Positions 1 through 64,000 of a DNA stretch of 64,000 nt are shown piece after piece; position 1 is the first letter of the stretch, and each line of letters opens with the position of its first letter. The stretch is from IMG/VR virus record IMGVR_UViG_3300009593_000010, positions 32,001 to 96,000 of that record. One strand, written 5' to 3'. The DNA comes from a virus. The translations under genes and the position numbers were made by a program. The notes under the pieces are model-generated. The model was not told the DNA's origin. It saw only the letters and a list, made by a program, of their open reading frames with translations, and did not search any database.

Positions 1-2
1 CC

Positions 3-2894
3 TCTTCTGTTAACACACAACCTTCTGTTGGTGACACAATTAAAGTAGTAAGGTCAACAGGTGATATAACTGCGATAGTTAAAAACTCAAATCTTACATT
101 AGGTACATCTGCACAGGTAATGTCATTTGGTAAAGACATTGGAACCATTGGTAAGTTAAGAGTACAGGAAGAAGGAAACCACTTTAATAAATCTGGTGGT
201 ATTCCAGACTATCCACATAAGATGATTATCTCTGCACCGAGTTCATCTCTAGTTGTTGCAACAACAGTGACAGGTGCTTTCTCTGGTGCAACAGGAACAA
301 TCAAATCATACGATGGTGATCGACATCTACTAACACTAACAGGTGTTGTGGGTATGTTTAAAGAGGGAGAAATAGTAACAACCTCAGACAATAAAACCTA
401 TACAGTATTAAGATCAAATCCAGCAACTGCAAGAGCAACTAATGTAGTTGTTGCAAAACTAGATGGAAACTATACAGACGATAAGGGATTCCCTTCTGTA
501 ACATCTCAAAGAATTCATGACTCTCACTACTACCAAGACTTCTCATATGTCATTAAGGTAGGTGAGAGTATAAACAAATATCGTTCAATTGTCAAACAGT
601 TATTGAACCCAGCAGGAACAATCTTCTTTGGAGAAGTGGCAGTTACTGCTAATATAGATTCTCGTGCAGACATCTATAATGCAAACTTTGACGGAACAAA
701 AACTACAAGATCATTTATTCCAATTTTATATATTGGTTCTAAGATTGACCCAGTTAAAATTATACTGGAAGATGCAACAATAGATGGAAGTGCAGAAGAT
801 ACATTCTATGGAACAAGTGATAATCTTGTTTTGGAGAATGGAGAAGGTATAATAACTTCTGAAAGATTCCTTGTTAATGATAGAATGAAATTAACATTAG
901 AATTAGATTCAATGAGTCCTGCTGGTGCAAGAGATTTCACTATAGGTGAAACAGTATACCAGAATCAATTTAAAACTGAAAGTGGTGATTTAAGTACATT
1001 GAAGATGAAGGTTGTAGATAGAGAAAGAGATGGTGGTGGTAATTTAATTGCAGACCCATCATTTATAATTGTTGAAAACTTAATAACAGACAACACTGCA
1101 ATCAAACAATACTTATCAGAAGACCCAGTTAATCATTTATATCTTGATGGTAGTTATAATCATTATTCTGGTTGGGGTCTTCCAGTACCAAGTAAAGAGG
1201 CATGGCAGTCTAACCAAACATCTGAAAATGCATTACACTTGCCTTGGGGTATCGTAGGAGAATCTTCTGGTAAGAAAGCAGAGGTTAACTCAGTTGTAGC
1301 TGAAAATACTAAAACAGATCAAGGTTCTGGTCAAGGATTTATTGCTGGAACAGATGTTGTTGAGAGTGATGTAGGATTATACGACAGAATCATTCGTGCA
1401 AATGTGCAAGCAGGTGGACATAAGGTCTACAAACATTTAGATATCATGCCACACTATGCACACCATAGATTATATTATACCACATTAGATAATGCTTTGT
1501 CCATAGGAACATATGTAACTGGTGGAACTACGAATGTAACTGGTAGGGTAATGGAACATAATACCACTTCCAAGTATTTTGTGTTGTATACTGGTGACGA
1601 TAAGACAAGAGGTCAGGCAGGACTATTTACAACAGAAGCAATAAAGGTTGGTTCTACAACTCATTTCACTGCAACAAAAGTAGAAAGTCATTATCCATTT
1701 GAAGAAGACCCAATAGAAAGAGTACAAACCTCTGAACCAACTGCCGTTTCTGGTGCAACTGCATCCGAAGGTGGTGGTCAGACATTCTTACATGCAAATG
1801 TAATAGGTGGGTTTCATGGTAGAGGTAAAACATTATCTACTGCCGAAGGTAATGAGTTCTACGACACTGCAACAAAACAAAGAACTAAGAATGTTATTGT
1901 GACTCAAACCTTTGCAAGTGCAAACACTAAATCTGGTAGAACTTTGCTACCAGTCCCATCAAGTAAAGAAGATACAAACCAACAAGGGTTAAGAGGGCAG
2001 AGTGCATTCACAACCCTTCTAAGAACAGGTGGTTTGGAATGGGGTGAAACAATAAAGAGTGCTGGTAGAGATTCTATTATAAACAATCATAATGTTGATT
2101 CGTTTAGAAGTGTTTCAGATAATAGTAATTGGAACAGTTATGACCATCATGGTTTACAATCTGGAATAGGACATTTACCAATTCCATCTGATGCGAAAAG
2201 GATTAACTCTGTCATCATAGGGAAAGAAGAAACTTTGATTGCAGAAAATGGGGATAGGTTGGTTATGGAACCAGATCAAGGATACTTGATGATAGAACCA
2301 CAACCAGAACAATACAACTCAACCATAACAACCGATGGAAAACAATATTGGGGTAATGGTTGGACTGTAGACCCAACAGAAGAATTAACAATGGAAGATG
2401 GAAGTAAAATCCATCTTGAGGATGCTACAGAGGCGGAAGTCGTTGGAGTATTCGTGACAGAAAGAACACCGAACTTTGCATCTATGTTTATCAACCATGA
2501 AGATCATGGTAGGATAATATATGAAGATGGTAGTTCATTAGTACAGGAAGAAGCTGAAAGTGTAGTAGGTGTAGAACATCAAGGTCTAGGCACAACACTT
2601 GGAGACCTTTCTAAAATAGGATTTTCTTCAACTTTACAGTTTGAAGAAAGGATAAGACAAGAATCTGGAAATGCAGCTAGTTATACAGGTGGTATTAATA
2701 CTGAATCTGGTAAGGGTGATAATATCCTTATGGAACATGTTGCTGGCAGACTCTTGGAAGAGGCTCCATATAATGGGGTCTCAATTAGTGATATAAGTAA
2801 TCTATATGGTAGTTTACCTATATCTGAATTAGATAAAATGAGTGGTATTCAAACGAACTTAACTTTTTCTGCGTCAATTCAATCTGGTGCATAG
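3..2894 (+). CDS. Baseplate wedge subunit (gp7-like), 5'-truncated by the window edge
   Basis: Frame is open from nt 3 through the ATG at 120. Motif RIHDSHYYQDFSYVIK...LLNPAGTIFFGEV is typical of marine T4-like gp7. Lies directly upstream of gp8. Confidence 0.75.
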   Translation, partial: SSVNTQPSVGDTIKVVRSTGDITAIVKNSNLTLGTSAQVMSFGKDIGTIGKLRVQEEGNHFNKSGGIPDYPHKMIISAPSSSLVVATTVTGAFSGATGTIKSYDGDRHLLTLTGVVGMFKEGEIVTTSDNKTYTVLRSNPATARATNVVVAKLDGNYTDDKGFPSVTSQRIHDSHYYQDFSYVIKVGESINKYRSIVKQLLNPAGTIFFGEVAVTANIDSRADIYNANFDGTKTTRSFIPILYIGSKIDPVKIILEDATIDGSAEDTFYGTSDNLVLENGEGIITSERFLVNDRMKLTLELDSMSPAGARDFTIGETVYQNQFKTESGDLSTLKMKVVDRERDGGGNLIADPSFIIVENLITDNTAIKQYLSEDPVNHLYLDGSYNHYSGWGLPVPSKEAWQSNQTSENALHLPWGIVGESSGKKAEVNSVVAENTKTDQGSGQGFIAGTDVVESDVGLYDRIIRANVQAGGHKVYKHLDIMPHYAHHRLYYTTLDNALSIGTYVTGGTTNVTGRVMEHNTTSKYFVLYTGDDKTRGQAGLFTTEAIKVGSTTHFTATKVESHYPFEEDPIERVQTSEPTAVSGATASEGGGQTFLHANVIGGFHGRGKTLSTAEGNEFYDTATKQRTKNVIVTQTFASANTKSGRTLLPVPSSKEDTNQQGLRGQSAFTTLLRTGGLEWGETIKSAGRDSIINNHNVDSFRSVSDNSNWNSYDHHGLQSGIGHLPIPSDAKRINSVIIGKEETLIAENGDRLVMEPDQGYLMIEPQPEQYNSTITTDGKQYWGNGWTVDPTEELTMEDGSKIHLEDATEAEVVGVFVTERTPNFASMFINHEDHGRIIYEDGSSLVQEEAESVVGVEHQGLGTTLGDLSKIGFSSTLQFEERIRQESGNAASYTGGINTESGKGDNILMEHVAGRLLEEAPYNGVSISDISNLYGSLPISELDKMSGIQTNLTFSASIQSGA

Positions 2895-2900
2895 AAGTCG

Positions 2901-2908
2901 TATAAATA
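2901..2908 (+). promoter_or_regulatory. T4-type late promoter TATAAATA
   Basis: Exact consensus in the intergenic gap before gp8; gp55 is encoded in the window. Confidence 0.8.
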
Positions 2909-2956
2909 CTATTAGAGTAAATTAAAATAACCAATTTTATAACGAGGAATTAAAAA

Positions 2957-4393
2957 ATGGCAGCGATTATTACAGAAAAATTTCGTTTGCACAATGCAAA
3001 GCAATTTCGTGAAGTTGCTGGGGATGCTGGGGAAGACATGTACATGTTCATTGGTAGACCATCTGCATGGACAGACGACACAAACCCAGACACACCAGTC
3101 GATTCGTTAAAGGACGAATACGATGCATATGCGAACATGGTAGCTCTCAAAAAGATTGCGAGTACCGATGTAAGTCATGCCATAGTCAGACGAGACTGGA
3201 CAAGTGGAACAGTATATGATGAGTATAGACATAATTATACTTCATCTAACACATCTAATAGTGGTGCATCAACTTTATGGGCATCTACTTTCTATGTGTT
3301 AACAGACGACTATAATGTCTATAAGTGTATATCAAATAACAATGGTGGTACATCTACACAGAAACCAACTCACACTACAGTTGCAATAGTAACTGAATCA
3401 GATTCATACAAGTGGAAATACATGTATTCTATATCTGCATCAGAAGTTATTAAATTTGTAACATCAGATTTTATCCCAGTAAAAACACTAGGTGCTTTAG
3501 AAGCAGTTGCTGGTGACTTGGGTGGTTTGACTGTAGCAGGTGCTGACGACAACTCTGCACAATGGGATGTTGAAGCAGGTGCAGTACATGGAAGAATTGA
3601 ACATATCAGAATGACTGCTGGTGGTTCTGGATATTCAACTCCTGGCTCATACACAGTTGCAATAGGTGGAGACGGAAGTAGTGCAACAGCAACTATAGTA
3701 GTATCTGGTGGTGCAGTAACTTCTGCAACACTACTTGCACAAGGAACTGGATATACTACTGGTGCAATTGACAATACAGTATTACAAGCACAGGCAGGAA
3801 GTGGAACAGGTGCAACATTTGATGTTGTAATAAGTCCTATGAATGGACATGGTGCAGACCCAGTTGAAGAACTAGGTGGAAACTATATTATAGTAAACTC
3901 AAGACTTGAGTATGCTGAAGGTTCTGGTGACTTCCCAACTGATAACGATTTTAGGCAAATAGGTCTTATTGTAAACCCAACAAATAAAGGAACTAACACT
4001 TTATCATCTGCAGCCACATTGAGTGCAACAAATGCGTTCACAATGGCAAGTGGTGCAACTATGCCTGCAATAGATGATAAGATTAGAAACACTGCATCTC
4101 TAACAGCAAGTTCTGCTGCTGGAATAGTAGTTTCTGTAGACTCAACAAACAGAATAATCTCTTACCTACCATCAACTGGTAGTACAGGACTTTATGCTGA
4201 TTTTGCAAATGCAGATACAATCAGAAGTTCAGCTGGAACATCGTTAGGAACTATTACTGCTGGTACAGGGATTGATACTACTAGACCAGAGGTTGCTAGA
4301 AATTCTGGGGATATTGTTTACCTAGAAAATCGTGGTGCAGTTGCTAGGGCAGCTGACCAGATCGAGGATATCAAATTAATCATAGAAATGTAG
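2957..4393 (+). CDS. gp8: Baseplate wedge subunit gp8
   Basis: MAAIITEKFRLHNAKQF start, WTSGTVYDEY, YNVYKCISNN, DSYKWKYMYSI, and C-terminal GDIVYLENR...QIEDIKLIIEM. Confidence 0.9.
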   Translation: MAAIITEKFRLHNAKQFREVAGDAGEDMYMFIGRPSAWTDDTNPDTPVDSLKDEYDAYANMVALKKIASTDVSHAIVRRDWTSGTVYDEYRHNYTSSNTSNSGASTLWASTFYVLTDDYNVYKCISNNNGGTSTQKPTHTTVAIVTESDSYKWKYMYSISASEVIKFVTSDFIPVKTLGALEAVAGDLGGLTVAGADDNSAQWDVEAGAVHGRIEHIRMTAGGSGYSTPGSYTVAIGGDGSSATATIVVSGGAVTSATLLAQGTGYTTGAIDNTVLQAQAGSGTGATFDVVISPMNGHGADPVEELGGNYIIVNSRLEYAEGSGDFPTDNDFRQIGLIVNPTNKGTNTLSSAATLSATNAFTMASGATMPAIDDKIRNTASLTASSAAGIVVSVDSTNRIISYLPSTGSTGLYADFANADTIRSSAGTSLGTITAGTGIDTTRPEVARNSGDIVYLENRGAVARAADQIEDIKLIIEM

Positions 4394-4404
4394 GATAACT
4401 AACA

Positions 4405-7400
4405 GTGGCTCAGAAAACAGACCTAAATGTTAGTCCTTATTATGATGACTTTACGGAGAGCAAGAACTTTCATCGTGTTCTCTTTAAACCATCAGTTGCC
4501 ATACAGGCGAGGGAACTAACACAATTACAATCGATACTGCAAAACCAGATTGAGAGATTTGGTAATCACATCTTTAAAGAAGGTTCTCTTGTACTAGGTG
4601 CAAGAACTAACTTTGATAATCAATACTTTGCAGTAAAGGTTACGGACACAAATCCAAATGGGAGTGGTACAACTGCCACTGAGTCTTTTCGTGCAGATGC
4701 ATTAGATAAGTTTTATCAAGGTGAAACTTCTGGGGTAGTTGCAAAGGTAATTAATACTACTGCAAAGACATCCGATGATCCACTAACACTACATATTAAA
4801 TATCAGGCAACTGGTAATTCTGGTTCAACCTATTATAACGAGTTTATTGATGGAGAGGAAATCCATCGAGTAACTCAAAATTCAAATGGTACATGGACAG
4901 ATGCATCTGATAACAATGAGTTTAAAGTATTCTCTCAAACAGGTGTTTCTGATGTAGGTTCTGTTCAAGGTTCAGCTGCAAGTATATCCGAAGGTGTTAT
5001 ATACACTCGTGGTAATTTTGTCAAGGTTGCAAAACAAACAGTCATCCTAGAAAAATATTCTTCAACTCCATCCTACAAGATAGGACTAGATGTTGGAGAG
5101 ACACTTATATCCTCAACAGAAGATGATAGTCTATTAGATAATGCGTCTGGTTCAACAAACGAAAATGCTCCAGGCTCTGATAGATTAAAAATATCTCTAA
5201 CTCTAGCAAAGAAATCTCTTACTGCAACAGACTCAACTAACTTCATCGAATTGATGAGAGTTGAGGCAGGTGTTGTAACTAAGAGAGTAGAGATAACAGA
5301 ATACTCAAGAATTCAAGACACTCTTGCAAGACGAACATATGACGAGAGTGGAGACTATATGTTGCAGCCCTTTACTGTGTCATTTCGAGAACATAAGAAT
5401 GACTTAAATAACAATGGGGTATACAAGTCAACAGACACACCAGTAGGGGACACAAGTAAATTTATTGCTGTTATTTCTGCTGGTAAAGCATATGTAAGAG
5501 GTTATGAAGTTGATAGACAAACCAACACCTTCCTTACACTGGATAAAGCAAGAGAAGTAAACTCTGTAAGTAATGCTTCTTCACCATTTAGAATAGGGAA
5601 CTATGTTAAATGTAAATTCATGTATGGAACTCCAGACATTGGAGATGAAGGAACAATTGCACCATTCTCAACAGTAGCAATTTACGATACTGCAAAAGGA
5701 AGTTCTGCAAGTGATACTGCAAGTGGTACACAAATTGGTACTGCAAGAGTTCGTGCTATAGAGTATGACTCAACTGGAGTTTATCAAGTATACCTTTTTG
5801 ATATGCAGATGTATACTAATTTAACAGTAGCATCTGGTGCAATCAACAGGGGTCAAAAATATAAAGGTGTGACTTCTGGTGCGACAGGTATTTCCGATAC
5901 TAACGGAACAGTCACCTCAGTTAACTTAATCAATGTCACTGGAACATTCCAAACTGGTGAGACACTTAGACCAATAGAAGATTCAACTGGTGGTGTAGCA
6001 ATTGGTTCAAGTAATGGTGATGTAAGAACATACAATGCTAGACGAGCAAGACGACTTCATCAATCTGGTGGAAGTGGTGTTAACTTTGCAGCTGACTTGG
6101 TACTAGAAGATAACTTTACATTAACTGGAACAGGTTATGTTGATATAAGTGCAGATGCAGATTTAGTAAATGGTGTTGCATCTAAGTATAGTTCTGAAAT
6201 AGAACTAGGGGATCAACTCTTATTCCCAAATGGATCAACAGGAATTGTTGATGTAGTAACAAGTGATACTAGTATTTCAGTTGCAACCGATTTAACTGCG
6301 GATACTAATGGTAAGATAATAAGACAAAGAGCAAAAGTTTATAAAGGAGACCAAACAGTCGCAATCTCTGGACTACCACATGATGGTATTAAGACCATTA
6401 CAGTAGACAGTGAAGTAGTAAGACGACAACAATTGGTTACTGTTGCAAGTAACAGAATAACAATGAGTGCTGGAAGTGGAGAAAGTTTCGATGCATATAG
6501 TGCTGATAATTATGTTGCATCAAACGAATCAACTGGTGCAGCGATAGATTTATCTACTGCAACTTTTGTTGGTGCGGGAACGACAACAGCATATTTCACT
6601 GGTGGTAATGTACCAGCAAATGGTGTAGTGGTTAAAATAACTTCTACTATTACAAGAGGTTCTACAACTGCAGCTACCAAAACGATTACTAAATCTGCTG
6701 CAGCCACAGTTGATGACGCAAACCCAACAATATATGGAGTAGGATATCAACATCAAGACATCACACTAGGTGTTCCAGATGTTTATAAAGTTCGTGCAGT
6801 TTATGAGGGTGGAAACTCGATTACATATGGTGCGTCTGATACAGTAACAACAAACCCTATGCCACCTTCATTTGTTTATACTGCCGACTCTGGAAACTCA
6901 GTTGCAATCTCAGATGCTGGAACACTTATAACAGGTAGTGTTTCTAATGCAAGAGGATTCTTAATAGAAAATGATAGTGGAAACTGTCATGTCTATTACG
7001 GAAAAGGAAGTCCTCAGTTTTCAAATAATGAAGCAGTCACAACAGAAGCGGGTGCATCTGGTGTAATCACAAAACTTACACATGGTTCACAAGACATTAC
7101 AGAAAGATATATTTTAGATGATGGACAAAGAGATGGATATTATGGTCTTGGAAAAATAACAAGGAAAGCAGGGACACCTGTACCAGTAGGAAAATTATTA
7201 GTAATATTTGATTACTTCTCACATGGTTCTGGAAACTATTTTACCTCTGCATCTTATCCAATAGAATATACAGAAATTAAAAATTATGTTGCAGACAGGG
7301 TAGATGTTGCTGCAACTATGGAACCAGATGGAAGTTTCGAGTTAGGAGACTCTATCGATTACAGACCATCTGTTGCAGACCTATGGGGAACTGCACCAAG

Positions 7401-10400
7401 TAATGATATAACAAGTGGAACTCCAGTAGATATATCTGATATATCTTCTTACCCTTTCTCATATGCATCTAGTTCATTTGGAACTGGAGCTCATACTTGT
7501 GATGTTCCGAAAATAGGTTCTAACATTACAGTAGATTACGATCATTATCTTGGAAGAAAAGATAGACTATACCTTACTAGTAAAGGACAATTTGAAATTG
7601 TTAAAGGTGAGAGTTCACTAAACCCAATTGCTGGTAATACAATACAGAATGCAATTGAGATTGGTACAATAGATATACCACCTTATACTACTAATGCATC
7701 AGAAGTTTCTATAAAACTATTATCACATAGACGATATACAATGAAAGACTTGGAGAAAATGGGTAAGAGGTTACAGAACCTTGAGACCGCAGTTTCTCTT
7801 TCTATGTTAGAAACAACTGCTGAAGGAATGCAGATTTTAGATGATGATGGATTTGATAAATATAAATCTGGATTCGTAGTAGATTCATTTAGAGGTCACT
7901 CTATTGCTGATGTTTTACATCCAGACTATGGGATTGCAATAGATCAGGCAACTCAACTTGCACGACCAGACCATCATACTGATTTCTTTGACATAGGTAT
8001 GAATAGTGATAAATCTTCTAATGTTACTAAATCTGGTAATGCAGAAATTGGTTATGTAGTCACTTTACCATTCTCCGAAGAGGTGTTCTTATCGGCTGAT
8101 AAAGCATCAAGAGAATTGAATGTAAACCCATACGACATTGCAACCTTTATAGGTAGACTTGATTTAAGTCCAGATAGAGATTTGTGGCATGATAGAGAAG
8201 CACTACCTAATATTTCAACCAGTTCAGAAGGAAACTTCGATGCAATTGTTGCTGGATTACCAAATGGTGTAGGAACTGTTTGGAACGAGTGGCAACAAAC
8301 TTGGGCGGGTGAACCAGATATAACTTCAACCAGTTCAACAGTTTTTGATCCAATCGTGACTCAAACCCAAAGGGGGTTTGGTGGTAGACAAAATAGAGGT
8401 TGGGATGAGGCAGTCGGAAACTTATGGAACAGAGGAAATAGAGGAAACTGGAGAGGAGAAAGAGCAAGGGATTGGGATGTGCCAGCTGCAATTGCTGGAA
8501 CTGCATCCAGTACCACAACAACAGTATCGAGAAGTGTAACTCCTACAAGAGAAGGTAGAAGTGGTATTCAAACATCAGTTGTTGAAGATATTGTAAACAC
8601 AACTAATGACAGAGTAGTTAGTGTTAATGCTATACCTTTCATGAGAAGTATTCCAGTAACAATCTCTGGATCATTACTTAAACCAAACACAAGTTTGAAT
8701 GTATTCTTTGATGGTATTGATGTTACATCACATTGTAGTCCAACACCAGTCACAACTAGTCAAGGAAAACTATCCACAGTATTCACAATACCAAACACTG
8801 ATACACTAAGATTCCCAACAGGTGTTAGAACACTTAAAGTTACTAATGCATCAACTGTAAACGGAACTAGTCAGACAAGTGCAATTGCAAACTTCATGGC
8901 AAATGGTTCTCTTACTACCACACAATCAGAAACTATATCTACAAGAAATGGTAGAATAGTTCAAACTAATGTTTCTGGACAAAGGCCAGGTGAACTTGTA
9001 ACTACAGATGAGTCAATAGAATTTACGCCAGGAACACCTAGAGTTATTTGGGAAGACCCACTTGCACAATCGTTTCTTGCATCATCCGAAGAAGGTGCAT
9101 TCATTAGTTCAGTAGAAGTATATCTATCTACTAAAGATTCTGGTGGACTTCCAATTACAGCTTCTATCCGAGAAATGAGTAATGGATATCCAACACAACA
9201 GATTTTACCTAGTGCAGAAGCAGACATGTATCCAAGTGATATAACAACATCAAGTGATGGTTCTGTTGCAACTAAATTTACATTCCCACATCCAATATAT
9301 GTAAGACCATTTAGAGAATATTGTATTGTGTTGATGTCTAACTCTAATGCATACAATGTGTGGGTTGGTCAGATGGGTGACTTTGATGTTAAAACAAAAG
9401 AACCTATAGACAAACAACCATTTGCTGGGGTATTATTTAAGTCTCAGAATAGTTCTACATGGACTACTGAACAAATGCAAGACATGAAGTTCAAGATTAA
9501 TCGTGCTAAGTTTACAGAACTTACAGGTAAGTTGACAATGGAAAATATTCAGCACGACATGAATAAGAAACTAACTACTAACCCAATAGAAATTATTGGA
9601 ACAGGTGCAGCTGCTAAATTCAAAGTTTATCAAAGATCACATGGAATGTATGACACCGATTCAAATGTAACGATTGCTGGTGTCACAGGAAACCGAACAA
9701 ATTCAATATTATCATTAGAGACACCATCTGTAAGTGGAACAGGTGGAATAGGATCGTATACCGATGTTCAATTATTCTCTTCTGGTACTAGTGCAAACTA
9801 TGCTGCTGGTGCAAATACAGGTGCAACTTGTAATGTAAGTTTAAGTGGTACTGGTACTGTTAGTGCAATTACAGTTAACAATCCTGGCTCTGCATTTGCA
9901 ACTACCGATACTTTATTAATTAAACAGAATGAAGTTGGTGGTACTGGTGCTACAACATTTGCCACAATAGGAGTTGGAACTGTAGGTGACACATTAGGTG
10001 GTATTTCGATTGCACAAATTAATAAAACACATACTAATATTGCATCTTACGATCTGGACTCATATGAGATCAGCACAACTATTACTGGAACAGAGGGTGG
10101 AATAGAAAATATTAGGGGTGGTGGAATTAGCACTAAACAGAGTGGGCCGACAGCAACCAAGAACTTATACTTTGATTTAATACATACTCTAATTCCAAAT
10201 ACACAACTACCTAATACTGGAATATTACCATCAGTTATAACTACAAGTACAAATACTCCACAAGGTATAACTCAGTCATATACTAGAGAAACAGTTAGTC
10301 AAACTATCGCGTTGAATGATAACAACACATTAAACCAATCTGGTATTGTTGCATCTTCAATTAACGAAACAAATGAGATGTCTAATGTAAGATCATTCCA

Positions 10401-10947
10401 AATTGATATGCAAATGACTTCTAATAATGATTGGGTCAGTCCAGTAATTGATATAGGTAATGGTGAGTCTCAAATGGGGGTATTAAACCCAACTCTTGGT
10501 GTCATTGGAATTATGAATAGAATTAATGATGTTGATTCGGCAAGTGATATTGCAGATAACTCAACATATGTCACATCTACCGAAGCAGATGGTGATAGTA
10601 ATAATTGTATTTACTTTACTAAGAAGATAGACATAGAGAATCCAGCATCAGAATTAAGAGTTCTATTTGAAGGATATAAACCTACTGCACCTCTTGGTGA
10701 TACTAAAATAGAAACATATTATAAGATACAAAAACAAGATGACAACACACCATTTGAAGAAAAGGGATGGACTCAATTCTCAACTACAAACGAACCAGAT
10801 GCAGATGCAACTAGATTTAGAACTTATGATTATACTGCATCGAACTTGGATGAGTTTGTAGGATTTGCAGTTAAGATTGTGATGAAATCTAAAGATACTG
10901 GGATAGTTCCTGCTATCAAAGCATTTAGAGGACTAGCACTTGCGTAA
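4405..10947 (+). CDS. Large virion structural protein, DUF4815/VrlC-like (2180 aa, GTG start)
   Basis: MAQKTDLNVSPYYDDF...QARELTQLQSILQNQIERFG start, LARRTYDESGDY, DPLAQSF...GYP motifs. Occupies the usual position after gp8. Confidence 0.8.
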   Translation: MAQKTDLNVSPYYDDFTESKNFHRVLFKPSVAIQARELTQLQSILQNQIERFGNHIFKEGSLVLGARTNFDNQYFAVKVTDTNPNGSGTTATESFRADALDKFYQGETSGVVAKVINTTAKTSDDPLTLHIKYQATGNSGSTYYNEFIDGEEIHRVTQNSNGTWTDASDNNEFKVFSQTGVSDVGSVQGSAASISEGVIYTRGNFVKVAKQTVILEKYSSTPSYKIGLDVGETLISSTEDDSLLDNASGSTNENAPGSDRLKISLTLAKKSLTATDSTNFIELMRVEAGVVTKRVEITEYSRIQDTLARRTYDESGDYMLQPFTVSFREHKNDLNNNGVYKSTDTPVGDTSKFIAVISAGKAYVRGYEVDRQTNTFLTLDKAREVNSVSNASSPFRIGNYVKCKFMYGTPDIGDEGTIAPFSTVAIYDTAKGSSASDTASGTQIGTARVRAIEYDSTGVYQVYLFDMQMYTNLTVASGAINRGQKYKGVTSGATGISDTNGTVTSVNLINVTGTFQTGETLRPIEDSTGGVAIGSSNGDVRTYNARRARRLHQSGGSGVNFAADLVLEDNFTLTGTGYVDISADADLVNGVASKYSSEIELGDQLLFPNGSTGIVDVVTSDTSISVATDLTADTNGKIIRQRAKVYKGDQTVAISGLPHDGIKTITVDSEVVRRQQLVTVASNRITMSAGSGESFDAYSADNYVASNESTGAAIDLSTATFVGAGTTTAYFTGGNVPANGVVVKITSTITRGSTTAATKTITKSAAATVDDANPTIYGVGYQHQDITLGVPDVYKVRAVYEGGNSITYGASDTVTTNPMPPSFVYTADSGNSVAISDAGTLITGSVSNARGFLIENDSGNCHVYYGKGSPQFSNNEAVTTEAGASGVITKLTHGSQDITERYILDDGQRDGYYGLGKITRKAGTPVPVGKLLVIFDYFSHGSGNYFTSASYPIEYTEIKNYVADRVDVAATMEPDGSFELGDSIDYRPSVADLWGTAPSNDITSGTPVDISDISSYPFSYASSSFGTGAHTCDVPKIGSNITVDYDHYLGRKDRLYLTSKGQFEIVKGESSLNPIAGNTIQNAIEIGTIDIPPYTTNASEVSIKLLSHRRYTMKDLEKMGKRLQNLETAVSLSMLETTAEGMQILDDDGFDKYKSGFVVDSFRGHSIADVLHPDYGIAIDQATQLARPDHHTDFFDIGMNSDKSSNVTKSGNAEIGYVVTLPFSEEVFLSADKASRELNVNPYDIATFIGRLDLSPDRDLWHDREALPNISTSSEGNFDAIVAGLPNGVGTVWNEWQQTWAGEPDITSTSSTVFDPIVTQTQRGFGGRQNRGWDEAVGNLWNRGNRGNWRGERARDWDVPAAIAGTASSTTTTVSRSVTPTREGRSGIQTSVVEDIVNTTNDRVVSVNAIPFMRSIPVTISGSLLKPNTSLNVFFDGIDVTSHCSPTPVTTSQGKLSTVFTIPNTDTLRFPTGVRTLKVTNASTVNGTSQTSAIANFMANGSLTTTQSETISTRNGRIVQTNVSGQRPGELVTTDESIEFTPGTPRVIWEDPLAQSFLASSEEGAFISSVEVYLSTKDSGGLPITASIREMSNGYPTQQILPSAEADMYPSDITTSSDGSVATKFTFPHPIYVRPFREYCIVLMSNSNAYNVWVGQMGDFDVKTKEPIDKQPFAGVLFKSQNSSTWTTEQMQDMKFKINRAKFTELTGKLTMENIQHDMNKKLTTNPIEIIGTGAAAKFKVYQRSHGMYDTDSNVTIAGVTGNRTNSILSLETPSVSGTGGIGSYTDVQLFSSGTSANYAAGANTGATCNVSLSGTGTVSAITVNNPGSAFATTDTLLIKQNEVGGTGATTFATIGVGTVGDTLGGISIAQINKTHTNIASYDLDSYEISTTITGTEGGIENIRGGGISTKQSGPTATKNLYFDLIHTLIPNTQLPNTGILPSVITTSTNTPQGITQSYTRETVSQTIALNDNNTLNQSGIVASSINETNEMSNVRSFQIDMQMTSNNDWVSPVIDIGNGESQMGVLNPTLGVIGIMNRINDVDSASDIADNSTYVTSTEADGDSNNCIYFTKKIDIENPASELRVLFEGYKPTAPLGDTKIETYYKIQKQDDNTPFEEKGWTQFSTTNEPDADATRFRTYDYTASNLDEFVGFAVKIVMKSKDTGIVPAIKAFRGLALA

Positions 10948-11143
10948 TAAAGTAGAAGGTAAAGATCACCTTATCAAAGATGAGGTTACTGGTGCAGTTA
11001 TAAATACTGATAGGAGTGGATATGTTGCTGTTAAAAGGAGAAGAGCAATATCCAGAGAACAGACAGTAGAAATACAAACTCTTAAAAGTGAAGTATTAGA
11101 ATTGAAAAGCATGGTAACAGAATTAATAGGGAATAGAAACTAA
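10940..11143 (+). CDS. Small conserved phage protein (67 aa)
   Basis: KVEGKDHLIKD..TGAVINTD motif and coiled-coil end; TTG start overlaps the upstream stop. Confidence 0.65.
   Translation: MRNKVEGKDHLIKDEVTGAVINTDRSGYVAVKRRRAISREQTVEIQTLKSEVLELKSMVTELIGNRN
10999..11006 (+). promoter_or_regulatory. T4-type late promoter TATAAATA (inside the small ORF)
   Basis: Exact consensus upstream of the 11145 fibre gene. Confidence 0.6.
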
Positions 11144-11144
11144 A

Positions 11145-13697
11145 ATGGCACTAACAGTAAGTAATAACCAAACACTAGAAGATTTACGAGTCAGTCATAA
11201 TGACCTCGTAGATGATGTTGGTGGTATTGGAAGTTTAAGAACAGGTCAAAAATCATCAGTTGTAGATGCTGTTAATTCAATTATTGATGAATACTTTTAT
11301 TTCCAAGACTATGAGTTTACTGCATCTGGTGGAAGTAACGAAACTTTCTCTGGTAATGATAGCAGTGGAAACCCATTAGTCTATTCAAAGTCAAGAGTAT
11401 TAGTATTTAAGAATGGTTCTCTATTACGAAACGGAACACAATACTCTGCAACAAACGGAACATCTGTTCAGATGGTTGGTTCTACTTCTTCTGGTGACAT
11501 TATTAGAATAACTTCTTTTACAGGGTCATATGAAGGAACTGCAGCTGCAACTCAACAAACAACTTATTGGTCTCCATCTGGTGGTTCGATTTATAACACG
11601 AACACTGATGGGATCGTCATAAACTCAAATGATACAAGTGTAGTTACAAGTCCAGCAAGTGGATATGGAATGCAACTTGAAGCAAGTGGTGACGATATTT
11701 ATGTTAACACTGGTGGAAGTAATAAAGTACAATTTACTGGTAATATAGATGTCGATGGTACATCTACATTAGATGGTGCTGTAACTGGTGGGGTGAGTGT
11801 CACTGCACCATTAATCGAAGCATCAACCTCAGTACAAACTCCTTTAATAGAATATAGTGATGGTGATGATGCAATCACAATTGCAGATGGTGGTGGTGTA
11901 ACCTTTGGTTCAACTATCAATGCAAGTGCAGCTCATGTATCGACTTCTACAATTCAAGGAACAACAATAACTGCAACAACAGGATTTACTGGAGATGTTA
12001 CTGGAACAGTTTCAGATATCTCTAATCATAATACAGGGGCCCTAACAGAAGGGTCAAATCTATATTATACAAATGCAAGAGCAGATGCAAGAATTGCTGC
12101 TGCAAGTATCGATGATGTATCTGATGTAACAATCACTTCACCAGCAACTGGACATCATTTAACATGGAGTGGTTCTGCATGGACTAACTCAGCTGCTGAA
12201 TCTTCTGATGGTATCACCGAAGGTTCATCAAACTTATTCCATACTACAGAAAGAGTACAGGATGTCGTTGGTGCATTTGTAAGTGGTACTGGATCAACAA
12301 GTGTCACTTATGATGATGCTGCTGGTACACTGGTTATATCTTCTGCTGGTAAAACACAAGAAGAAATAGAAGACATTGTAGGAGCAATGGTAACTGGAAA
12401 TACCGAAACTGGTATTGGAGTTACCTATGAAGACTCTACAGGAACTTTAGACTTCGTTCTTAACGACAACTATCTCCAAGATAAAGTTGGAGAGATGGTA
12501 GCAGGAAACACTGAAACGAATATGACAGTGACTTATGATACTTCCGATAATACCATTGACTTCTCAGTTGCAGATGCTACAACCTCTGCAAAGGGTGTTG
12601 CACAATTTAGTTCAGATAACTTTGGAGTATCATCTGGTGTAGTATCTATTAAAAACGATGGTGTCACATTAGGAACAGAAACAACAGGAAACTATGTTGC
12701 AACACTTAGTGGTGGAACTGGTATAACTGCTAGTGGTTCTAGTGAAGGTTCAACACCTACAATTTCGATTACTAATACTGCTGTTACAGCAGGTACATAT
12801 GGATCAGCAACGGCAATACCAGCAGTAACAGTTAATGCACAAGGTCAAATAACATCTGCAACTACACATGCCATATCTGGATATTCTGGATTTACTTGGG
12901 GAATAGTTGGTGGTTCTAGTGCTGGAGTAATAGGTAGTGGTGAAACAGTTAGACTTGATGCTGGAACAGGTATATCTTTAACATTAAGTGGTAACGATAT
13001 TGAAGTTGCTTCCTCACTCTCAGTAGGAGATGGTGGACTAACACAAAAGAATTTTACAACAGCATTAAATACTAAATTAACTGGAATAGAAGCTAGTGCT
13101 ACAGCAGACCAGACAAATGCAGAAATAAGAGCAGCTGTTGAAGCAGCTACTGATTCAAATGTATTTAATGACGCAGACCATACTAAATTAAATGGTATTG
13201 CGGCCGGTGCAACAACAAATACTGGTACAGTTACTTCTGTTTCTGCTTCAAATGGGTTGGTTATTAGTGGTACAGCATCTACTACACCAACAGTAAGTCT
13301 AAACACAGTTACAGGTGGTCAAATCCATAGTTTGGGTGTAAACACTGCAACCTCTGGTACTGCTGGTGAGATTCGTGCAACAAGTAATATTACTGCATAC
13401 TACTCAGATGAAAGATTAAAAGATTTTGATGGTACTATTGAAAATGCACTTGATAAAGTGTGTTCATTAGGTGGTTATTACTTCCATGAGAATGCCCTTG
13501 CAAAAGAACTTGGTTATGAAAATGAACGAAGACAGGTTGGTGTATCTGCACAGGAAATTCAAAAAGTTCTTCCAGAGGTCGTTACAACAGCACCAATCGA
13601 TGATCAATACCTAACTGTATGGTATGAAAAACTAATTCCACTCCTAATTGAGTCCATAAAAGAACTCAAATCTCAAGTAGACGAATTAAAAAAATAA
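11145..13697 (+). CDS. Tail fibre protein with C-terminal intramolecular chaperone (peptidase S74-like)
   Basis: G/S/T-rich body. C-terminus YSDERLKDFDGTIENALDKV...RQVGVSAQEIQKVLPEVV...WYEKLIPLLIESIKEL. Confidence 0.8.
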   Translation: MALTVSNNQTLEDLRVSHNDLVDDVGGIGSLRTGQKSSVVDAVNSIIDEYFYFQDYEFTASGGSNETFSGNDSSGNPLVYSKSRVLVFKNGSLLRNGTQYSATNGTSVQMVGSTSSGDIIRITSFTGSYEGTAAATQQTTYWSPSGGSIYNTNTDGIVINSNDTSVVTSPASGYGMQLEASGDDIYVNTGGSNKVQFTGNIDVDGTSTLDGAVTGGVSVTAPLIEASTSVQTPLIEYSDGDDAITIADGGGVTFGSTINASAAHVSTSTIQGTTITATTGFTGDVTGTVSDISNHNTGALTEGSNLYYTNARADARIAAASIDDVSDVTITSPATGHHLTWSGSAWTNSAAESSDGITEGSSNLFHTTERVQDVVGAFVSGTGSTSVTYDDAAGTLVISSAGKTQEEIEDIVGAMVTGNTETGIGVTYEDSTGTLDFVLNDNYLQDKVGEMVAGNTETNMTVTYDTSDNTIDFSVADATTSAKGVAQFSSDNFGVSSGVVSIKNDGVTLGTETTGNYVATLSGGTGITASGSSEGSTPTISITNTAVTAGTYGSATAIPAVTVNAQGQITSATTHAISGYSGFTWGIVGGSSAGVIGSGETVRLDAGTGISLTLSGNDIEVASSLSVGDGGLTQKNFTTALNTKLTGIEASATADQTNAEIRAAVEAATDSNVFNDADHTKLNGIAAGATTNTGTVTSVSASNGLVISGTASTTPTVSLNTVTGGQIHSLGVNTATSGTAGEIRATSNITAYYSDERLKDFDGTIENALDKVCSLGGYYFHENALAKELGYENERRQVGVSAQEIQKVLPEVVTTAPIDDQYLTVWYEKLIPLLIESIKELKSQVDELKK

Positions 13698-13722
13698 AAT
13701 AACGATTCAAAATCCTTAATAG

Positions 13723-13730
13723 TATAAATA
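13723..13730 (+). promoter_or_regulatory. T4-type late promoter TATAAATA
   Basis: Exact consensus, intergenic. Confidence 0.8.
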
Positions 13731-13765
13731 CTACTTGATAACAATAACATTAGGTAGTAATTACT

Positions 13766-14101
13766 ATGGCAGCGATAAGTAACCTTTATATCGATCAAGG
13801 AGCAGATTTTTCAATAGCTGTTACCATGACCGATGCAACAGGTAATGCATTAAATTTGACAGGTGCTTCTTTCTTAGGACAATTAAGAAAGACTCATGCA
13901 AGTTCTAGTTTAAAAGCAACTTTTGGAACGACACATGATAGTGCTGGTGGAACCCTTACTCTTACATTAACTGATACCATAACCGCTGCATTAGACAGTG
14001 GAAGGTATGTGTATGATGTGGTGATGACAGGTTCCGATGCATCTAAGACAAGAGTATTAGAGGGTCAAGCAGTAATTACACCAGGCGTGAGTAGAAGTTA
14101 A
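13766..14101 (+). CDS. Small virion structural/adaptor protein
   Basis: NLYIDQGADFS...LNLTG...GRYVYDVV...TRVLEGQAVITPGVS family pattern, common in marine T4-likes. Confidence 0.7.
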   Translation: MAAISNLYIDQGADFSIAVTMTDATGNALNLTGASFLGQLRKTHASSSLKATFGTTHDSAGGTLTLTLTDTITAALDSGRYVYDVVMTGSDASKTRVLEGQAVITPGVSRS

Positions 14102-14115
14102 TTTAAGGAGAAGAT

Positions 14116-14328
14116 ATGGCAGATATCAAGGTACAGATTGCAAATCCAACAGCCAGACAGGTTAAACAGATTTCAGTAGGTAAACTAGATGCATCAACCA
14201 CATCAATTAATGGACTTATGGATGTAGATACCACTACTGCAACTTTGCAGAATGGAACTACTCTAGTATATGATGCAAGTGCAAACAAGTTTGAAGCAAC
14301 CAACGCAATAGATGGTGGCACTTACTAA
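14116..14328 (+). CDS. Small fibre-associated protein
   Basis: SD AAGGAG. LMDVDTTT...NGTTLVYDASANKF...IDGGTY fibre-type motif. Confidence 0.65.
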   Translation: MADIKVQIANPTARQVKQISVGKLDASTTSINGLMDVDTTTATLQNGTTLVYDASANKFEATNAIDGGTY

Positions 14329-14356
14329 TTAGTTTATTTAATAGGAGAGGACAAAA

Positions 14357-15808
14357 ATGTCAACAGTAATTCAGATTAAGCGGTCTACAGGTTCCGCTGC
14401 CCCTACAACTTCTGAACTGGCTCAAGGTGAATTAGCATATTCAATGGATGCTTCCAATTCTGGAAGTGGTGCCATATTATATGTCGAATCTCAAGACAGT
14501 GGTGGTAGTGCGGTCATACAAAAACTTGGTGGAAAATATTATACAGAAATTCTCGATGGTTCAACACCTACCCCAGCAAATCTAATCGTAGGGAACGGAG
14601 CAACTGCTGGTGCAAGTATTCAACTAAGAGAAGACTCAGACAATGGTTCCAATTATACTGCATTAAAAGCTGCAGATACAATTGCAGCCAATGTAACATA
14701 CACATTACCAGCTGCGGATGGTTCTAGTGGTCAGTTCTTAAAAACTGATGGTTCTGGAGCATTATCATTTGGAACAGTAGTATCAACATTATCTCTTGCA
14801 GCGGACAGTGGTTCAAATGACTCACTATCTACTGGAGAGACAATTACATTCACAGGTGGTGAAGGTATCGATACAACAGTAGGTGATAATGTTATTACAG
14901 TTGCAGCTGAAGATGCTACATCAGCAAACAAAGGTGTTGCATCATTTAGTTCTTCACACTTTGATGTTTCCAGTGGTGCAGTCAGTCTTGCTGCTGCATT
15001 CATGGTCACAGAAGGTGAAGGAATTGGTTCTAACGATAACGACACAACTATTCCAACATCAGCTGCAGTAAAAGACTATGTAGATACAAATGTAACTGCA
15101 CAAGACTTAGATACTGCTGGTGATTCTGGAACAGGTGCAATAGATTTAGATTCTCAATCTCTAACAATTGCTGGTACGGCAAATGAGATTGAAACGGCTG
15201 CAAGTGGTCAAACAATAACAGTTGGATTACCATCTAATGTAACAGTAGGGAACAACCTTACAGTTACAGGTAACTTAACAGTTAATGGTACACAAACTAC
15301 AGTCAATAGTACAACAGTAACAGTAGATGACCCAATCTTTACAGTAGGTGGAGACAGTGCTCCAGGCTCTGATGACAACCTTGATAGAGGTATGGAATTC
15401 AGATGGCATAATGGAAGTGCTGCAAAATTAGGGTTCTTTGGTTATGATGACTCTACTGGTAAATTTACTTTTATTCCAGATGCAACAGACACAGGTGGTG
15501 TCATCACTGGTACTAAAGGTAACTTAGACATTGGTGGATTAGACCTTGCTGGTTCAATCACGAGTGTTGATGGTTCTGCACCAACTGCTGGTCAATTATT
15601 AATTGGTCATGGTGGTAATGGAGACATGGTTCTTGCAACTTTGTCTACTGGAGAGGGTGTAGATGTAACAAATGCAAATGGTAGTATTACCATTTCTGGT
15701 GAAGATGCAAGTACGAGCAATAAAGGTATTGCATCGTTTAACTCTAGTGAGTTTACTGTCTCATCTGGTGCAGTATCAATTACTGCGATAGATGGTGGTT
15801 CTTACTAA
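14357..15808 (+). CDS. Tail fibre protein with Mtd_N-like N-terminus
   Basis: MSTVIQIKRSTGSAAPTTSELAQGELAYS start; G/S/T-rich; ends IDGGSY. Confidence 0.75.
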   Translation: MSTVIQIKRSTGSAAPTTSELAQGELAYSMDASNSGSGAILYVESQDSGGSAVIQKLGGKYYTEILDGSTPTPANLIVGNGATAGASIQLREDSDNGSNYTALKAADTIAANVTYTLPAADGSSGQFLKTDGSGALSFGTVVSTLSLAADSGSNDSLSTGETITFTGGEGIDTTVGDNVITVAAEDATSANKGVASFSSSHFDVSSGAVSLAAAFMVTEGEGIGSNDNDTTIPTSAAVKDYVDTNVTAQDLDTAGDSGTGAIDLDSQSLTIAGTANEIETAASGQTITVGLPSNVTVGNNLTVTGNLTVNGTQTTVNSTTVTVDDPIFTVGGDSAPGSDDNLDRGMEFRWHNGSAAKLGFFGYDDSTGKFTFIPDATDTGGVITGTKGNLDIGGLDLAGSITSVDGSAPTAGQLLIGHGGNGDMVLATLSTGEGVDVTNANGSITISGEDASTSNKGIASFNSSEFTVSSGAVSITAIDGGSY

Positions 15809-15823
15809 GGGTAGGATAAAATT

Positions 15824-16237
15824 ATGGCATATTATGATGGAGAAGTCAATTACAATGTCGATGAGAATTCAGTTGTAATAGATAGGGACTTCACTCTACA
15901 GATTCCGCCAGAAGTGTTGGATGATCTCTATATGGGGACGACAGCAACATGGTGGGTAGGAAAAACAGGTGATGAGGTTAGAGTAGAAATAGTAAATACT
16001 AGTGGATACTCTCAAATCTCATCAAATGAATTCCGAAAGGAACCGAAGCTTGCACATAAAAGAGCTGAGGGGACTTATAATGTCGGCAAAGAAACTTATA
16101 TCCATAGGGGTGCAAGTTTAAGAGTTGGCAAGGATATTATTAATGCATTAAGTATTAATAGTCCAGAAACAAACAATGTCAGATGGACAGTAGATACTAC
16201 CAACTGGCGTTGTGTACTAACAACAGTCGTTAAATAA
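15824..16237 (+). CDS. Hypothetical protein (possible tandem AbrB/swapped-hairpin-like)
   Basis: 137-aa ORF with SD. Composition differs from the flanking fibre genes. Confidence 0.55.
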   Translation: MAYYDGEVNYNVDENSVVIDRDFTLQIPPEVLDDLYMGTTATWWVGKTGDEVRVEIVNTSGYSQISSNEFRKEPKLAHKRAEGTYNVGKETYIHRGASLRVGKDIINALSINSPETNNVRWTVDTTNWRCVLTTVVK

Positions 16238-16286
16238 CGATAAAATTTTGGGTATATACCCAATGGATAAAGTGAGTTAATAAAAT

Positions 16287-17603
16287 ATGACACAAACAGT
16301 TCAACTCAGAAGGAGTTCGACTGATGGTGCTAAGCCTACAACTGCTCAGTTAGAACTGGGTGAAATGGCAATCAATACTTACGATGGTAAAGTTTACATT
16401 AAGAAAAGTGTAAGCGGAGTCGAGAGTATCGTTCAAGTTGGAGAAGCATCAACCAGTCAATTTACTTCATATCAACATTGCAAGTTCTCAAACGCAGGTG
16501 GGACACTTTCTGCTGGTCAGACATCTTTTAGTGGAACAGATGATAATTCTGCTTCATTAGGATACACTGCTGGAAACTTAATTGTTTTCTTAAATGGTGT
16601 TGCACTAGACCCAGATGATTTTACTGCAACAAATGGAACAACAATAGTATTAGACAATGCAGTTGCTGGTTCTGATACATTAGAAACAGTTTCAATGGGT
16701 GGGGATAGTGGTTCTGCATTAACCTCAGTTGCAATATATGAATACACTGCAACAGCAAACCAAACTGCATTTACAGGTGCAGATGATAACTCAAGAACTT
16801 TATCTTATGACTCTGGAGAAGAATTAGTATTCTTAAATGGGGTTCTATTAGACCCTAGAACGAGTCAAGATTATACAAGAACATCAAGTTCTACCATAAC
16901 ACTTAATGCTGGTGCTCAAGTAAATGACACTCTAGTCATTAAGACTTATGGTGGTTCAAACCCATTTAACAGATTTACATTTGATGTCACTGCAGCTTCA
17001 ACAACTAGTATTACTGGTACAGATGCAAACTCAGTAACATTATCCTTCCATCCAGACTATTCAGAAGTTTTTGTGAATGGTATATTAATGCAAAAGGGTC
17101 AATGGACTGGGGGAGATGGAAAGACCATCTCATTTACTGATGCATTAGTAGACCCAAACTACATCATCGATGTAATTGATTACCAAATTACTGCACCTCA
17201 AGTTAGGTTGTTTAAAGATGAAGCACCATTCTTGGGTGGACATTTAAATACGAATGGTAAAGAAATTGTGGGTTCTTCTGGACAGAACATAACATTTACT
17301 CCAGCATCATCTCAATATGTAGATATAAAAGATGGGCCGTTGAGAATGGACATACTATCGAGTGATCCGTCTACTGTGACAGATCGTGCATCGTTGTATT
17401 CAAAGGAAATTTCTAGTATGGCAGAATTGTTTGTTCAAGATGAAGCGGGTAATGTCACTCAAATTTCTCCTCACCAAGATGGAGAGTGGGTGTATTATTC
17501 TGAAAATATAAAAACAGGAAAAAGATTTAAAGTGAATATGGAGAGAATGATTAGAAAACTTCAAGATATCACTGGAGAAAGATTCATCGAAATAGATGAA
17601 TAA
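16287..17603 (+). CDS. Virion structural/fibre protein with Mtd_N-like N-terminus
   Basis: MTQTVQLRRSSTDGAKPTTAQLELGEMAINTYDGKVYIKK start; three VFLNGV-type repeats. Confidence 0.75.
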   Translation: MTQTVQLRRSSTDGAKPTTAQLELGEMAINTYDGKVYIKKSVSGVESIVQVGEASTSQFTSYQHCKFSNAGGTLSAGQTSFSGTDDNSASLGYTAGNLIVFLNGVALDPDDFTATNGTTIVLDNAVAGSDTLETVSMGGDSGSALTSVAIYEYTATANQTAFTGADDNSRTLSYDSGEELVFLNGVLLDPRTSQDYTRTSSSTITLNAGAQVNDTLVIKTYGGSNPFNRFTFDVTAASTTSITGTDANSVTLSFHPDYSEVFVNGILMQKGQWTGGDGKTISFTDALVDPNYIIDVIDYQITAPQVRLFKDEAPFLGGHLNTNGKEIVGSSGQNITFTPASSQYVDIKDGPLRMDILSSDPSTVTDRASLYSKEISSMAELFVQDEAGNVTQISPHQDGEWVYYSENIKTGKRFKVNMERMIRKLQDITGERFIEIDE

Positions 17604-17611
17604 CATAAATA
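17604..17611 (+). promoter_or_regulatory. Late promoter variant CATAAATA
   Basis: One mismatch to TATAAATA, immediately upstream of the 17640 gene. Confidence 0.55.
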
Positions 17612-17639
17612 CTAATATTAATTAAGGGGAATATTAAAA

Positions 17640-20600
17640 ATGGCAACAAAAGCAAGATATCTTGCAGACTTATTAAATGCATCTGGGGAGTTAGACTCTA
17701 CTGGTGCAGTTGAGAGTATTCAAGATAACATATCAACATTATTTGCAGCTGGATCACATACAGGTATAGCATTTACCTATGATGATTCAAATGCAACATT
17801 CAGTGCAGCGGTCACACAAGATGCTCAGTCTGCTGGTTTCTATCACAAAGTAACAGTAACAGTTTCTGGCGGAAACTATTTAATGGACGGAACTGCGAAC
17901 GCATCCGTTGTATTATCCCCAAGTGTAACATATAGATTCGATCTATCAGATTCTAGTTGTGCGAATCATCCCCTTAGATTCTCAACAACTTCTGATGGAA
18001 CCCACAACTCTGGTGCAGAAATTTCAGCAGGTTATACAACATACTCTAAGACTGGAACACCAGGCTCAGCAGGTGCATACACACAAGTTTGTTTTGAACA
18101 AGATCAAACAAACCCACTATACTACTATTGTTCTGCACATAGTGGAATGGGTGGAACTGCATTGTTGGGTGTTCATCCAAATACAGACACAATAACAGAA
18201 GGTTCTACAAACCAATATCATACCTCAGAAAGAGTACAAGATATCACTGGTGCCCAGTTGGCAACCAATGGTTCTCATACAGGTATCACAGCAACATATG
18301 ATGATGCTGGTGATGGTGCAATTGACCTTGCACTAGTAACCGAAAATGTAGAAGATATCGTTGGGGCAATGTTCTCATCAAATACCGAAAGCGGTATTAG
18401 TGTCACCTATGAAGATGGTGACGGAACGATTGACCTAGATGTTAATGACCCTACCATTTCCTTAACTGGAGATGTAACTGGTTCTGCAACAATGACCAAT
18501 TTAGGAAACACATCTATTGCTGCCACAATTGCAGCCAATAGTGTTGCAATGGGAACAGACACAACAGGAAATTATGTTGCAACAGTTGCTGGAACAACAA
18601 ACGAGATAACTGTCTCTGGTTCTGGTTCAGAAACTGCAGCCGTAACAGTTTCCCTACCAGATGATGTCACTATAGGTAATGACTTAACAGTAACAGGTGA
18701 GATGGGTTCTGCAACAATTGCTACATCTGGTAATGCAGTAATTGGTGGAAACTTAACAGTTAGTGGTACAACTACTACAGTTTCTTCCTCAACAGTTGCT
18801 ATTACAGATAACAACATGAAGGTTGCAAAAGATAACTCTGCCAACACAACCGACTTTGGTGTCTATGGTGTTTATAACGATGGTTCAACAAGATATGCTG
18901 GTATTAACTGGGATGGAAGTGAATCAGATAAGTTTAGACTCTATCATGGAACAACAACCGAACCAACTACAGTAGTAGACCCTACTGCAACTGGTTGGAC
19001 AAAAGGAACATTAATTGCAGACCTAGAAGGTAATTCTTCAACTGCATCTGCACTTGCAACTGCAAGAACGATAGCAGTAAGTGGGGATGTTGTAGGTTCT
19101 GCATCATTTGATGGTTCTGGTAATATAGATTTATCTACAGTTATTCAAGCAAACTCAGTTGCATTAGGAACTGATACTACTGGAAACTACATGACAGATT
19201 TATCTGCTGGTGAAGGTATAGATATAACTCACACTGCAGCGGAAGGTTCAACTGCAACAATTACAGCAGAGATTGCAACAGACTCAAATAAAGGTGTTGC
19301 CCAATTTAACACAACAGACTTTACAGTAACTTCTGGTGAAGTTGCTATAAACGCAGAAAGAATTCAAGATACTGCTGGAGCAATGTTCACTGGTAATACT
19401 GAGACAGGTATTACAGCAACATATCAAGATGGAGATGGAACTGTAGATTTAGTTGTTAGTGGAACACTTGCAACAATAGTTTCCGATGGTACTGAAGCAG
19501 TACAAGACATTGCTGGTGCAATGTTTACATCTAATACAGAAACAGGTATAACGGCCACATATGATGACAGTGATGGAACGATTGATCTAGTTGTTAGTGG
19601 AACACTTGCAACAATAGTGTCAGACGGAACCGAAGCAGTACAAGATATTGCTGGTGCTCAACTTGCAACTAATGGTTCACACACTGGTATTACTGCAACA
19701 TATGATGATTCAAATGATGGTGCAATTGATCTTGCATTAGTATCAGAAAATGTACAAGATATTGTAGGAGCAATGTTCAGTTCCAATACTGAAACTGGAA
19801 TTGCAGCCACCTATGAAGATGGTGATGGAACTATAGACCTTGTAGTTAGTGGTGCTGCAGCAACAATCGTATCAGACTTCACAGAAGCAGTTCAAGATGT
19901 AGTTGGTGCAATGGTATCATCCAACACAGAAAGTGGTATAGGAGTGACATATGAGGATGGAGATGGTACTTTAGACTTTAATGTATCAGACCCAACATTA
20001 TCTTACACAGGAGATGTAACTGGTTCTGGAACAATGACTGATTTAGGTAATACTAGTATTGCATTAACAATAGCTGCAACATCTGTAGAAAACAGTATGT
20101 TAGCAGGTTCGATTGCAAACAGTAAACTTTCAAACTCAAGTATAACAGTTTCAGATGGTTCTAACTCAACTGCAACTTCATTGGGTGGAACAATAACATT
20201 TGCTGGTACTTCAAACGAAGTAGATGTTGCAGAAAGTTCTGGAACAATTACATATGGACTACCATCTGATGTAACAATATCAAACGACTTAACAGTTAGT
20301 GGAGACTTAACAGTTACAGGTTCAACAACACAAACTGGTTCAATAGTTTCAGATTCAAACTTTACAGGTTTAACAGATGCAAACTCTGGAAATTCAACAG
20401 ACTTTGGTTTCTATGGTAAGTATGTAGAATCATCCACTACAAAATATGGTGGTATATTCTACGATGCATCAACAGATAATACATTTAGATTATTCTCAGA
20501 TACACAAACAGTACCTTCAACTACAGTAAATACAGGTGCAACAGGTTATACTGCTGCTAACTTAGTAGTTGGTACATTAACTGGTAATGTTACAGGTAAT

Positions 20601-21584
20601 GTGACAGGTTCTTTAACTGGTAATGCAACAACAGCGACAACACTTGCAACTTCAAGAAATATAAGTGGTGTAGCATTTGATGGTTCTGCAAATATTACTT
20701 TAGACACAGACGACATTGGTGAAGGTTCAAGTAACCTCTATCATACATCAGAAAGAGTTGCAGATGTTGTGGGTGCGATGGTTAGTTCAAATACCGAGAG
20801 CGGTATTTCTGTAACCTATGACGATTCAGATAATACATTAGACTTTAATGTTGCTGATCCAACAATTGCATTGACAGGAGATGTAACTGGTTCTGCAACA
20901 ATGACTGACTTAGGTAATGTTAGTATTTCCACTTCTCAAGCAGCTGATTCAGTTGATCTAGGTACTCATACAACAGGTAACTATGTTGACAATGTTACTG
21001 GTGGAACTGGTGTTACTGTAACAGGTAGTGCTGGTGAAGGATGGGAACCAGCAATTAGTATTGGACAGGCAGTTGCAACTTCAAGTAATGTGACTTTTGC
21101 AGATGTTGCTGCAACAGGAAATGTAACAATTACTGGTAATTTAACTGTTAATGGTTCTCAGACAACTGTTAACTCAAGTACCCTTTCAGTAACCGACCTA
21201 AATATAATCGTAGGAAAGGATGCATCTACATTGGCTGCAACTGATGGTGCTGGATTAACATTTGGTGCTCATGGTTCTGCACCTACATTTACTTGGGATA
21301 ATGGAAACGCTAGACTAAGTGCAAACAAACAGATTTATTCTTCTGGTGGATTTGTAGGTAATGTAACAGGTAATGCAAGTGGAACCGCTGCTACAGTAAC
21401 AGGTGCAGCTCAAACTGCAATTACAAGTGTAGGAACATTGACTGGACTAGCAGTAAGTGGTGCAGCTACAACCAGTTATACAACGATTGGTTCTAGTGCA
21501 AAAGCATTTAGAAATATCTACATGCATTCATCTGCACCGAGTGGGGGAGATGGGGCCGTAGGTGATCTCTGGATAACATATTAA
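17640..21584 (+). CDS. Long tail fibre-like protein (1314 aa) with an N-proximal cupredoxin-like domain and tandem ~44-aa repeats
   Basis: HPLRF...YYYCSAHSGMGG. Repeated VQDIVGAMxSSNTESGISVTYEDGDGTIDL units. Confidence 0.75.
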   Translation: MATKARYLADLLNASGELDSTGAVESIQDNISTLFAAGSHTGIAFTYDDSNATFSAAVTQDAQSAGFYHKVTVTVSGGNYLMDGTANASVVLSPSVTYRFDLSDSSCANHPLRFSTTSDGTHNSGAEISAGYTTYSKTGTPGSAGAYTQVCFEQDQTNPLYYYCSAHSGMGGTALLGVHPNTDTITEGSTNQYHTSERVQDITGAQLATNGSHTGITATYDDAGDGAIDLALVTENVEDIVGAMFSSNTESGISVTYEDGDGTIDLDVNDPTISLTGDVTGSATMTNLGNTSIAATIAANSVAMGTDTTGNYVATVAGTTNEITVSGSGSETAAVTVSLPDDVTIGNDLTVTGEMGSATIATSGNAVIGGNLTVSGTTTTVSSSTVAITDNNMKVAKDNSANTTDFGVYGVYNDGSTRYAGINWDGSESDKFRLYHGTTTEPTTVVDPTATGWTKGTLIADLEGNSSTASALATARTIAVSGDVVGSASFDGSGNIDLSTVIQANSVALGTDTTGNYMTDLSAGEGIDITHTAAEGSTATITAEIATDSNKGVAQFNTTDFTVTSGEVAINAERIQDTAGAMFTGNTETGITATYQDGDGTVDLVVSGTLATIVSDGTEAVQDIAGAMFTSNTETGITATYDDSDGTIDLVVSGTLATIVSDGTEAVQDIAGAQLATNGSHTGITATYDDSNDGAIDLALVSENVQDIVGAMFSSNTETGIAATYEDGDGTIDLVVSGAAATIVSDFTEAVQDVVGAMVSSNTESGIGVTYEDGDGTLDFNVSDPTLSYTGDVTGSGTMTDLGNTSIALTIAATSVENSMLAGSIANSKLSNSSITVSDGSNSTATSLGGTITFAGTSNEVDVAESSGTITYGLPSDVTISNDLTVSGDLTVTGSTTQTGSIVSDSNFTGLTDANSGNSTDFGFYGKYVESSTTKYGGIFYDASTDNTFRLFSDTQTVPSTTVNTGATGYTAANLVVGTLTGNVTGNVTGSLTGNATTATTLATSRNISGVAFDGSANITLDTDDIGEGSSNLYHTSERVADVVGAMVSSNTESGISVTYDDSDNTLDFNVADPTIALTGDVTGSATMTDLGNVSISTSQAADSVDLGTHTTGNYVDNVTGGTGVTVTGSAGEGWEPAISIGQAVATSSNVTFADVAATGNVTITGNLTVNGSQTTVNSSTLSVTDLNIIVGKDASTLAATDGAGLTFGAHGSAPTFTWDNGNARLSANKQIYSSGGFVGNVTGNASGTAATVTGAAQTAITSVGTLTGLAVSGAATTSYTTIGSSAKAFRNIYMHSSAPSGGDGAVGDLWITY

Positions 21585-21615
21585 TTTATATAATGTATAG
21601 GAGTGGAGTGAGGAT

Positions 21616-23190
21616 ATGACTTCAAAGATAAAAACACCAAGTGGATGGGTCGATACCTATGGTATGCGTGTCAAGACGCCTGGTGGTTGGAATAAAGTAG
21701 TTGATGTAAAAAGAAAGACACCTACAGGATGGGTGTTTCAAACTGGTACTATACAGGTTACTCAACCTTATCAACAAACATATCAGCAAGGATATCAACA
21801 ACCATTTCAACAAGGATATCAACAACCTTACCAAGCACAAAATAGTAGACCTTCTAATTATGAACAAACAATTAATAGACCTTCAAGTTATGAGGTAACT
21901 ATTAATAGACCTTCTAGTTATGAGGTGACAATTAATAGACCTTCTAGTTATGAGGTGACAATTAATAGACCTAGTTCTTACGAACAAACTATACCTAGGC
22001 CTGGTTCTTATGAACAAACTATACCTAGACCTGCTAACTACGAACAAACTATACCTAGGCCTGGTTCTTATGAACAAACTATACCTAGACCCACAACCTA
22101 TCAGACACAAAATTATCGTCCACCTACTTATGAACAGACGATACCTAGACCCACAACCTATCAGACTCAAGGCACTAGACCAACATTCTATCAGACTCAA
22201 GGAACAAACTATCGTCCAGCATTCTATCAGACTCAAGGTCAGACCTTCTATCAGACTCAAGGTCAAACATTTTATCAGTCACAGGGTACTAACTATAGAC
22301 CAGCATTCTATCAAACACAGGGTACTAACTATAGACCAGCATTCTATCAGACTCAAGGACAAACATTCTACCAAACACAGGGTACTAACTATCGTCCTAC
22401 AGGTTATCAACAACAGGCTGGAAACTTCTTCTTCCAAATTGGTAAGGGTCAACCAGTCTATGTTCCGTTTTTACAAGTACCAGCAACAAGGCCAAGTATT
22501 TCTGGATTCTATCAAATACAGAATGCACAATTTTATCAGATTCAAAATTCAAGACCTACTGTTCAAGGGTTCTATCAGATTCAAAATGCAAGACCTACTG
22601 TTCAAGGGTTCTATCAAATTCAGAATGCTCAATTCTATCAGATTCAGAATGCTCAATTCTATCAGATTCAAAATTCAAGACCTACTGTACAGGGATTCTA
22701 CCAGATTCAAAATGCAAGACCTACATTCTATCAAATACAGAATTCAAGGCCTGCAAACTATGAAGTAACTATCAGTAGACCTCAGTATTATCAAACTCAG
22801 AATTCAAGGCCTGCAAACTATGAAGTAACTATTAACAGACCTACATCTTATGAGGTAACTATTAACAGACCTACATCTTATGAGGTCACAATTAACAGAC
22901 CGACTTCATATGAGGTAACTATTAATAGACCTACAAACTATGAACAAACAATTAATAGACCTACAAACTACGAACAAACAATTAATAGACCTACTAATTA
23001 TGAACAAACAATTAACAGACCGACTTCATATGAGGTAACTATTAACAGACCTACAACTTATCAGACACCTGCTACAAGACCTGCCACAAGACCTAGTACG
23101 AGACCAGCAACAAGACCTAGTACGAGACCTTCTACTAGACCAGTTGCAACATGGGATGGAGATATCAACAAACCTTGGCCTGCAGATTAG
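21616..23190 (+). CDS. Mirror-symmetric repeat protein (524 aa), probable virion fibre/whisker
   Basis: SD GGAG/GAGG upstream. Uninterrupted ORF of 4-, 8-, 10- and 12/13-aa repeats; three KTPxGW motifs at the N-terminus. Confidence 0.85.
   Translation: MTSKIKTPSGWVDTYGMRVKTPGGWNKVVDVKRKTPTGWVFQTGTIQVTQPYQQTYQQGYQQPFQQGYQQPYQAQNSRPSNYEQTINRPSSYEVTINRPSSYEVTINRPSSYEVTINRPSSYEQTIPRPGSYEQTIPRPANYEQTIPRPGSYEQTIPRPTTYQTQNYRPPTYEQTIPRPTTYQTQGTRPTFYQTQGTNYRPAFYQTQGQTFYQTQGQTFYQSQGTNYRPAFYQTQGTNYRPAFYQTQGQTFYQTQGTNYRPTGYQQQAGNFFFQIGKGQPVYVPFLQVPATRPSISGFYQIQNAQFYQIQNSRPTVQGFYQIQNARPTVQGFYQIQNAQFYQIQNAQFYQIQNSRPTVQGFYQIQNARPTFYQIQNSRPANYEVTISRPQYYQTQNSRPANYEVTINRPTSYEVTINRPTSYEVTINRPTSYEVTINRPTNYEQTINRPTNYEQTINRPTNYEQTINRPTSYEVTINRPTTYQTPATRPATRPSTRPATRPSTRPSTRPVATWDGDINKPWPAD
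21769..22401 (+). repeat. N-arm coding tandem repeats (YQQx, RPxxYE[QV]TI, FYQTQG units)
   Basis: Direct repeats with 12-, 24-, 30- and 36-nt periods, e.g. tatgaggtaactattaatagacct. Confidence 0.9.
22507..23139 (+). repeat. C-arm coding tandem repeats (FYQIQN, RPTxYE[VQ]TIN, RPxT units)
   Basis: Direct repeats with 24-, 39-, 30- and 12-nt periods. Confidence 0.9.
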
Positions 23191-23247
23191 TGATTTGAGA
23201 ACTCTATATACTAATATAGAGAATTAACTTTATTATGGAGATATATT

Positions 23248-23871
23248 ATGTTATTAGTATACGATAACGACAACCAATTACATTTAATCAACAGTACAGG
23301 ATTACGATGGAATTATGAGCGTGCAGACAAACCAGACTTAGGTTTCGATTACGATTACCTATTTTATAACCCAACCGAAGATGAAACTTTTGAAATTCAA
23401 GGAAATGTATTTCCATTGAGTCAAGAGCAAATTGATAGTATTGAAGAATATATTAATCTTGCAGAACCACCAGACATCTGTAATCTACAAAATCAATTTA
23501 CAGATGATTTAAAACATCATATTTTTGAACAGTTTGAAAATGGATTCTTTGGTGACTTGGGATATAATGGATGGGGTGATCTTCTTATCACTGCGAGAGA
23601 GGGCTCTAACGACCCATATCGTGCAGAGGCAAGACGATGTTTAGAGTTTAGGGACTTTGTTATGCAATCTTATTATAGATTAAGAGAAGAGATTCTTGCA
23701 TCTGAGGATGCAGACTTACTGCCATTTGAGGATTACATAGGTAAACTACCTATAGTTCCACAGTCAGATTGGTTCTCAAGAGGTGATAGACCTATCGCAG
23801 AACGACTTCAACTACTTGCCGATAGTGATACTTTAGATATCAATGGTGGGGAAGATAGTAGGAGATTCTAA
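23248..23871 (+). CDS. Putative tail-fibre assembly/chaperone-like protein
   Basis: C-half GY..WGDLL.....S.DPYRAEARRCLEFRDFV...Y....EI......PFEDYIGKLP resembles phage fibre-associated small proteins. Follows the repeat gene directly. Confidence 0.5.
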   Translation: MLLVYDNDNQLHLINSTGLRWNYERADKPDLGFDYDYLFYNPTEDETFEIQGNVFPLSQEQIDSIEEYINLAEPPDICNLQNQFTDDLKHHIFEQFENGFFGDLGYNGWGDLLITAREGSNDPYRAEARRCLEFRDFVMQSYYRLREEILASEDADLLPFEDYIGKLPIVPQSDWFSRGDRPIAERLQLLADSDTLDINGGEDSRRF

Positions 23872-23874
23872 ATA

Positions 23875-24789
23875 ATGGATATCCATTCATGGATGGACGA
23901 CCCTTTAGACATCGTATATCTTGACAAATCAAAACCATTAGACGAGTTACCCCACAAACAAGCTTGGGTAATCGACAATTTTCTAACTCCAGCAGAGTTC
24001 GCTGCGTGGACGGAGTGGAGAATAGTTCATTCAGACTACAAACTTTCAAATAGAGTTATGCGTGAAGGGGAGATGCAACATCTCTACTTTGGTCAGTCTT
24101 GTTATTTTGCTTATGACCAATTCTTTGAGAGACCAGATGAGGGGTTTCATGAGAGTGTCGAACAAGGAACTAAGGGACAACTTGCAAAGAGACATTGGAG
24201 AAGGATTCAACCAGACTGGAAAAAAAGAGTAATCTCAAGGCCAAATGTTGGACATTGCCACCCAATGTTAGATACTTTTGGTTGGAAACTACAACAACAG
24301 TTTAGATTTGATTGGGTAAGATTCCAGTATTGTGGATTCAATGGTCAGATAACAGGACAAGATGGAACAGTCCATGAGGATACACACAAAGATGGTAGGA
24401 GTGAAAACAACCTTACATTCTTATTCTATGATCAAGAACACTGGGAAGATGACTGGGGTGGAGATTTAATATTTTTTAATTCCGAGTTTCATAATCCAGA
24501 ATTGGGTATAGGAATACCAGAAAACGAGAAGGATTATGAGATAGGACGGATAAAATATAAACCTAATCGTCTTATAGTAGTAAATGGTATGATATCTCAT
24601 AGACATCCAGGCCCTGCAATACCATACGATAAACCAAACTTTCCCTTTAGAACAAGTATGGTCATGAGGGGTGATGAAATTAAACTATGGAAAAGGGGTC
24701 TATATAAACATATAGAATATGATAATGGTAAGTGGGAAACCCTACCAACCCTAAAGGAAGAGTATAAACTATGGACAGAAGAACAGTAA
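23875..24789 (+). CDS. 2OG-Fe(II) oxygenase
   Basis: VHEDT (HxD), LTFLFY..W..DWGGDL.F, YKPNRLIVVNGMISHR, R-x-S. Confidence 0.85.
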   Translation: MDIHSWMDDPLDIVYLDKSKPLDELPHKQAWVIDNFLTPAEFAAWTEWRIVHSDYKLSNRVMREGEMQHLYFGQSCYFAYDQFFERPDEGFHESVEQGTKGQLAKRHWRRIQPDWKKRVISRPNVGHCHPMLDTFGWKLQQQFRFDWVRFQYCGFNGQITGQDGTVHEDTHKDGRSENNLTFLFYDQEHWEDDWGGDLIFFNSEFHNPELGIGIPENEKDYEIGRIKYKPNRLIVVNGMISHRHPGPAIPYDKPNFPFRTSMVMRGDEIKLWKRGLYKHIEYDNGKWETLPTLKEEYKLWTEEQ

Positions 24790-25574
24790 TATTAGTCATG
24801 GGATTGCCTGGCTCAGGTAAAACAACCATGTCTGAACAACTAAAGTACCACCTTGATGCAGAACATTTTGAAGCAGATGTGGTTAGAAAGGTCGAAGATG
24901 ACTGGGACTTTAGTGAAAAAGGAAGAATGAAGCAGGTAACTAGAATGAAGAAACTTGCTAAACAGAGTGAAAGTAATTATGTAATATGTGATTTTGTGTG
25001 TCCTTATGTTGAAGGAAGGAAGATTTTAAAACCAGATTACATTGTATTCATGGATACTATTGAGAAAGGAAGGTGGAAGGATACTAATAAACTGTTCCAG
25101 AGACCTAGTAAATCAGAGGTAGATTACATTGTAGAGGACTTTAATGCAGAGTTACATGCAGAAATTATATCCAGAAGTATACTTGCAGACCAGAAATTCT
25201 TTGATGAGAGAGAACCAACAGTACAAATGTTAGGTAGATTTCAACCATTTCATGATGGTCATCTTGAGTTGTTTAAAAGAGCAATCGAGAAAACTGGACA
25301 AGTAAGTATCATGGTGAGGGAAATGCATAGAGCTCAATCAGACCCTTTTGACTTTAAAACAGTCAAACAGAACATAAAAATGTTCTTATTGGGTGATGGG
25401 TACGAAGAAAACAAAGATTATATTATACAGAAAGTGCCAAATATAGTTAACATAACCTACGGAAGAAGAGTAGGGTATGATATAGAAGAAGAAAAATTTA
25501 ATCAAGAGATAGAGGAAGTAAGTTCTACAGAACTGAGAAGACAACTTGGAGTCACGAAGGAAAAGTTTATATAA
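24771..25574 (+). CDS. Adenylylsulfate (APS) kinase-like domain fused to a HIGH-type nucleotidyltransferase-like domain
   Basis: P-loop GLPGSGKTT and ADVVR...WDFSEKGR (CysC-like). Second domain GRFQPFHDGH. Confidence 0.8.
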   Translation: MDRRTVILVMGLPGSGKTTMSEQLKYHLDAEHFEADVVRKVEDDWDFSEKGRMKQVTRMKKLAKQSESNYVICDFVCPYVEGRKILKPDYIVFMDTIEKGRWKDTNKLFQRPSKSEVDYIVEDFNAELHAEIISRSILADQKFFDEREPTVQMLGRFQPFHDGHLELFKRAIEKTGQVSIMVREMHRAQSDPFDFKTVKQNIKMFLLGDGYEENKDYIIQKVPNIVNITYGRRVGYDIEEEKFNQEIEEVSSTELRRQLGVTKEKFI

Positions 25575-25800
25575 GGCTATTACTTACAGAATTTTATCTG
25601 TAATTGCAACTGGATGTATAAGTTATGCTATAACTGGTTCAGTTCAAGTGGCTGGTGCCATAATGTATTTTGATACTATAATAAAACTCTTCTTATTTTA
25701 CTTTCACGAAAGAGCATGGGAACAAGGTATTGCCAAGAAAAGTAAAAACCCTAAAGGGCAAGAATGGAGAAAGGGAACTCTCTGGGATAAAGATTTATGA
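25546..25800 (+). CDS. DUF2061-like small membrane protein
   Basis: ESRRKSLYKAITYRILS...KLFLFYFHERAW signature. Confidence 0.8.
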   Translation: MESRRKSLYKAITYRILSVIATGCISYAITGSVQVAGAIMYFDTIIKLFLFYFHERAWEQGIAKKSKNPKGQEWRKGTLWDKDL

Positions 25801-26768
25801 CTACAGAAAATAAGTGTCCAGTTGAACACAAGGTAAATAAAATAAAGTTTCGCACAGCAGACGAAGATGCCTATCGTGATGGAGTCTTTCAACCAGTTCC
25901 AGCATCCAAAGCAAAACCAGAGTGGTATAATAATTTAAGAATCTATAGAGATAACAGTGATAAAAGCTTTGGTAACATGTCTGCAAAGGCATGTCCATCT
26001 ATACATGATTGGTTTCAGAGTGGTTATATCATTAGAACAAACAAGACTATTTTAGTATTACAAGAGTTTGGCCCTCAGATTCTTGAACGAATGCATGAAG
26101 ATGAACTCGCAGAGAAGGCTAGACAGGGTGAAAAAGCAGATCAAAGGGGTTGTGCATTTGTATTAAAGGATGATATCAACACCTTTGAAGAAGCAGAAAA
26201 ATTAAAAGAAAGGTTCTTTGAAACAAAGGAGTTGACACCAAACGATAACTACGATGATTCAGAGATACATCTTCATATTAAGATAGATGCAAGATATAAT
26301 ATCACTGGTGGACATAATGGTGGTCAGTTGTTAGGTTCTCATATGGAAGATAAGATGTCCATTAAGTTTAGAACGCCGTGGACTGTATCAACACCAGAAG
26401 GATACTCTTGTTATTGGTTAGACCCATTCATGCATTATAACCCATATTTCATGACATGGCAAGGGATAATGGATACTGATAAGTGGAATCAAGTTGATAC
26501 TAACTGCATTACTATACTATATCCTAAAATAAAAGGCAACTTTATTATACCAAAAGGAACTCCAATTGTCCAGATAGTTCCTTTCCGAAGGGAACATTGG
26601 GAACATGAACTTGTTTTTGAAGAAGATGGTGTGTTAGATTATATGGACGATCCCATGATAAAAGCAATGGACAGAAGAACCAGATCAAATGAACAAATCA
26701 TTGGTACTGGAGATAACAAAGTAAACCTATATCGAAAGGAGGCTTGGACGCCCAAGAAATTTAAATAA
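25797..26768 (+). CDS. DUF6065-like protein (beta-clip/dUTPase-like fold, by inference)
   Basis: KACPSIHD..GYII, KFRTPW...TPEGYS, GIMDTDKW, IPKGTPIVQIVPFRRE. Confidence 0.6.
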   Translation: MTTENKCPVEHKVNKIKFRTADEDAYRDGVFQPVPASKAKPEWYNNLRIYRDNSDKSFGNMSAKACPSIHDWFQSGYIIRTNKTILVLQEFGPQILERMHEDELAEKARQGEKADQRGCAFVLKDDINTFEEAEKLKERFFETKELTPNDNYDDSEIHLHIKIDARYNITGGHNGGQLLGSHMEDKMSIKFRTPWTVSTPEGYSCYWLDPFMHYNPYFMTWQGIMDTDKWNQVDTNCITILYPKIKGNFIIPKGTPIVQIVPFRREHWEHELVFEEDGVLDYMDDPMIKAMDRRTRSNEQIIGTGDNKVNLYRKEAWTPKKFK

Positions 26769-27514
26769 TGTATCATCCCCTATTTCCAACAAACTGTTTC
26801 ACCTTTGATATGTGTGGAGACGACCCAGAAACACAAATTAATGAAGATGGTTTTGCAAACCTATCTAAAGAAATTTATAGAATGAGAAAGAAAGACCCTA
26901 TTGGTCGTGCAAGATCAAATGCAGATAGTGGGTGGCAGTCCAATGATGGTATAAAAGAAAATCCACTCTTTCAAGGAATGGTTAATCGAATAGGTAGATT
27001 CTTTGAGAGGGAGATATTTCCTTTTCATGGTGATGTGGATCACCACCTAAAAGTATTGCATGGAAATTATTGGGCAAACATTAATAACATTGGTGGGTAT
27101 AACAATACACATACACATCCAGGCTGTTGGTATTCTGGTGTTATCTATATTGATCTACCATCTAATATGAAAGGTGGTAATTTACAGTTAATAGATGGTG
27201 TTGCAAAACATTATAGTATGTTTCCTACCATGTCAAACAGATCAATGGCTTGGCAAAACTTTGAACCGAAGGTTGGTAAGTTAATATTATTTCCTTCAAC
27301 AACTTTACACTTTGTAGAACCTAATCAAACGGATGGAGATAGAATCTCAATTGCATTTAACAACTCCTTTACTGAAAGAAGAATCAATATGGAGAACCAA
27401 GATGACATGCCGTTTGGTATAGTAAATAGTCATAATGAGGATTTAGGATTCTATGATCATGGTACTCCATCCTATGAAGTAGACTCTGATGGAAATCTTC
27501 ACTTTCCTAAATAG
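26768..27514 (+). CDS. 2OG-Fe(II) oxygenase, TIGR02466-like
   Basis: WANINNIGGYNNTHTHPGCWYSGVIYI...PKVGKLILFPS..LHFV.PN....RISIAFN. Confidence 0.85.
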   Translation: MYHPLFPTNCFTFDMCGDDPETQINEDGFANLSKEIYRMRKKDPIGRARSNADSGWQSNDGIKENPLFQGMVNRIGRFFEREIFPFHGDVDHHLKVLHGNYWANINNIGGYNNTHTHPGCWYSGVIYIDLPSNMKGGNLQLIDGVAKHYSMFPTMSNRSMAWQNFEPKVGKLILFPSTTLHFVEPNQTDGDRISIAFNNSFTERRINMENQDDMPFGIVNSHNEDLGFYDHGTPSYEVDSDGNLHFPK

Positions 27515-27567
27515 TAGGATAGAGTGTCTTTCTGATACTCTTTCTCTGAAAATAATAGGATAGCAGT

Positions 27568-27819
27568 ATGGAACTGGAGATGACACATATAATTTGGAAC
27601 TTTTTATTGACGATTGGGGCTGCAGGCGTTGGTTGGTGGGTAATCAATCAGGCAAACGAACTTAAAAGAATCGAAATTCTACTAAACAGAACCAGAGAAG
27701 AAGTTGCAAGAGACTACATCCAGAAGGATGATTTAGAAAGAGCAATGAGACCAATAGTAGAATCTATCGAAAAAATTGACTCTAAATTAGACGATTTTCT
27801 AATCTCAAATCAAAAATAA
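27568..27819 (+). CDS. Single-TM plus coiled-coil small protein
   Basis: N-terminal hydrophobic helix followed by heptad-like region. A CCTAAATA late-promoter variant lies at 27506. Confidence 0.65.
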   Translation: MELEMTHIIWNFLLTIGAAGVGWWVINQANELKRIEILLNRTREEVARDYIQKDDLERAMRPIVESIEKIDSKLDDFLISNQK

Positions 27820-27865
27820 CCTAAATACTGTTAGACGATTATAAATTCTAACAGGGTAATATGTT

Positions 27866-28681
27866 ATGGCATCTCCAAACTCAACGGCGACACTAAAAGA
27901 ATATGCACTACGAAGACTGGGTAAACCAGTTATAGAGATTAATGTCGATGATGACCAGATTGATGATATCATTGACGATGCATTACAATACTATAAAGAG
28001 TACCACTACGATGGTACAATAAGAACCTATCTTAAACATCAAATCAATGATAATGATTTGGTTAATCAAAAGACAGATGCCTCTATGGCACAGTCTACTA
28101 CTGGAACACATATATCAAACTCTATGACCTATAAAGAGGGTCAAGGGTATATTGTTCTTCCAGAATCAGTAATGTCAGTATTAAGAATCTTCCCATTCAC
28201 TGATAAATCTGGAATGAATATGTTTGATATGAGATATCAATTGAGGTTAAACGATCTTTATGATTTATCTCACACATCAATTCTTCAATATGAGATGGTA
28301 CAAAACCAAGTGCAACTATTGGATGAATTGTTGGTAGGTGAAGTACCTATTAGATTTAACAAAGCACAAAACAGGTTATACCTAGATATGGACTGGACAA
28401 ATGCTGTCACAGCAAGTGATTGGGTTATTATTGATTGCTATCGTGCAATTAATCCTACCCAGTTTACCGATGTCTTTAATGATGTCTGGTTAAAAAAATA
28501 TGTGACTGCAAGGATCAAAGAACAATGGGGTGCAAATATGTCCAAGTTCGAGGGAATCCAATTACCAGGCGGTGTGACAATGAATGGACGACAAATATTA
28601 GAAGATGCAAAAGAAGAAATTGTGAAACTTGAGGAAGAGAGTACATTACAACAGACTGAGAATGCCATCTTCATAGGATAA
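27866..28681 (+). CDS. gp13: Neck protein gp13
   Basis: LKEYALRRLGKPVIEINVDDDQI...WLKKYVTARIKEQWGANMSKF.GIQLPGGVTMNG. Confidence 0.92.
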   Translation: MASPNSTATLKEYALRRLGKPVIEINVDDDQIDDIIDDALQYYKEYHYDGTIRTYLKHQINDNDLVNQKTDASMAQSTTGTHISNSMTYKEGQGYIVLPESVMSVLRIFPFTDKSGMNMFDMRYQLRLNDLYDLSHTSILQYEMVQNQVQLLDELLVGEVPIRFNKAQNRLYLDMDWTNAVTASDWVIIDCYRAINPTQFTDVFNDVWLKKYVTARIKEQWGANMSKFEGIQLPGGVTMNGRQILEDAKEEIVKLEEESTLQQTENAIFIG

Positions 28682-28685
28682 TAAC

Positions 28686-29597
28686 ATGCCTACGAATGTA
28701 TTCTTTAATCATGCAGTTGGGAGTGAACAAAACCTAGTAGAAGACCTAGTGGTCGAATCACTTAGACTCTACGGACATGAAGTATATTATCTTCCACGAA
28801 AAATCGTGGATGAGGATTCTTTGTTGGGTGAAGACCCATCCAGTAAGTTTGATGATGCATATATGGTTGAGATGTACATCGAAAACACCGAAGGTTTTGA
28901 AGGGGAAGGAGATTTATTAAGTAAGTTTGGTGTTGAAGTACGAGACCAATGTACTTTTGTTCTTGCAAAAAGAACATGGGATAGATTTATATCCTTAGAT
29001 CATAACCTTGTTACCACATTCAGACCACAAGAGGGAGACCTCGTTTACTTCCCATTAGGGAATCAAGTCTTTGAAATTAGATTCGTAGAGCATGAAAACC
29101 CATTCTACCAGTTGGGTAAAATCTTTGTATTTAAACTTTCATGTGAAACATTCGAGTATTCACATGAAGAGATCGATGTTGGTATTGCAGAACTTGATAA
29201 TATTGAAGATCAATTCTCATATCAAGTTCAAATGACATTGACAGATGGTGGTACTGGAACATTCCAAGTTGGAGAGACAGTTACCCAAACAGTTGCAACA
29301 GGATACACTGTAACAGGTAATGTAGTTAAATGGGAAGGAAATACAAGGAAACTATATATTAATAACATTAAATATAGTGACACTGGAGTTCCAACAACAT
29401 ATAATATGTTTAAAAAGACTGAGGGTAATGCTGGGAATGTAGTAGGTGGCACAAGTAATGCAAATTGGAGTGTGCAGATAGCACCAGACCCAATTGCAAT
29501 GACACAAGACCCTTCAGCAGATAATGCAGATTTTGAAACTGCTGGAGATAATATAATAGACTTTAGTGAGTCAAACCCATTTGGAACAGTAACATAG
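28686..29597 (+). CDS. gp14: Neck protein gp14
   Basis: EQNLVEDLVVESLRLYGHEVYYLPR, SKFGVEVRD, VEHENPFYQLGK, DFSESNPFG. Confidence 0.92.
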   Translation: MPTNVFFNHAVGSEQNLVEDLVVESLRLYGHEVYYLPRKIVDEDSLLGEDPSSKFDDAYMVEMYIENTEGFEGEGDLLSKFGVEVRDQCTFVLAKRTWDRFISLDHNLVTTFRPQEGDLVYFPLGNQVFEIRFVEHENPFYQLGKIFVFKLSCETFEYSHEEIDVGIAELDNIEDQFSYQVQMTLTDGGTGTFQVGETVTQTVATGYTVTGNVVKWEGNTRKLYINNIKYSDTGVPTTYNMFKKTEGNAGNVVGGTSNANWSVQIAPDPIAMTQDPSADNADFETAGDNIIDFSESNPFGTVT

Positions 29598-29598
29598 C

Positions 29599-30417
29599 AT
29601 GTTAGGTAAATCACACTTCTATCACGAGGCAATTAAAAGATCAGTATCAGTATTTGGTACGATGTTTAATGACATATCTATTGTTAGATATGATGCAGCT
29701 GGAGCACACAATACTTTAACTGTTCCTATTGCATACGGCCCAAAACAAAAGTGGATACAGAGATTAGATTCTTATACTGGTGAGGCAGGAGCTTCAAGAG
29801 TTGCAGTCACCTTACCTAGACTTGCATTTGAAATTACTGGACTTACTTATGATGCAGAAAGAAAGTTAGGTAAGTTAAAACAATATAAACTTGCAGATGG
29901 GAGTGATACTTCTATACTTAAAACACAATTTGCACCAGTACCTTATAATATTACTTTTGATTTGGTTGCAATTGCAAAGAACACAGAAGATAATTTACAA
30001 ATAGTAGAACAAATTTTACCATTCTTTACTCCAGACTTTACTGTTACAATAACAACAGTTCCTAATACTCTGGAAAAAAGAGATGTTCCTATCATACTAG
30101 ACTCAGTGACATATGCTGATGAGTATGAAGGAGACTTCCAGTCCAGAAGGGTTATAACTTGGACGATGAGTTTTACAATGAAAACTTATCTATATGGTAG
30201 TATATCTAAATCCGAAGTCATCAGAGATGTTCGTGCAAGAACCTATATATCTGATGATGGTAAGATGGATGGTAATGCTGGTAGAACAATAGAACAGAAA
30301 ATAGTACCCAATCCTACATCAGCAAATGTTGATGCGTCTCCATTAAGTTATACTGAGACGATGAACTTTTTTGATGATGGGTCATTTACATATAGTGATG
30401 ATGACACAACAATTTAA
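29599..30417 (+). CDS. gp15: Tail sheath stabilizer/completion protein gp15
   Basis: FYHEAIKRSVSVFGTMFNDI, VPIAYGPKQK, LPRLAFEI, LQIVEQILPFFTP. Confidence 0.92.
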   Translation: MLGKSHFYHEAIKRSVSVFGTMFNDISIVRYDAAGAHNTLTVPIAYGPKQKWIQRLDSYTGEAGASRVAVTLPRLAFEITGLTYDAERKLGKLKQYKLADGSDTSILKTQFAPVPYNITFDLVAIAKNTEDNLQIVEQILPFFTPDFTVTITTVPNTLEKRDVPIILDSVTYADEYEGDFQSRRVITWTMSFTMKTYLYGSISKSEVIRDVRARTYISDDGKMDGNAGRTIEQKIVPNPTSANVDASPLSYTETMNFFDDGSFTYSDDDTTI

Positions 30418-30419
30418 TT

Positions 30420-30866
30420 ATGAAAACCAAAGACACAGTAGATCAGAAGTTAGATCAACTTCTTGATGTTCAGAGGGAAGCCACTCAAGTAATTGAGACA
30501 ATTCCTTCCGACAAAAAAACCACAAACCAATCATTGGTTAAAGGAAACTCAATAGTTCGTTCAGATGAACGAAACATCGATTACAAATACACTCGTAATA
30601 CCCTCTATAACCTCGTAGAACGAGGACAGGATGCAGTGGAAGGAATCTTAGACCTTGCTAAAGAGGGTGAACATCCTCGTGCCTATGAGGTTGCAGGGCA
30701 GTTAATTAAGACAGTTGCAGACACATCTGAGAAACTACTTTACATCCAACAACAAATGCAGAAGATGGATGACCACGAAGGAATAAACACAAAAACTACA
30801 AACAATCTTTTTGTTGGTAGTACAGCAGAGTTACAAAAACTACTAAAGAAATCTAATGACGGATAG
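30420..30866 (+). CDS. gp16: Terminase small subunit gp16
   Basis: DYKYTRNTLYNLVERG..A...HPRAYEVAGQLIK...NNLFVGSTAELQKLL. Confidence 0.9.
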   Translation: MKTKDTVDQKLDQLLDVQREATQVIETIPSDKKTTNQSLVKGNSIVRSDERNIDYKYTRNTLYNLVERGQDAVEGILDLAKEGEHPRAYEVAGQLIKTVADTSEKLLYIQQQMQKMDDHEGINTKTTNNLFVGSTAELQKLLKKSNDG

Positions 30867-32463
30867 AAGAAACGAAGGATACTTGGGGAACATTAATGTC
30901 AAGAGGGCGGGTGTTCAACAGGAGTGGTCAGAAGAAGAGGTTAAGGAATATGTTAAATGTTCCCAAGAACCTGCTTACTTCATCCAGAATTATGTTCAAA
31001 TCATATCACTAGATGAGGGGTTAGTACCCTTTGCTCTTTACAACTACCAAGAAGAATTAATAAGTCACTTTGATGAGAACAGGTTTTCTATCTGTTTAGC
31101 ATGTCGTCAAAGTGGAAAATCAATAACAGTATGTGCATACCTAGTTTGGTATCTCATGTTCCATCCAGAACAAACAGTAGCAATCCTTGCAAACAAGGGT
31201 GCAACTGCAAGAGAAATGTTAGCTCGTATAACGACAATGTTAGAACACATACCTTTTTTCCTACAGCCTGGGACTAAAGTATTAAATAAAGGGAGTATAG
31301 AGTTTGAAAACGATTCGAGAATTATTGCCAGTGCTACTTCTACCTCTTCAATTAGGGGCCTTTCTGTCAATCTTTTGTATCTTGACGAGTTTGCATTTGT
31401 CGAAAACGCAGAAGTGTTTTACACAGGAACCTATCCAGTAATTACATCTGGTTCTAAATCTAAGGTTATTGTTACCTCAACTGCAAATGGTGTAGGTAAT
31501 ATGTTCCATAAACTTTGGGAAGGTGCAACAACCGACTCAAATGAGTTTAAAAATTTCCAAGTAAACTGGTATGATGTACCAGGCCGTGACACGAAGTGGA
31601 AGAAACAGACCATTGCAAATACATCAGAGTTGCAGTTTGAACAAGAGTTTGGTAATAGTTTCTTAGGAACTGGTAGAACTTTAATTGCAGCTGACTGTCT
31701 GTTGGGTCTCACATCACTAAACCCAGAGGAGATGTATGGACAAGTTAAGGTCTACAAACGACCAGAAGAGAACCATTCCTATGTAATGACAGTCGATGTT
31801 GCAGAAGGTAAGGGGTTAGACTACTCTACCTTTAGTGTATTCGATGTCACTGATAGTGAAAGATTTGAACAGGTATGTGTTATGAGAGACAATACACTCT
31901 CTCCTATGTTACTTCCAGACATATGTTCTAAGTTTGGTAAGTTATATAATACTGCATTAATCATTGTAGAGAATAATAATCAAGGTTCTATGGTATGTAA
32001 TGAACTACACTATAACTTAGAATATGAAAATATGTTTATGACCAACTCCACAAAAGCAGATGGGTTGGGATTGAGGATGACCAAAAAGACAAAAGCAATA
32101 GGTTGTGCAAGGTTAAAAGAGATCATGGAAGAGGGTAAACTACATGTTCCAGACAGTATAACTATACAAGAGATGACAACCTTTGTATCTAAAGGGGTAT
32201 CTTGGGAAGCAGATGGTGGGAATCATGATGACATGGTAATGAATTGTGTCCTTTTTTCGTGGTTCGTTTCTACTCCATTGTTTACAGATATGACCGAAGT
32301 ACAATTAAAACAGATGTTGTTTGCAGAACAACAGAGGAATATACAAGATTCTATAGTTCCAATTGGGATTATAAATAATAACGAGGAAGAACAATTCGTA
32401 GATGCCGATGGGGATTTATGGACTGTAGATTCTCGTTGGAAAAATAATGTTAAGATATATTAA
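30856..32463 (+). CDS. gp17: Terminase large subunit gp17
   Basis: ACRQSGKS Walker A, LYLDEFAF Walker B, VDVAEG, HDDMVM. Confidence 0.95.
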   Translation: MTDRRNEGYLGNINVKRAGVQQEWSEEEVKEYVKCSQEPAYFIQNYVQIISLDEGLVPFALYNYQEELISHFDENRFSICLACRQSGKSITVCAYLVWYLMFHPEQTVAILANKGATAREMLARITTMLEHIPFFLQPGTKVLNKGSIEFENDSRIIASATSTSSIRGLSVNLLYLDEFAFVENAEVFYTGTYPVITSGSKSKVIVTSTANGVGNMFHKLWEGATTDSNEFKNFQVNWYDVPGRDTKWKKQTIANTSELQFEQEFGNSFLGTGRTLIAADCLLGLTSLNPEEMYGQVKVYKRPEENHSYVMTVDVAEGKGLDYSTFSVFDVTDSERFEQVCVMRDNTLSPMLLPDICSKFGKLYNTALIIVENNNQGSMVCNELHYNLEYENMFMTNSTKADGLGLRMTKKTKAIGCARLKEIMEEGKLHVPDSITIQEMTTFVSKGVSWEADGGNHDDMVMNCVLFSWFVSTPLFTDMTEVQLKQMLFAEQQRNIQDSIVPIGIINNNEEEQFVDADGDLWTVDSRWKNNVKIY

Positions 32464-32481
32464 TTAGAGGCTTTTTTTGTT

Positions 32482-33660
32482 ATGGATTTATTGAATTTAT
32501 CATATTCATTAAATACTTTTTACTTTCTTCTCTCTGGTGTCCTAGTCATGTGGATGGCTGCAGGGTTCACCATGTTAGAGGCTGGATCAGTAAGAAGTAA
32601 AAATGTTATTGAGATACTCCTAAAGAATGTTGCACTTTATAGTGTTGCATCGATAGGATTTTTATTGGGGGGATATTCCCTCATGTATGGGTGGGGAGAT
32701 ATAGAAACACATTCAGTGTATTCTGATTTCTTTTTCCAAGTTGTATTCGCTGCAACTGCAATGTCAGTGGTATCTGGTGCAGTAGCAGAAAGAAAGAAAC
32801 TCTGGTCATTCCTATTATTTGCAGCCATATTCACAACATTCATATACCCATTACAGGGTTCATGGTCGTGGGGTGGTGGATGGTTAAGTGAGAGAGGATT
32901 CTTTGACTTTGCTGGTTCTGGAATTGTTCATATGACAGGTGCTGCAGCTGCACTTGCTGGAGTATTAATACTTGGCCCCAGAAAAGGAAAGTACCTAAAG
33001 GACGGAACACCTAGACCAATTCATGGTTCTAATGCAGCTCAAGTTGCACTAGGAACATTAATTCTTTGGATGGGGTGGTTCGGATTCAATGGTGGTTCAC
33101 AACTTGCAATTACTGGTATAGAGAATGCAGATGCAGTTGCAAAGATATTTGTTAATACAAATGCAGCTGCTGCAGCAGGTCTTATATCTGCAATGATATT
33201 ATCCAAATTGTGGTTGGGTAAGACAGCATTAAATGCAACTACTAATGGTGCATTAGCAGGTTTAGTAGTTATTACTGCTGATCCTCTAACACCTTCACCA
33301 GAAATTGCAATGGTATATGGTGCAATGGGTGGACTTTTAGTTCCCTATGCAATGAGTTATATTGAGAAAAAAGGAATAGATGATCCAGTTGGTGCAATAT
33401 CAGTGCATGGATTAGCAGGGATATTAGGTCTTATGTTAGTTCCAATCCTAAATGCAGATGCAAGTTTTCAAGAACAGGCAATAGGAACTACTGCAATTTT
33501 TAGTTTCGTATTCGGAACCTCATACATTCTTTGGTTAATTTTAGATAAAACCATAGGTATTAGAGTGGGAGAACAGGAAGAAGTTGGTGGTTCAGATATG
33601 TGGGAAGCTGGTGTTAAGGCATATCCATACTTTATGAAAGGACATGGTGAGGAAAAATGA
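32482..33660 (+). CDS. amtB: Ammonium transporter (Amt/AmtB family)
   Basis: GFTMLEAG, FQVVFAATAMSVVSGAVAER, DFAGSGIVH, WMGWFGFNGGS, NGALAGLVVIT, DDPVGAISVHG. Multiple TM helices. Confidence 0.95.
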   Translation: MDLLNLSYSLNTFYFLLSGVLVMWMAAGFTMLEAGSVRSKNVIEILLKNVALYSVASIGFLLGGYSLMYGWGDIETHSVYSDFFFQVVFAATAMSVVSGAVAERKKLWSFLLFAAIFTTFIYPLQGSWSWGGGWLSERGFFDFAGSGIVHMTGAAAALAGVLILGPRKGKYLKDGTPRPIHGSNAAQVALGTLILWMGWFGFNGGSQLAITGIENADAVAKIFVNTNAAAAAGLISAMILSKLWLGKTALNATTNGALAGLVVITADPLTPSPEIAMVYGAMGGLLVPYAMSYIEKKGIDDPVGAISVHGLAGILGLMLVPILNADASFQEQAIGTTAIFSFVFGTSYILWLILDKTIGIRVGEQEEVGGSDMWEAGVKAYPYFMKGHGEEK

Positions 33661-34238
33661 ATCAAAAAAATCTAATAATCCCTATGGAAAACATCGAAGA
33701 TCATACAGATGACCTTAGAGAGTGGATATTAGACAACAGAAGTCAGATAGATAGGGAGTTATGGGTAGACCCTTTCATACCTTATAATGTATTTAAACTA
33801 CCACATCCTGCGTTCTTTGACTTATTTTTTGATATAAAAAATTCATTTTATGAGAAAGCCGAAGCAATTGGGGCTCATAATTACATACAATACTACATAC
33901 ATGGATGGGTAAATATCTTTAATAAGGGAGATAGAATCCATTGGCACAACCATTGTACAGATGAAAGACCAGATATGTTTCATGGAGTCTATTGTGTAGA
34001 CCCTGCTGGAGAGTCACATACTGAGTATAGAGACTTTGAGACAAAGGAAATAACAGAGACTATCACATCAAAACAAGGTAAAGGACACTTTGTATGTGAT
34101 ATGACTACTGATCATAGGTCATCTATAAACAATAGTGAAGAGCCAAGAATAACTATTGCATTTGATATTATACCATATTTTGCATATGAGAGAAGTCACG
34201 AAGAACCTCAAGGAAAGCATTTCATTCCTTTTGTGTAA
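33657..34238 (+). CDS. Putative 2OG-Fe(II) oxygenase-like protein
   Basis: YIHGWVNIFNKGDRIHWHNH...FHGVYCV...HRS...RITIAFD. Confidence 0.7.
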   Translation: MNQKNLIIPMENIEDHTDDLREWILDNRSQIDRELWVDPFIPYNVFKLPHPAFFDLFFDIKNSFYEKAEAIGAHNYIQYYIHGWVNIFNKGDRIHWHNHCTDERPDMFHGVYCVDPAGESHTEYRDFETKEITETITSKQGKGHFVCDMTTDHRSSINNSEEPRITIAFDIIPYFAYERSHEEPQGKHFIPFV

Positions 34239-34335
34239 AGTGTAGAATGCAAGAATACTAAATAGATTATGACGAATTAAAATAATTTGGTTCGGCAATT
34301 AATGTTAACAATCACATTTTGGGAGATAAACTAAC

Positions 34336-36339
34336 ATGGCATTTCAAGTATCACCTGGCGTACAGGTAAAAGAAATAGATGTTACCAATGTAGTCCCAGC
34401 GGTTTCCACTTCAACAGGTGGATATGCTGGTCACTTTAGTTGGGGCCCAGTTGATGAAGTTAGAACTATAACCTCTGAAAAAGGATTAGCTCAAGTATTT
34501 GGTGAACCATCAGATACTAATACATCCAGAGAACATTTCTATAGTGTTGCATCTTTCTTAAAGTATGCTAATAATATAAAAGTTGTTCGTGCAAATACCA
34601 CAAACTTGCTTAATGCAACAACTGGTGCATCTGGACTATTAGTAAAAAATGATACTCACTGGTTTGAGACTTACTCTGATGGAAGTGGTACTGTAGGGGA
34701 CTGGTGTGCTAAATACGCTGGTGACTTAGGTAATAGTTTGAAAGTTTCAATGTGTTCTGGTTCAGCTGCTTTTTCAGAAGCAAGTGTAACTACTACAAAT
34801 GCAACTTCAAGTGTTGGTGACTCCAGTATTGGTGTTACTCTAGCTGAGAAGTTCGTTGTAGGAGATAAAGTAACTATCGCGGGAGACACAAGTGTCTACC
34901 AAGTTAGTGCTATTGCATTTGATTCTGGTTCGACAGGTGCTGGTGACCTAACCATTGCTATGGCTTCAGATTCTACTAAAAAAATACAGGTGGCGGTAGG
35001 AAGTGGTGTCAATGTTTCCAGAGAATGGGAATATGCATCTATTTTTGATATAGCCCCTGGCACATCACCTAATGCAACAAGTAAAGGTGCAACTCTTGAT
35101 GAGATGCATATTGTTGTAGTAGACGAAGATGGGTCAATAACAGGTCAAGTTGGAGAAATCCTTGAGACTTTTACTGGTCTTTCTAAAGCAAGTGATGCAA
35201 AAGATTCTTTTGGTGCAGGCAACTACTACAGAGATGTAACTAGAAATCAATCTAGTTATATTTTATGGTTAGATCACAACACTAACCTATCTACATGTGG
35301 GGTAACTTTACAAAACTCTGGTTCTGGTCGTACTTTCAGTACACACAGTTTACCAGTCACTAATAGTCTTACTAACGGAGACGATGGTAGAAATCCAACA
35401 ACAGCACAGAAGAACACTGCTTACACAACTTATTTGGGTGATGCAGAAACACTAGATGTAGACTTCTTAATTGCAGGCCCTAATAATGCCGACAATGGAA
35501 GTGGGGTTGACAGTTCTACAGTCTCAGAAGCAACAACACACATTAACAATCTAATAACCATTGCCGAGTCAAGAAAAGATTGTATCGTGGTTGCATCTCC
35601 GAGACGAGCAGATGTTGTCAATAACATAGGTTCTGAGCAAGTGGACATCGTAACACTAGCAAACACTATTACATCAAGTTCATATGCAATTATGGACTCT
35701 ACATGGTTATATCTTTACGACAAGTATAACGACCAATACTGCTACATTCCAGCAAGTGGATCAACTGCGGGACTCATGGCTAGAACTGATCTAGTTAGAG
35801 ATGCGTGGTATTCACCAGCAGGATTCAGCAGAGGTCAATACTTTGGAGTAACTAAACTTGCATTCAATCCTAATCAAGCAGAAAGGGACGAACTATACAA
35901 GAAGAGAGTTAACCCAGTAGTAACATTCCCAGGCGAGGGAACAGTATTGTTTGGAGACAAAACAATGTTGAGTTCTCCAAGTGCATTTGATAGAATCAAT
36001 GTACGAAGATTATTCATCGTATTAGAGAAAGCAATCTCAACTGCTGCCAAGTTCCAACTCTTTGAATTCAATGATGCATTCACAAGAGCAAACTTTAGAG
36101 CAACAATTGAACCTTTCTTAAGGGCGGTGCAAGGACGAAGAGGTGTCGTAGATTTCCAAGTGGTTTGTGATGAAACAAACAACACACAGGCAATCATCGA
36201 TGCTAACCAATTCCAAGCATCAATTTTCGTTAAACCTAATAAGTCAATCAACTTCATTACACTTAACTTTGTGGCTGCAAGGTCTGGAGTACAGTTTGAA
36301 GAAGTTTATGGTGCGACTAACACATTAGCTGGGAGCTAG
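34336..36339 (+). CDS. gp18: Tail sheath protein gp18
   Basis: MAFQVSPGVQVKEID, FSWGP, WYSPAGFSRG, FDRINVRRLF, FEFND. ACTAAATA late variant at 34257. Confidence 0.95.
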   Translation: MAFQVSPGVQVKEIDVTNVVPAVSTSTGGYAGHFSWGPVDEVRTITSEKGLAQVFGEPSDTNTSREHFYSVASFLKYANNIKVVRANTTNLLNATTGASGLLVKNDTHWFETYSDGSGTVGDWCAKYAGDLGNSLKVSMCSGSAAFSEASVTTTNATSSVGDSSIGVTLAEKFVVGDKVTIAGDTSVYQVSAIAFDSGSTGAGDLTIAMASDSTKKIQVAVGSGVNVSREWEYASIFDIAPGTSPNATSKGATLDEMHIVVVDEDGSITGQVGEILETFTGLSKASDAKDSFGAGNYYRDVTRNQSSYILWLDHNTNLSTCGVTLQNSGSGRTFSTHSLPVTNSLTNGDDGRNPTTAQKNTAYTTYLGDAETLDVDFLIAGPNNADNGSGVDSSTVSEATTHINNLITIAESRKDCIVVASPRRADVVNNIGSEQVDIVTLANTITSSSYAIMDSTWLYLYDKYNDQYCYIPASGSTAGLMARTDLVRDAWYSPAGFSRGQYFGVTKLAFNPNQAERDELYKKRVNPVVTFPGEGTVLFGDKTMLSSPSAFDRINVRRLFIVLEKAISTAAKFQLFEFNDAFTRANFRATIEPFLRAVQGRRGVVDFQVVCDETNNTQAIIDANQFQASIFVKPNKSINFITLNFVAARSGVQFEEVYGATNTLAGS

Positions 36340-36349
36340 GGAGTAAAAA

Positions 36350-36844
36350 ATGGCAACAATAGATCAATTTAAAGCTCAACTAACTGCTGGTGGTGTTCGT
36401 TCAAATAGGTTCAAAGTCTTTATACCTCGTGTTGGTGATAAAGTAGAATTCTTAGTGAAGACTGCTGGAATACCAACTGAGGCAATAGGGATCATCGAAA
36501 GTAAATTTAGGGGTGCAACTCTTAAACTTGCTGGAGAAAGAACTTATGAAGACTGGACAGTTACAGTTATAAATGATGTTGACTTTTCAATCAGAACAGG
36601 TATAGAAAATTGGATGAGTGAAATTATAGATAGAGACGCAGGTACAGGTGCAACTGAACTCGACTATCTAGTATCTCGTGCGTCTGTTTCTCAACTTCAC
36701 AGGGATGACAGTGTTTTAGCAACTTATGAGTTCTACAACATGTTCCCTACTAACTTAGGTGCAATTGCACTTGACATGGATACAGAAGAAGTACAGACTT
36801 ACGATATTACATTTACTTACAGTCATTTTGAAAGAACAGTTTAA
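36350..36844 (+). CDS. gp19: Tail tube protein gp19
   Basis: GGVRSNRF, FRG..LKLAGERTYEDWTVTVIND, FPTNLGAIAL. Confidence 0.92.
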   Translation: MATIDQFKAQLTAGGVRSNRFKVFIPRVGDKVEFLVKTAGIPTEAIGIIESKFRGATLKLAGERTYEDWTVTVINDVDFSIRTGIENWMSEIIDRDAGTGATELDYLVSRASVSQLHRDDSVLATYEFYNMFPTNLGAIALDMDTEEVQTYDITFTYSHFERTV

Positions 36845-36881
36845 TTAAACTGTACTTTTCGAGTGACCTAAATACTTTATT

Positions 36882-38411
36882 ATGGACATATTTGGATTTG
36901 AAATAAATCGGAAGAAAGAGAAGGCTGAACAAAAGAATGCACCTTCTTTTGTGGCCCCTCTGAACGATGATGGTGCTCAAGTAATTGAAGCATCACCATC
37001 TGGTAGTCAGTTTGCTGGTGGAATGGCACTTGGTCAATATATTGACATGGAAGGTGCTATCAAGAGTGAGGTTGACCTCATTCAAAGATATCGTGCAATG
37101 TCACTCATTCCAGAAGTAGATGCAGCTATTGATGATGTAGTTCATGAGGCAATTTCCGTCAACGATCTCGACAATCCTGTTGGGATTAATCTGGATAGAG
37201 TTCCAGAATTATCAGAATCCATTAAGTCCACTATAAGGTCAGAATTTGGGGATGTCCTCTCCATGTTGAGATTTAATCACATGGGTGGGGATATTTTCAG
37301 AAAGTGGTATGTAGATGGTAGGATGTACTTCCATTTACTTACTGAAAAGGGTAATCCTAAGAAGGGTATTCAAGGGTTGAGATATATCGACCCAATGAAG
37401 ATCAAAAAGATTAGGGAAGTCCATAAGAAGAAGGACGACAAAACAGGGGTCGAAATAATCGACCATGTTGAAGAATACTTCCACTTTGCAGACGCAGGGT
37501 TTGACAAGACTGGTTCTAGTAACCAACAGATGTTAAAAATCTCTAAGGATGCAATAGTAATGACTACATCTGGAATGATGGATGCAAGTCGAACTCAGAT
37601 AATTGGTTATTTACATAAAGCATTAAAGGCTGGTAATCAATTACAGATGATGGAAGATGCACTTGTTATCTACAGGATATCAAGAGCCCCAGAACGAAGA
37701 ATTTTCTATATAGATGTAGGGAATCTTCCGAAGGTGAAGGCAGAACAGTATCTACAAGATACAATGACTAGGTACAAGAACAAACTAGTCTACAATGCTG
37801 ACACAGGGGAAATCAGAGATGATCGAAGACATATGAGTATGTTAGAAGATTTCTGGTTGCCTAGAAGGGAAGGTGGTAGAGGAACAGAGATAACTACTCT
37901 GCCAGGCGGACAGAATCTAGGGGAGATAGAAGATATAATCTATTTCCAGAAGAAACTATACAAAGCACTTAATGTGCCTATTAGTAGATTAGAGTCAGAT
38001 CAACAGTTCTCATTAGGTAGAACAAGTGAGATCACTAGAGACGAAGTGAAGTTCTCTAGGTTTGTGGACAAGTTAAGACATAAGTTCTCTAACTTATTCT
38101 TGGACATTCTAAGAACTCAATTAGTTCTTAAAGGTATAATAACTACCGAAGAATGGGAAGAAATAAAAGAAGAGATTAGTTTTGACTTCCAGAAAGACTC
38201 ACACTTTGTAGAAATGAAGGATGCTGAAATCTACAGAGAAAGGGTATCAACTCTTAGAGAGATGGATGAGTATGTAGGTAAATACTACTCAACCAACTGG
38301 ATAAGGAAGAATATTCTTAGACAATCCGAAGAAGAGATTGTACAAATTGATAAAGAAATTGAAAAGAATAAAGAAAATGACGATGGGGAAGGAGACGACC
38401 TCGACTATTAG
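36882..38411 (+). CDS. gp20: Portal vertex protein gp20
   Basis: FRKWYVDGR, MMEDALVIYRISRAPERRIFYIDVGNLPK, EDFWLPRREGGRGTEI. Confidence 0.97.
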   Translation: MDIFGFEINRKKEKAEQKNAPSFVAPLNDDGAQVIEASPSGSQFAGGMALGQYIDMEGAIKSEVDLIQRYRAMSLIPEVDAAIDDVVHEAISVNDLDNPVGINLDRVPELSESIKSTIRSEFGDVLSMLRFNHMGGDIFRKWYVDGRMYFHLLTEKGNPKKGIQGLRYIDPMKIKKIREVHKKKDDKTGVEIIDHVEEYFHFADAGFDKTGSSNQQMLKISKDAIVMTTSGMMDASRTQIIGYLHKALKAGNQLQMMEDALVIYRISRAPERRIFYIDVGNLPKVKAEQYLQDTMTRYKNKLVYNADTGEIRDDRRHMSMLEDFWLPRREGGRGTEITTLPGGQNLGEIEDIIYFQKKLYKALNVPISRLESDQQFSLGRTSEITRDEVKFSRFVDKLRHKFSNLFLDILRTQLVLKGIITTEEWEEIKEEISFDFQKDSHFVEMKDAEIYRERVSTLREMDEYVGKYYSTNWIRKNILRQSEEEIVQIDKEIEKNKENDDGEGDDLDY

Positions 38412-38437
38412 AACCAAATTTTGGAGACTAAAATATT

Positions 38438-38623
38438 ATGGCAAATAACGAAAATATCACTAAACTTATAAATTCAGTAGAGTCTGGAGACATGGTTGAT
38501 GCATCTGCATCATTCCAAGCTGCAATGGTAGATAAACAAAAAGAAGCTATCGATCAGAAGAGATTGGATATCCAGATGAATTGGATGGAGAAAGGCACTG
38601 ATGAAGTTCAAGGAACTAGTTAA
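38438..38623 (+). CDS. Prohead core protein (gp67-position)
   Basis: Small ORF immediately after gp20, syntenic with gp67. Confidence 0.55.
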   Translation: MANNENITKLINSVESGDMVDASASFQAAMVDKQKEAIDQKRLDIQMNWMEKGTDEVQGTS

Positions 38624-38954
38624 GTCTTTAGACGAAGCCAAGTTTAAACTACCTCGTGGAGAGAAAGAGGTAGATTCTTATTTTGAGAAAGGTTCTAAGG
38701 GGAAGAGAGTACCTATAGTTATTTCTAAAAAAGGAAGTAAGTTCAAGGTCTATGTAGATGGAAATGAACTTGCAATCTACAAAAGTGAGAAAGAGGCACG
38801 AAAGAATGCAAAACAACTACTTGCATTATTAGGTGAAGACCTCGATGAGTTTATAGAACAGTTTAACATTGAGGACACTTTGGGGTTCTCAACTGGATTG
38901 GTTGGTAATCAGTCCTATAATGAACCAGAAGAAAAGGTTCACGAGATTAAGTAA
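38601..38954 (+). CDS. Prohead core protein (gp68-position)
   Basis: Between the gp67-like gene and gp21; KFKVYVDGNEL..YKSEKEA. Confidence 0.5.
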   Translation: MKFKELVKSLDEAKFKLPRGEKEVDSYFEKGSKGKRVPIVISKKGSKFKVYVDGNELAIYKSEKEARKNAKQLLALLGEDLDEFIEQFNIEDTLGFSTGLVGNQSYNEPEEKVHEIK

Positions 38955-38965
38955 AGGAGACAATT

Positions 38966-39619
38966 ATGTTTTTAATGTCAGAATCAAGTTGTGATGAAGT
39001 AAGTTTAATCACAGAGACTACCAAGTCTGGTAAAAAAGAACAATATATCGAAGGAGTTTTCCTTCAAGCGAACATTAAGAACAGAAATGGTCGTGTTTAC
39101 CCTATGGAAACGATGAGAAAAGAGGTAAAACGATATAATAAGGAATTCGTAAATAAAAAAAGAGCATATGGGGAACTGGGTCATCCAGAAGGCCCAACCA
39201 TCAATTTAGAGAGGGTATCACACTTGATAACTGATCTTAAAGAAGATGGCAAGAATAATTTTGTCGGTAAGGCAAAGATTCTCTCTACTCCAATGGGGAA
39301 AATAGTGGAAGGACTGTTGAATGATGGTGCAAAACTAGGCGTGTCCAGTAGGGGTATGGGTTCAATAGAACAAAAAGGAAGTGCTCAATATGTCCAAGAC
39401 GACTTCATGCTTGCTACCGCAGCTGATATCGTTGCAGACCCTTCTGCACCAGATGCCTTCGTAGATGGTATCATGGAAGGTGTAGAGTGGGTTCAAGAGA
39501 ACGGAATATTTAAAGCGAAACAGATCGAGTCTTGGAAAAGTCAGATTCGACAAACAAAACAGCGTCATTTAAGTGAGAAAAAGTTTCAGATTATGTCTGA
39601 CTTCTTCTCAAAATTATAA
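38966..39619 (+). CDS. gp21: Prohead protease gp21
   Basis: IEGVFLQANIKNRNGRVYP, GELGHPEGP, GVSSRGMGS, DIVADPSAPDAFV. Confidence 0.96.
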   Translation: MFLMSESSCDEVSLITETTKSGKKEQYIEGVFLQANIKNRNGRVYPMETMRKEVKRYNKEFVNKKRAYGELGHPEGPTINLERVSHLITDLKEDGKNNFVGKAKILSTPMGKIVEGLLNDGAKLGVSSRGMGSIEQKGSAQYVQDDFMLATAADIVADPSAPDAFVDGIMEGVEWVQENGIFKAKQIESWKSQIRQTKQRHLSEKKFQIMSDFFSKL

Positions 39620-39623
39620 AACT

Positions 39624-39660
39624 TATAAATACTACTCGAAAGAACGAATTATTCGTTCTT
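39624..39660 (+). promoter_or_regulatory. Late promoter TATAAATA (39624-31) followed by a perfect 9-bp hairpin (39640-60)
   Basis: aagaacgaa-tta-ttcgttctt at the 5' end of the predicted gp22/gp23 transcript. Confidence 0.7.
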
Positions 39661-39700
39661 GTTTTAAAATAAGTAGGATTTTATTTAGGGGAAAATAGAT

Positions 39701-41017
39701 ATGTCAGAAGATATACAAAACGAAACTATTAGTGAGGACGGAACGAAAGCTCCTGTACCTACAACTAGTGGTGCTGTAACCCCAGACTCAGATGCACCTA
39801 AGAAAGCAGTTGCTTCAGTTGATAAAGCTGGAGACGCAACTAAACCTTCTAAGAAGCGTAAAGGCGACAAAGATGGTGGAGACAAAGTTGCTCCTAAGCA
39901 AGAAGAGGTCGAGTCTGATGAGGAAGAAGTTGTAGTTGAAGAAATGACCAAAATGGAAGCACTTCGCTCTATGATTGAACACCTTAAAGGTCTGGAAAAA
40001 GCAGAAATCAAATCCCTCTATGCTGAAATGGTTAAAAAAGAAGAAGACGAAGATGATGAAGACGAAGACGATGAAGAAGTCGATGAGTCTACAAAAGCTG
40101 ACCTTTTAAGAAAAATAGCCGAACATTTCAAAACAGAGGACGAAGATGTTGTTAAGGAATCCTTAACTGCATTAACCGAAAAGAAAGTCAAAGAAGAAGA
40201 TGACGATGACGAAGATGATTCAGAAGACGATGAGTCTGATGATGAAGTTGACGAAAAAGTCAAAAAGGAAGAAGTTGAAGTAGACATGTCTGCTGATATC
40301 GAAGCCCTTATTTCTGGTGAAGACGATCTTTCCGAAGAATTTCAAGCAAAGGCAAAAACAATCTTTGAAGCTGCTGTTCAAGCAAAGGTAAAAGAAATAC
40401 AAACTTCATTAGAAGAGTCTAATAACGAATCTGTTAAATCATTAACAGAAGAAGTTAAGGCTGATCTAGTAGAGAAAGTAGATTCTTTCTTATCTTATGT
40501 TGCAGAAGAGTGGGTTAAAGATAACGAACTTGCAATTGAGAGAGGACTTAAATCCGAACTCACAGAAAATTTCATTACAGGTCTTAAAGACTTGTTTGAA
40601 GATCACTATGTTGAAGTACCTAACGAGAAGTTAGATGTAGTAGACGAACTTGCTGGTAGAATTGAAGACCTAGAGTCTAAATTAAACGAGGAAGTATCTA
40701 AGAACATCGACTTGTCAACTTCTAACGAAGAAATGGTAAAAAACGAAGTGGTTAGATCAGTGTCCAGTGACTTAACTGAAACTCAAGTTGAAAAACTAGG
40801 ACAACTTATTGAAGATTTAGAATTCGGTGACGAATATAAATCTCAAGTACAAACTATAAAAGAATCTTATTTCAATGACTCTAAAGAGAAAGTGGAATTA
40901 GAAGAATCTATAGTAGAGCAGAACGGCGAACAAAATACTTCGACTGAGATTCAAGAGAATCTTGACCCAAGTATGGCTGCTTACACTGCCGCAATCGGAA
41001 AAGTTAAACCTCTTTAA
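39701..41017 (+). CDS. gp22: Prohead scaffold protein gp22
   Basis: Acidic N-half, LSEEFQAKAKTIFEAAV, YVAEEW..DNELAIERGLK, MAAYTAAI. Confidence 0.92.
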   Translation: MSEDIQNETISEDGTKAPVPTTSGAVTPDSDAPKKAVASVDKAGDATKPSKKRKGDKDGGDKVAPKQEEVESDEEEVVVEEMTKMEALRSMIEHLKGLEKAEIKSLYAEMVKKEEDEDDEDEDDEEVDESTKADLLRKIAEHFKTEDEDVVKESLTALTEKKVKEEDDDDEDDSEDDESDDEVDEKVKKEEVEVDMSADIEALISGEDDLSEEFQAKAKTIFEAAVQAKVKEIQTSLEESNNESVKSLTEEVKADLVEKVDSFLSYVAEEWVKDNELAIERGLKSELTENFITGLKDLFEDHYVEVPNEKLDVVDELAGRIEDLESKLNEEVSKNIDLSTSNEEMVKNEVVRSVSSDLTETQVEKLGQLIEDLEFGDEYKSQVQTIKESYFNDSKEKVELEESIVEQNGEQNTSTEIQENLDPSMAAYTAAIGKVKPL

Positions 41018-41091
41018 TTAGTGGTTGACTTTTTTAATATTAACTTTTCAAGTATAAAAACTTGTTAATCTAAAATAGGAAACACACAATT

Positions 41092-42402
41092 ATGTTTATG
41101 TCAGAATCCTTACAAGAAAAGTGGCAGCCAGTATTGAATCACGCCGATCTCCCAGAGATCAGTGATCCGTACAAAAGAGCCGTTACTTCTGTAGTTTTAG
41201 AAAACCAAGAAAGAGCTTTAAACGAAGAAAGAGGATATATCTCTGAAGCTTCACCTGCCAACTCAGCAATGGGTGACGGAACTGGTGGAATTTCTAACTG
41301 GGATCCGATTCTTATCTCTTTGGTTAGACGATCTCTTCCAAACTTGGTAGCATATGACATCTGTGGTGTCCAACCTATGACTGGCCCTACTGGGTTAGTT
41401 TTCGCAATGAAAGCCCGTTACAACGATTCAACTTCAAGACTATCAATGACTGAAGCTATGTTTAACGAAGCAGACTCAGACTTCTCTGGTGCTGGAACAC
41501 AAGCAGGTACTGATCCATTTGGTGATGCAGCTGCTTATGCAACTGGTACTGGTATGACGACTGCTGCAGGTGAAGCAAAGGGAGATGTTGAAGCATCTAA
41601 CCCATTCGCTTCTATGGCTTTCACTATCGAAAAAGCAACTGTAACTGCAAAGACAAGAGCTCTTAAAGCAGAATACACAATCGAACTTGCACAAGACCTT
41701 AAAGCAATTCATGGTCTTGATGCTGAAACTGAACTTGCAAACATCTTGTCTGCTGAAATCCTCGCGGAAATCAACAGAGAAGTAGTAAGAACAGTTAACC
41801 TTCAAGCAAAAACTGGTGCTCAAACTGGTACTGCTAATGCTGGTAGGTTCGACTTAGATGTGGATTCTTCTGGTAGATGGTCTGTCGAGAAGTTCAAAGG
41901 TATGCTCTTCCATGTTGAAAGAGAAGCCAACACAATTGCAAGAGAATCAAGAAGAGGAAAAGGTAACTTTATCCTTTGTTCTTCTGATGTAGCATCTGCA
42001 CTAGCTATGGCTGGTGTTCTTGACTACGCTCCTGCGTTGAACACGAACTTAGCAGTTGATGATGCTGGTAACACTTTCGCTGGTGTTTTAAATGGTAAAT
42101 ATAAAGTTTATATTGACCCTTATTACACTCTTGATCCTGTTACTGGTCACAGTAACGAAGGTTACATGACTGTTGGATACAGAGGTTCAAATCCTTATGA
42201 TGCTGGTGTATTCTACTGCCCGTATGTTCCATTACAAATGGTTCGTGCAGTTGGTGAAAACACTTTCCAACCTAAGATCGGTTTCAAAACCAGATACGGA
42301 ATGATTTCTAATCCTTTCGTTGGTGCGACTCCTTCTGATGGTTTAGCGTCTGCTGGAACTAACTTCTACTACAGAAAAGTCGAAATAGAAAATATTCTAT
42401 AA
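41092..42402 (+). CDS. gp23: Major capsid protein gp23
   Basis: LQEKWQPVL, GVQPMTGPTGLVFAM, RALKAEYTIELAQDLKAIHGLDAE, FQPKIGFKTRYG. Confidence 0.98.
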   Translation: MFMSESLQEKWQPVLNHADLPEISDPYKRAVTSVVLENQERALNEERGYISEASPANSAMGDGTGGISNWDPILISLVRRSLPNLVAYDICGVQPMTGPTGLVFAMKARYNDSTSRLSMTEAMFNEADSDFSGAGTQAGTDPFGDAAAYATGTGMTTAAGEAKGDVEASNPFASMAFTIEKATVTAKTRALKAEYTIELAQDLKAIHGLDAETELANILSAEILAEINREVVRTVNLQAKTGAQTGTANAGRFDLDVDSSGRWSVEKFKGMLFHVEREANTIARESRRGKGNFILCSSDVASALAMAGVLDYAPALNTNLAVDDAGNTFAGVLNGKYKVYIDPYYTLDPVTGHSNEGYMTVGYRGSNPYDAGVFYCPYVPLQMVRAVGENTFQPKIGFKTRYGMISNPFVGATPSDGLASAGTNFYYRKVEIENIL

Positions 42403-42425
42403 TCTACTATTCTTAACAGAACGAG

Positions 42426-42452
42426 AAAGGGACTCCTAGAGTCCCTTTTTTT
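42426..42452 (+). terminator. Rho-independent terminator after gp23
   Basis: aaagggactc-cta-gagtcccttt hairpin followed by a T-run. Confidence 0.9.
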
Positions 42453-42456
42453 ATGG

Positions 42457-42464
42457 TATAAATA
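42457..42464 (+). promoter_or_regulatory. T4-type late promoter TATAAATA
   Basis: Exact consensus. Confidence 0.75.
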
Positions 42465-42521
42465 TATTATAGGGAAGTCAAGGGGACAACCCATACACAC
42501 ACAAACACACAGGAGGCCAAA

Positions 42522-42737
42522 ATGGCTGATTCAAAATCTGGGTTCGAGATCAGAGCCGATTTACTTAATCAAGCACAAGGACTATTAGAAGGAAACATCT
42601 ATAGGTCTAATGAAGCTATTGGTGTACACAATGACAACTATCCTAACGACAAAAAATGTTGTGGAAGTCAAATTGTAATGCCAGACGATGTAGTTAAAGT
42701 TGCAAGACAACTTAATGAATTCGTAAACGAGAAGTAG
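42522..42737 (+). CDS. Conserved hypothetical phage protein (71 aa)
   Basis: Strong SD AGGAGG; KSGFEIRADLL...VVKVARQLNEFV. Confidence 0.75.
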   Translation: MADSKSGFEIRADLLNQAQGLLEGNIYRSNEAIGVHNDNYPNDKKCCGSQIVMPDDVVKVARQLNEFVNEK

Positions 42738-42768
42738 TTAACAACTCCTTTCCCACCTTACTTACTGT

Positions 42769-42776
42769 TATAAATA
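42769..42776 (+). promoter_or_regulatory. T4-type late promoter TATAAATA
   Basis: Exact consensus. Confidence 0.75.
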
Positions 42777-42783
42777 CTAATAT

Positions 42784-42966
42784 ATGAAACAATGGCATGG
42801 TGGGAAAGGTAGTATAAGACGAAAAGAAACTGGGACTCAGTATCAAGAGAACTGGGATAAGATTTTTGGAAACGAGAAATCATGTGGTGGTACTCCAAGT
42901 GGATGGATACCAGAAGAAAAGTTTAAAAGAGATCGAACTGATTTCATAGAAGAGGAAGAAGAATAA
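42784..42966 (+). CDS. Hypothetical protein (60 aa)
   Basis: WHGGKGS.RR....YQENWDKIFG motif. Confidence 0.6.
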   Translation: MKQWHGGKGSIRRKETGTQYQENWDKIFGNEKSCGGTPSGWIPEEKFKRDRTDFIEEEEE

Positions 42967-43091
42967 TGGAACAACCAGACTGGTATATACATCTTGTACA
43001 CTTCATATCAATAATAGGTCTTGCATTCTGTTCCTATAAAGTAGGAGAGTTGGTAGGACGAAGAACAATAGAGGATAGAGATGGCCAATAG
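42966..43091 (+). CDS. Small single-TM protein (41 aa, not in ORF track)
   Basis: TAATG coupling with the upstream stop; MEQPDWYIHLVHFISIIGLAFCSYKVGELVGRRTIEDRDGQ. Confidence 0.5.
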   Translation: MEQPDWYIHLVHFISIIGLAFCSYKVGELVGRRTIEDRDGQ

Positions 43092-43665
43092 AACAAGAAC
43101 TGTTGATGTTGCTGAGTGGCAAAATACTACTCCAGCAAACCTTAGTTATCTTGCACCTACTCAGTTTGAGTTGGTAGTTTCTAAGTTACCCAACACAAAA
43201 TACTTTGCAACAGGTGCTAACATACCATCTGTAAGTGCATCTGCACTTAACCAACCTACAACTCTAGGTATCGTTCCTAAGATGCCTGGCGATAAAGTAA
43301 ACTTCGATGAGTTTACTGTAAACTTTATCATCGATGAGAATTTAGAGAACTGGACTGAATTGTATAATTGGATTATATCAATTGCTCCAGGCTATGATAC
43401 AAAGGACTATAGAACACTAACTGGTGCAAACGATAGGAGTAACCGACCATTTGATGGTAGTGGAGACCCTATGAAAATGTATTCTGATATGACTATGGTT
43501 ATCACTACGGCTGCAAATAACCCTAACAGGTATGTTAGGTATCATGATTGTTTTCCTACAAGTCTTGCATCTGTAGAGATGGATACTACATCTACATCTA
43601 ACCCTTATGTTACTTGTACAGCATCATTTGCATTTACTTACTTTGAAATAGCAACCACCTCATAA
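43081..43665 (+). CDS. gp3: Tail tube terminator/completion protein gp3
   Basis: NLSYLAPTQF, PGDKVNFDEFTVNFIIDENLENW.ELYNWI, DCFPTSL. Confidence 0.85.
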   Translation: MANRTRTVDVAEWQNTTPANLSYLAPTQFELVVSKLPNTKYFATGANIPSVSASALNQPTTLGIVPKMPGDKVNFDEFTVNFIIDENLENWTELYNWIISIAPGYDTKDYRTLTGANDRSNRPFDGSGDPMKMYSDMTMVITTAANNPNRYVRYHDCFPTSLASVEMDTTSTSNPYVTCTASFAFTYFEIATTS

Positions 43666-43670
43666 AAAGG

Positions 43671-43698
43671 TGGACAAATACCACTTTTGTGGTATAAT
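43671..43698 (+). promoter_or_regulatory. Sigma70-like promoter for uvsY (TGGACA-16-TATAAT)
   Basis: Extended -10 (TGg-TATAAT), 6 nt before the ATG at 43705. Confidence 0.6.
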
Positions 43699-43704
43699 AA
43701 TATT

Positions 43705-44151
43705 ATGAACTTAGAACAAATTCAAGAGGAATGGAAGAAAGACTCTGTTATCGAGAAGATAGATATGGATGTTTCTTCAATGGAGACTCCAAGACTCCAT
43801 GCAAAATACCTAGAAGAACTCTCTTCTAAAAGACTTACCTATAAAAAATATGAAGTAGAATACAACAAACTACTTAAAAATAAGTGGTTATGGTTTACTG
43901 GCAAGATGGATTACGATCAAGTGGAGAGTCTAGGGTGGAACCAAGACCCATTTGATGGTTTAACTGTTCTTAAATCAGACTACCAATACTACTTTAATGC
44001 AGATGAAGACCTTACTAAACTCAAATTAAAGATGGAATATCTTGATGAGTGTATTAGTGTTTTAAAAGACATCCTAAATATTATTACTTGGAGACATCAA
44101 TCAATCAAAAATGCAATAGATTGGTTGAAATTCACTAACCCAGCAGGTTAA
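43705..44151 (+). CDS. uvsY: Recombination mediator UvsY
   Basis: MNLEQIQEEWKKDSVI...PRLHAKYL...W.HQSIKNAIDWLKF; upstream of uvsW. Confidence 0.88.
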   Translation: MNLEQIQEEWKKDSVIEKIDMDVSSMETPRLHAKYLEELSSKRLTYKKYEVEYNKLLKNKWLWFTGKMDYDQVESLGWNQDPFDGLTVLKSDYQYYFNADEDLTKLKLKMEYLDECISVLKDILNIITWRHQSIKNAIDWLKFTNPAG

Positions 44152-44157
44152 TATATT

Positions 44158-44817
44158 ATGCCATCTTTTCTGAAACAACCTTTAGTAACAATACCAGATG
44201 CACTCTCACCAGAAGTTTGTGAAGAGTTAATTCATATTGGAAAGAATACACAACTGAGTCATGGTGCAATTGGGGCTGCAGATACACCAACATTTGAACA
44301 GAATTCTAGGAAGAGTGTAATTTCTTGGATACCAGATAATTGTGCATTACAAAATGGGATGGAAATTCAAAAGGATATAATGTGGCCATTAGCAAATCAA
44401 GTCAATGATGACTACTTTGGTTTTGATTTGACATGGCACGAAGCAAATCAATTTACAACCTATACTGCACCAGATGAACATTATGATTGGCATTGTGATG
44501 GACATTTTGAGTTGTATGGGGAGAACGAAACCCCAACTCCACATCCAGATGCTAAAGGGTTGTATCGAAAACTGTCATACAGTGTCATACTTTCCCATCC
44601 AGACGATTCAGAGGGTGGAGACTTTTCATGGATAGATTTTACTTCACTTAATCCTCAAATGGATTGGGGTTTGATAGAGAATACAGTCCCAGCAAGTGCA
44701 AGAAATCAAGGAACAGTAATTTTCTTCCCTTCCTTTATGTATCATAAAGTGGGTAGAGTAAGCAGAGGAACACGACATTCGTTAGTAGGATGGATATCAG
44801 GCCCACGATTCAAATAA
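44158..44817 (+). CDS. 2OG-Fe(II) oxygenase (PKHD/prolyl-hydroxylase-like)
   Basis: YDWHCD, RKLSYSVIL..P...EGGDF, GTVIFFPSFMYHKV....GTRHSLVGW. Confidence 0.9.
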   Translation: MPSFLKQPLVTIPDALSPEVCEELIHIGKNTQLSHGAIGAADTPTFEQNSRKSVISWIPDNCALQNGMEIQKDIMWPLANQVNDDYFGFDLTWHEANQFTTYTAPDEHYDWHCDGHFELYGENETPTPHPDAKGLYRKLSYSVILSHPDDSEGGDFSWIDFTSLNPQMDWGLIENTVPASARNQGTVIFFPSFMYHKVGRVSRGTRHSLVGWISGPRFK

Positions 44818-46223
44818 CCAAATTAGATAATACTTACTTGATGGTAAAGTCAGAAGACGGAATCAATCGAGAATTGTCAGACTATTTCACTTTCCCAGTT
44901 CCTGGCGCAAAGTTCATGCCTTCTGTTAGAAACAGATATTGGGATGGAAACATTAGATTATATTCATTAAGTGATGGTAAAATATACTCTGGATTGTTAT
45001 ATGCAGTTCAACAGTTTGCTAAGGATAGGGGATATCAATGTGAAGGATACCAGTGGGAAACAGAAGTTGAAGAGTCGAATCATATCGAAAACTTGGGATT
45101 ACCTTTTGAAGTTAGGGATTACCAAAGAGAAGCTATTTCTGTTGGGATTAAGAATAAACGATCCTTATTGGTATCACCTACTGCCAGTGGTAAGTCCCTT
45201 ATTATATATGCTCTTGCACGACATTTTTTAAAGACTAATAAGAAAAGAGTATTAGTTATTGTACCAACAACATCATTAGTAGAACAGATGGCAACAGATT
45301 TTGAGGATTATGGGTACACAAAACCCATTGATAAGATGTATGGTGGTAATAAAATTGGTGATACTGAGATAGTAGTTACTACATGGCAAACATTATCTAA
45401 GATGCCAAAATCATTTTACACTCATTTTGGTGCAGTCTTTGGAGATGAAGCACATCTCTTTAAGGCAAAAGTCCTATCTGGTATAATGAATAAGATGACA
45501 CATATAGGTCATAGGATAGGAACTACTGGTACTTTGGATGATACTCAATGCAATAAATTAGTATTAGAAGGTTTATTCGGCCCTACTCATTATGTCACAA
45601 CTTCTGCTGATCTTATGGATGAGGGTGTTCTTGCAGAGTTAAATATACAATGTTTAGTCCTAAAGTACCCTAAAGAGGTATCTAAAATAGTATCCCAGAT
45701 GGATTATCCCAGAGAAATGGAGTTTTTAGTCGATAATAAACGAAGGAATCGTTTTATTCGTAATTTAGTGCAAGATAGGGGTGGTAATACCCTTATTCTC
45801 TTCCAGTATGTAGAAAAACATGGAAAACAGTTATATGATGAGTTCCTACAACTAGGTGGTAACTTATTCTTCATATATGGTAAGACAGACACACTTGCAC
45901 GAGAAGAGGCCAGAAAGATTATGGAGAAGTCTGAAAGTGCAACAATAATTGCATCTTATGGAACTTTTTCTACTGGTATAAATATTGAGAACCTAGATAA
46001 CATTGTCTTTGCATCACCATCTAAATCTAAGATTAGAATTTTACAATCCATCGGAAGAGTTTTAAGGAGAGGGAAGACTGCAAAGGCAACAGTATACGAT
46101 ATTGCAGATGATCTTTCTTTTGGCAGAAAGCACAATTATACCCTAAAACACTTTAAAGAAAGAATAAATACCTATAGTAAAGAGAAGTTTTCTTACACAA
46201 TACACGACATAGAGTTTAAATGA
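44790..46223 (+). CDS. uvsW: DNA helicase UvsW
   Basis: SPTASGKS, GDEAH, GTTGT, FSTGINI, LQSIGRVLR. Confidence 0.95.
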   Translation: MDIRPTIQITKLDNTYLMVKSEDGINRELSDYFTFPVPGAKFMPSVRNRYWDGNIRLYSLSDGKIYSGLLYAVQQFAKDRGYQCEGYQWETEVEESNHIENLGLPFEVRDYQREAISVGIKNKRSLLVSPTASGKSLIIYALARHFLKTNKKRVLVIVPTTSLVEQMATDFEDYGYTKPIDKMYGGNKIGDTEIVVTTWQTLSKMPKSFYTHFGAVFGDEAHLFKAKVLSGIMNKMTHIGHRIGTTGTLDDTQCNKLVLEGLFGPTHYVTTSADLMDEGVLAELNIQCLVLKYPKEVSKIVSQMDYPREMEFLVDNKRRNRFIRNLVQDRGGNTLILFQYVEKHGKQLYDEFLQLGGNLFFIYGKTDTLAREEARKIMEKSESATIIASYGTFSTGINIENLDNIVFASPSKSKIRILQSIGRVLRRGKTAKATVYDIADDLSFGRKHNYTLKHFKERINTYSKEKFSYTIHDIEFK

Positions 46224-46693
46224 ATTACAAATACATAAGACTATCTACAGGTGAAAATGTCATCTGTATTATAGAAAAGGTTGCACAAGGACAAGTCAAT
46301 CTTGTAATGCCTATGATTGCAGACTTAGTTCCTTCTTTATTAGGTACAGGAACAGTAATGAAACTCTCACCATTGATCCCCTATACAAAAGAATCAAGGA
46401 TCACAGTAAACACATCAGATATAGTATACTCCTCAGAGATAACAGACCAGTTTGTTGATTTCTATGATAAAGGGGTGAATGACTGGTTAAAGATTAGAGA
46501 TGAATTGGGAATCGAAATCCGATCTCCTAAAGATGAATTGAGAGAAGCTAGAGGAATGAAAGAAATGTTACGAGAACATGCGTCTCGTTTCATTGAAAAT
46601 GAATTAGGTGATGAACATAGGGACATGACCGATGAGGAACTAGAGATGGAGTTTAATGATCTAATAGATTCAAAAGAGAAGATACTGCACTAA
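46220..46693 (+). CDS. Conserved hypothetical protein (Sm-like fold suspected) between uvsW and gp55
   Basis: YIRLSTGENVIC start; syntenic position. Confidence 0.65.
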   Translation: MNYKYIRLSTGENVICIIEKVAQGQVNLVMPMIADLVPSLLGTGTVMKLSPLIPYTKESRITVNTSDIVYSSEITDQFVDFYDKGVNDWLKIRDELGIEIRSPKDELREARGMKEMLREHASRFIENELGDEHRDMTDEELEMEFNDLIDSKEKILH

Positions 46694-46729
46694 TTGCTAT
46701 ATCTATCCCTTTTCTAAAAGGACATTAAT

Positions 46730-46758
46730 ATTATATCATCAGACCTCAAGGCTGTCAA
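46730..46758 (-). promoter_or_regulatory. Perfect sigma70 consensus promoter on the minus strand
   Basis: Reverse complement reads TTGACA-gccttgaggtctgatga(17)-TATAAT. Confidence 0.65.
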
Positions 46759-46791
46759 GTCTTTTTTTACTTAAATGTGAAAATACTTTAC

Positions 46792-46819
46792 TTGACAAAT
46801 ATCAATATTATGAGATAAT
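46792..46819 (+). promoter_or_regulatory. Sigma70-like promoter for gp55 (TTGACA-16-GATAAT)
   Basis: 6 nt before the ATG at 46826. Confidence 0.6.
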
Positions 46820-46825
46820 AAGCTT

Positions 46826-47377
46826 ATGACTGAGAAAAAGAAACCAGAACATTATGTAAACAATAAAGAGTTTACTGCAGCCATTACTGCACATAACATT
46901 GCAGTGAAAGAAGCAGTTAAAGCTGGAAAAGAACCACCTCGTGTAACTGAATATATTGGGGAGTGTATCTATAAGATTGCAACTAGGTTATCAACCAAAC
47001 CAAACTTCATTAACTATTCCTATAGGGATGAAATGATTTGTGATGGTATTGAGAACTGTTTGCAGTATATAAACAACTTTAATCCAGAAAAATCTAGTAA
47101 TGCTTTTGCATATATTACTCAGATCATATATTATGCATTTCTTCGTAGGATACAGAAAGAAAAGAAACAATCTGCAATCAAGCAGAAAGCAATTATGCAA
47201 GCAGGTGTATTATTCGATGCCGTAGGTACTATGGACGGAGATGATAGACAATACACTAATTCATATGTAGACTTTCTTCAAGAGAACATGAACGAAGTGA
47301 ACTATAAACCAAGAGGCAAAAAACCAAAAGAGAAATCTAGTAAAGGCGTAGAGAACTTTTATCAGTCCACCAAATAA
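46826..47377 (+). CDS. gp55: Late sigma factor gp55
   Basis: HYVNNKEF, YIGECIYKIA..LS.KPNFINYSYRDEMICDGIENC, NAFAYITQIIYYAFLRRI.KEKKQ. Confidence 0.95.
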   Translation: MTEKKKPEHYVNNKEFTAAITAHNIAVKEAVKAGKEPPRVTEYIGECIYKIATRLSTKPNFINYSYRDEMICDGIENCLQYINNFNPEKSSNAFAYITQIIYYAFLRRIQKEKKQSAIKQKAIMQAGVLFDAVGTMDGDDRQYTNSYVDFLQENMNEVNYKPRGKKPKEKSSKGVENFYQSTK

Positions 47378-48441
47378 TGAAGTTTGCAATTTTAAACGAC
47401 ACACATTGTGGTGTTCGTAATGACAATGTACAATTCCACGAATATCAAAGAAAATTCTATGAGGATATATTCTTTCCTTATCTTTTAGAGAATGATATTA
47501 AGCATATCGTTCATCTGGGAGATTACTTTGATAAACGAACTGGAATTAATTTCCTATCACTCCAAAAAAACAAAGAACACTTTATAGATCATCTAGTGAA
47601 GTATGATATATCTATGGACTTGATTCTCGGTAATCATGATCTATATTATAAGAATACATCAGAGGTTAATAGTCCACAGTCCCTATTAGAAGGTAAAGCA
47701 AAAATAGAAATCTATGGTGATATTATTACTAAGGATTATGATGGACTACTTATAACATTAGTGCCTTGGATTCATAGAAACAACATTGAAGAGACTGTAG
47801 AACACATTGAATTGACTAAAGGTCAAGTTGCAATGGGACACTTAGAAATTGAAGGTGCAATGATGATGCCAGGCTATTATAGTAGTCATGGTATGAACTT
47901 AGATACTTTCAAAAGGTTTGAACAAGTCTATAGTGGACACTTCCACACCAAATCAGAGATGGGTAATTTAAGATACTTGGGTGCTCAAATGCAGTTCACA
48001 TGGAACGACTTTGGTGATATTAAATCCTTCCACATCTATAATACAGACGATAGATCAATTTTTCCAGTAGTAAACCCTATTACAATGTTTGAAAAGGTAT
48101 TCTATGATGACAGTAAATGGGCATTAGAAGATATACAGGGAATGGAGTTCTCAGATTTAACAGATAAGTTTGTTAAGGTCATTGTACAAAGTAAAGACCA
48201 ACCTTATTGGTTTGATATGTACATCGATAAAATAACAAAAGCAAATCCTATTGATTTAAAAATTGTGGAAGATCATGGGAATATAGATTTACTAAACGAT
48301 GATGAAGCACTTGCAGATGCAGAAGACACATTAACAATTTTAACAAAACATATAGATCAAATGGAGATCAGTGGGGACAAAACAAAACTTGATACATTAA
48401 TGAGGTCGTTATATACGGAAGCATTAGATACGAGTTTTTAG
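47377..48441 (+). CDS. gp47: Recombination endonuclease gp47 (SbcD/Mre11-like)
   Basis: LNDTHCG, HLGDYFD, GNHD, GHLE, SGHFH. Confidence 0.95.
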   Translation: MKFAILNDTHCGVRNDNVQFHEYQRKFYEDIFFPYLLENDIKHIVHLGDYFDKRTGINFLSLQKNKEHFIDHLVKYDISMDLILGNHDLYYKNTSEVNSPQSLLEGKAKIEIYGDIITKDYDGLLITLVPWIHRNNIEETVEHIELTKGQVAMGHLEIEGAMMMPGYYSSHGMNLDTFKRFEQVYSGHFHTKSEMGNLRYLGAQMQFTWNDFGDIKSFHIYNTDDRSIFPVVNPITMFEKVFYDDSKWALEDIQGMEFSDLTDKFVKVIVQSKDQPYWFDMYIDKITKANPIDLKIVEDHGNIDLLNDDEALADAEDTLTILTKHIDQMEISGDKTKLDTLMRSLYTEALDTSF

Positions 48442-48677
48442 TGAAAAAAGAAATGACAAGTAATGAACACGGCATAGTTTATTCTGGTACATGGGAACAG
48501 GAAGGTCATACAGTATCTTTCATGTTAACAGAACAGGGTGATTGTAAAATAACAGAAGCTCACACATCTAGTAGATGGTCAAACAGAGGATATTCTTTGT
48601 CAAGAACAGTTAGTATTGATGATGCAATAGAGGAACAAGAACAATTGATAAAATTTGGTTATGATAAAGTTTCATAG
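48441..48677 (+). CDS. Hypothetical protein between gp47 and gp46
   Basis: ORF overlapping both neighbours (ATG alternative at 48453). Confidence 0.55.
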   Translation: MKKEMTSNEHGIVYSGTWEQEGHTVSFMLTEQGDCKITEAHTSSRWSNRGYSLSRTVSIDDAIEEQEQLIKFGYDKVS

Positions 48678-50373
48678 TGTAAGATATAAAAATTTTCTAT
48701 CAACAGGTTCCCAATTTACAGAAGTCTATCTCGATAAGAGAAAGAGTTGTCTTGTAGTTGGAGAAAATGGTAGTGGTAAATCAACAATGTTGGATGCATT
48801 GTGTTTTGGTTTATTTGGTAAGGGATTTAGGAAAGTACCCAAAACTGCATTAATCAATTCTGTTAATGGCAGAATGATGGTGGTTGAAGTAGAGTTTGGT
48901 ATTGGTTCTAAACAGTATAAGATAGTCAGAGGTGCAAAACCTAATATCTTTGAAGTCTATATGAATGATAGACTAATCAATCAAGATGCAAACATGAGAG
49001 ATTACCAAGAGTATCTCGAAAAACAAATCCTAAAGATGAACTATAAGGCATTTACTCAAGTGGTTATACTTGGGTCTTCAACCTTTGTTCCTTTCATGCA
49101 AATGAATACAATAGATCGTAGGGGTATAATAGAAGATATTCTGGATATAAACATATTCTCTATCATGAATGACATCCTTAAACAAAGACAATCTGCTCTC
49201 AAAGTAGAACTTAAAGACTTAGATACAGAAATAAGAATCTCAGAAGATAGGATTGATACTTATAAAAAACATATTAGTGCATTAGGGGATAGTAGACGAA
49301 ACAAGATAAGAGATTTCAGACAATCTATTGAAAAATCAGAGAAAAATATCACCAAACTACAAGAAGAATGTACTATTTTCATAGAAAAAGTAGAGGAACG
49401 ACAGCTGGTGTCGTCTGATTTTGAGGAAATACAACATAAACTACAACATACTTTAGACATGGAGAAGAGATTATCGGATGCAAAACAACGAGGTAGGAAG
49501 GAAATTACCTTCTATGAAACCACAGATGAATGTCCCACCTGTCACCATGATCTGGAAGACGAGTTCAAAAAATCCAAAATCCAGAAAGTCAGTGGAACAA
49601 TATCTGATATTGAACAAGCACTACAAGAAATCGACCAAAACATTAAAGACATCAATACCCAACTTGAAGATATCAAGTCTATACAAGAGGAAATTAATGG
49701 TATCAACAGAGACATATCTAAGAACCAGAATGAAATTTCAGCATCTCAACAATACATTACTAAGATCACTACAGAAATTACCAAATTGGAAGAAGAGAAG
49801 AGTTCAGATGATACTACAAAGTTAGATGCAGAGAAGAAGGTATTAAAGAAACATGGTGAAGATAGAGAAGTTCATATAGATAGACGACATTACTTTGATC
49901 TTGCATCTTTCTTATTGAAGGATAGTGGTATTAAGACTAAGATTGTAAAACAGTATCTACCAATCATGAATAAATTGATTAATAAGTATCTTGCATCTAT
50001 GGAGTTTTTTATCCAGTTTGAATTGGACGAGAACTTTAATGAGACTATAAAGTCAAGATATAGAGACGAGTTTAAATACGCAAACTTCTCAGAGGGTGAG
50101 AAAATGAGAATTGACCTTGCATTACTATTCACATGGAGAAGTGTTGCAAGAATGAAGAATAGTGTTAATACTAACCTATTAATGCTGGATGAAGTGTTTG
50201 ATAGTTCCCTCGATGAAGGTGGAACAGATGAATTTATGAAGATATTAACCACACTAGGACAAGACACTAATGTGTTTATTATATCACATAAGGGTGATGT
50301 TTTGAACGAGAAGTTCAGACATGTAATGAAATTTGAGAAGGTAAAAAACTTTAGTAGGATAGCAGAGACATGA
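48661..50373 (+). CDS. gp46: Recombination ATPase gp46 (SbcC/Rad50-like)
   Basis: KNFLSTG, GENGSGKST, zinc hook CPTC, FSEGEK, LDEVFD. Confidence 0.95.
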   Translation: MIKFHSVRYKNFLSTGSQFTEVYLDKRKSCLVVGENGSGKSTMLDALCFGLFGKGFRKVPKTALINSVNGRMMVVEVEFGIGSKQYKIVRGAKPNIFEVYMNDRLINQDANMRDYQEYLEKQILKMNYKAFTQVVILGSSTFVPFMQMNTIDRRGIIEDILDINIFSIMNDILKQRQSALKVELKDLDTEIRISEDRIDTYKKHISALGDSRRNKIRDFRQSIEKSEKNITKLQEECTIFIEKVEERQLVSSDFEEIQHKLQHTLDMEKRLSDAKQRGRKEITFYETTDECPTCHHDLEDEFKKSKIQKVSGTISDIEQALQEIDQNIKDINTQLEDIKSIQEEINGINRDISKNQNEISASQQYITKITTEITKLEEEKSSDDTTKLDAEKKVLKKHGEDREVHIDRRHYFDLASFLLKDSGIKTKIVKQYLPIMNKLINKYLASMEFFIQFELDENFNETIKSRYRDEFKYANFSEGEKMRIDLALLFTWRSVARMKNSVNTNLLMLDEVFDSSLDEGGTDEFMKILTTLGQDTNVFIISHKGDVLNEKFRHVMKFEKVKNFSRIAET

Positions 50374-51326
50374 TAGGTACTAAACATATAATGAGAGCTG
50401 ATACAGAAAGAGAAAAGGAATTAGCAACGAGGGTAGATGTTGCACCAGAGACACAGGGAAGAGTAATATTACAATCACATTGTAGAACTGGACTGTATAA
50501 AGGGTGGCAAATGATAATGCATGGGTTAATAGAGAAAGACCCATACTCTGAATATTGGGATAAGTATAGGACAGATGCATTTAGACATATTCAAAATGCA
50601 ATGGATGGATATCCATCTAGTTCTCAATACTTTGATCATATAAAAAACCCAGTAGAACCATTAATAGGAATGGCACTTTCTACCTATGGTGGTGAAAATC
50701 CTTTTGGAACTAACTTTAAAGATATTGCAAAAGAGATTAAGACTCTAAAACACCAACCACCTTTTGGAGTATTTGGTGCATTCAATGAATGGACTCTTCT
50801 GGACAGAGAAGAAATGAGAGATATTGGATATAAGTTTGTCAATCTACATCGTGCAAACATGAAAGATTGGTTCATATCTGGTCAACTTTCAATGGCAATT
50901 GGTATAAAAGGATGGCATGCATGGGATGATGAAGGGTCAGATTGGTTATTTAATAAGAGAAAATCACTATATGGTAAGTTAATAATTAACAAAGTTGCAC
51001 TGCAAACCTTCTTTTATACAGTAGATAAGTATATGGATACCCTACCTTGTGATGCATATGTGTGTTACGAGTCCTTACAGGGTGCTCCACAGGTGTTTAT
51101 GGAAGAATGCAACTTTAGTGGTAATATACCATTATTAGGGGAAATTGATTCCGAAACCAGACAAATTAGCCACCCAAACAAGAAAACATATAATATCAAA
51201 GAGGGTGAGTATGGATCAGAGTATGTTGGATACCTTGCAATGAGTGAAGATGAATTTAATGGACTATGGGATGAAACAAAACCTCATAATTATCACGATA
51301 AATATGGTATAAGTGGAATAGACTAA
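50370..51326 (+). CDS. Hypothetical protein, weakly sulfotransferase-like
   Basis: ILQSHCRTG near the N-terminus and YVCYESL late, loosely like sulfotransferase PAPS-binding and YEDL motifs. Confidence 0.4.
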   Translation: MIGTKHIMRADTEREKELATRVDVAPETQGRVILQSHCRTGLYKGWQMIMHGLIEKDPYSEYWDKYRTDAFRHIQNAMDGYPSSSQYFDHIKNPVEPLIGMALSTYGGENPFGTNFKDIAKEIKTLKHQPPFGVFGAFNEWTLLDREEMRDIGYKFVNLHRANMKDWFISGQLSMAIGIKGWHAWDDEGSDWLFNKRKSLYGKLIINKVALQTFFYTVDKYMDTLPCDAYVCYESLQGAPQVFMEECNFSGNIPLLGEIDSETRQISHPNKKTYNIKEGEYGSEYVGYLAMSEDEFNGLWDETKPHNYHDKYGISGID

Positions 51327-51946
51327 TGGAACCGAAAAGAATTGATTTTATAGATGAAGATGGTGTTCTCTTATATGAGAATGTAGCATCTAAAGATCAA
51401 TTAGAGAATTGGTATAATAGAATTAAGAGTTATGCTCAATTTAGACAAATGGGAACTGCATCCAAAGGTGATTTGAAACAAGCATGGGCATGGATGGCAA
51501 ACTTTAACTCCGAAAAGATTATTGAGGAGATTAATAGTGACCCAACAATAAAATCTAAGGTTTCAGATGTGGATAAACAACTACCTCAAGGATTTTTAGT
51601 TTTGGAAGAAATATGGACAGTTATTTCTCTAAAGATTGATCATAAATTAGAAGTACAACAACAGTATATCAATGCATTTAATCATGGAGATAATACTTGG
51701 GGACATACAGACTGGTATGACTATACAGTTATCTTTTATCCAAACCCAGAGTGGGATTCTCAAGTTATGGGTGGTGAAACATTATTCTTTAATGATGACT
51801 ATGATTATATAAGATGTGCAGTTGCATGTAAGCCTGGAAATGTTGTAATCTTCAAAGGAGATATACCACATAAGGCTGGATTGGTTTCGAGGGAAACAAA
51901 CCTTGCAAGACTATCAGTTGTATATCAATGTAAAGGTGAAATATGA
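51326..51946 (+). CDS. 2OG-Fe(II) oxygenase
   Basis: GHTD, TVIFYPNPEW...GGETLF, KPGNVVIFKGDIPHKA, RLSVVY. Confidence 0.88.
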   Translation: MEPKRIDFIDEDGVLLYENVASKDQLENWYNRIKSYAQFRQMGTASKGDLKQAWAWMANFNSEKIIEEINSDPTIKSKVSDVDKQLPQGFLVLEEIWTVISLKIDHKLEVQQQYINAFNHGDNTWGHTDWYDYTVIFYPNPEWDSQVMGGETLFFNDDYDYIRCAVACKPGNVVIFKGDIPHKAGLVSRETNLARLSVVYQCKGEI

Positions 51947-52560
51947 AATTAATTGCAAAAGATGATACTACATTAAGAAGTGTAGCAAAGGTGTGGGACT
52001 TTGATAACCCACCAGAGAATTTATTAACTCTAAGGGACAAGTTAATTAATACCATGACAGAAGAAGGTGGTATAGGATTGGCTGCACCACAATGTGGTGT
52101 CCCCTATCGAGTATTTGTAATGAGAGGTGAATCAGAAGAAGAATGTATGTTAATGGTCAATCCAGAAATTGTAGACCATTCAATTGAGACGAGTGGAATG
52201 GAAGAAGGTTGCCTAACAGGTGGACTAGAAGGTATCTTTGCCATTCTCACTCGACCCTCATCAATTCGTGCAAGGTGGCAAAATGAGAATGGTGATGTGC
52301 AAGAGTTGTCTTTTGGTGGATACTCTGCAAGATGTTTTCAACACGAATTAGATCATCTTAATGGTATACTCTTCGTTGATCACTGTAGTCATATAAAATT
52401 AGAGAGAGCAATTAAGAAAAAAGATAAGAGAAAAAAGAAATATGAACGATTTGTTAAGCAACTCCGACAGTTCTCAGCCGAAAATCTTGTACCTCAAGAA
52501 TCTGTTGAGTCCGAAGGAGTGCAAACTTCTGATTCAGTACCACAAAGCAAATCAGAATAA
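51943..52560 (+). CDS. def: Peptide deformylase
   Basis: GIGLAAPQCG, EEGCL, QHELDHLNG. Confidence 0.95.
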   Translation: MKLIAKDDTTLRSVAKVWDFDNPPENLLTLRDKLINTMTEEGGIGLAAPQCGVPYRVFVMRGESEEECMLMVNPEIVDHSIETSGMEEGCLTGGLEGIFAILTRPSSIRARWQNENGDVQELSFGGYSARCFQHELDHLNGILFVDHCSHIKLERAIKKKDKRKKKYERFVKQLRQFSAENLVPQESVESEGVQTSDSVPQSKSE

Positions 52561-53137
52561 AGTTACTTTTAATGATCCCGCGGGGCAATATAATGGTAGA
52601 AGGATACCTTTAGAAAGTATAAATAACTTAACAGTTAAAAGAATTATTGCCAAATATCAATATGATGTTTGTGCTGAAGTTTGGTCTGAAAGGAAAGAAA
52701 GAATCTATCCAGAACAGACTGAAATAATGCGATGGCCGATAGGTGTACCACAGGATATGCATATCGATGTCATGGCTCGAGACGATGGCAAGTGTACGAT
52801 CCCTTTTACGGATTTTGCATCCATCCTGTATCTCAACGATGACTTTGAGGGTGGTGAGACCTACTTTGAAGGTGGTGAAGAAATTAAACCACAAGAGGGT
52901 ATGGTTGCAGTCTTTGAAGGTATGAAGTATTGGCATGGAGTCAATGCAGCTACTGGAAAGGATAGATACACTGTTCCCATATGGTATACCACTGAGTGGA
53001 GAAATATGGAACTTCAAGATCATGGTGGCAAAGATAGACCTAGTGATTTATTTCGTGGGGTTATTGATGCTGGAGATGATGATACAGTAAGGTCTTGGTG
53101 GAAAGAAACCTATTTTCCACATGAAATTAAGGAATAG
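52442..53137 (+). CDS. 2OG-Fe(II) oxygenase (prolyl 4-hydroxylase-like)
   Basis: LKNLLSPKEC, MHID, SILYLNDDFEGGETYF, YWHGV, RYTVPIW. Confidence 0.88.
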   Translation: MNDLLSNSDSSQPKILYLKNLLSPKECKLLIQYHKANQNKVTFNDPAGQYNGRRIPLESINNLTVKRIIAKYQYDVCAEVWSERKERIYPEQTEIMRWPIGVPQDMHIDVMARDDGKCTIPFTDFASILYLNDDFEGGETYFEGGEEIKPQEGMVAVFEGMKYWHGVNAATGKDRYTVPIWYTTEWRNMELQDHGGKDRPSDLFRGVIDAGDDDTVRSWWKETYFPHEIKE

Positions 53138-53159
53138 GTTATTTAAAAGGAAGCAAAAT

Positions 53160-53771
53160 ATGAAAAAATTAGCAATATTAATTATGGGTCTTATGACTAT
53201 GCCATTTATGGTACAAGCTGATGTAGATGGTCATGTGGGTTATACCTCAGACTATTTCTTTAGAGGTGTATCTCAAACGGCTGGACATGGGGCAGTTCAA
53301 GCAGGTTTAGAACTAGATAAAAATGGTTTCTATGTTGGTGCTTGGGGAAGTCAAGTTGACTTCGGTGACGATTCATCATATGAGTACGACCTTTATGGTG
53401 GTTACAGTCTGTCAATATCAGACAATGCAGCCATAGATGTTGGAGTAATACAGTATCGATACGATGGAGAAGGATACGACATGATAGAGGAAGTCTATGC
53501 AGTTGCATCTTACAGTGATCTTACAGTTGGATACTACAAGGATACAGATACAAAGGGTTCATTTATGAATGCAAAGTATGATATATCCAGATTCGTACCA
53601 GTTGTAGATGTTAGTCTTGAGTATGGAAACTTCGAAGGCGGGGACGACTATAAAGCACTTAACATATCAAAAGATTTTGGTAAGTGGACTATAGGTTCTC
53701 AAATTTTGAGTGGTGCAATAGATGATCAGTTCTCTGATTCTGTTGCCGTATATTTCAACTATAATATATAG
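53160..53771 (+). CDS. TorF-family (TIGR02001-like) putative outer-membrane porin with signal peptide
   Basis: MKKLAILIMGLMTMPFMVQA signal; SDYFFRGVSQT, GFYVGAWGSQVDF, EYDLYGGY; aromatic C-terminus. Confidence 0.85.
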   Translation: MKKLAILIMGLMTMPFMVQADVDGHVGYTSDYFFRGVSQTAGHGAVQAGLELDKNGFYVGAWGSQVDFGDDSSYEYDLYGGYSLSISDNAAIDVGVIQYRYDGEGYDMIEEVYAVASYSDLTVGYYKDTDTKGSFMNAKYDISRFVPVVDVSLEYGNFEGGDDYKALNISKDFGKWTIGSQILSGAIDDQFSDSVAVYFNYNI

Positions 53772-53779
53772 AACATGCA

Positions 53780-53807
53780 TGGGACATCACCAAGTGATGG
53801 TGTCCCA
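53780..53807 (+). other. GC-rich stem-loop after the porin gene
   Basis: tgggaca-tcac-caa-gtga-tgg-tgtccca; no clear U-tract. Confidence 0.5.
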
Positions 53808-53824
53808 ACTTGAGTGGAGTAGAA

Positions 53825-53953
53825 GTGGAAACATTAATAAACATTTTAGACATACCATTTACCCTCTTTCAATGGGGATTTAATATTGGTATATGGGCGG
53901 GTCTCATCTTTTATGTATGGACAGAGATTCAAGATTATTTAGAAAATAGGTAA
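53825..53953 (+). CDS. Small membrane protein (42 aa, GTG start, not in ORF track)
   Basis: GGAG SD; METLINILDIPFTLFQWGFNIGIWAGLIFYVWTEIQDYLENR. Confidence 0.5.
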   Translation: METLINILDIPFTLFQWGFNIGIWAGLIFYVWTEIQDYLENR

Positions 53954-53958
53954 TATTT

Positions 53959-54663
53959 ATGATATATCTCAAGGGTATCAACTTAAAAAAAGCAAGAGAA
54001 GGTGTCCAGAGTATAATGAAATCTAAAAGTGATACTAATAGTATTGCTAAGATTGTATTTGCATTTAATGGAAATTGTTTAGACAAAACCATTGATAAAT
54101 GGACAGAGACACCTATGGGTCAAAGATACATGAATGGTGAAAGATTATGTGATCTATTCCCAGAAGGTAAAAATATGCCCAAAAAGTCATTGGGTTATGT
54201 ACATTATGAATACCTAAACTACGACAAGATGGACGAGTTGAAGGTTAGAGTACCAATTAATAAAAATCTAATTACCAAAGATAAAGCTTTTGCAGATTGG
54301 AGTGTAGATTGTCATGACATAATGCACATCTTAACTGGATATGGTTCAGATGGTTTAGGTGAACTACTTAGAGCAGAGTACGAGATATCACAGAACTATA
54401 TGCAAGGATGGAGATTAATTCTAACTGCATTCAAACTAAAGATGTTCTTTATAAACCCCTTAATGTTATATAGAATTAGACATATAATAAGAGAACCTAA
54501 AATTAGGGCCAAGAATTCTAACAACTTCCTCTTTCAAAATTGGTTTGATCTTCTCGAAGAAGATGTTGATTGGATACGAGCTAGGATATTAATGTTAGCC
54601 CCAACTGAGCATTATGAATTTCAACATCCTAGATTTGCACCTTTCATAGAATCACACTTCTGA
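53959..54663 (+). CDS. Coq4-family protein
   Basis: HDIMH-x11-E (HDIMHILTGYGSDGLGE) plus PKKSLG..HY motif. Confidence 0.75.
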   Translation: MIYLKGINLKKAREGVQSIMKSKSDTNSIAKIVFAFNGNCLDKTIDKWTETPMGQRYMNGERLCDLFPEGKNMPKKSLGYVHYEYLNYDKMDELKVRVPINKNLITKDKAFADWSVDCHDIMHILTGYGSDGLGELLRAEYEISQNYMQGWRLILTAFKLKMFFINPLMLYRIRHIIREPKIRAKNSNNFLFQNWFDLLEEDVDWIRARILMLAPTEHYEFQHPRFAPFIESHF

Positions 54664-54741
54664 TAATCCAACAGCACGAGTGACCTTGTGCATCCTACCA
54701 GATTTCATAAGTCTATGAAATCTTTTACATAAATTTCTCAT
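54652..54741 (-). CDS. Small basic protein (29 aa), the only plausible minus-strand gene
   Basis: MRNLCKRFHRLMKSGRMHKVTRAVGLSEV; convergent with and overlapping the Coq4-like stop. Confidence 0.45.
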   Translation of the reverse strand: MRNLCKRFHRLMKSGRMHKVTRAVGLSEV

Positions 54742-54816
54742 ACTATTATATATGACTTTGTGTCACACAAATGTCACATTTCCATTATCTCTCCATTCTC
54801 AGCATGTCACAGTAAT

Positions 54817-54846
54817 TTGACTGTAGGGTACATTTTTTGATATAAT
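54817..54846 (+). promoter_or_regulatory. Early-type promoter copy 1 (TTGACTGTAGGGTACAT...TATAAT) driving tRNA-Asp
   Basis: TTGACT-18-TATAAT with extended -10. Confidence 0.75.
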
Positions 54847-54873
54847 GTATCTAATGTGCAATGCAAAAATATC

Positions 54874-54950
54874 GGTCTGGTAGTTCAATTGGTTAGAATA
54901 CTGCCCTGTCACGGCAGTGGTTGTGGGTTCGAGTCCCATCCAGATCGCCA
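54874..54950 (+). tRNA. trnD: tRNA-Asp (GTC)
   Basis: Acceptor GGTCTGG/CCAGATC, D arm AGTTCAATTGGTTAGAAT, anticodon stem CTGCC-CTGTCAC-GGCAG, T loop GGTTCGAGTCC, G73, encoded CCA. Confidence 0.95.
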
Positions 54951-54958
54951 CATTCTTA

Positions 54959-54988
54959 TTGACTGTAGGGTACATAAAATTGTATAAT
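54959..54988 (+). promoter_or_regulatory. Early-type promoter copy 2
   Basis: TTGACTGTAGGGTACATaaaattgTATAAT; ATG 6 nt downstream. Confidence 0.8.
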
Positions 54989-54994
54989 AGGTAC

Positions 54995-57454
54995 ATGAGA
55001 GAAAACATCCCAAATATGGTAAATAGGAATCAAAAAGACAATCTTGCAAGACTCCTTGCATCAGAAGATTTAGTCATTGAACACAAAAAATGTCCTACTG
55101 CATACTTTGAATTGAAGGCAAGGAAACTTGTTTGTCCAATTCTTAAAGACGATATGTCGTCTAATCTTTATGACTTGTTTATGGGTCATGAAGTTGGTCA
55201 TGCATTAAATACTCCAGAAGAAGGATGGCATTCTGCAGCTTCTAAAAAAGGTGCAAAATATAGAGGATACCTTAATGTCCTAGAGGATGTTAGGATCGAA
55301 AAAGCAATCAAAGAAAAATATGCTGGACTTCGTAGATGTTTCTACGATGCATATAAAGAATTACATCATGATCTTGACTTCTTTGGAGTCAAAAAAATGA
55401 ATGTAAATAAACTTGCATTTATCGATAGAATCAATCTTTATTTTAAAGTTGGTCACTCCTTAATGGTAGATTTCTCTCCAACAGAATTAAAAATAATCAA
55501 CACTATAGCAACCAAAATGGATACTTGGGAAAAAGTTGTGATCATGGCAGATCACTTGTTTGAACTTTCCAAGTTAGAAGATGTTGAGCCTCAAGAACAA
55601 CCAAACCCAATGCAAGTTCCACAATTTGACGATGAAGATGGTACTCCAGAATCAGACGATGAATCTGAGTCTATGCCAATGGGTGGTGATGATGAAGAAA
55701 ATGAAGAAGGTGAAGATGGTGAATCTTCATCTGGTAATGAACCTTCGGATGAAGATGCTGAAGGAGAATCAGATAGTTCAGAATCTTCGGATGAAAAAGA
55801 TGAAGATGATAACACCACTGATGGTGAGGGTACTGAAAAATCAGATGAAGATGAACAAGTTGAATCATCTAAAGAAGGTGGTCAAGATGGTGGTGAGGCA
55901 AATGAGTCTATCACTGATAAGAATTCAAGAGAAAATGAGAAGGATTTCCTTCATGAAGATAATGATACTACTTACGGCACTGATAACGAATACTACGAGT
56001 TAAATACTTCCAATTGGAAATTTCAAGATCATAAAGTTGGGTACAAACAAATCTTTGCAGATTTTGATAATTACTGGAATACTAATACTTATACAAATGA
56101 ACAATACGATTCAGAGACAGACTCTTATGTAAGTGTAGGTCTTAACGATACTACTGATGCAGAAAGATATGTTAATGAGTTTATGTCTCATAACCAAAAG
56201 ATTGTCAATTACATGGCAAAAGAATTTGATATGAGAAAAGCTGCAGCAATGTACAAAAGATCAAGGTCTGCCAAGTCTGGTGAGATCGATATGAGTAAAA
56301 TCCAAAACTACTTAATTAAAGATGATATCTTTAAAAGAGTTAACATCGTTCCAGATGGTAAAAATCATGGTATGATCATGTTGCTTGACTGGTCTGGATC
56401 AATGAGTGATTGCATTAAAGAAACAGTTGAACAATGTGTGATCCTTGCAATGTTTTGCAGAAGAGTTGGTATTCCTCATAGAGTTTATGCATTCAGTGAT
56501 GCATACAACAAAAGAAATGGTAAAAGATTTCTTGGTCAAAAAATTTGGAATGAAGATGATCAAAAATTAGAAGGTGAAGAAAGAACTGCCCAAAGTGATT
56601 TTCGTCATGAAGAAGCAAGAGCAGAAGTTAAAGCTGTTATTGAAAGAGGTGATGCTTATGTTGGTAAAACAAGATTATTAGAATTCTTCTCAGACAAAAT
56701 GAATAATAACGATTTCAAAAAAATGTTAGTCAATGTTTTCTGTGCAGTCGAATCAATGAATTATAGCAGAAGAAAAGGTGAGTTTGCAAATCCAATGTCT
56801 TATGCTCCAGATAACTACAGACTCGGTGGAACACCACTTGATGAAAGTTTACTGATAATGAGAGATTACATTGTAGATTTCAAAATAAACTACAACCTTG
56901 ATAAACTTCAATTCGTGACTCTTACAGATGGATCAAGTTTTGATGCTAATGGACTGAACTACAAACATGGTAATTCAAAATTCCACGATAGAAAAGCAAG
57001 AAAAACTTACGAATACAATTCAAGATATGGTAGAAGGTATGGTGCCCTTAAAGGTTCTGGAACTGATACTTTACTTAACTGGATAGAAGATACCACTGGT
57101 GTTGATACAGTTGGGTTCTTTATTTGTGGTCAAGGGTACAGAGACTTTGATAGTGCTTGTAATCAGTTTTCAAAAATGGACTTGGATTACAGTGAAGAGT
57201 ACGAAAGAAACCAAGAAGGTCATAAAATCTTCAAAAAAGAAGGTGGATACAAATTAGAATGTGGGCCATTGTCTGGATACAAAGAGTTCTATCTTTTAAA
57301 CAAAAAGAAAATGCAGATCGATACTGATGCAGACAACCTCAATGTAGAAGAGGGTGCATCTAAACAAAAACTTAAAGGTGCAATGCTGAGAATGGGTAAA
57401 AACAAACTTGCTCAAAGAAAAATCCTTCAACACTTCATTAAGAAGGTTGCTTGA
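54995..57454 (+). CDS. HExxH metallopeptidase-like plus acidic linker plus vWA domain protein (CobT-like partner)
   Basis: GHEVGHAL, NVLEDVRIEK, D/E-rich linker, MIDAS motif LLDWSGSM, GGTPL, LTDG. Confidence 0.85.
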   Translation: MRENIPNMVNRNQKDNLARLLASEDLVIEHKKCPTAYFELKARKLVCPILKDDMSSNLYDLFMGHEVGHALNTPEEGWHSAASKKGAKYRGYLNVLEDVRIEKAIKEKYAGLRRCFYDAYKELHHDLDFFGVKKMNVNKLAFIDRINLYFKVGHSLMVDFSPTELKIINTIATKMDTWEKVVIMADHLFELSKLEDVEPQEQPNPMQVPQFDDEDGTPESDDESESMPMGGDDEENEEGEDGESSSGNEPSDEDAEGESDSSESSDEKDEDDNTTDGEGTEKSDEDEQVESSKEGGQDGGEANESITDKNSRENEKDFLHEDNDTTYGTDNEYYELNTSNWKFQDHKVGYKQIFADFDNYWNTNTYTNEQYDSETDSYVSVGLNDTTDAERYVNEFMSHNQKIVNYMAKEFDMRKAAAMYKRSRSAKSGEIDMSKIQNYLIKDDIFKRVNIVPDGKNHGMIMLLDWSGSMSDCIKETVEQCVILAMFCRRVGIPHRVYAFSDAYNKRNGKRFLGQKIWNEDDQKLEGEERTAQSDFRHEEARAEVKAVIERGDAYVGKTRLLEFFSDKMNNNDFKKMLVNVFCAVESMNYSRRKGEFANPMSYAPDNYRLGGTPLDESLLIMRDYIVDFKINYNLDKLQFVTLTDGSSFDANGLNYKHGNSKFHDRKARKTYEYNSRYGRRYGALKGSGTDTLLNWIEDTTGVDTVGFFICGQGYRDFDSACNQFSKMDLDYSEEYERNQEGHKIFKKEGGYKLECGPLSGYKEFYLLNKKKMQIDTDADNLNVEEGASKQKLKGAMLRMGKNKLAQRKILQHFIKKVA

Positions 57455-57455
57455 T

Positions 57456-57485
57456 TTGACTGTAGGGTACATAAAAGTGTATAAT
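57456..57485 (+). promoter_or_regulatory. Early-type promoter copy 3
   Basis: TTGACTGTAGGGTACATaaaagtgTATAAT. Confidence 0.8.
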
Positions 57486-57520
57486 AGAAACATGAAAGAT
57501 TATTTAAAAAAAGGAGAACT

Positions 57521-58714
57521 ATGAATTTAAATGCAAATCATTATAGGTTCTTAGATGCTTGTGCAGAACAAATGCCCGGCACTACGGAATTTAGTAAATC
57601 AACAGTGAGGAAAGTATGTGATACTGCTGGTATCCCATTCCCATCATGGTTGATTAGAAAACCCCAGTTTAAAGCTGGTTATGGTACTTACTCGATTGAG
57701 AGTATTGTTTCGGCGGGTTATACCTCAACTCCAGCAGTTGCAAATGCAACTCCAACAACACCAAGTGTTGATGTGGTTCCTGTTCCACAGGCCCCAGTTG
57801 GGTTTAATGTTTTGGATGATAATATTAATATTATTCCTTCAAAGATTCCTAATTATGTCCCTTTTGGACATTTTAACGATTTAAAGAAAATCCTAAAATC
57901 TGGAATTTTCTTCCCAGTTTTCATAACTGGACTTTCTGGAAACGGAAAAACTTTAATGGTTGAACAATTATGTGCTCAAATCAGACGAGAACTTTTCAGA
58001 GTTAACTTTACAGAAGAAACTTGTGAAGATGATTTGATTGGTTCCAACACTTTGGTGAATGGAAACATCATGTTTAGAGAAGGCCCAGTCCTTAAAGCAA
58101 TGAGGAAAGGTGCTGTTCTTCTTCTTGATGAAGTCGATCTTGGTTCTAACAAGATCATGTGCTTACAATCCATCTTGGAAGGTAAAGGATACTTAATCAA
58201 AAAGACTGGTGAAATGGTCGAACCTGCTGAGGGTTTCACAATTTGTGCAACTGCAAATACAAAAGGTAAAGGTTCTGAGGATGGAAGGTTCATAGGAACC
58301 AACATCTTGAATGAAGCATTCCTTGAAAGGTTTGCAATCACTTTGGAACAAGAATATCCACCAGTGAGAACTGAACAAAAAATTGTCAAGAAAGAATTTG
58401 AACTTCTGGATTGTGTGGATGATGAATTTGCAGAGAACCTAGTTAACTGGGCTGATGTAATCAGAAAATCCTTCTACGAAGGTGCAGTTGATGAAGTGAT
58501 CTCAACTAGAAGACTGGTTCACATTGCAAAAGCATTCTCAATGTTCAATGACAAAATCAAAAGTATTGAGGTTTGTCTTAACAGATTTGATGATGATACT
58601 AAATCATCATTCGTTGATCTCTACACCAAAGTTGACGCTGGGGTGTTAGGATCGGATGAATCAGAGTTTGCCACTGATAATGTGGAAGGTGAAACAGACG
58701 ATGACATTATCTAA
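57521..58714 (+). CDS. cobS: MoxR/CobS-like AAA+ ATPase
   Basis: GLSGNGKT, LLLDEVD, ATANTKGKGSEDGRFIGTNILNEAFLERF, ISTRRLVHI. Confidence 0.88.
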   Translation: MNLNANHYRFLDACAEQMPGTTEFSKSTVRKVCDTAGIPFPSWLIRKPQFKAGYGTYSIESIVSAGYTSTPAVANATPTTPSVDVVPVPQAPVGFNVLDDNINIIPSKIPNYVPFGHFNDLKKILKSGIFFPVFITGLSGNGKTLMVEQLCAQIRRELFRVNFTEETCEDDLIGSNTLVNGNIMFREGPVLKAMRKGAVLLLDEVDLGSNKIMCLQSILEGKGYLIKKTGEMVEPAEGFTICATANTKGKGSEDGRFIGTNILNEAFLERFAITLEQEYPPVRTEQKIVKKEFELLDCVDDEFAENLVNWADVIRKSFYEGAVDEVISTRRLVHIAKAFSMFNDKIKSIEVCLNRFDDDTKSSFVDLYTKVDAGVLGSDESEFATDNVEGETDDDII

Positions 58715-58904
58715 TAAGAGTTTCTCTCCTTCGGATTTGAACCAACTCTCTATAAAAGAGTTGGTCAAATTCGTTTATGGTGACGAAAAGGGATGGAAGT
58801 TTGCTGGTGATATAGCAACTTCTCAATATGGAATAGAGATTAATCGAACAAGATTAATCACAAGTGCAGTGGAAAAAATCAATAATCCATATGCTAAGGA
58901 TTGA
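58701..58904 (+). CDS. Hypothetical protein
   Basis: ORF overlapping the AAA+ stop; GAAGGTGA SD-like sequence. Confidence 0.5.
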   Translation: MTLSNKSFSPSDLNQLSIKELVKFVYGDEKGWKFAGDIATSQYGIEINRTRLITSAVEKINNPYAKD

Positions 58905-58909
58905 AGTTT

Positions 58910-58993
58910 ATGAAACATGAACAAGAATTAAAATATCTAGTCCTGTTTATTTTAGGATTTTGCATCGGATACTGGTGCGGAATTAATATATGA
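58910..58993 (+). CDS. Microprotein with one TM helix (27 aa)
   Basis: MKHEQELKYLVLFILGFCIGYWCGINI; ATGA coupling to the next gene. Confidence 0.45.
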   Translation: MKHEQELKYLVLFILGFCIGYWCGINI

Positions 58994-59244
58994 TGACAGA
59001 GTATTCAGATCGAGTTAGAAGGCATGCAGAAAGAATGGAAGCCGAAGAGTGGGGTAAAAAGGTAAAGTACCTTCTTGCTCAAAATGGACAGATCATTATT
59101 GAATTTAACAATGGTGATAAAAGAATTGAGAATACCAAGACTGGAGTACAGACTTGGGAAAGATCAGAAATATCAAGAGAATCTTTAATTGATAAGTTCG
59201 GAAGGATTATGACTGATATGAGTTCTGGAAAAAAAGATGATTAA
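58990..59244 (+). CDS. Hypothetical protein
   Basis: 84-aa ORF coupled to the upstream microprotein. Confidence 0.65.
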   Translation: MMTEYSDRVRRHAERMEAEEWGKKVKYLLAQNGQIIIEFNNGDKRIENTKTGVQTWERSEISRESLIDKFGRIMTDMSSGKKDD

Positions 59245-59355
59245 TAATAGGGGCTACGGCTCGGGTATGGGACAGGGAAACGAGAACAACAAGGTGGACA
59301 CTTTTATATCAGCACTTGTGTTGAAACTGCTTTCCCATCCCACCAGTTTTGAATT

Positions 59356-59658
59356 ATGAAACAGATAGAAATGAATTTAGGAAAAAAGAAACCAGTAAGT
59401 GGTGGAATTGATAAGATGGAATTTGCAATTGCTATTGATGCAAGTGGTCAAGGTACATACAATCTCTTAGGAACATATGAAGAGATCGAATTTTACTGTG
59501 ACTCCAACAATCTTTGGGTGGATAGGTATTTAGATTATGTTGCCCCATCCACTGTAAGACAAGGTTTTAATTATGTGGGGTCTGGAAAGAATCCATATGA
59601 ATTGCAAAGAGGGTTTAATTATAATACCCACGAACCAATAGTAGACAACAGTTTTTAA
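59356..59658 (+). CDS. Hypothetical protein
   Basis: 100-aa ORF. Confidence 0.65.
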   Translation: MKQIEMNLGKKKPVSGGIDKMEFAIAIDASGQGTYNLLGTYEEIEFYCDSNNLWVDRYLDYVAPSTVRQGFNYVGSGKNPYELQRGFNYNTHEPIVDNSF

Positions 59659-59684
59659 CATACCATGCAGATAAGGAAAATAAC

Positions 59685-59816
59685 ATGGAAAACATTGAAA
59701 TGGAACATCAAGAACATCGTAATCGCTTTAATAGGAAAAAGGTCGATGATCAGAAGAAGGTGATTGAAGACCAGATCGAAAGGATTATGGAACTTTTATA
59801 CAAGAAAGATGAATAG
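59685..59816 (+). CDS. Small charged protein (43 aa, not in ORF track)
   Basis: AAGGA SD; MENIEMEHQEHRNRFNRKKVDDQKKVIEDQIERIMELLYKKDE. Confidence 0.5.
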   Translation: MENIEMEHQEHRNRFNRKKVDDQKKVIEDQIERIMELLYKKDE

Positions 59817-61068
59817 TAAACCAGAAGCTTATCTTTATTTAATAACAATTACATTTTTAGATGGATTGATAAAATATTATTTGGGATGGCACAAATTAGA
59901 TAGAGGACTCTATGATGATGGATACTTACATTCCTCAAAAGATAAAGAATTAATAAAAGATTTCACTAACCCAGACAATGAGGTTACAAGAAAAATAATT
60001 GCAGAAGGTACAGAAGAAGATATGGCATATATGGAATATTCCAGACTTCAAAAGGCCGATGCAATAAGGAATCCACTTTGGTACAACAAGTCTCATGGTG
60101 GTGGGGTTAATTTAAAAAAACATGGGAATATAAAAATGATAGATGAACTATGGGAAGATATAAAGGCTAAGAAGTATTTACAGGATACTCAAAGAGATAT
60201 GGACGATATACTTAAATGTAGAAGATGGCAAACTAGGTTAACACCTCTCATTCCATCACATGTTCAAGTTATCAATGATAAAATCGTTGCCCTAAACTAC
60301 AACATGTCTACATGGGAACCAATAATTTTCCTTAAAGATTTTGACGGGCCAGGTAAAGATTTGCTTTATCAAGGATGTCATACAACAGCAGCTGCAGAGA
60401 AAACAAAAAGAGTAGGCTCAATTCCTCAGCAACTAATTCCAAAAAAAGTTTGGAGTAAACTAAGTGAGATGGAATTAAAAACTCTTTGTAAAAGATTAAA
60501 TCCACAAATTGAAAAACCATCAGAACCAACATCACCAGATGAGGCTGCACAATGGATGGCAGACAACTGGGAAAAGAATGGTGTTTCTGTAGAAGCAGAA
60601 TCAAACTTTGTTGAATTAGAAAAATGGGGATTTGAAAGATATACTATCAAAAGGTCTTTGATTCCAAAAGCAGAGAAACTAATTGCAAAATTAAGAGCAA
60701 TCCCATCAGACCATATCCAAATTGATTATACTTCTGGAACAGATAAGAAACATTTAGATGGGTTGGTTGCTGATGCAAAACGAGGAAAAACACACTCTAT
60801 GGCATTTTCTTCTTCATGGTTTAAGATGGATGAAGTTTTAGCCTTCCTTCTTAGAAATAAAAAGAAAAAGCAGAAAGATAGAATGAACTTTATTAAATTT
60901 TATATACACCATACTGATGCTATAAACAAATCAAAATGGCAAAAAGAGTATGGTGCTAAAATTCATGAAGAATTAACAGAATTGAATGATTATGCAAAAG
61001 AAGAATACGCGGTTGAATTTGATATTGAAGAACTTGCATTCACAAGACCAAACCCTATTAAAATTTAA
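59809..61068 (+). CDS. GIY-YIG (Seg-like) N-terminal domain plus ParB/Srx-like domain protein
   Basis: AYLYLIT...KYYLGWH...DDGYLHSS...E...YNKSHGG; later PIIFL...LYQGCHT..AA. Confidence 0.55.
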   Translation: MNSKPEAYLYLITITFLDGLIKYYLGWHKLDRGLYDDGYLHSSKDKELIKDFTNPDNEVTRKIIAEGTEEDMAYMEYSRLQKADAIRNPLWYNKSHGGGVNLKKHGNIKMIDELWEDIKAKKYLQDTQRDMDDILKCRRWQTRLTPLIPSHVQVINDKIVALNYNMSTWEPIIFLKDFDGPGKDLLYQGCHTTAAAEKTKRVGSIPQQLIPKKVWSKLSEMELKTLCKRLNPQIEKPSEPTSPDEAAQWMADNWEKNGVSVEAESNFVELEKWGFERYTIKRSLIPKAEKLIAKLRAIPSDHIQIDYTSGTDKKHLDGLVADAKRGKTHSMAFSSSWFKMDEVLAFLLRNKKKKQKDRMNFIKFYIHHTDAINKSKWQKEYGAKIHEELTELNDYAKEEYAVEFDIEELAFTRPNPIKI

Positions 61069-61069
61069 C

Positions 61070-61097
61070 TTGACAGATAAGGAATCTGTAGTATACT
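61070..61097 (+). promoter_or_regulatory. Sigma70-like promoter (TTGACA-16-TATACT)
   Basis: 7 nt before the ATG at 61105. Confidence 0.6.
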
Positions 61098-61104
61098 GAA
61101 TAGT

Positions 61105-61404
61105 ATGAATATAGAAATTAACTATAAATTTAATGAAGACAACCTTTTGGGTGAAATTAAAGATTATGTCGATGAAACTTATTCCCAACATTATGGTGGT
61201 GGTAAGTATCAAGCAACAGATATGATTCTTGATTCTGGACATGGGGAAGGCTTTGCAATCGGTAACATTATGAAGTACGCAATGAGGTATGGAAAAAAGG
61301 GTGGGAAGAATCGTCAAGATATTTTGAAGGTTGTTCACTATGCTTTGATCGCATTGCATAACCACGATGAAACTATAAATGAGGTAAATCATGAATCTAA
61401 GTAG
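61105..61404 (+). CDS. DUF3310-like protein
   Basis: SQHY...GFAIGNIMKYAMRYGKKGG.NRQDILK..HYA. Confidence 0.8.
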   Translation: MNIEINYKFNEDNLLGEIKDYVDETYSQHYGGGKYQATDMILDSGHGEGFAIGNIMKYAMRYGKKGGKNRQDILKVVHYALIALHNHDETINEVNHESK

Positions 61405-62056
61405 TGAAACTATTAACCTTTTACAAAACTTCGGTAGTATCAATTCTGGTATTACAGTAAAAGTTGGGAATGAATTGAAAACAATTAGTCCCATGAAGAA
61501 TATATTTGGTAAGGCAACTATTGCTGAAGACTTTGATCGAGAGTTTTCAATTTATGACTTATCAGAATTTTTAGCAACCATATCATTATTTGATACACCA
61601 ACTTTCGATTTTGGTGACACTTCTGTGACTTTGAGTGGAGACTCTTCAAAAGCAGTTTATAATTATGCTGATTCAGCAATGATAATTTCTCCAGAGAAAG
61701 ATATCACTATGCCAAATCCAGAAATTATATTTGAACTTGATAAAGAAACTCTTACAAAAATGGTCAAAAGTTCTGCCGTACTATCTCTTCCAGACTTAGT
61801 GTTAGAATCTGATGGAACAGATGTAACCTTAACAGTTAAAGATCGTAAAAACTCTTCAACTAATAAGTATGGAGTTAGAGTTGCTGATGGAGATAACAGT
61901 GTATATTCAATGAATTTTAAGATAGAGAATCTTAAAGTTGTATCAGACGATTATACAGTTTATGTATCATCTAAAGGTATCTCACACTTTGTTGCAGTCA
62001 ACAAGGGTGTTGAATACTTTATTGCTTTGGAACCAGATTCAAAGTATGGTGTCTAA
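61391..62056 (+). CDS. gp45: Sliding clamp gp45
   Basis: MNLSSETINLLQNFGSIN, FSIYDLSEFL, FKIENLKV, YFIALEPDS. Confidence 0.93.
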   Translation: MNLSSETINLLQNFGSINSGITVKVGNELKTISPMKNIFGKATIAEDFDREFSIYDLSEFLATISLFDTPTFDFGDTSVTLSGDSSKAVYNYADSAMIISPEKDITMPNPEIIFELDKETLTKMVKSSAVLSLPDLVLESDGTDVTLTVKDRKNSSTNKYGVRVADGDNSVYSMNFKIENLKVVSDDYTVYVSSKGISHFVAVNKGVEYFIALEPDSKYGV

Positions 62057-62060
62057 GTCA

Positions 62061-62068
62061 TATAAATA
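62061..62068 (+). promoter_or_regulatory. T4-type late promoter TATAAATA upstream of gp44
   Basis: Exact consensus, intergenic. Confidence 0.6.
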
Positions 62069-62203
62069 TGACTGTAGATACTAAGACATTGGTATTAAGG
62101 GATTTGCAATCAACTCTCATATCTAGGGATTGCATTCGTGCCTGAAAGGTGGGTTTCAGACATTTTACTAATAATGGAGTCGTAAAGACTAGGAAATTAT
62201 ATT

Positions 62204-63133
62204 ATGAAAGACTTTTTATGGGTAGAAGAATATAGACCTCGTACAATCGAGGATTGTGTTCTGCCCTCTCAAATCAAACAAACCTTTTTTGATCTAAAGG
62301 ATGAAATTCCAAACATGATTTTATCTGGTTCTGCTGGAACTGGAAAAACTACTGTTGCAAGAGCATTGTGTGATCAAATAGGTGCAGATATGATGTTCAT
62401 CAATGGATCAGAGGAATCTGGTATTGATGTACTCAGAACCAAGATTAAAAACTTTGCCAGCACTGTGTCGTTACAGGGTGGGAACAAAGTTGTAATTATT
62501 GATGAAGCAGATTATCTAAATCCCCAATCAACTCAACCAGCCCTTCGTGGGTTCATCGAAGAATTTCACAAGAACTGTAGATTTATTCTTACTTGTAATT
62601 ACAAGAACAGAATCATACAACCTCTACATTCTCGATGTACTGTAATAGACTTTAAGATACCATCTGAGGAAAGACCAAGACTTGCAAGTGTATTTCTTGC
62701 TAGGATTATGACAATACTAACTGAGGAAGGTATCAAATTTAATGTGGAAGTATTACAGGAATTGGTACTCAAGTTCTTTCCAGACTTTCGTAGAACGATA
62801 AACGAACTACAAAGATATTCTGTAAGTGGAGAAATCGATGTAGGTATTCTCACTAATGTTGCAGAAGAAAGTATGAGAGAATTATTGTCTCATGTTAAAA
62901 CAAAAAGATTTACAGATATGAGAAAGTGGGTTGCACTGAATTCAGACAATGACCCAGTTATGTTATATCGTAAGTTATATGATACCTTGTATGATACAGT
63001 TGATAAATCTAGTATCCCACAAGCAGTATTGATCATTGCAGATTATCAATATAAATCTGCTTTCGTAGCAGACCAAGAGGTGAATCTGGTCGCATGTTTA
63101 ACTGAATTAATGATGGAGTGTAAATTCAAATGA
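62204..63133 (+). CDS. gp44: Clamp loader large subunit gp44
   Basis: LWVEEYRP, GSAGTGKTT, IIDEAD, QPALRGFIEEF, SRC, FPDFRRTINELQRY. Confidence 0.96.
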   Translation: MKDFLWVEEYRPRTIEDCVLPSQIKQTFFDLKDEIPNMILSGSAGTGKTTVARALCDQIGADMMFINGSEESGIDVLRTKIKNFASTVSLQGGNKVVIIDEADYLNPQSTQPALRGFIEEFHKNCRFILTCNYKNRIIQPLHSRCTVIDFKIPSEERPRLASVFLARIMTILTEEGIKFNVEVLQELVLKFFPDFRRTINELQRYSVSGEIDVGILTNVAEESMRELLSHVKTKRFTDMRKWVALNSDNDPVMLYRKLYDTLYDTVDKSSIPQAVLIIADYQYKSAFVADQEVNLVACLTELMMECKFK

Positions 63134-63288
63134 AAACTATTAGGAACCAAACTACTGGGGTAATTGAAAGAGTAAAAGATAATGTTGCATCTGAAAGGGT
63201 AAAAGGTAAATCACAGGCTTCGTCATTATCTGGTGGTTGGAAATATTGTTCTAAGGAAGAATGGAAGAAGGAAGTTCGTGATGTCTGA
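63130..63288 (+). CDS. Small conserved phage protein (52 aa, not in ORF track)
   Basis: ATGA coupling to gp44; MKTIRNQTTGVIERVKD...GWKYCSKEEWKKEVRDV. Confidence 0.65.
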   Translation: MKTIRNQTTGVIERVKDNVASERVKGKSQASSLSGGWKYCSKEEWKKEVRDV

Positions 63289-63478
63289 TTGGGATTTATT
63301 ATATTATGTTTGTTTTATAGGGGTTGTCGTTGGTGCCTATATACATGGACATAAGTTAGGAATTAAACAAGGTGCAGCCACAATGTATGAACACATATAT
63401 TCACAAGGAACTAGAAAGAATGATGTAGTCATTGTTGAATTGGAATATGAGTCAAGGGCAAAAACCAAAGAATTTTAA
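63281..63478 (+). CDS. Small single-TM protein
   Basis: MSDWDLLYYVCFIGVVVGAYIHG... Confidence 0.6.
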   Translation: MSDWDLLYYVCFIGVVVGAYIHGHKLGIKQGAATMYEHIYSQGTRKNDVVIVELEYESRAKTKEF

Positions 63479-63479
63479 T

Positions 63480-64000
63480 ATGAAGAAGTTAACTTTAGAA
63501 AATGATTTCAATATAAGAATGAATCTGGGTATTGACTATAAATCAATGACAGGATGGTGTGTTGAAAACGAAAATCATCCAGCACTATCCCATCAAGAGG
63601 ATGGTATACAAGTACCAAACCAATTTAGTGATACTCTTAGATCATATGTAAGGGGTGCAACTGAGGGATCAAATCCAGATGAACATGATTGTATCGATGA
63701 TGAACAATCAAAAGAAATTCAATTCTACCAAACATACAATCCATTTACTTTTGGAATACCTTGTTTTGCAGACTTGTATTGGGCATTGAACAAGTTCTTT
63801 TATGAACATGATCAAGTCAAAGAGGCTGGAGAACCATATTACATACATGGGTGGTTTAATGTTTATCATTCAAAGGTGGGTGAAGAGGGTTACGATCATA
63901 TTCCGTGGCACAGGCATTTACATACTTTACATCCTCATATCTATCATGGATTTTATTGTGCAAATGTACAACCATCTGAAACTTGGTATCGATACTCTGC
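63480..64000 (+). CDS. 2OG-Fe(II) oxygenase-like protein, 3'-truncated; paralog of 33657-34238
   Basis: Open to the window end; YYIHGWFNVY...IPWHRH...YHGFYC...SETWYR. Confidence 0.65.
   Translation, partial: MKKLTLENDFNIRMNLGIDYKSMTGWCVENENHPALSHQEDGIQVPNQFSDTLRSYVRGATEGSNPDEHDCIDDEQSKEIQFYQTYNPFTFGIPCFADLYWALNKFFYEHDQVKEAGEPYYIHGWFNVYHSKVGEEGYDHIPWHRHLHTLHPHIYHGFYCANVQPSETWYRYS

Follow-up and report, generated by a model that had tools for sequence, protein, structure and literature searches.

The gene at positions 21616 to 23190 of the window, the whole 64,000-nucleotide stretch of viral DNA analysed here, encodes a protein with two repeat arms in mirror-complementary order around a central turn. 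The pairing rule, its single register, the co-variation of mirrored units and the insertions and deletions matched between the arms recur in a family of marine relatives. With a probability of roughly 65 %, the protein is a fibre, or part of a fibre, of a marine T4-like phage in which one chain is folded back on itself, antiparallel and in register.

The gene and its setting

The gene sits in the tail-fibre block of an uncultured marine T4-like phage, with a gene order that is kept in about 50 loci, and its ATG is preceded by a good Shine-Dalgarno sequence (GGAG...GAGG). Its parts and neighbours are the following.

17640 to 21584, plus strand: upstream neighbour, a fibre-like repeat protein of 1314 aa (gene order across loci)
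21616 to 23190, plus strand: whole gene of the putative fold-back repeat fibre protein, 524 aa and stop (open reading frame, Shine-Dalgarno sequence)
21616 to 21768, plus strand: N-terminal base domain, aa 1-51, with three KTPxGW repeats (invariant alignment columns)
21769 to 21846, plus strand: outer zone of the N-arm, aa 52-77, five [YF]QQx tetramers and YQAQNS
21847 to 22176, plus strand: decamer zone of the N-arm, aa 78-187, eleven RPxx[Y]E[V/Q]TIx or YQTQx units (mirrored complement)
22177 to 22392, plus strand: inner zone of the N-arm, aa 188-259, seven FYQTQG-type units
22393 to 22488, plus strand: turn segment, aa 260-291, with the aromatic tip NFFFQIGKGQPVYVPF (centre of the pairing register)
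22489 to 22746, plus strand: inner zone of the C-arm, aa 292-377, eight FYQIQN units (linker lengths mirror those of the N-arm)
22747 to 23076, plus strand: decamer zone of the C-arm, aa 378-487, eleven units complementary to aa 78-187 reversed
23077 to 23136, plus strand: outer zone of the C-arm, aa 488-507, five RP[AS]T tetramers
23137 to 23187, plus strand: C-terminal tail, aa 508-524, with the motif RPVxTWDGDxxKPW (family-invariant residues)
23248 to 24789, plus strand: downstream neighbours, a protein of 207 aa and a 2OG-Fe(II) oxygenase-like protein of 304 aa

The N-terminal domain is the most conserved part of the family and carries three of the five Trp residues of the window protein. 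The other two are in the C-terminal tail, of which W, D, G, D, K, P and W are invariant in the family. The two ends also hold most of the invariant columns, and the tip is the most variable part; the tip type of the window protein is unique among 45 relatives. One of the seven inner units of the N-arm is FYQSQG, and the linkers in this zone are either long (TNYRPA) or short (QT). The 1314-aa protein precedes the gene in every locus with upstream flanking sequence, while the genes of the 207-aa and oxygenase-like proteins follow wherever the downstream flank reaches (one or two loci with a short flank are ambiguous). No family was matched by the 207-aa protein in family profile searches. The oxygenase-like protein, considered as a possible prolyl hydroxylase, gave only sub-threshold matches to PF13640 and PF13661 and has no PDB relative by sequence; this conserved neighbour might modify the RP repeats of the fibre protein. 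Gene context and repeats make the protein itself a candidate component of a virion fibre.

The possibility of an assembly artefact was checked with contigs from three independent DNA studies, which tile the gene with zero mismatch; these read-derived contigs are short and break at repeats, and they confirm pieces of the sequence, not the full order of units, as no single contig piece spans the repeat arrays. The turn sequence is covered by contigs from three DNA runs, again with zero mismatch. An RNA run covers only positions 21400-21767, which is no demonstration that the gene is transcribed. The fold-back repeat design would explain why these genes assemble poorly from short reads.

Mirror order and co-variation of the two arms

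The sequence-only reading had proposed two arms, aa 52-262 and 298-508, and both indeed measure 211 aa. From the centre outward, the linkers between the FYQTQG units of the N-arm and those between the FYQIQN units of the C-arm both run long, short, long, long, short, short, long, medium, as had been claimed. The decamer orders were also found as described, from the outside in Q, V, V, V, Q, Q, Q, Q, YQTQ, Q in the N-arm and V, Q, Q, Q, V, V, V, V, YQTQ, V in the C-arm. Given the unit make-up, only 1 in 840 decamer orders of the C-arm is fully complementary and 1 in 35 inner-linker orders matches fully. All of the 16 mirrored units pair correctly in register, as against at most 5 of 15 in any slipped register. 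The geometric centre of pairing is on G276-K277-G278, within the IGKG turn (nucleotides 22438-22449) put forward earlier, and near the tip the numbers of paired residues sum to about 555. The long linkers of the C-arm are each one residue longer than those of the N-arm in the window protein (12/13, 20/21, 28/29), and bulges would be needed to accommodate them, a point against the fold-back.

The gene contains no inverted repeat of at least 14 nt, in line with the earlier claim, and an origin of the mirror at the DNA level was rejected on this ground. In the DNA, the repeat units are direct repeats with many synonymous differences. A further code had been read in the outer tetramers, P with A and G or T with S. 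It holds in the window protein, where five YQQx or FQQx tetramers face five RPxT tetramers as P-A, G-S, P-A, G-S and T-S, but not across the family: in 38 proteins, P is opposite S 66 times and opposite A 56 times. The mutual information (MI) of mirrored tetramers (0.11) is lower in these proteins than that in direct order (0.23), which indicates positional conservation and not pairing.

The family set was drawn from marine viral and metagenome contigs and comprises 45 distinct relatives of full length. The turn could be placed in 44 of these, and 38 of the 44 have equal numbers of units in both arms; in all of the latter (38/38) the outer zone of the N-arm has five tetramers. Among these 38 proteins, 36 different unit orders occur, each of them mirror-complementary. 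Under one map (YEVTI with YEQTI, YQTQG with YQIQN, and likewise for two kinds of 8-mer and two kinds of 12-mer), 656 of 735 mirrored unit pairs (89 %) are complementary. The V/Q decamer pairs comprise 338 V.Q, 26 Q.Q and 6 V.V. As V and Q are equal in volume, a rule in which V.Q is good, Q.Q tolerated and V.V avoided lacks a simple packing explanation, which also counts against the fold-back. The MI of mirrored units amounts to 2.90 bits versus 0.41 ± 0.024 in shuffled data; reading the units in direct order gives 0.51, and shifting the register by ±1 gives about 1.0. Units of a pair are of equal length in 99 % of cases in register and in about 60 % when slipped.

Comparison of nearest relatives revealed that 171 of 197 unit changes are present in both arms at mirrored places and 26 in one arm only, raw counts that overstate the number of independent events because the sequences share ancestry. 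The claim that a gain in one arm needs a matched gain in the other is supported by two relatives (L015 and L076, 89 % identical) that differ by one module of 10 + 6 residues in each arm. Together with L017, they form a divergent subfamily with the same end domains, the same two downstream neighbours and chemically different arms (RPATGTYPAQ-type versus NAPYPFQQPY-type). The length patterns of these arms are again mirrored (8, 8, 6, 8, 8, 10, 6, 10, 6...), and the 16-residue module has been lost from both. The six relatives with unequal arms do not look like free variation. Four of them (L046, L047, L060, L052) are single-arm slipped deletions, in which a long stretch is shared with relatives at 95-99 % identity, and two (L043, L035) are without a close full-length relative for comparison. 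Six relatives (L002-L004, L018, L020, L021) carry HxH-rich modules of 51 residues on both arms. The odd length of these modules breaks strict strand parity, another point against the fold-back.

A second code was found in the linkers, where RPT goes with RPA/S/G/N and RPP with RPQ. The residue after RP in unit k of the N-arm, counted from the outside in, co-varies only with that in unit k-1 of the C-arm, with an MI of 1.23 bits as compared to 0.07 in the null and 0.1-0.2 at other offsets. This code fits the window protein at 14 of 15 places. In addition, there is co-variation between the final residue of a unit and x4 of its mirrored partner (MI about 0.66).

Proposed fold-back and its alternatives

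We propose that the chain leaves a small Trp-rich base domain, runs out for about 210 residues as short, Pro-punctuated units, turns at a short aromatic tip and returns antiparallel, in register, along the first arm. Each outgoing unit would lie against a unit of equal length and complementary type in the returning arm, and the C-terminal tail would be placed beside the N-terminal domain. Because every unit has the same orientation in the chain, the local two-fold axes of an antiparallel pairing would fall on unit position 7 and on the linker proline; the pairing code is located at or next to these very positions. The one-unit offset of the linker code and the offset between last residue and x4 are those that antiparallel apposition would predict. 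The irregular order of unit types and lengths could act as a bar code: as only one register fits, slippage of a repetitive zipper of 200 residues would be prevented. V units are encoded by GAG GTx and Q units by GAA CAA. Unit types may be replaced by copying between repeats, with selection keeping the orders in which both arms match and Q facing Q as a tolerated intermediate.

The arms most probably pair within one chain, and the chains are presumably extended, in a beta or polyproline-like form; the residue before a proline favours extended conformations. By analogy with other phage fibres, the amphipathic ribbon would be buried in an oligomer, probably a trimer, and the variable tip may bind the host. 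The form would be either a two-stranded ribbon, probably in an oligomer, or a two-layer ladder. Full extension of the ribbon to about 70 nm and a role as whisker or adhesin, both put forward by the sequence-only reading, would be further possibilities.

Structure predictors were of little help. The full-length AF2 model, made with the 38-sequence alignment, has a pLDDT of 45 and is not usable as a structure; the N-arm alone reached 51 and the ESM Atlas model 0.54. Strands were drawn in the N-terminal domain at residues 4-7, 10-13, 29-35 and 38-44 (pLDDT about 60-65). Five strands of 7 residues per arm appear in the low-confidence full-length model, symmetric about a residue sum of 568, which is one unit off the co-variation register of 558. 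Both this mismatch and the low confidence of the models count against the fold-back. Searches with the low-confidence AF2 model using Foldseek and VIA-align, including against chains like PDB 2XGF, yielded nothing significant, and the weak small-barrel matches they gave concern aa 1-54 only.

That in-plane pairing and face-to-face packing in two layers give the same co-variation also counts against the model. In a cross-beta ladder of the latter kind, each unit would be one short strand across the long axis, the arms would be beta-meander sheets packed face to face, their complementary residues would come together in the core between them, and the rod would measure only some 10 nm. The mirrored order, the rule that position 7 meets position 7 and the one-unit linker offset are equally expected for facing sheets with antiparallel strands. 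One side of the amphipathic units bears Y, V/Q and I, the other E and T; the turn formers G or N stand at the end of many cores, and AF2 draws 7-residue strands with 3-residue breaks. However, these strands vanish when the N-arm is modelled alone, which means that adjacent units within an arm are not paired in the model. The linkers, xRPx or PRPx and often with T or P after the proline, are poor candidates for tight hairpin loops on account of their conformational preferences. Strand-plus-turn hairpins are impossible for Pro-rich units of 4 and 6 residues, and neither the tetramer zones nor the 6-residue, two-proline units of L015 and L017 could form them. Moreover, a buried core would favour V.V, the avoided pair, and the near-perfect equality of unit lengths is needed by a ribbon but not by a ladder. 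We consider the ladder unlikely.

Pairing within and between chains would likewise produce the same co-variation, a further point against the model, as the data show only antiparallel contact between an N-arm and a C-arm and not their membership of the same chain. Two or more chains could be arranged head to tail, each laying its N-arm on the C-arm of its neighbour, in a symmetric rod or open-ended filament with the 'turn' segments mid-rod. Yet the pairing stops no more than about 10 residues short of an apex that is rich in Gly and Pro and can be as short as 16-29 residues, and the non-repeat, hypervariable centre would have no role in such a rod. The conserved Trp-rich ends would be at both ends of the rod, a poor fit with polar attachment to a virion, and no split form occurs among the full-length loci parsed. 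This arrangement is judged less probable still than the ladder.

A low-complexity, disordered or misassembled region with an accidental symmetry from assembly or repeat expansion is very improbable: short-read assemblies do break in the gene, several contigs carry collapsed arms, no contig piece spans the arrays, Pfam matches are sub-threshold or compositional and predictors are unsure, but a mirror-complementary order is something that misassembly or random expansion would erase rather than produce, the order is present in 38 different sequences from many samples in 36 patterns, contigs from the three DNA studies are identical at every base of the gene that they cover, and the frame is open in all relatives with conserved ends.

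Taken further, the fold-back reading tentatively suggests, at somewhat less than even odds, a protein 'base-pairing' system of phages, in which a small alphabet of units and linker residues with fixed complementarity would write a one-register bar code along a 200-residue arm. The alphabet might consist of V with Q, TQG with IQN, RPT with RPA/S/G/N, RPP with RPQ, and 8-, 10- and 12-mers that pair with their own length only. Just as tentatively, copying of units between repeats may rewrite the code freely, with selection restoring the match as it does in RNA stems. If true, nature would have supplied an evolvable set of rules by which long, thin protein rods that find their own register can be programmed. 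Arms that set their own antiparallel register by a complementary repeat code would be a building principle not described before for proteins. Compensatory evolution in the family is no less plain than that of RNA stems. The range of cells open to attack by a phage is set by its fibres, and very little has been characterised of the fibres of the abundant marine T4-like phages that are related to phages of SAR11 and OM43. The family offers a contact map that can be tested at each residue of a protein beyond the reach of structure predictors, a natural experiment in the avoidance of slippage in repetitive fibres, and possibly rules for the design of self-registering rods.

Comparison with known systems

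Whole-protein searches of 5.8 and 1.8 billion proteins yielded only N-terminal fragments, the chimeric contig P0001 and unrelated low-complexity repeats, and neither DNA, whole-protein nor N-terminal-domain searches found a relative among cultured phages (INPHARED). No meaningful family was obtained from Pfam, NCBIfam, PHROGs or PDB sequences, and a profile of the 38 relatives gave nothing at E ≤ 1 against all PDB sequences. The Pfam scan returned no fibre family. Extensin_1 scored 49.7 bits (cut-off 105) and Keratin_B2_2 19.3 (cut-off 27); Keratin_B2 (PF01500), at 30.1, was just above its cut-off of 28.7, with no matched stretch passing alone. We read these extensin and keratin matches as compositional, due to the Pro-rich repeats. 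PHROG 34266, of unknown function, matched at E 8e-10 with no stretch passing alone, the match being one of 20 residues between its 61-residue profile and one repeat unit. Literature searches turned up no description of a protein with such an architecture; the sequence-only reading, too, had known of no named fibre family that fits.

In the needle of T4 gp37, each chain runs to the tip and back in a six-stranded antiparallel trimer of about 15 nm with a variable receptor-binding tip (Bartual et al. 2010, as reviewed in PMC9659904 and PMC6957217). The likeness is in the course of the chain, which is deduced here from co-variation and register rather than from a solved structure. HxH motifs in the needle bind iron along its axis (PMC9659904, PMC6957217), and the HxH-rich modules of the six relatives recall these His-bound sites; the window protein has no histidine. 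The C-terminal 215 residues of gp37 have no sequence or profile similarity to the window protein in Pfam and PDB-profile searches. The fold-back of gp37 is confined to a C-terminal tip of about 15 nm, whereas here it would span the whole protein with arms of 211 residues, and a complementary repeat code with co-variation, found here in short-repeat arms, is not reported for gp37.

A second likeness is with SMC and Rad50. The chain of these proteins forms a long antiparallel coiled-coil rod by folding back at a hinge or hook, the N- and C-terminal pieces make up one head, and the arms must keep matched lengths in evolution. The architecture is alike, but their arms are alpha-helical with heptad packing and those of the window protein would consist of beta or extended repeats punctuated by Pro; there is no relation between them in sequence, function or biology.

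A parallel in logic only is with RNA and DNA stem-loops. Both have two arms that are read in opposite directions, a rule of complementarity, an apex loop, a tolerated 'wobble' (here Q.Q) and compensatory double changes between relatives. They differ in that the 'letters' of the protein are repeat units of 4-12 residues and single linker residues.

The mirrored arms of WIN and its relatives

The N- and C-terminal arms of WIN (aa 52-262 and 298-508), the repeat protein of the window, meet antiparallel in a single fixed register, and this match is kept by evolution. WIN is a protein of 524 aa in which Q, T, P, Y and R are abundant and His and Cys are lacking altogether. When it was cut at each RP, 16/16 units were correctly paired in register, while any slipped register gave at most 5/15. 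Both arms have the 211 aa reported in the sequence-only reading, and the mirror described there was recovered in the inner zone, where the linkers of either arm run, from the centre outward, long, short, long, long, short, short, long, medium. It was also recovered in the decamer zone, where the order from outside in is Q VVV QQQQ (YQTQ) Q in the N-arm and V QQQ VVVV (YQTQ) V in the C-arm (V and Q standing for YEVTI- and YEQTI-type units, respectively). In the outer zone of WIN, five aromatic-QQx tetramers stand opposite five RPxT tetramers. The rule proposed for these tetramers (P with A, G/T with S) holds in WIN but fails across the family, in which only the five-versus-five count is conserved. 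The DNA repeats are direct, as had been stated, and no inverted repeat was found within the gene; its units carry many synonymous differences, the longest exact repeat being 53 nt.

Whole-protein searches of large protein sets yielded nothing beyond fragments of the N-terminus and low-complexity proteins that are unrelated. Scanning viral and metagenome contigs for sequence patterns gave 72 loci, among which are 45 distinct full-length proteins (226-604 aa), all of marine origin. These relatives were cut at RP, the turn was located, and the k-th unit from outside was matched between the arms. The number of units (15 to 21) was equal in both arms in 38 of the 44 relatives with a placeable turn, and one simple map is obeyed by 656 of the 735 mirrored unit pairs, or rungs, of these 38 proteins.

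Pairing map of mirrored units
V unit faces Q unit
YQTQG-type faces YQIQN-type
8-mer RPxxYQT[SPA] faces 8-mer RPxQ[VL]QNx
12-mer xYNYQIQNH faces 12-mer YQT[QT]GHxT
YQTQN faces YQTQN
51-residue His-rich module faces a second copy of itself

The last pairing arises because each copy of the module is complementary within itself. The V/Q decamer rungs comprise 338 V.Q, 26 Q.Q and 6 V.V. The mutual information of mirrored labels is 2.90 bits, against 0.41 +/- 0.024 after shuffling (2000 shuffles), 0.51 with the arms in the same direction and ~1.0 at a one-unit slip. Unit length is equal in 99% of mirrored pairs versus ~60% of slipped ones.

The 51-residue modules, which are absent from WIN, were seen on both arms at six loci (L002, L003, L004, L018, L020 and L021); they are proline-free and HxH-rich (e.g. 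FHQHQN, HFHH), with the internal order TQG, TQH, TQH, IQN, HQN, IQN. By analogy with the needle of gp37, the tip domain of the T4 long tail fibre, they may contain metal sites. In a database protein, P0001 (374 aa; ENA contig of 1691 nt), ~70 N-terminal residues corresponding to the family's N-terminal domain plus tetramers are followed by a peptidase M16-like protein; this is most likely a chimeric prediction caused by a misjoin at the repeats.

Residue register and matched change

As every unit runs in the same N-to-C direction, antiparallel apposition needs local two-fold axes that fall on the V/Q site (unit position 7) and on the linker proline. Position 10 would then lie opposite position 4 of the mirrored unit, and RPx of N-arm unit k would be level with RPx of C-arm unit k-1. 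The residues following RP in these two units co-vary at 1.23 bits, versus 0.1-0.2 bits at all other offsets and 0.07 bits in the shuffle null; T stands opposite A, S, G or N, and P opposite Q. A further co-variation, of ~0.66 bits, links the final residue of a unit to x4 of its mirrored unit. These offsets fit the antiparallel geometry. The linker code, which was absent from the sequence-only reading and to which 14 of the 15 WIN rungs conform, fixes the register to residue level: paired residue numbers sum to 558 in the decamer zone and to ~555 near the tip, with G276-K277-G278 as the centre.

The arms also change together, as anticipated: nearest equal-length neighbours differ at 171 unit positions in both arms, in mirrored fashion, versus 26 in one arm. 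Such matched changes correspond, at the protein level, to the compensatory changes of RNA stems, the Q.Q rung acting as a tolerated intermediate. The unit order takes 36 different forms among the 38 proteins, and several rungs are swapped between the arms of the relatives L007 and L008. The codons are GAG GTx in V units and GAA CAA in Q units, so the types are exchanged by whole-unit copying and not by point mutation.

A divergent subfamily (L015, 1225-2592; L017, 3001-4230; L076, 2-1189) has the family's three KTPxGW repeats, WDG tail and gene order. Its N-arm units are RPATGTYPAQ, RPATYPAQ and RPASGP, and those of the C-arm NAPYPFQQPY, NVAFQQNY and GYQQNY, a pairing of the type found in the WIN outer zone (YQQx versus RPxT), extended over entire arms. 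Unit lengths in the subfamily are still mirrored (in L015, 8,8,6,8,8,10,6,10,6,10,6,10,6 in either arm). At 89% identity to L015, L076 is shorter by one 10+6 module (16 residues) in each arm, a direct display of matched loss.

The exceptions are six proteins with unequal arms and one 226-aa form without a turn. In L046, L047, L060 and L052, the lost stretch falls within the repeats of a full-length relative, with which a long stretch is shared at 95-99% identity, and the other arm is intact; they look like slipped deletions (assembly collapse or rare/natural variants) and not like freely unequal lineages. For L043 and L035, no close relative of full length was among those compared. In these six and in L064, all of them metagenome contigs, one arm is shortened, and caution is needed when the family is annotated automatically. 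Contigs of three DNA runs, one per study, cover the WIN gene piecewise and without mismatch, the turn included; they break at the repeats and so cannot prove unit order, and one of the runs may be the window's source sample. That two independent codes are internally consistent speaks strongly against misassembly.

Genomic setting

The window derives from a linear IMG/VR contig of 129.6 kb of an uncultured virus. Family searches identified T4-type portal, sheath, terminase, scaffold and major capsid proteins on the virus DNA, the last with 65-67% identity to its counterparts in OM43 phage Melnitz and Pelagibacter phage HTVC008M.

Features around the WIN gene
4405-21584, run of large fibre-like genes preceding WIN
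17640-21584, 1314-aa protein
21616-23190 (+), WIN
21883-22266 (-), open frame of 127 aa overlapping WIN
22010-22768 (+, other frame), open frame of 252 aa overlapping WIN
23248-24789, 207-aa protein without family, then 304-aa 2OG-Fe(II) oxygenase-like protein

The fibre-like run matches the 'host recognition cluster' of pelagimyophages (PMC7029224). The 1314-aa protein contains ~8 copies of a ~35-residue module (…QDI[AV]GAMF[ST]SNTE[ST]GI…TY[DE]DGDGT[IL]DL…) and Gly/Thr/Ser-rich fibre-like stretches, and is kept upstream in relatives at ~39-84% identity, depending on the locus. The overlapping frames are not genes but side effects of the repeats. The two downstream genes have the same order in ~50 loci (L002-L072) wherever the flank reaches them, and also occur in the divergent subfamily. 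The 207-aa protein is possibly an assembly factor, and the oxygenase-like protein, whose PF13640/PF13661 matches are below threshold, possibly a hydroxylase of the RP repeats.

Proposed fold-back and known systems

The proposal that WIN folds back on itself is supported by the mirror code, the register and the co-variation. The chains would be extended, as suggested by Arg before Pro, PRP linkers and Pro-rich 4- and 6-residue units, and the rod would then be ~60-70 nm long. The irregular order of unit types and lengths would serve as a bar code permitting one register only. AlphaFold2 with 38 sequences gave WIN a pLDDT of 45; the best parts (60-65) are two sets of five 7-residue strands, one at 141-187 and the other at 381-427. 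No strands were formed when the N-arm (aa 78-187) was folded alone, so the strands of the model need the other arm. This slightly favours cross-arm pairing, with an implied register one unit off. Folding into a two-layer cross-beta ladder instead of extended chains is considered unlikely. Fold searches with the WIN model gave nothing significant, and the ESM Atlas places WIN in a 65-member cluster of hypothetical viral proteins (model pLDDT 0.54).

Pairing of the arms between chains is rather improbable; they would pair within one chain, because the pairing reaches a short Gly/Pro apex, variability is highest at the tip, and the two ends, which the fold-back would join, hold all of the five Trp and most of the invariant columns. 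Y, V/Q and I would lie on one side of the ribbon and E and T on the other, so that a single ribbon alone would show a greasy face; it is likely buried in an oligomer, by analogy a trimer. That WIN has no structure whatsoever is very unlikely.

No description of a protein with mirror-complementary repeat arms was found in the literature. The arms of SMC/Rad50 are an alpha-helical analogue of this architecture. The gp37 needle (~150 by 25 Angstrom; PMC3004832) resembles WIN in the fold-back idea and in setting. Membership of WIN in the needle family was rejected: the two have no common sequence, WIN is without His, its arms are several times longer, and the repeat code is its own.
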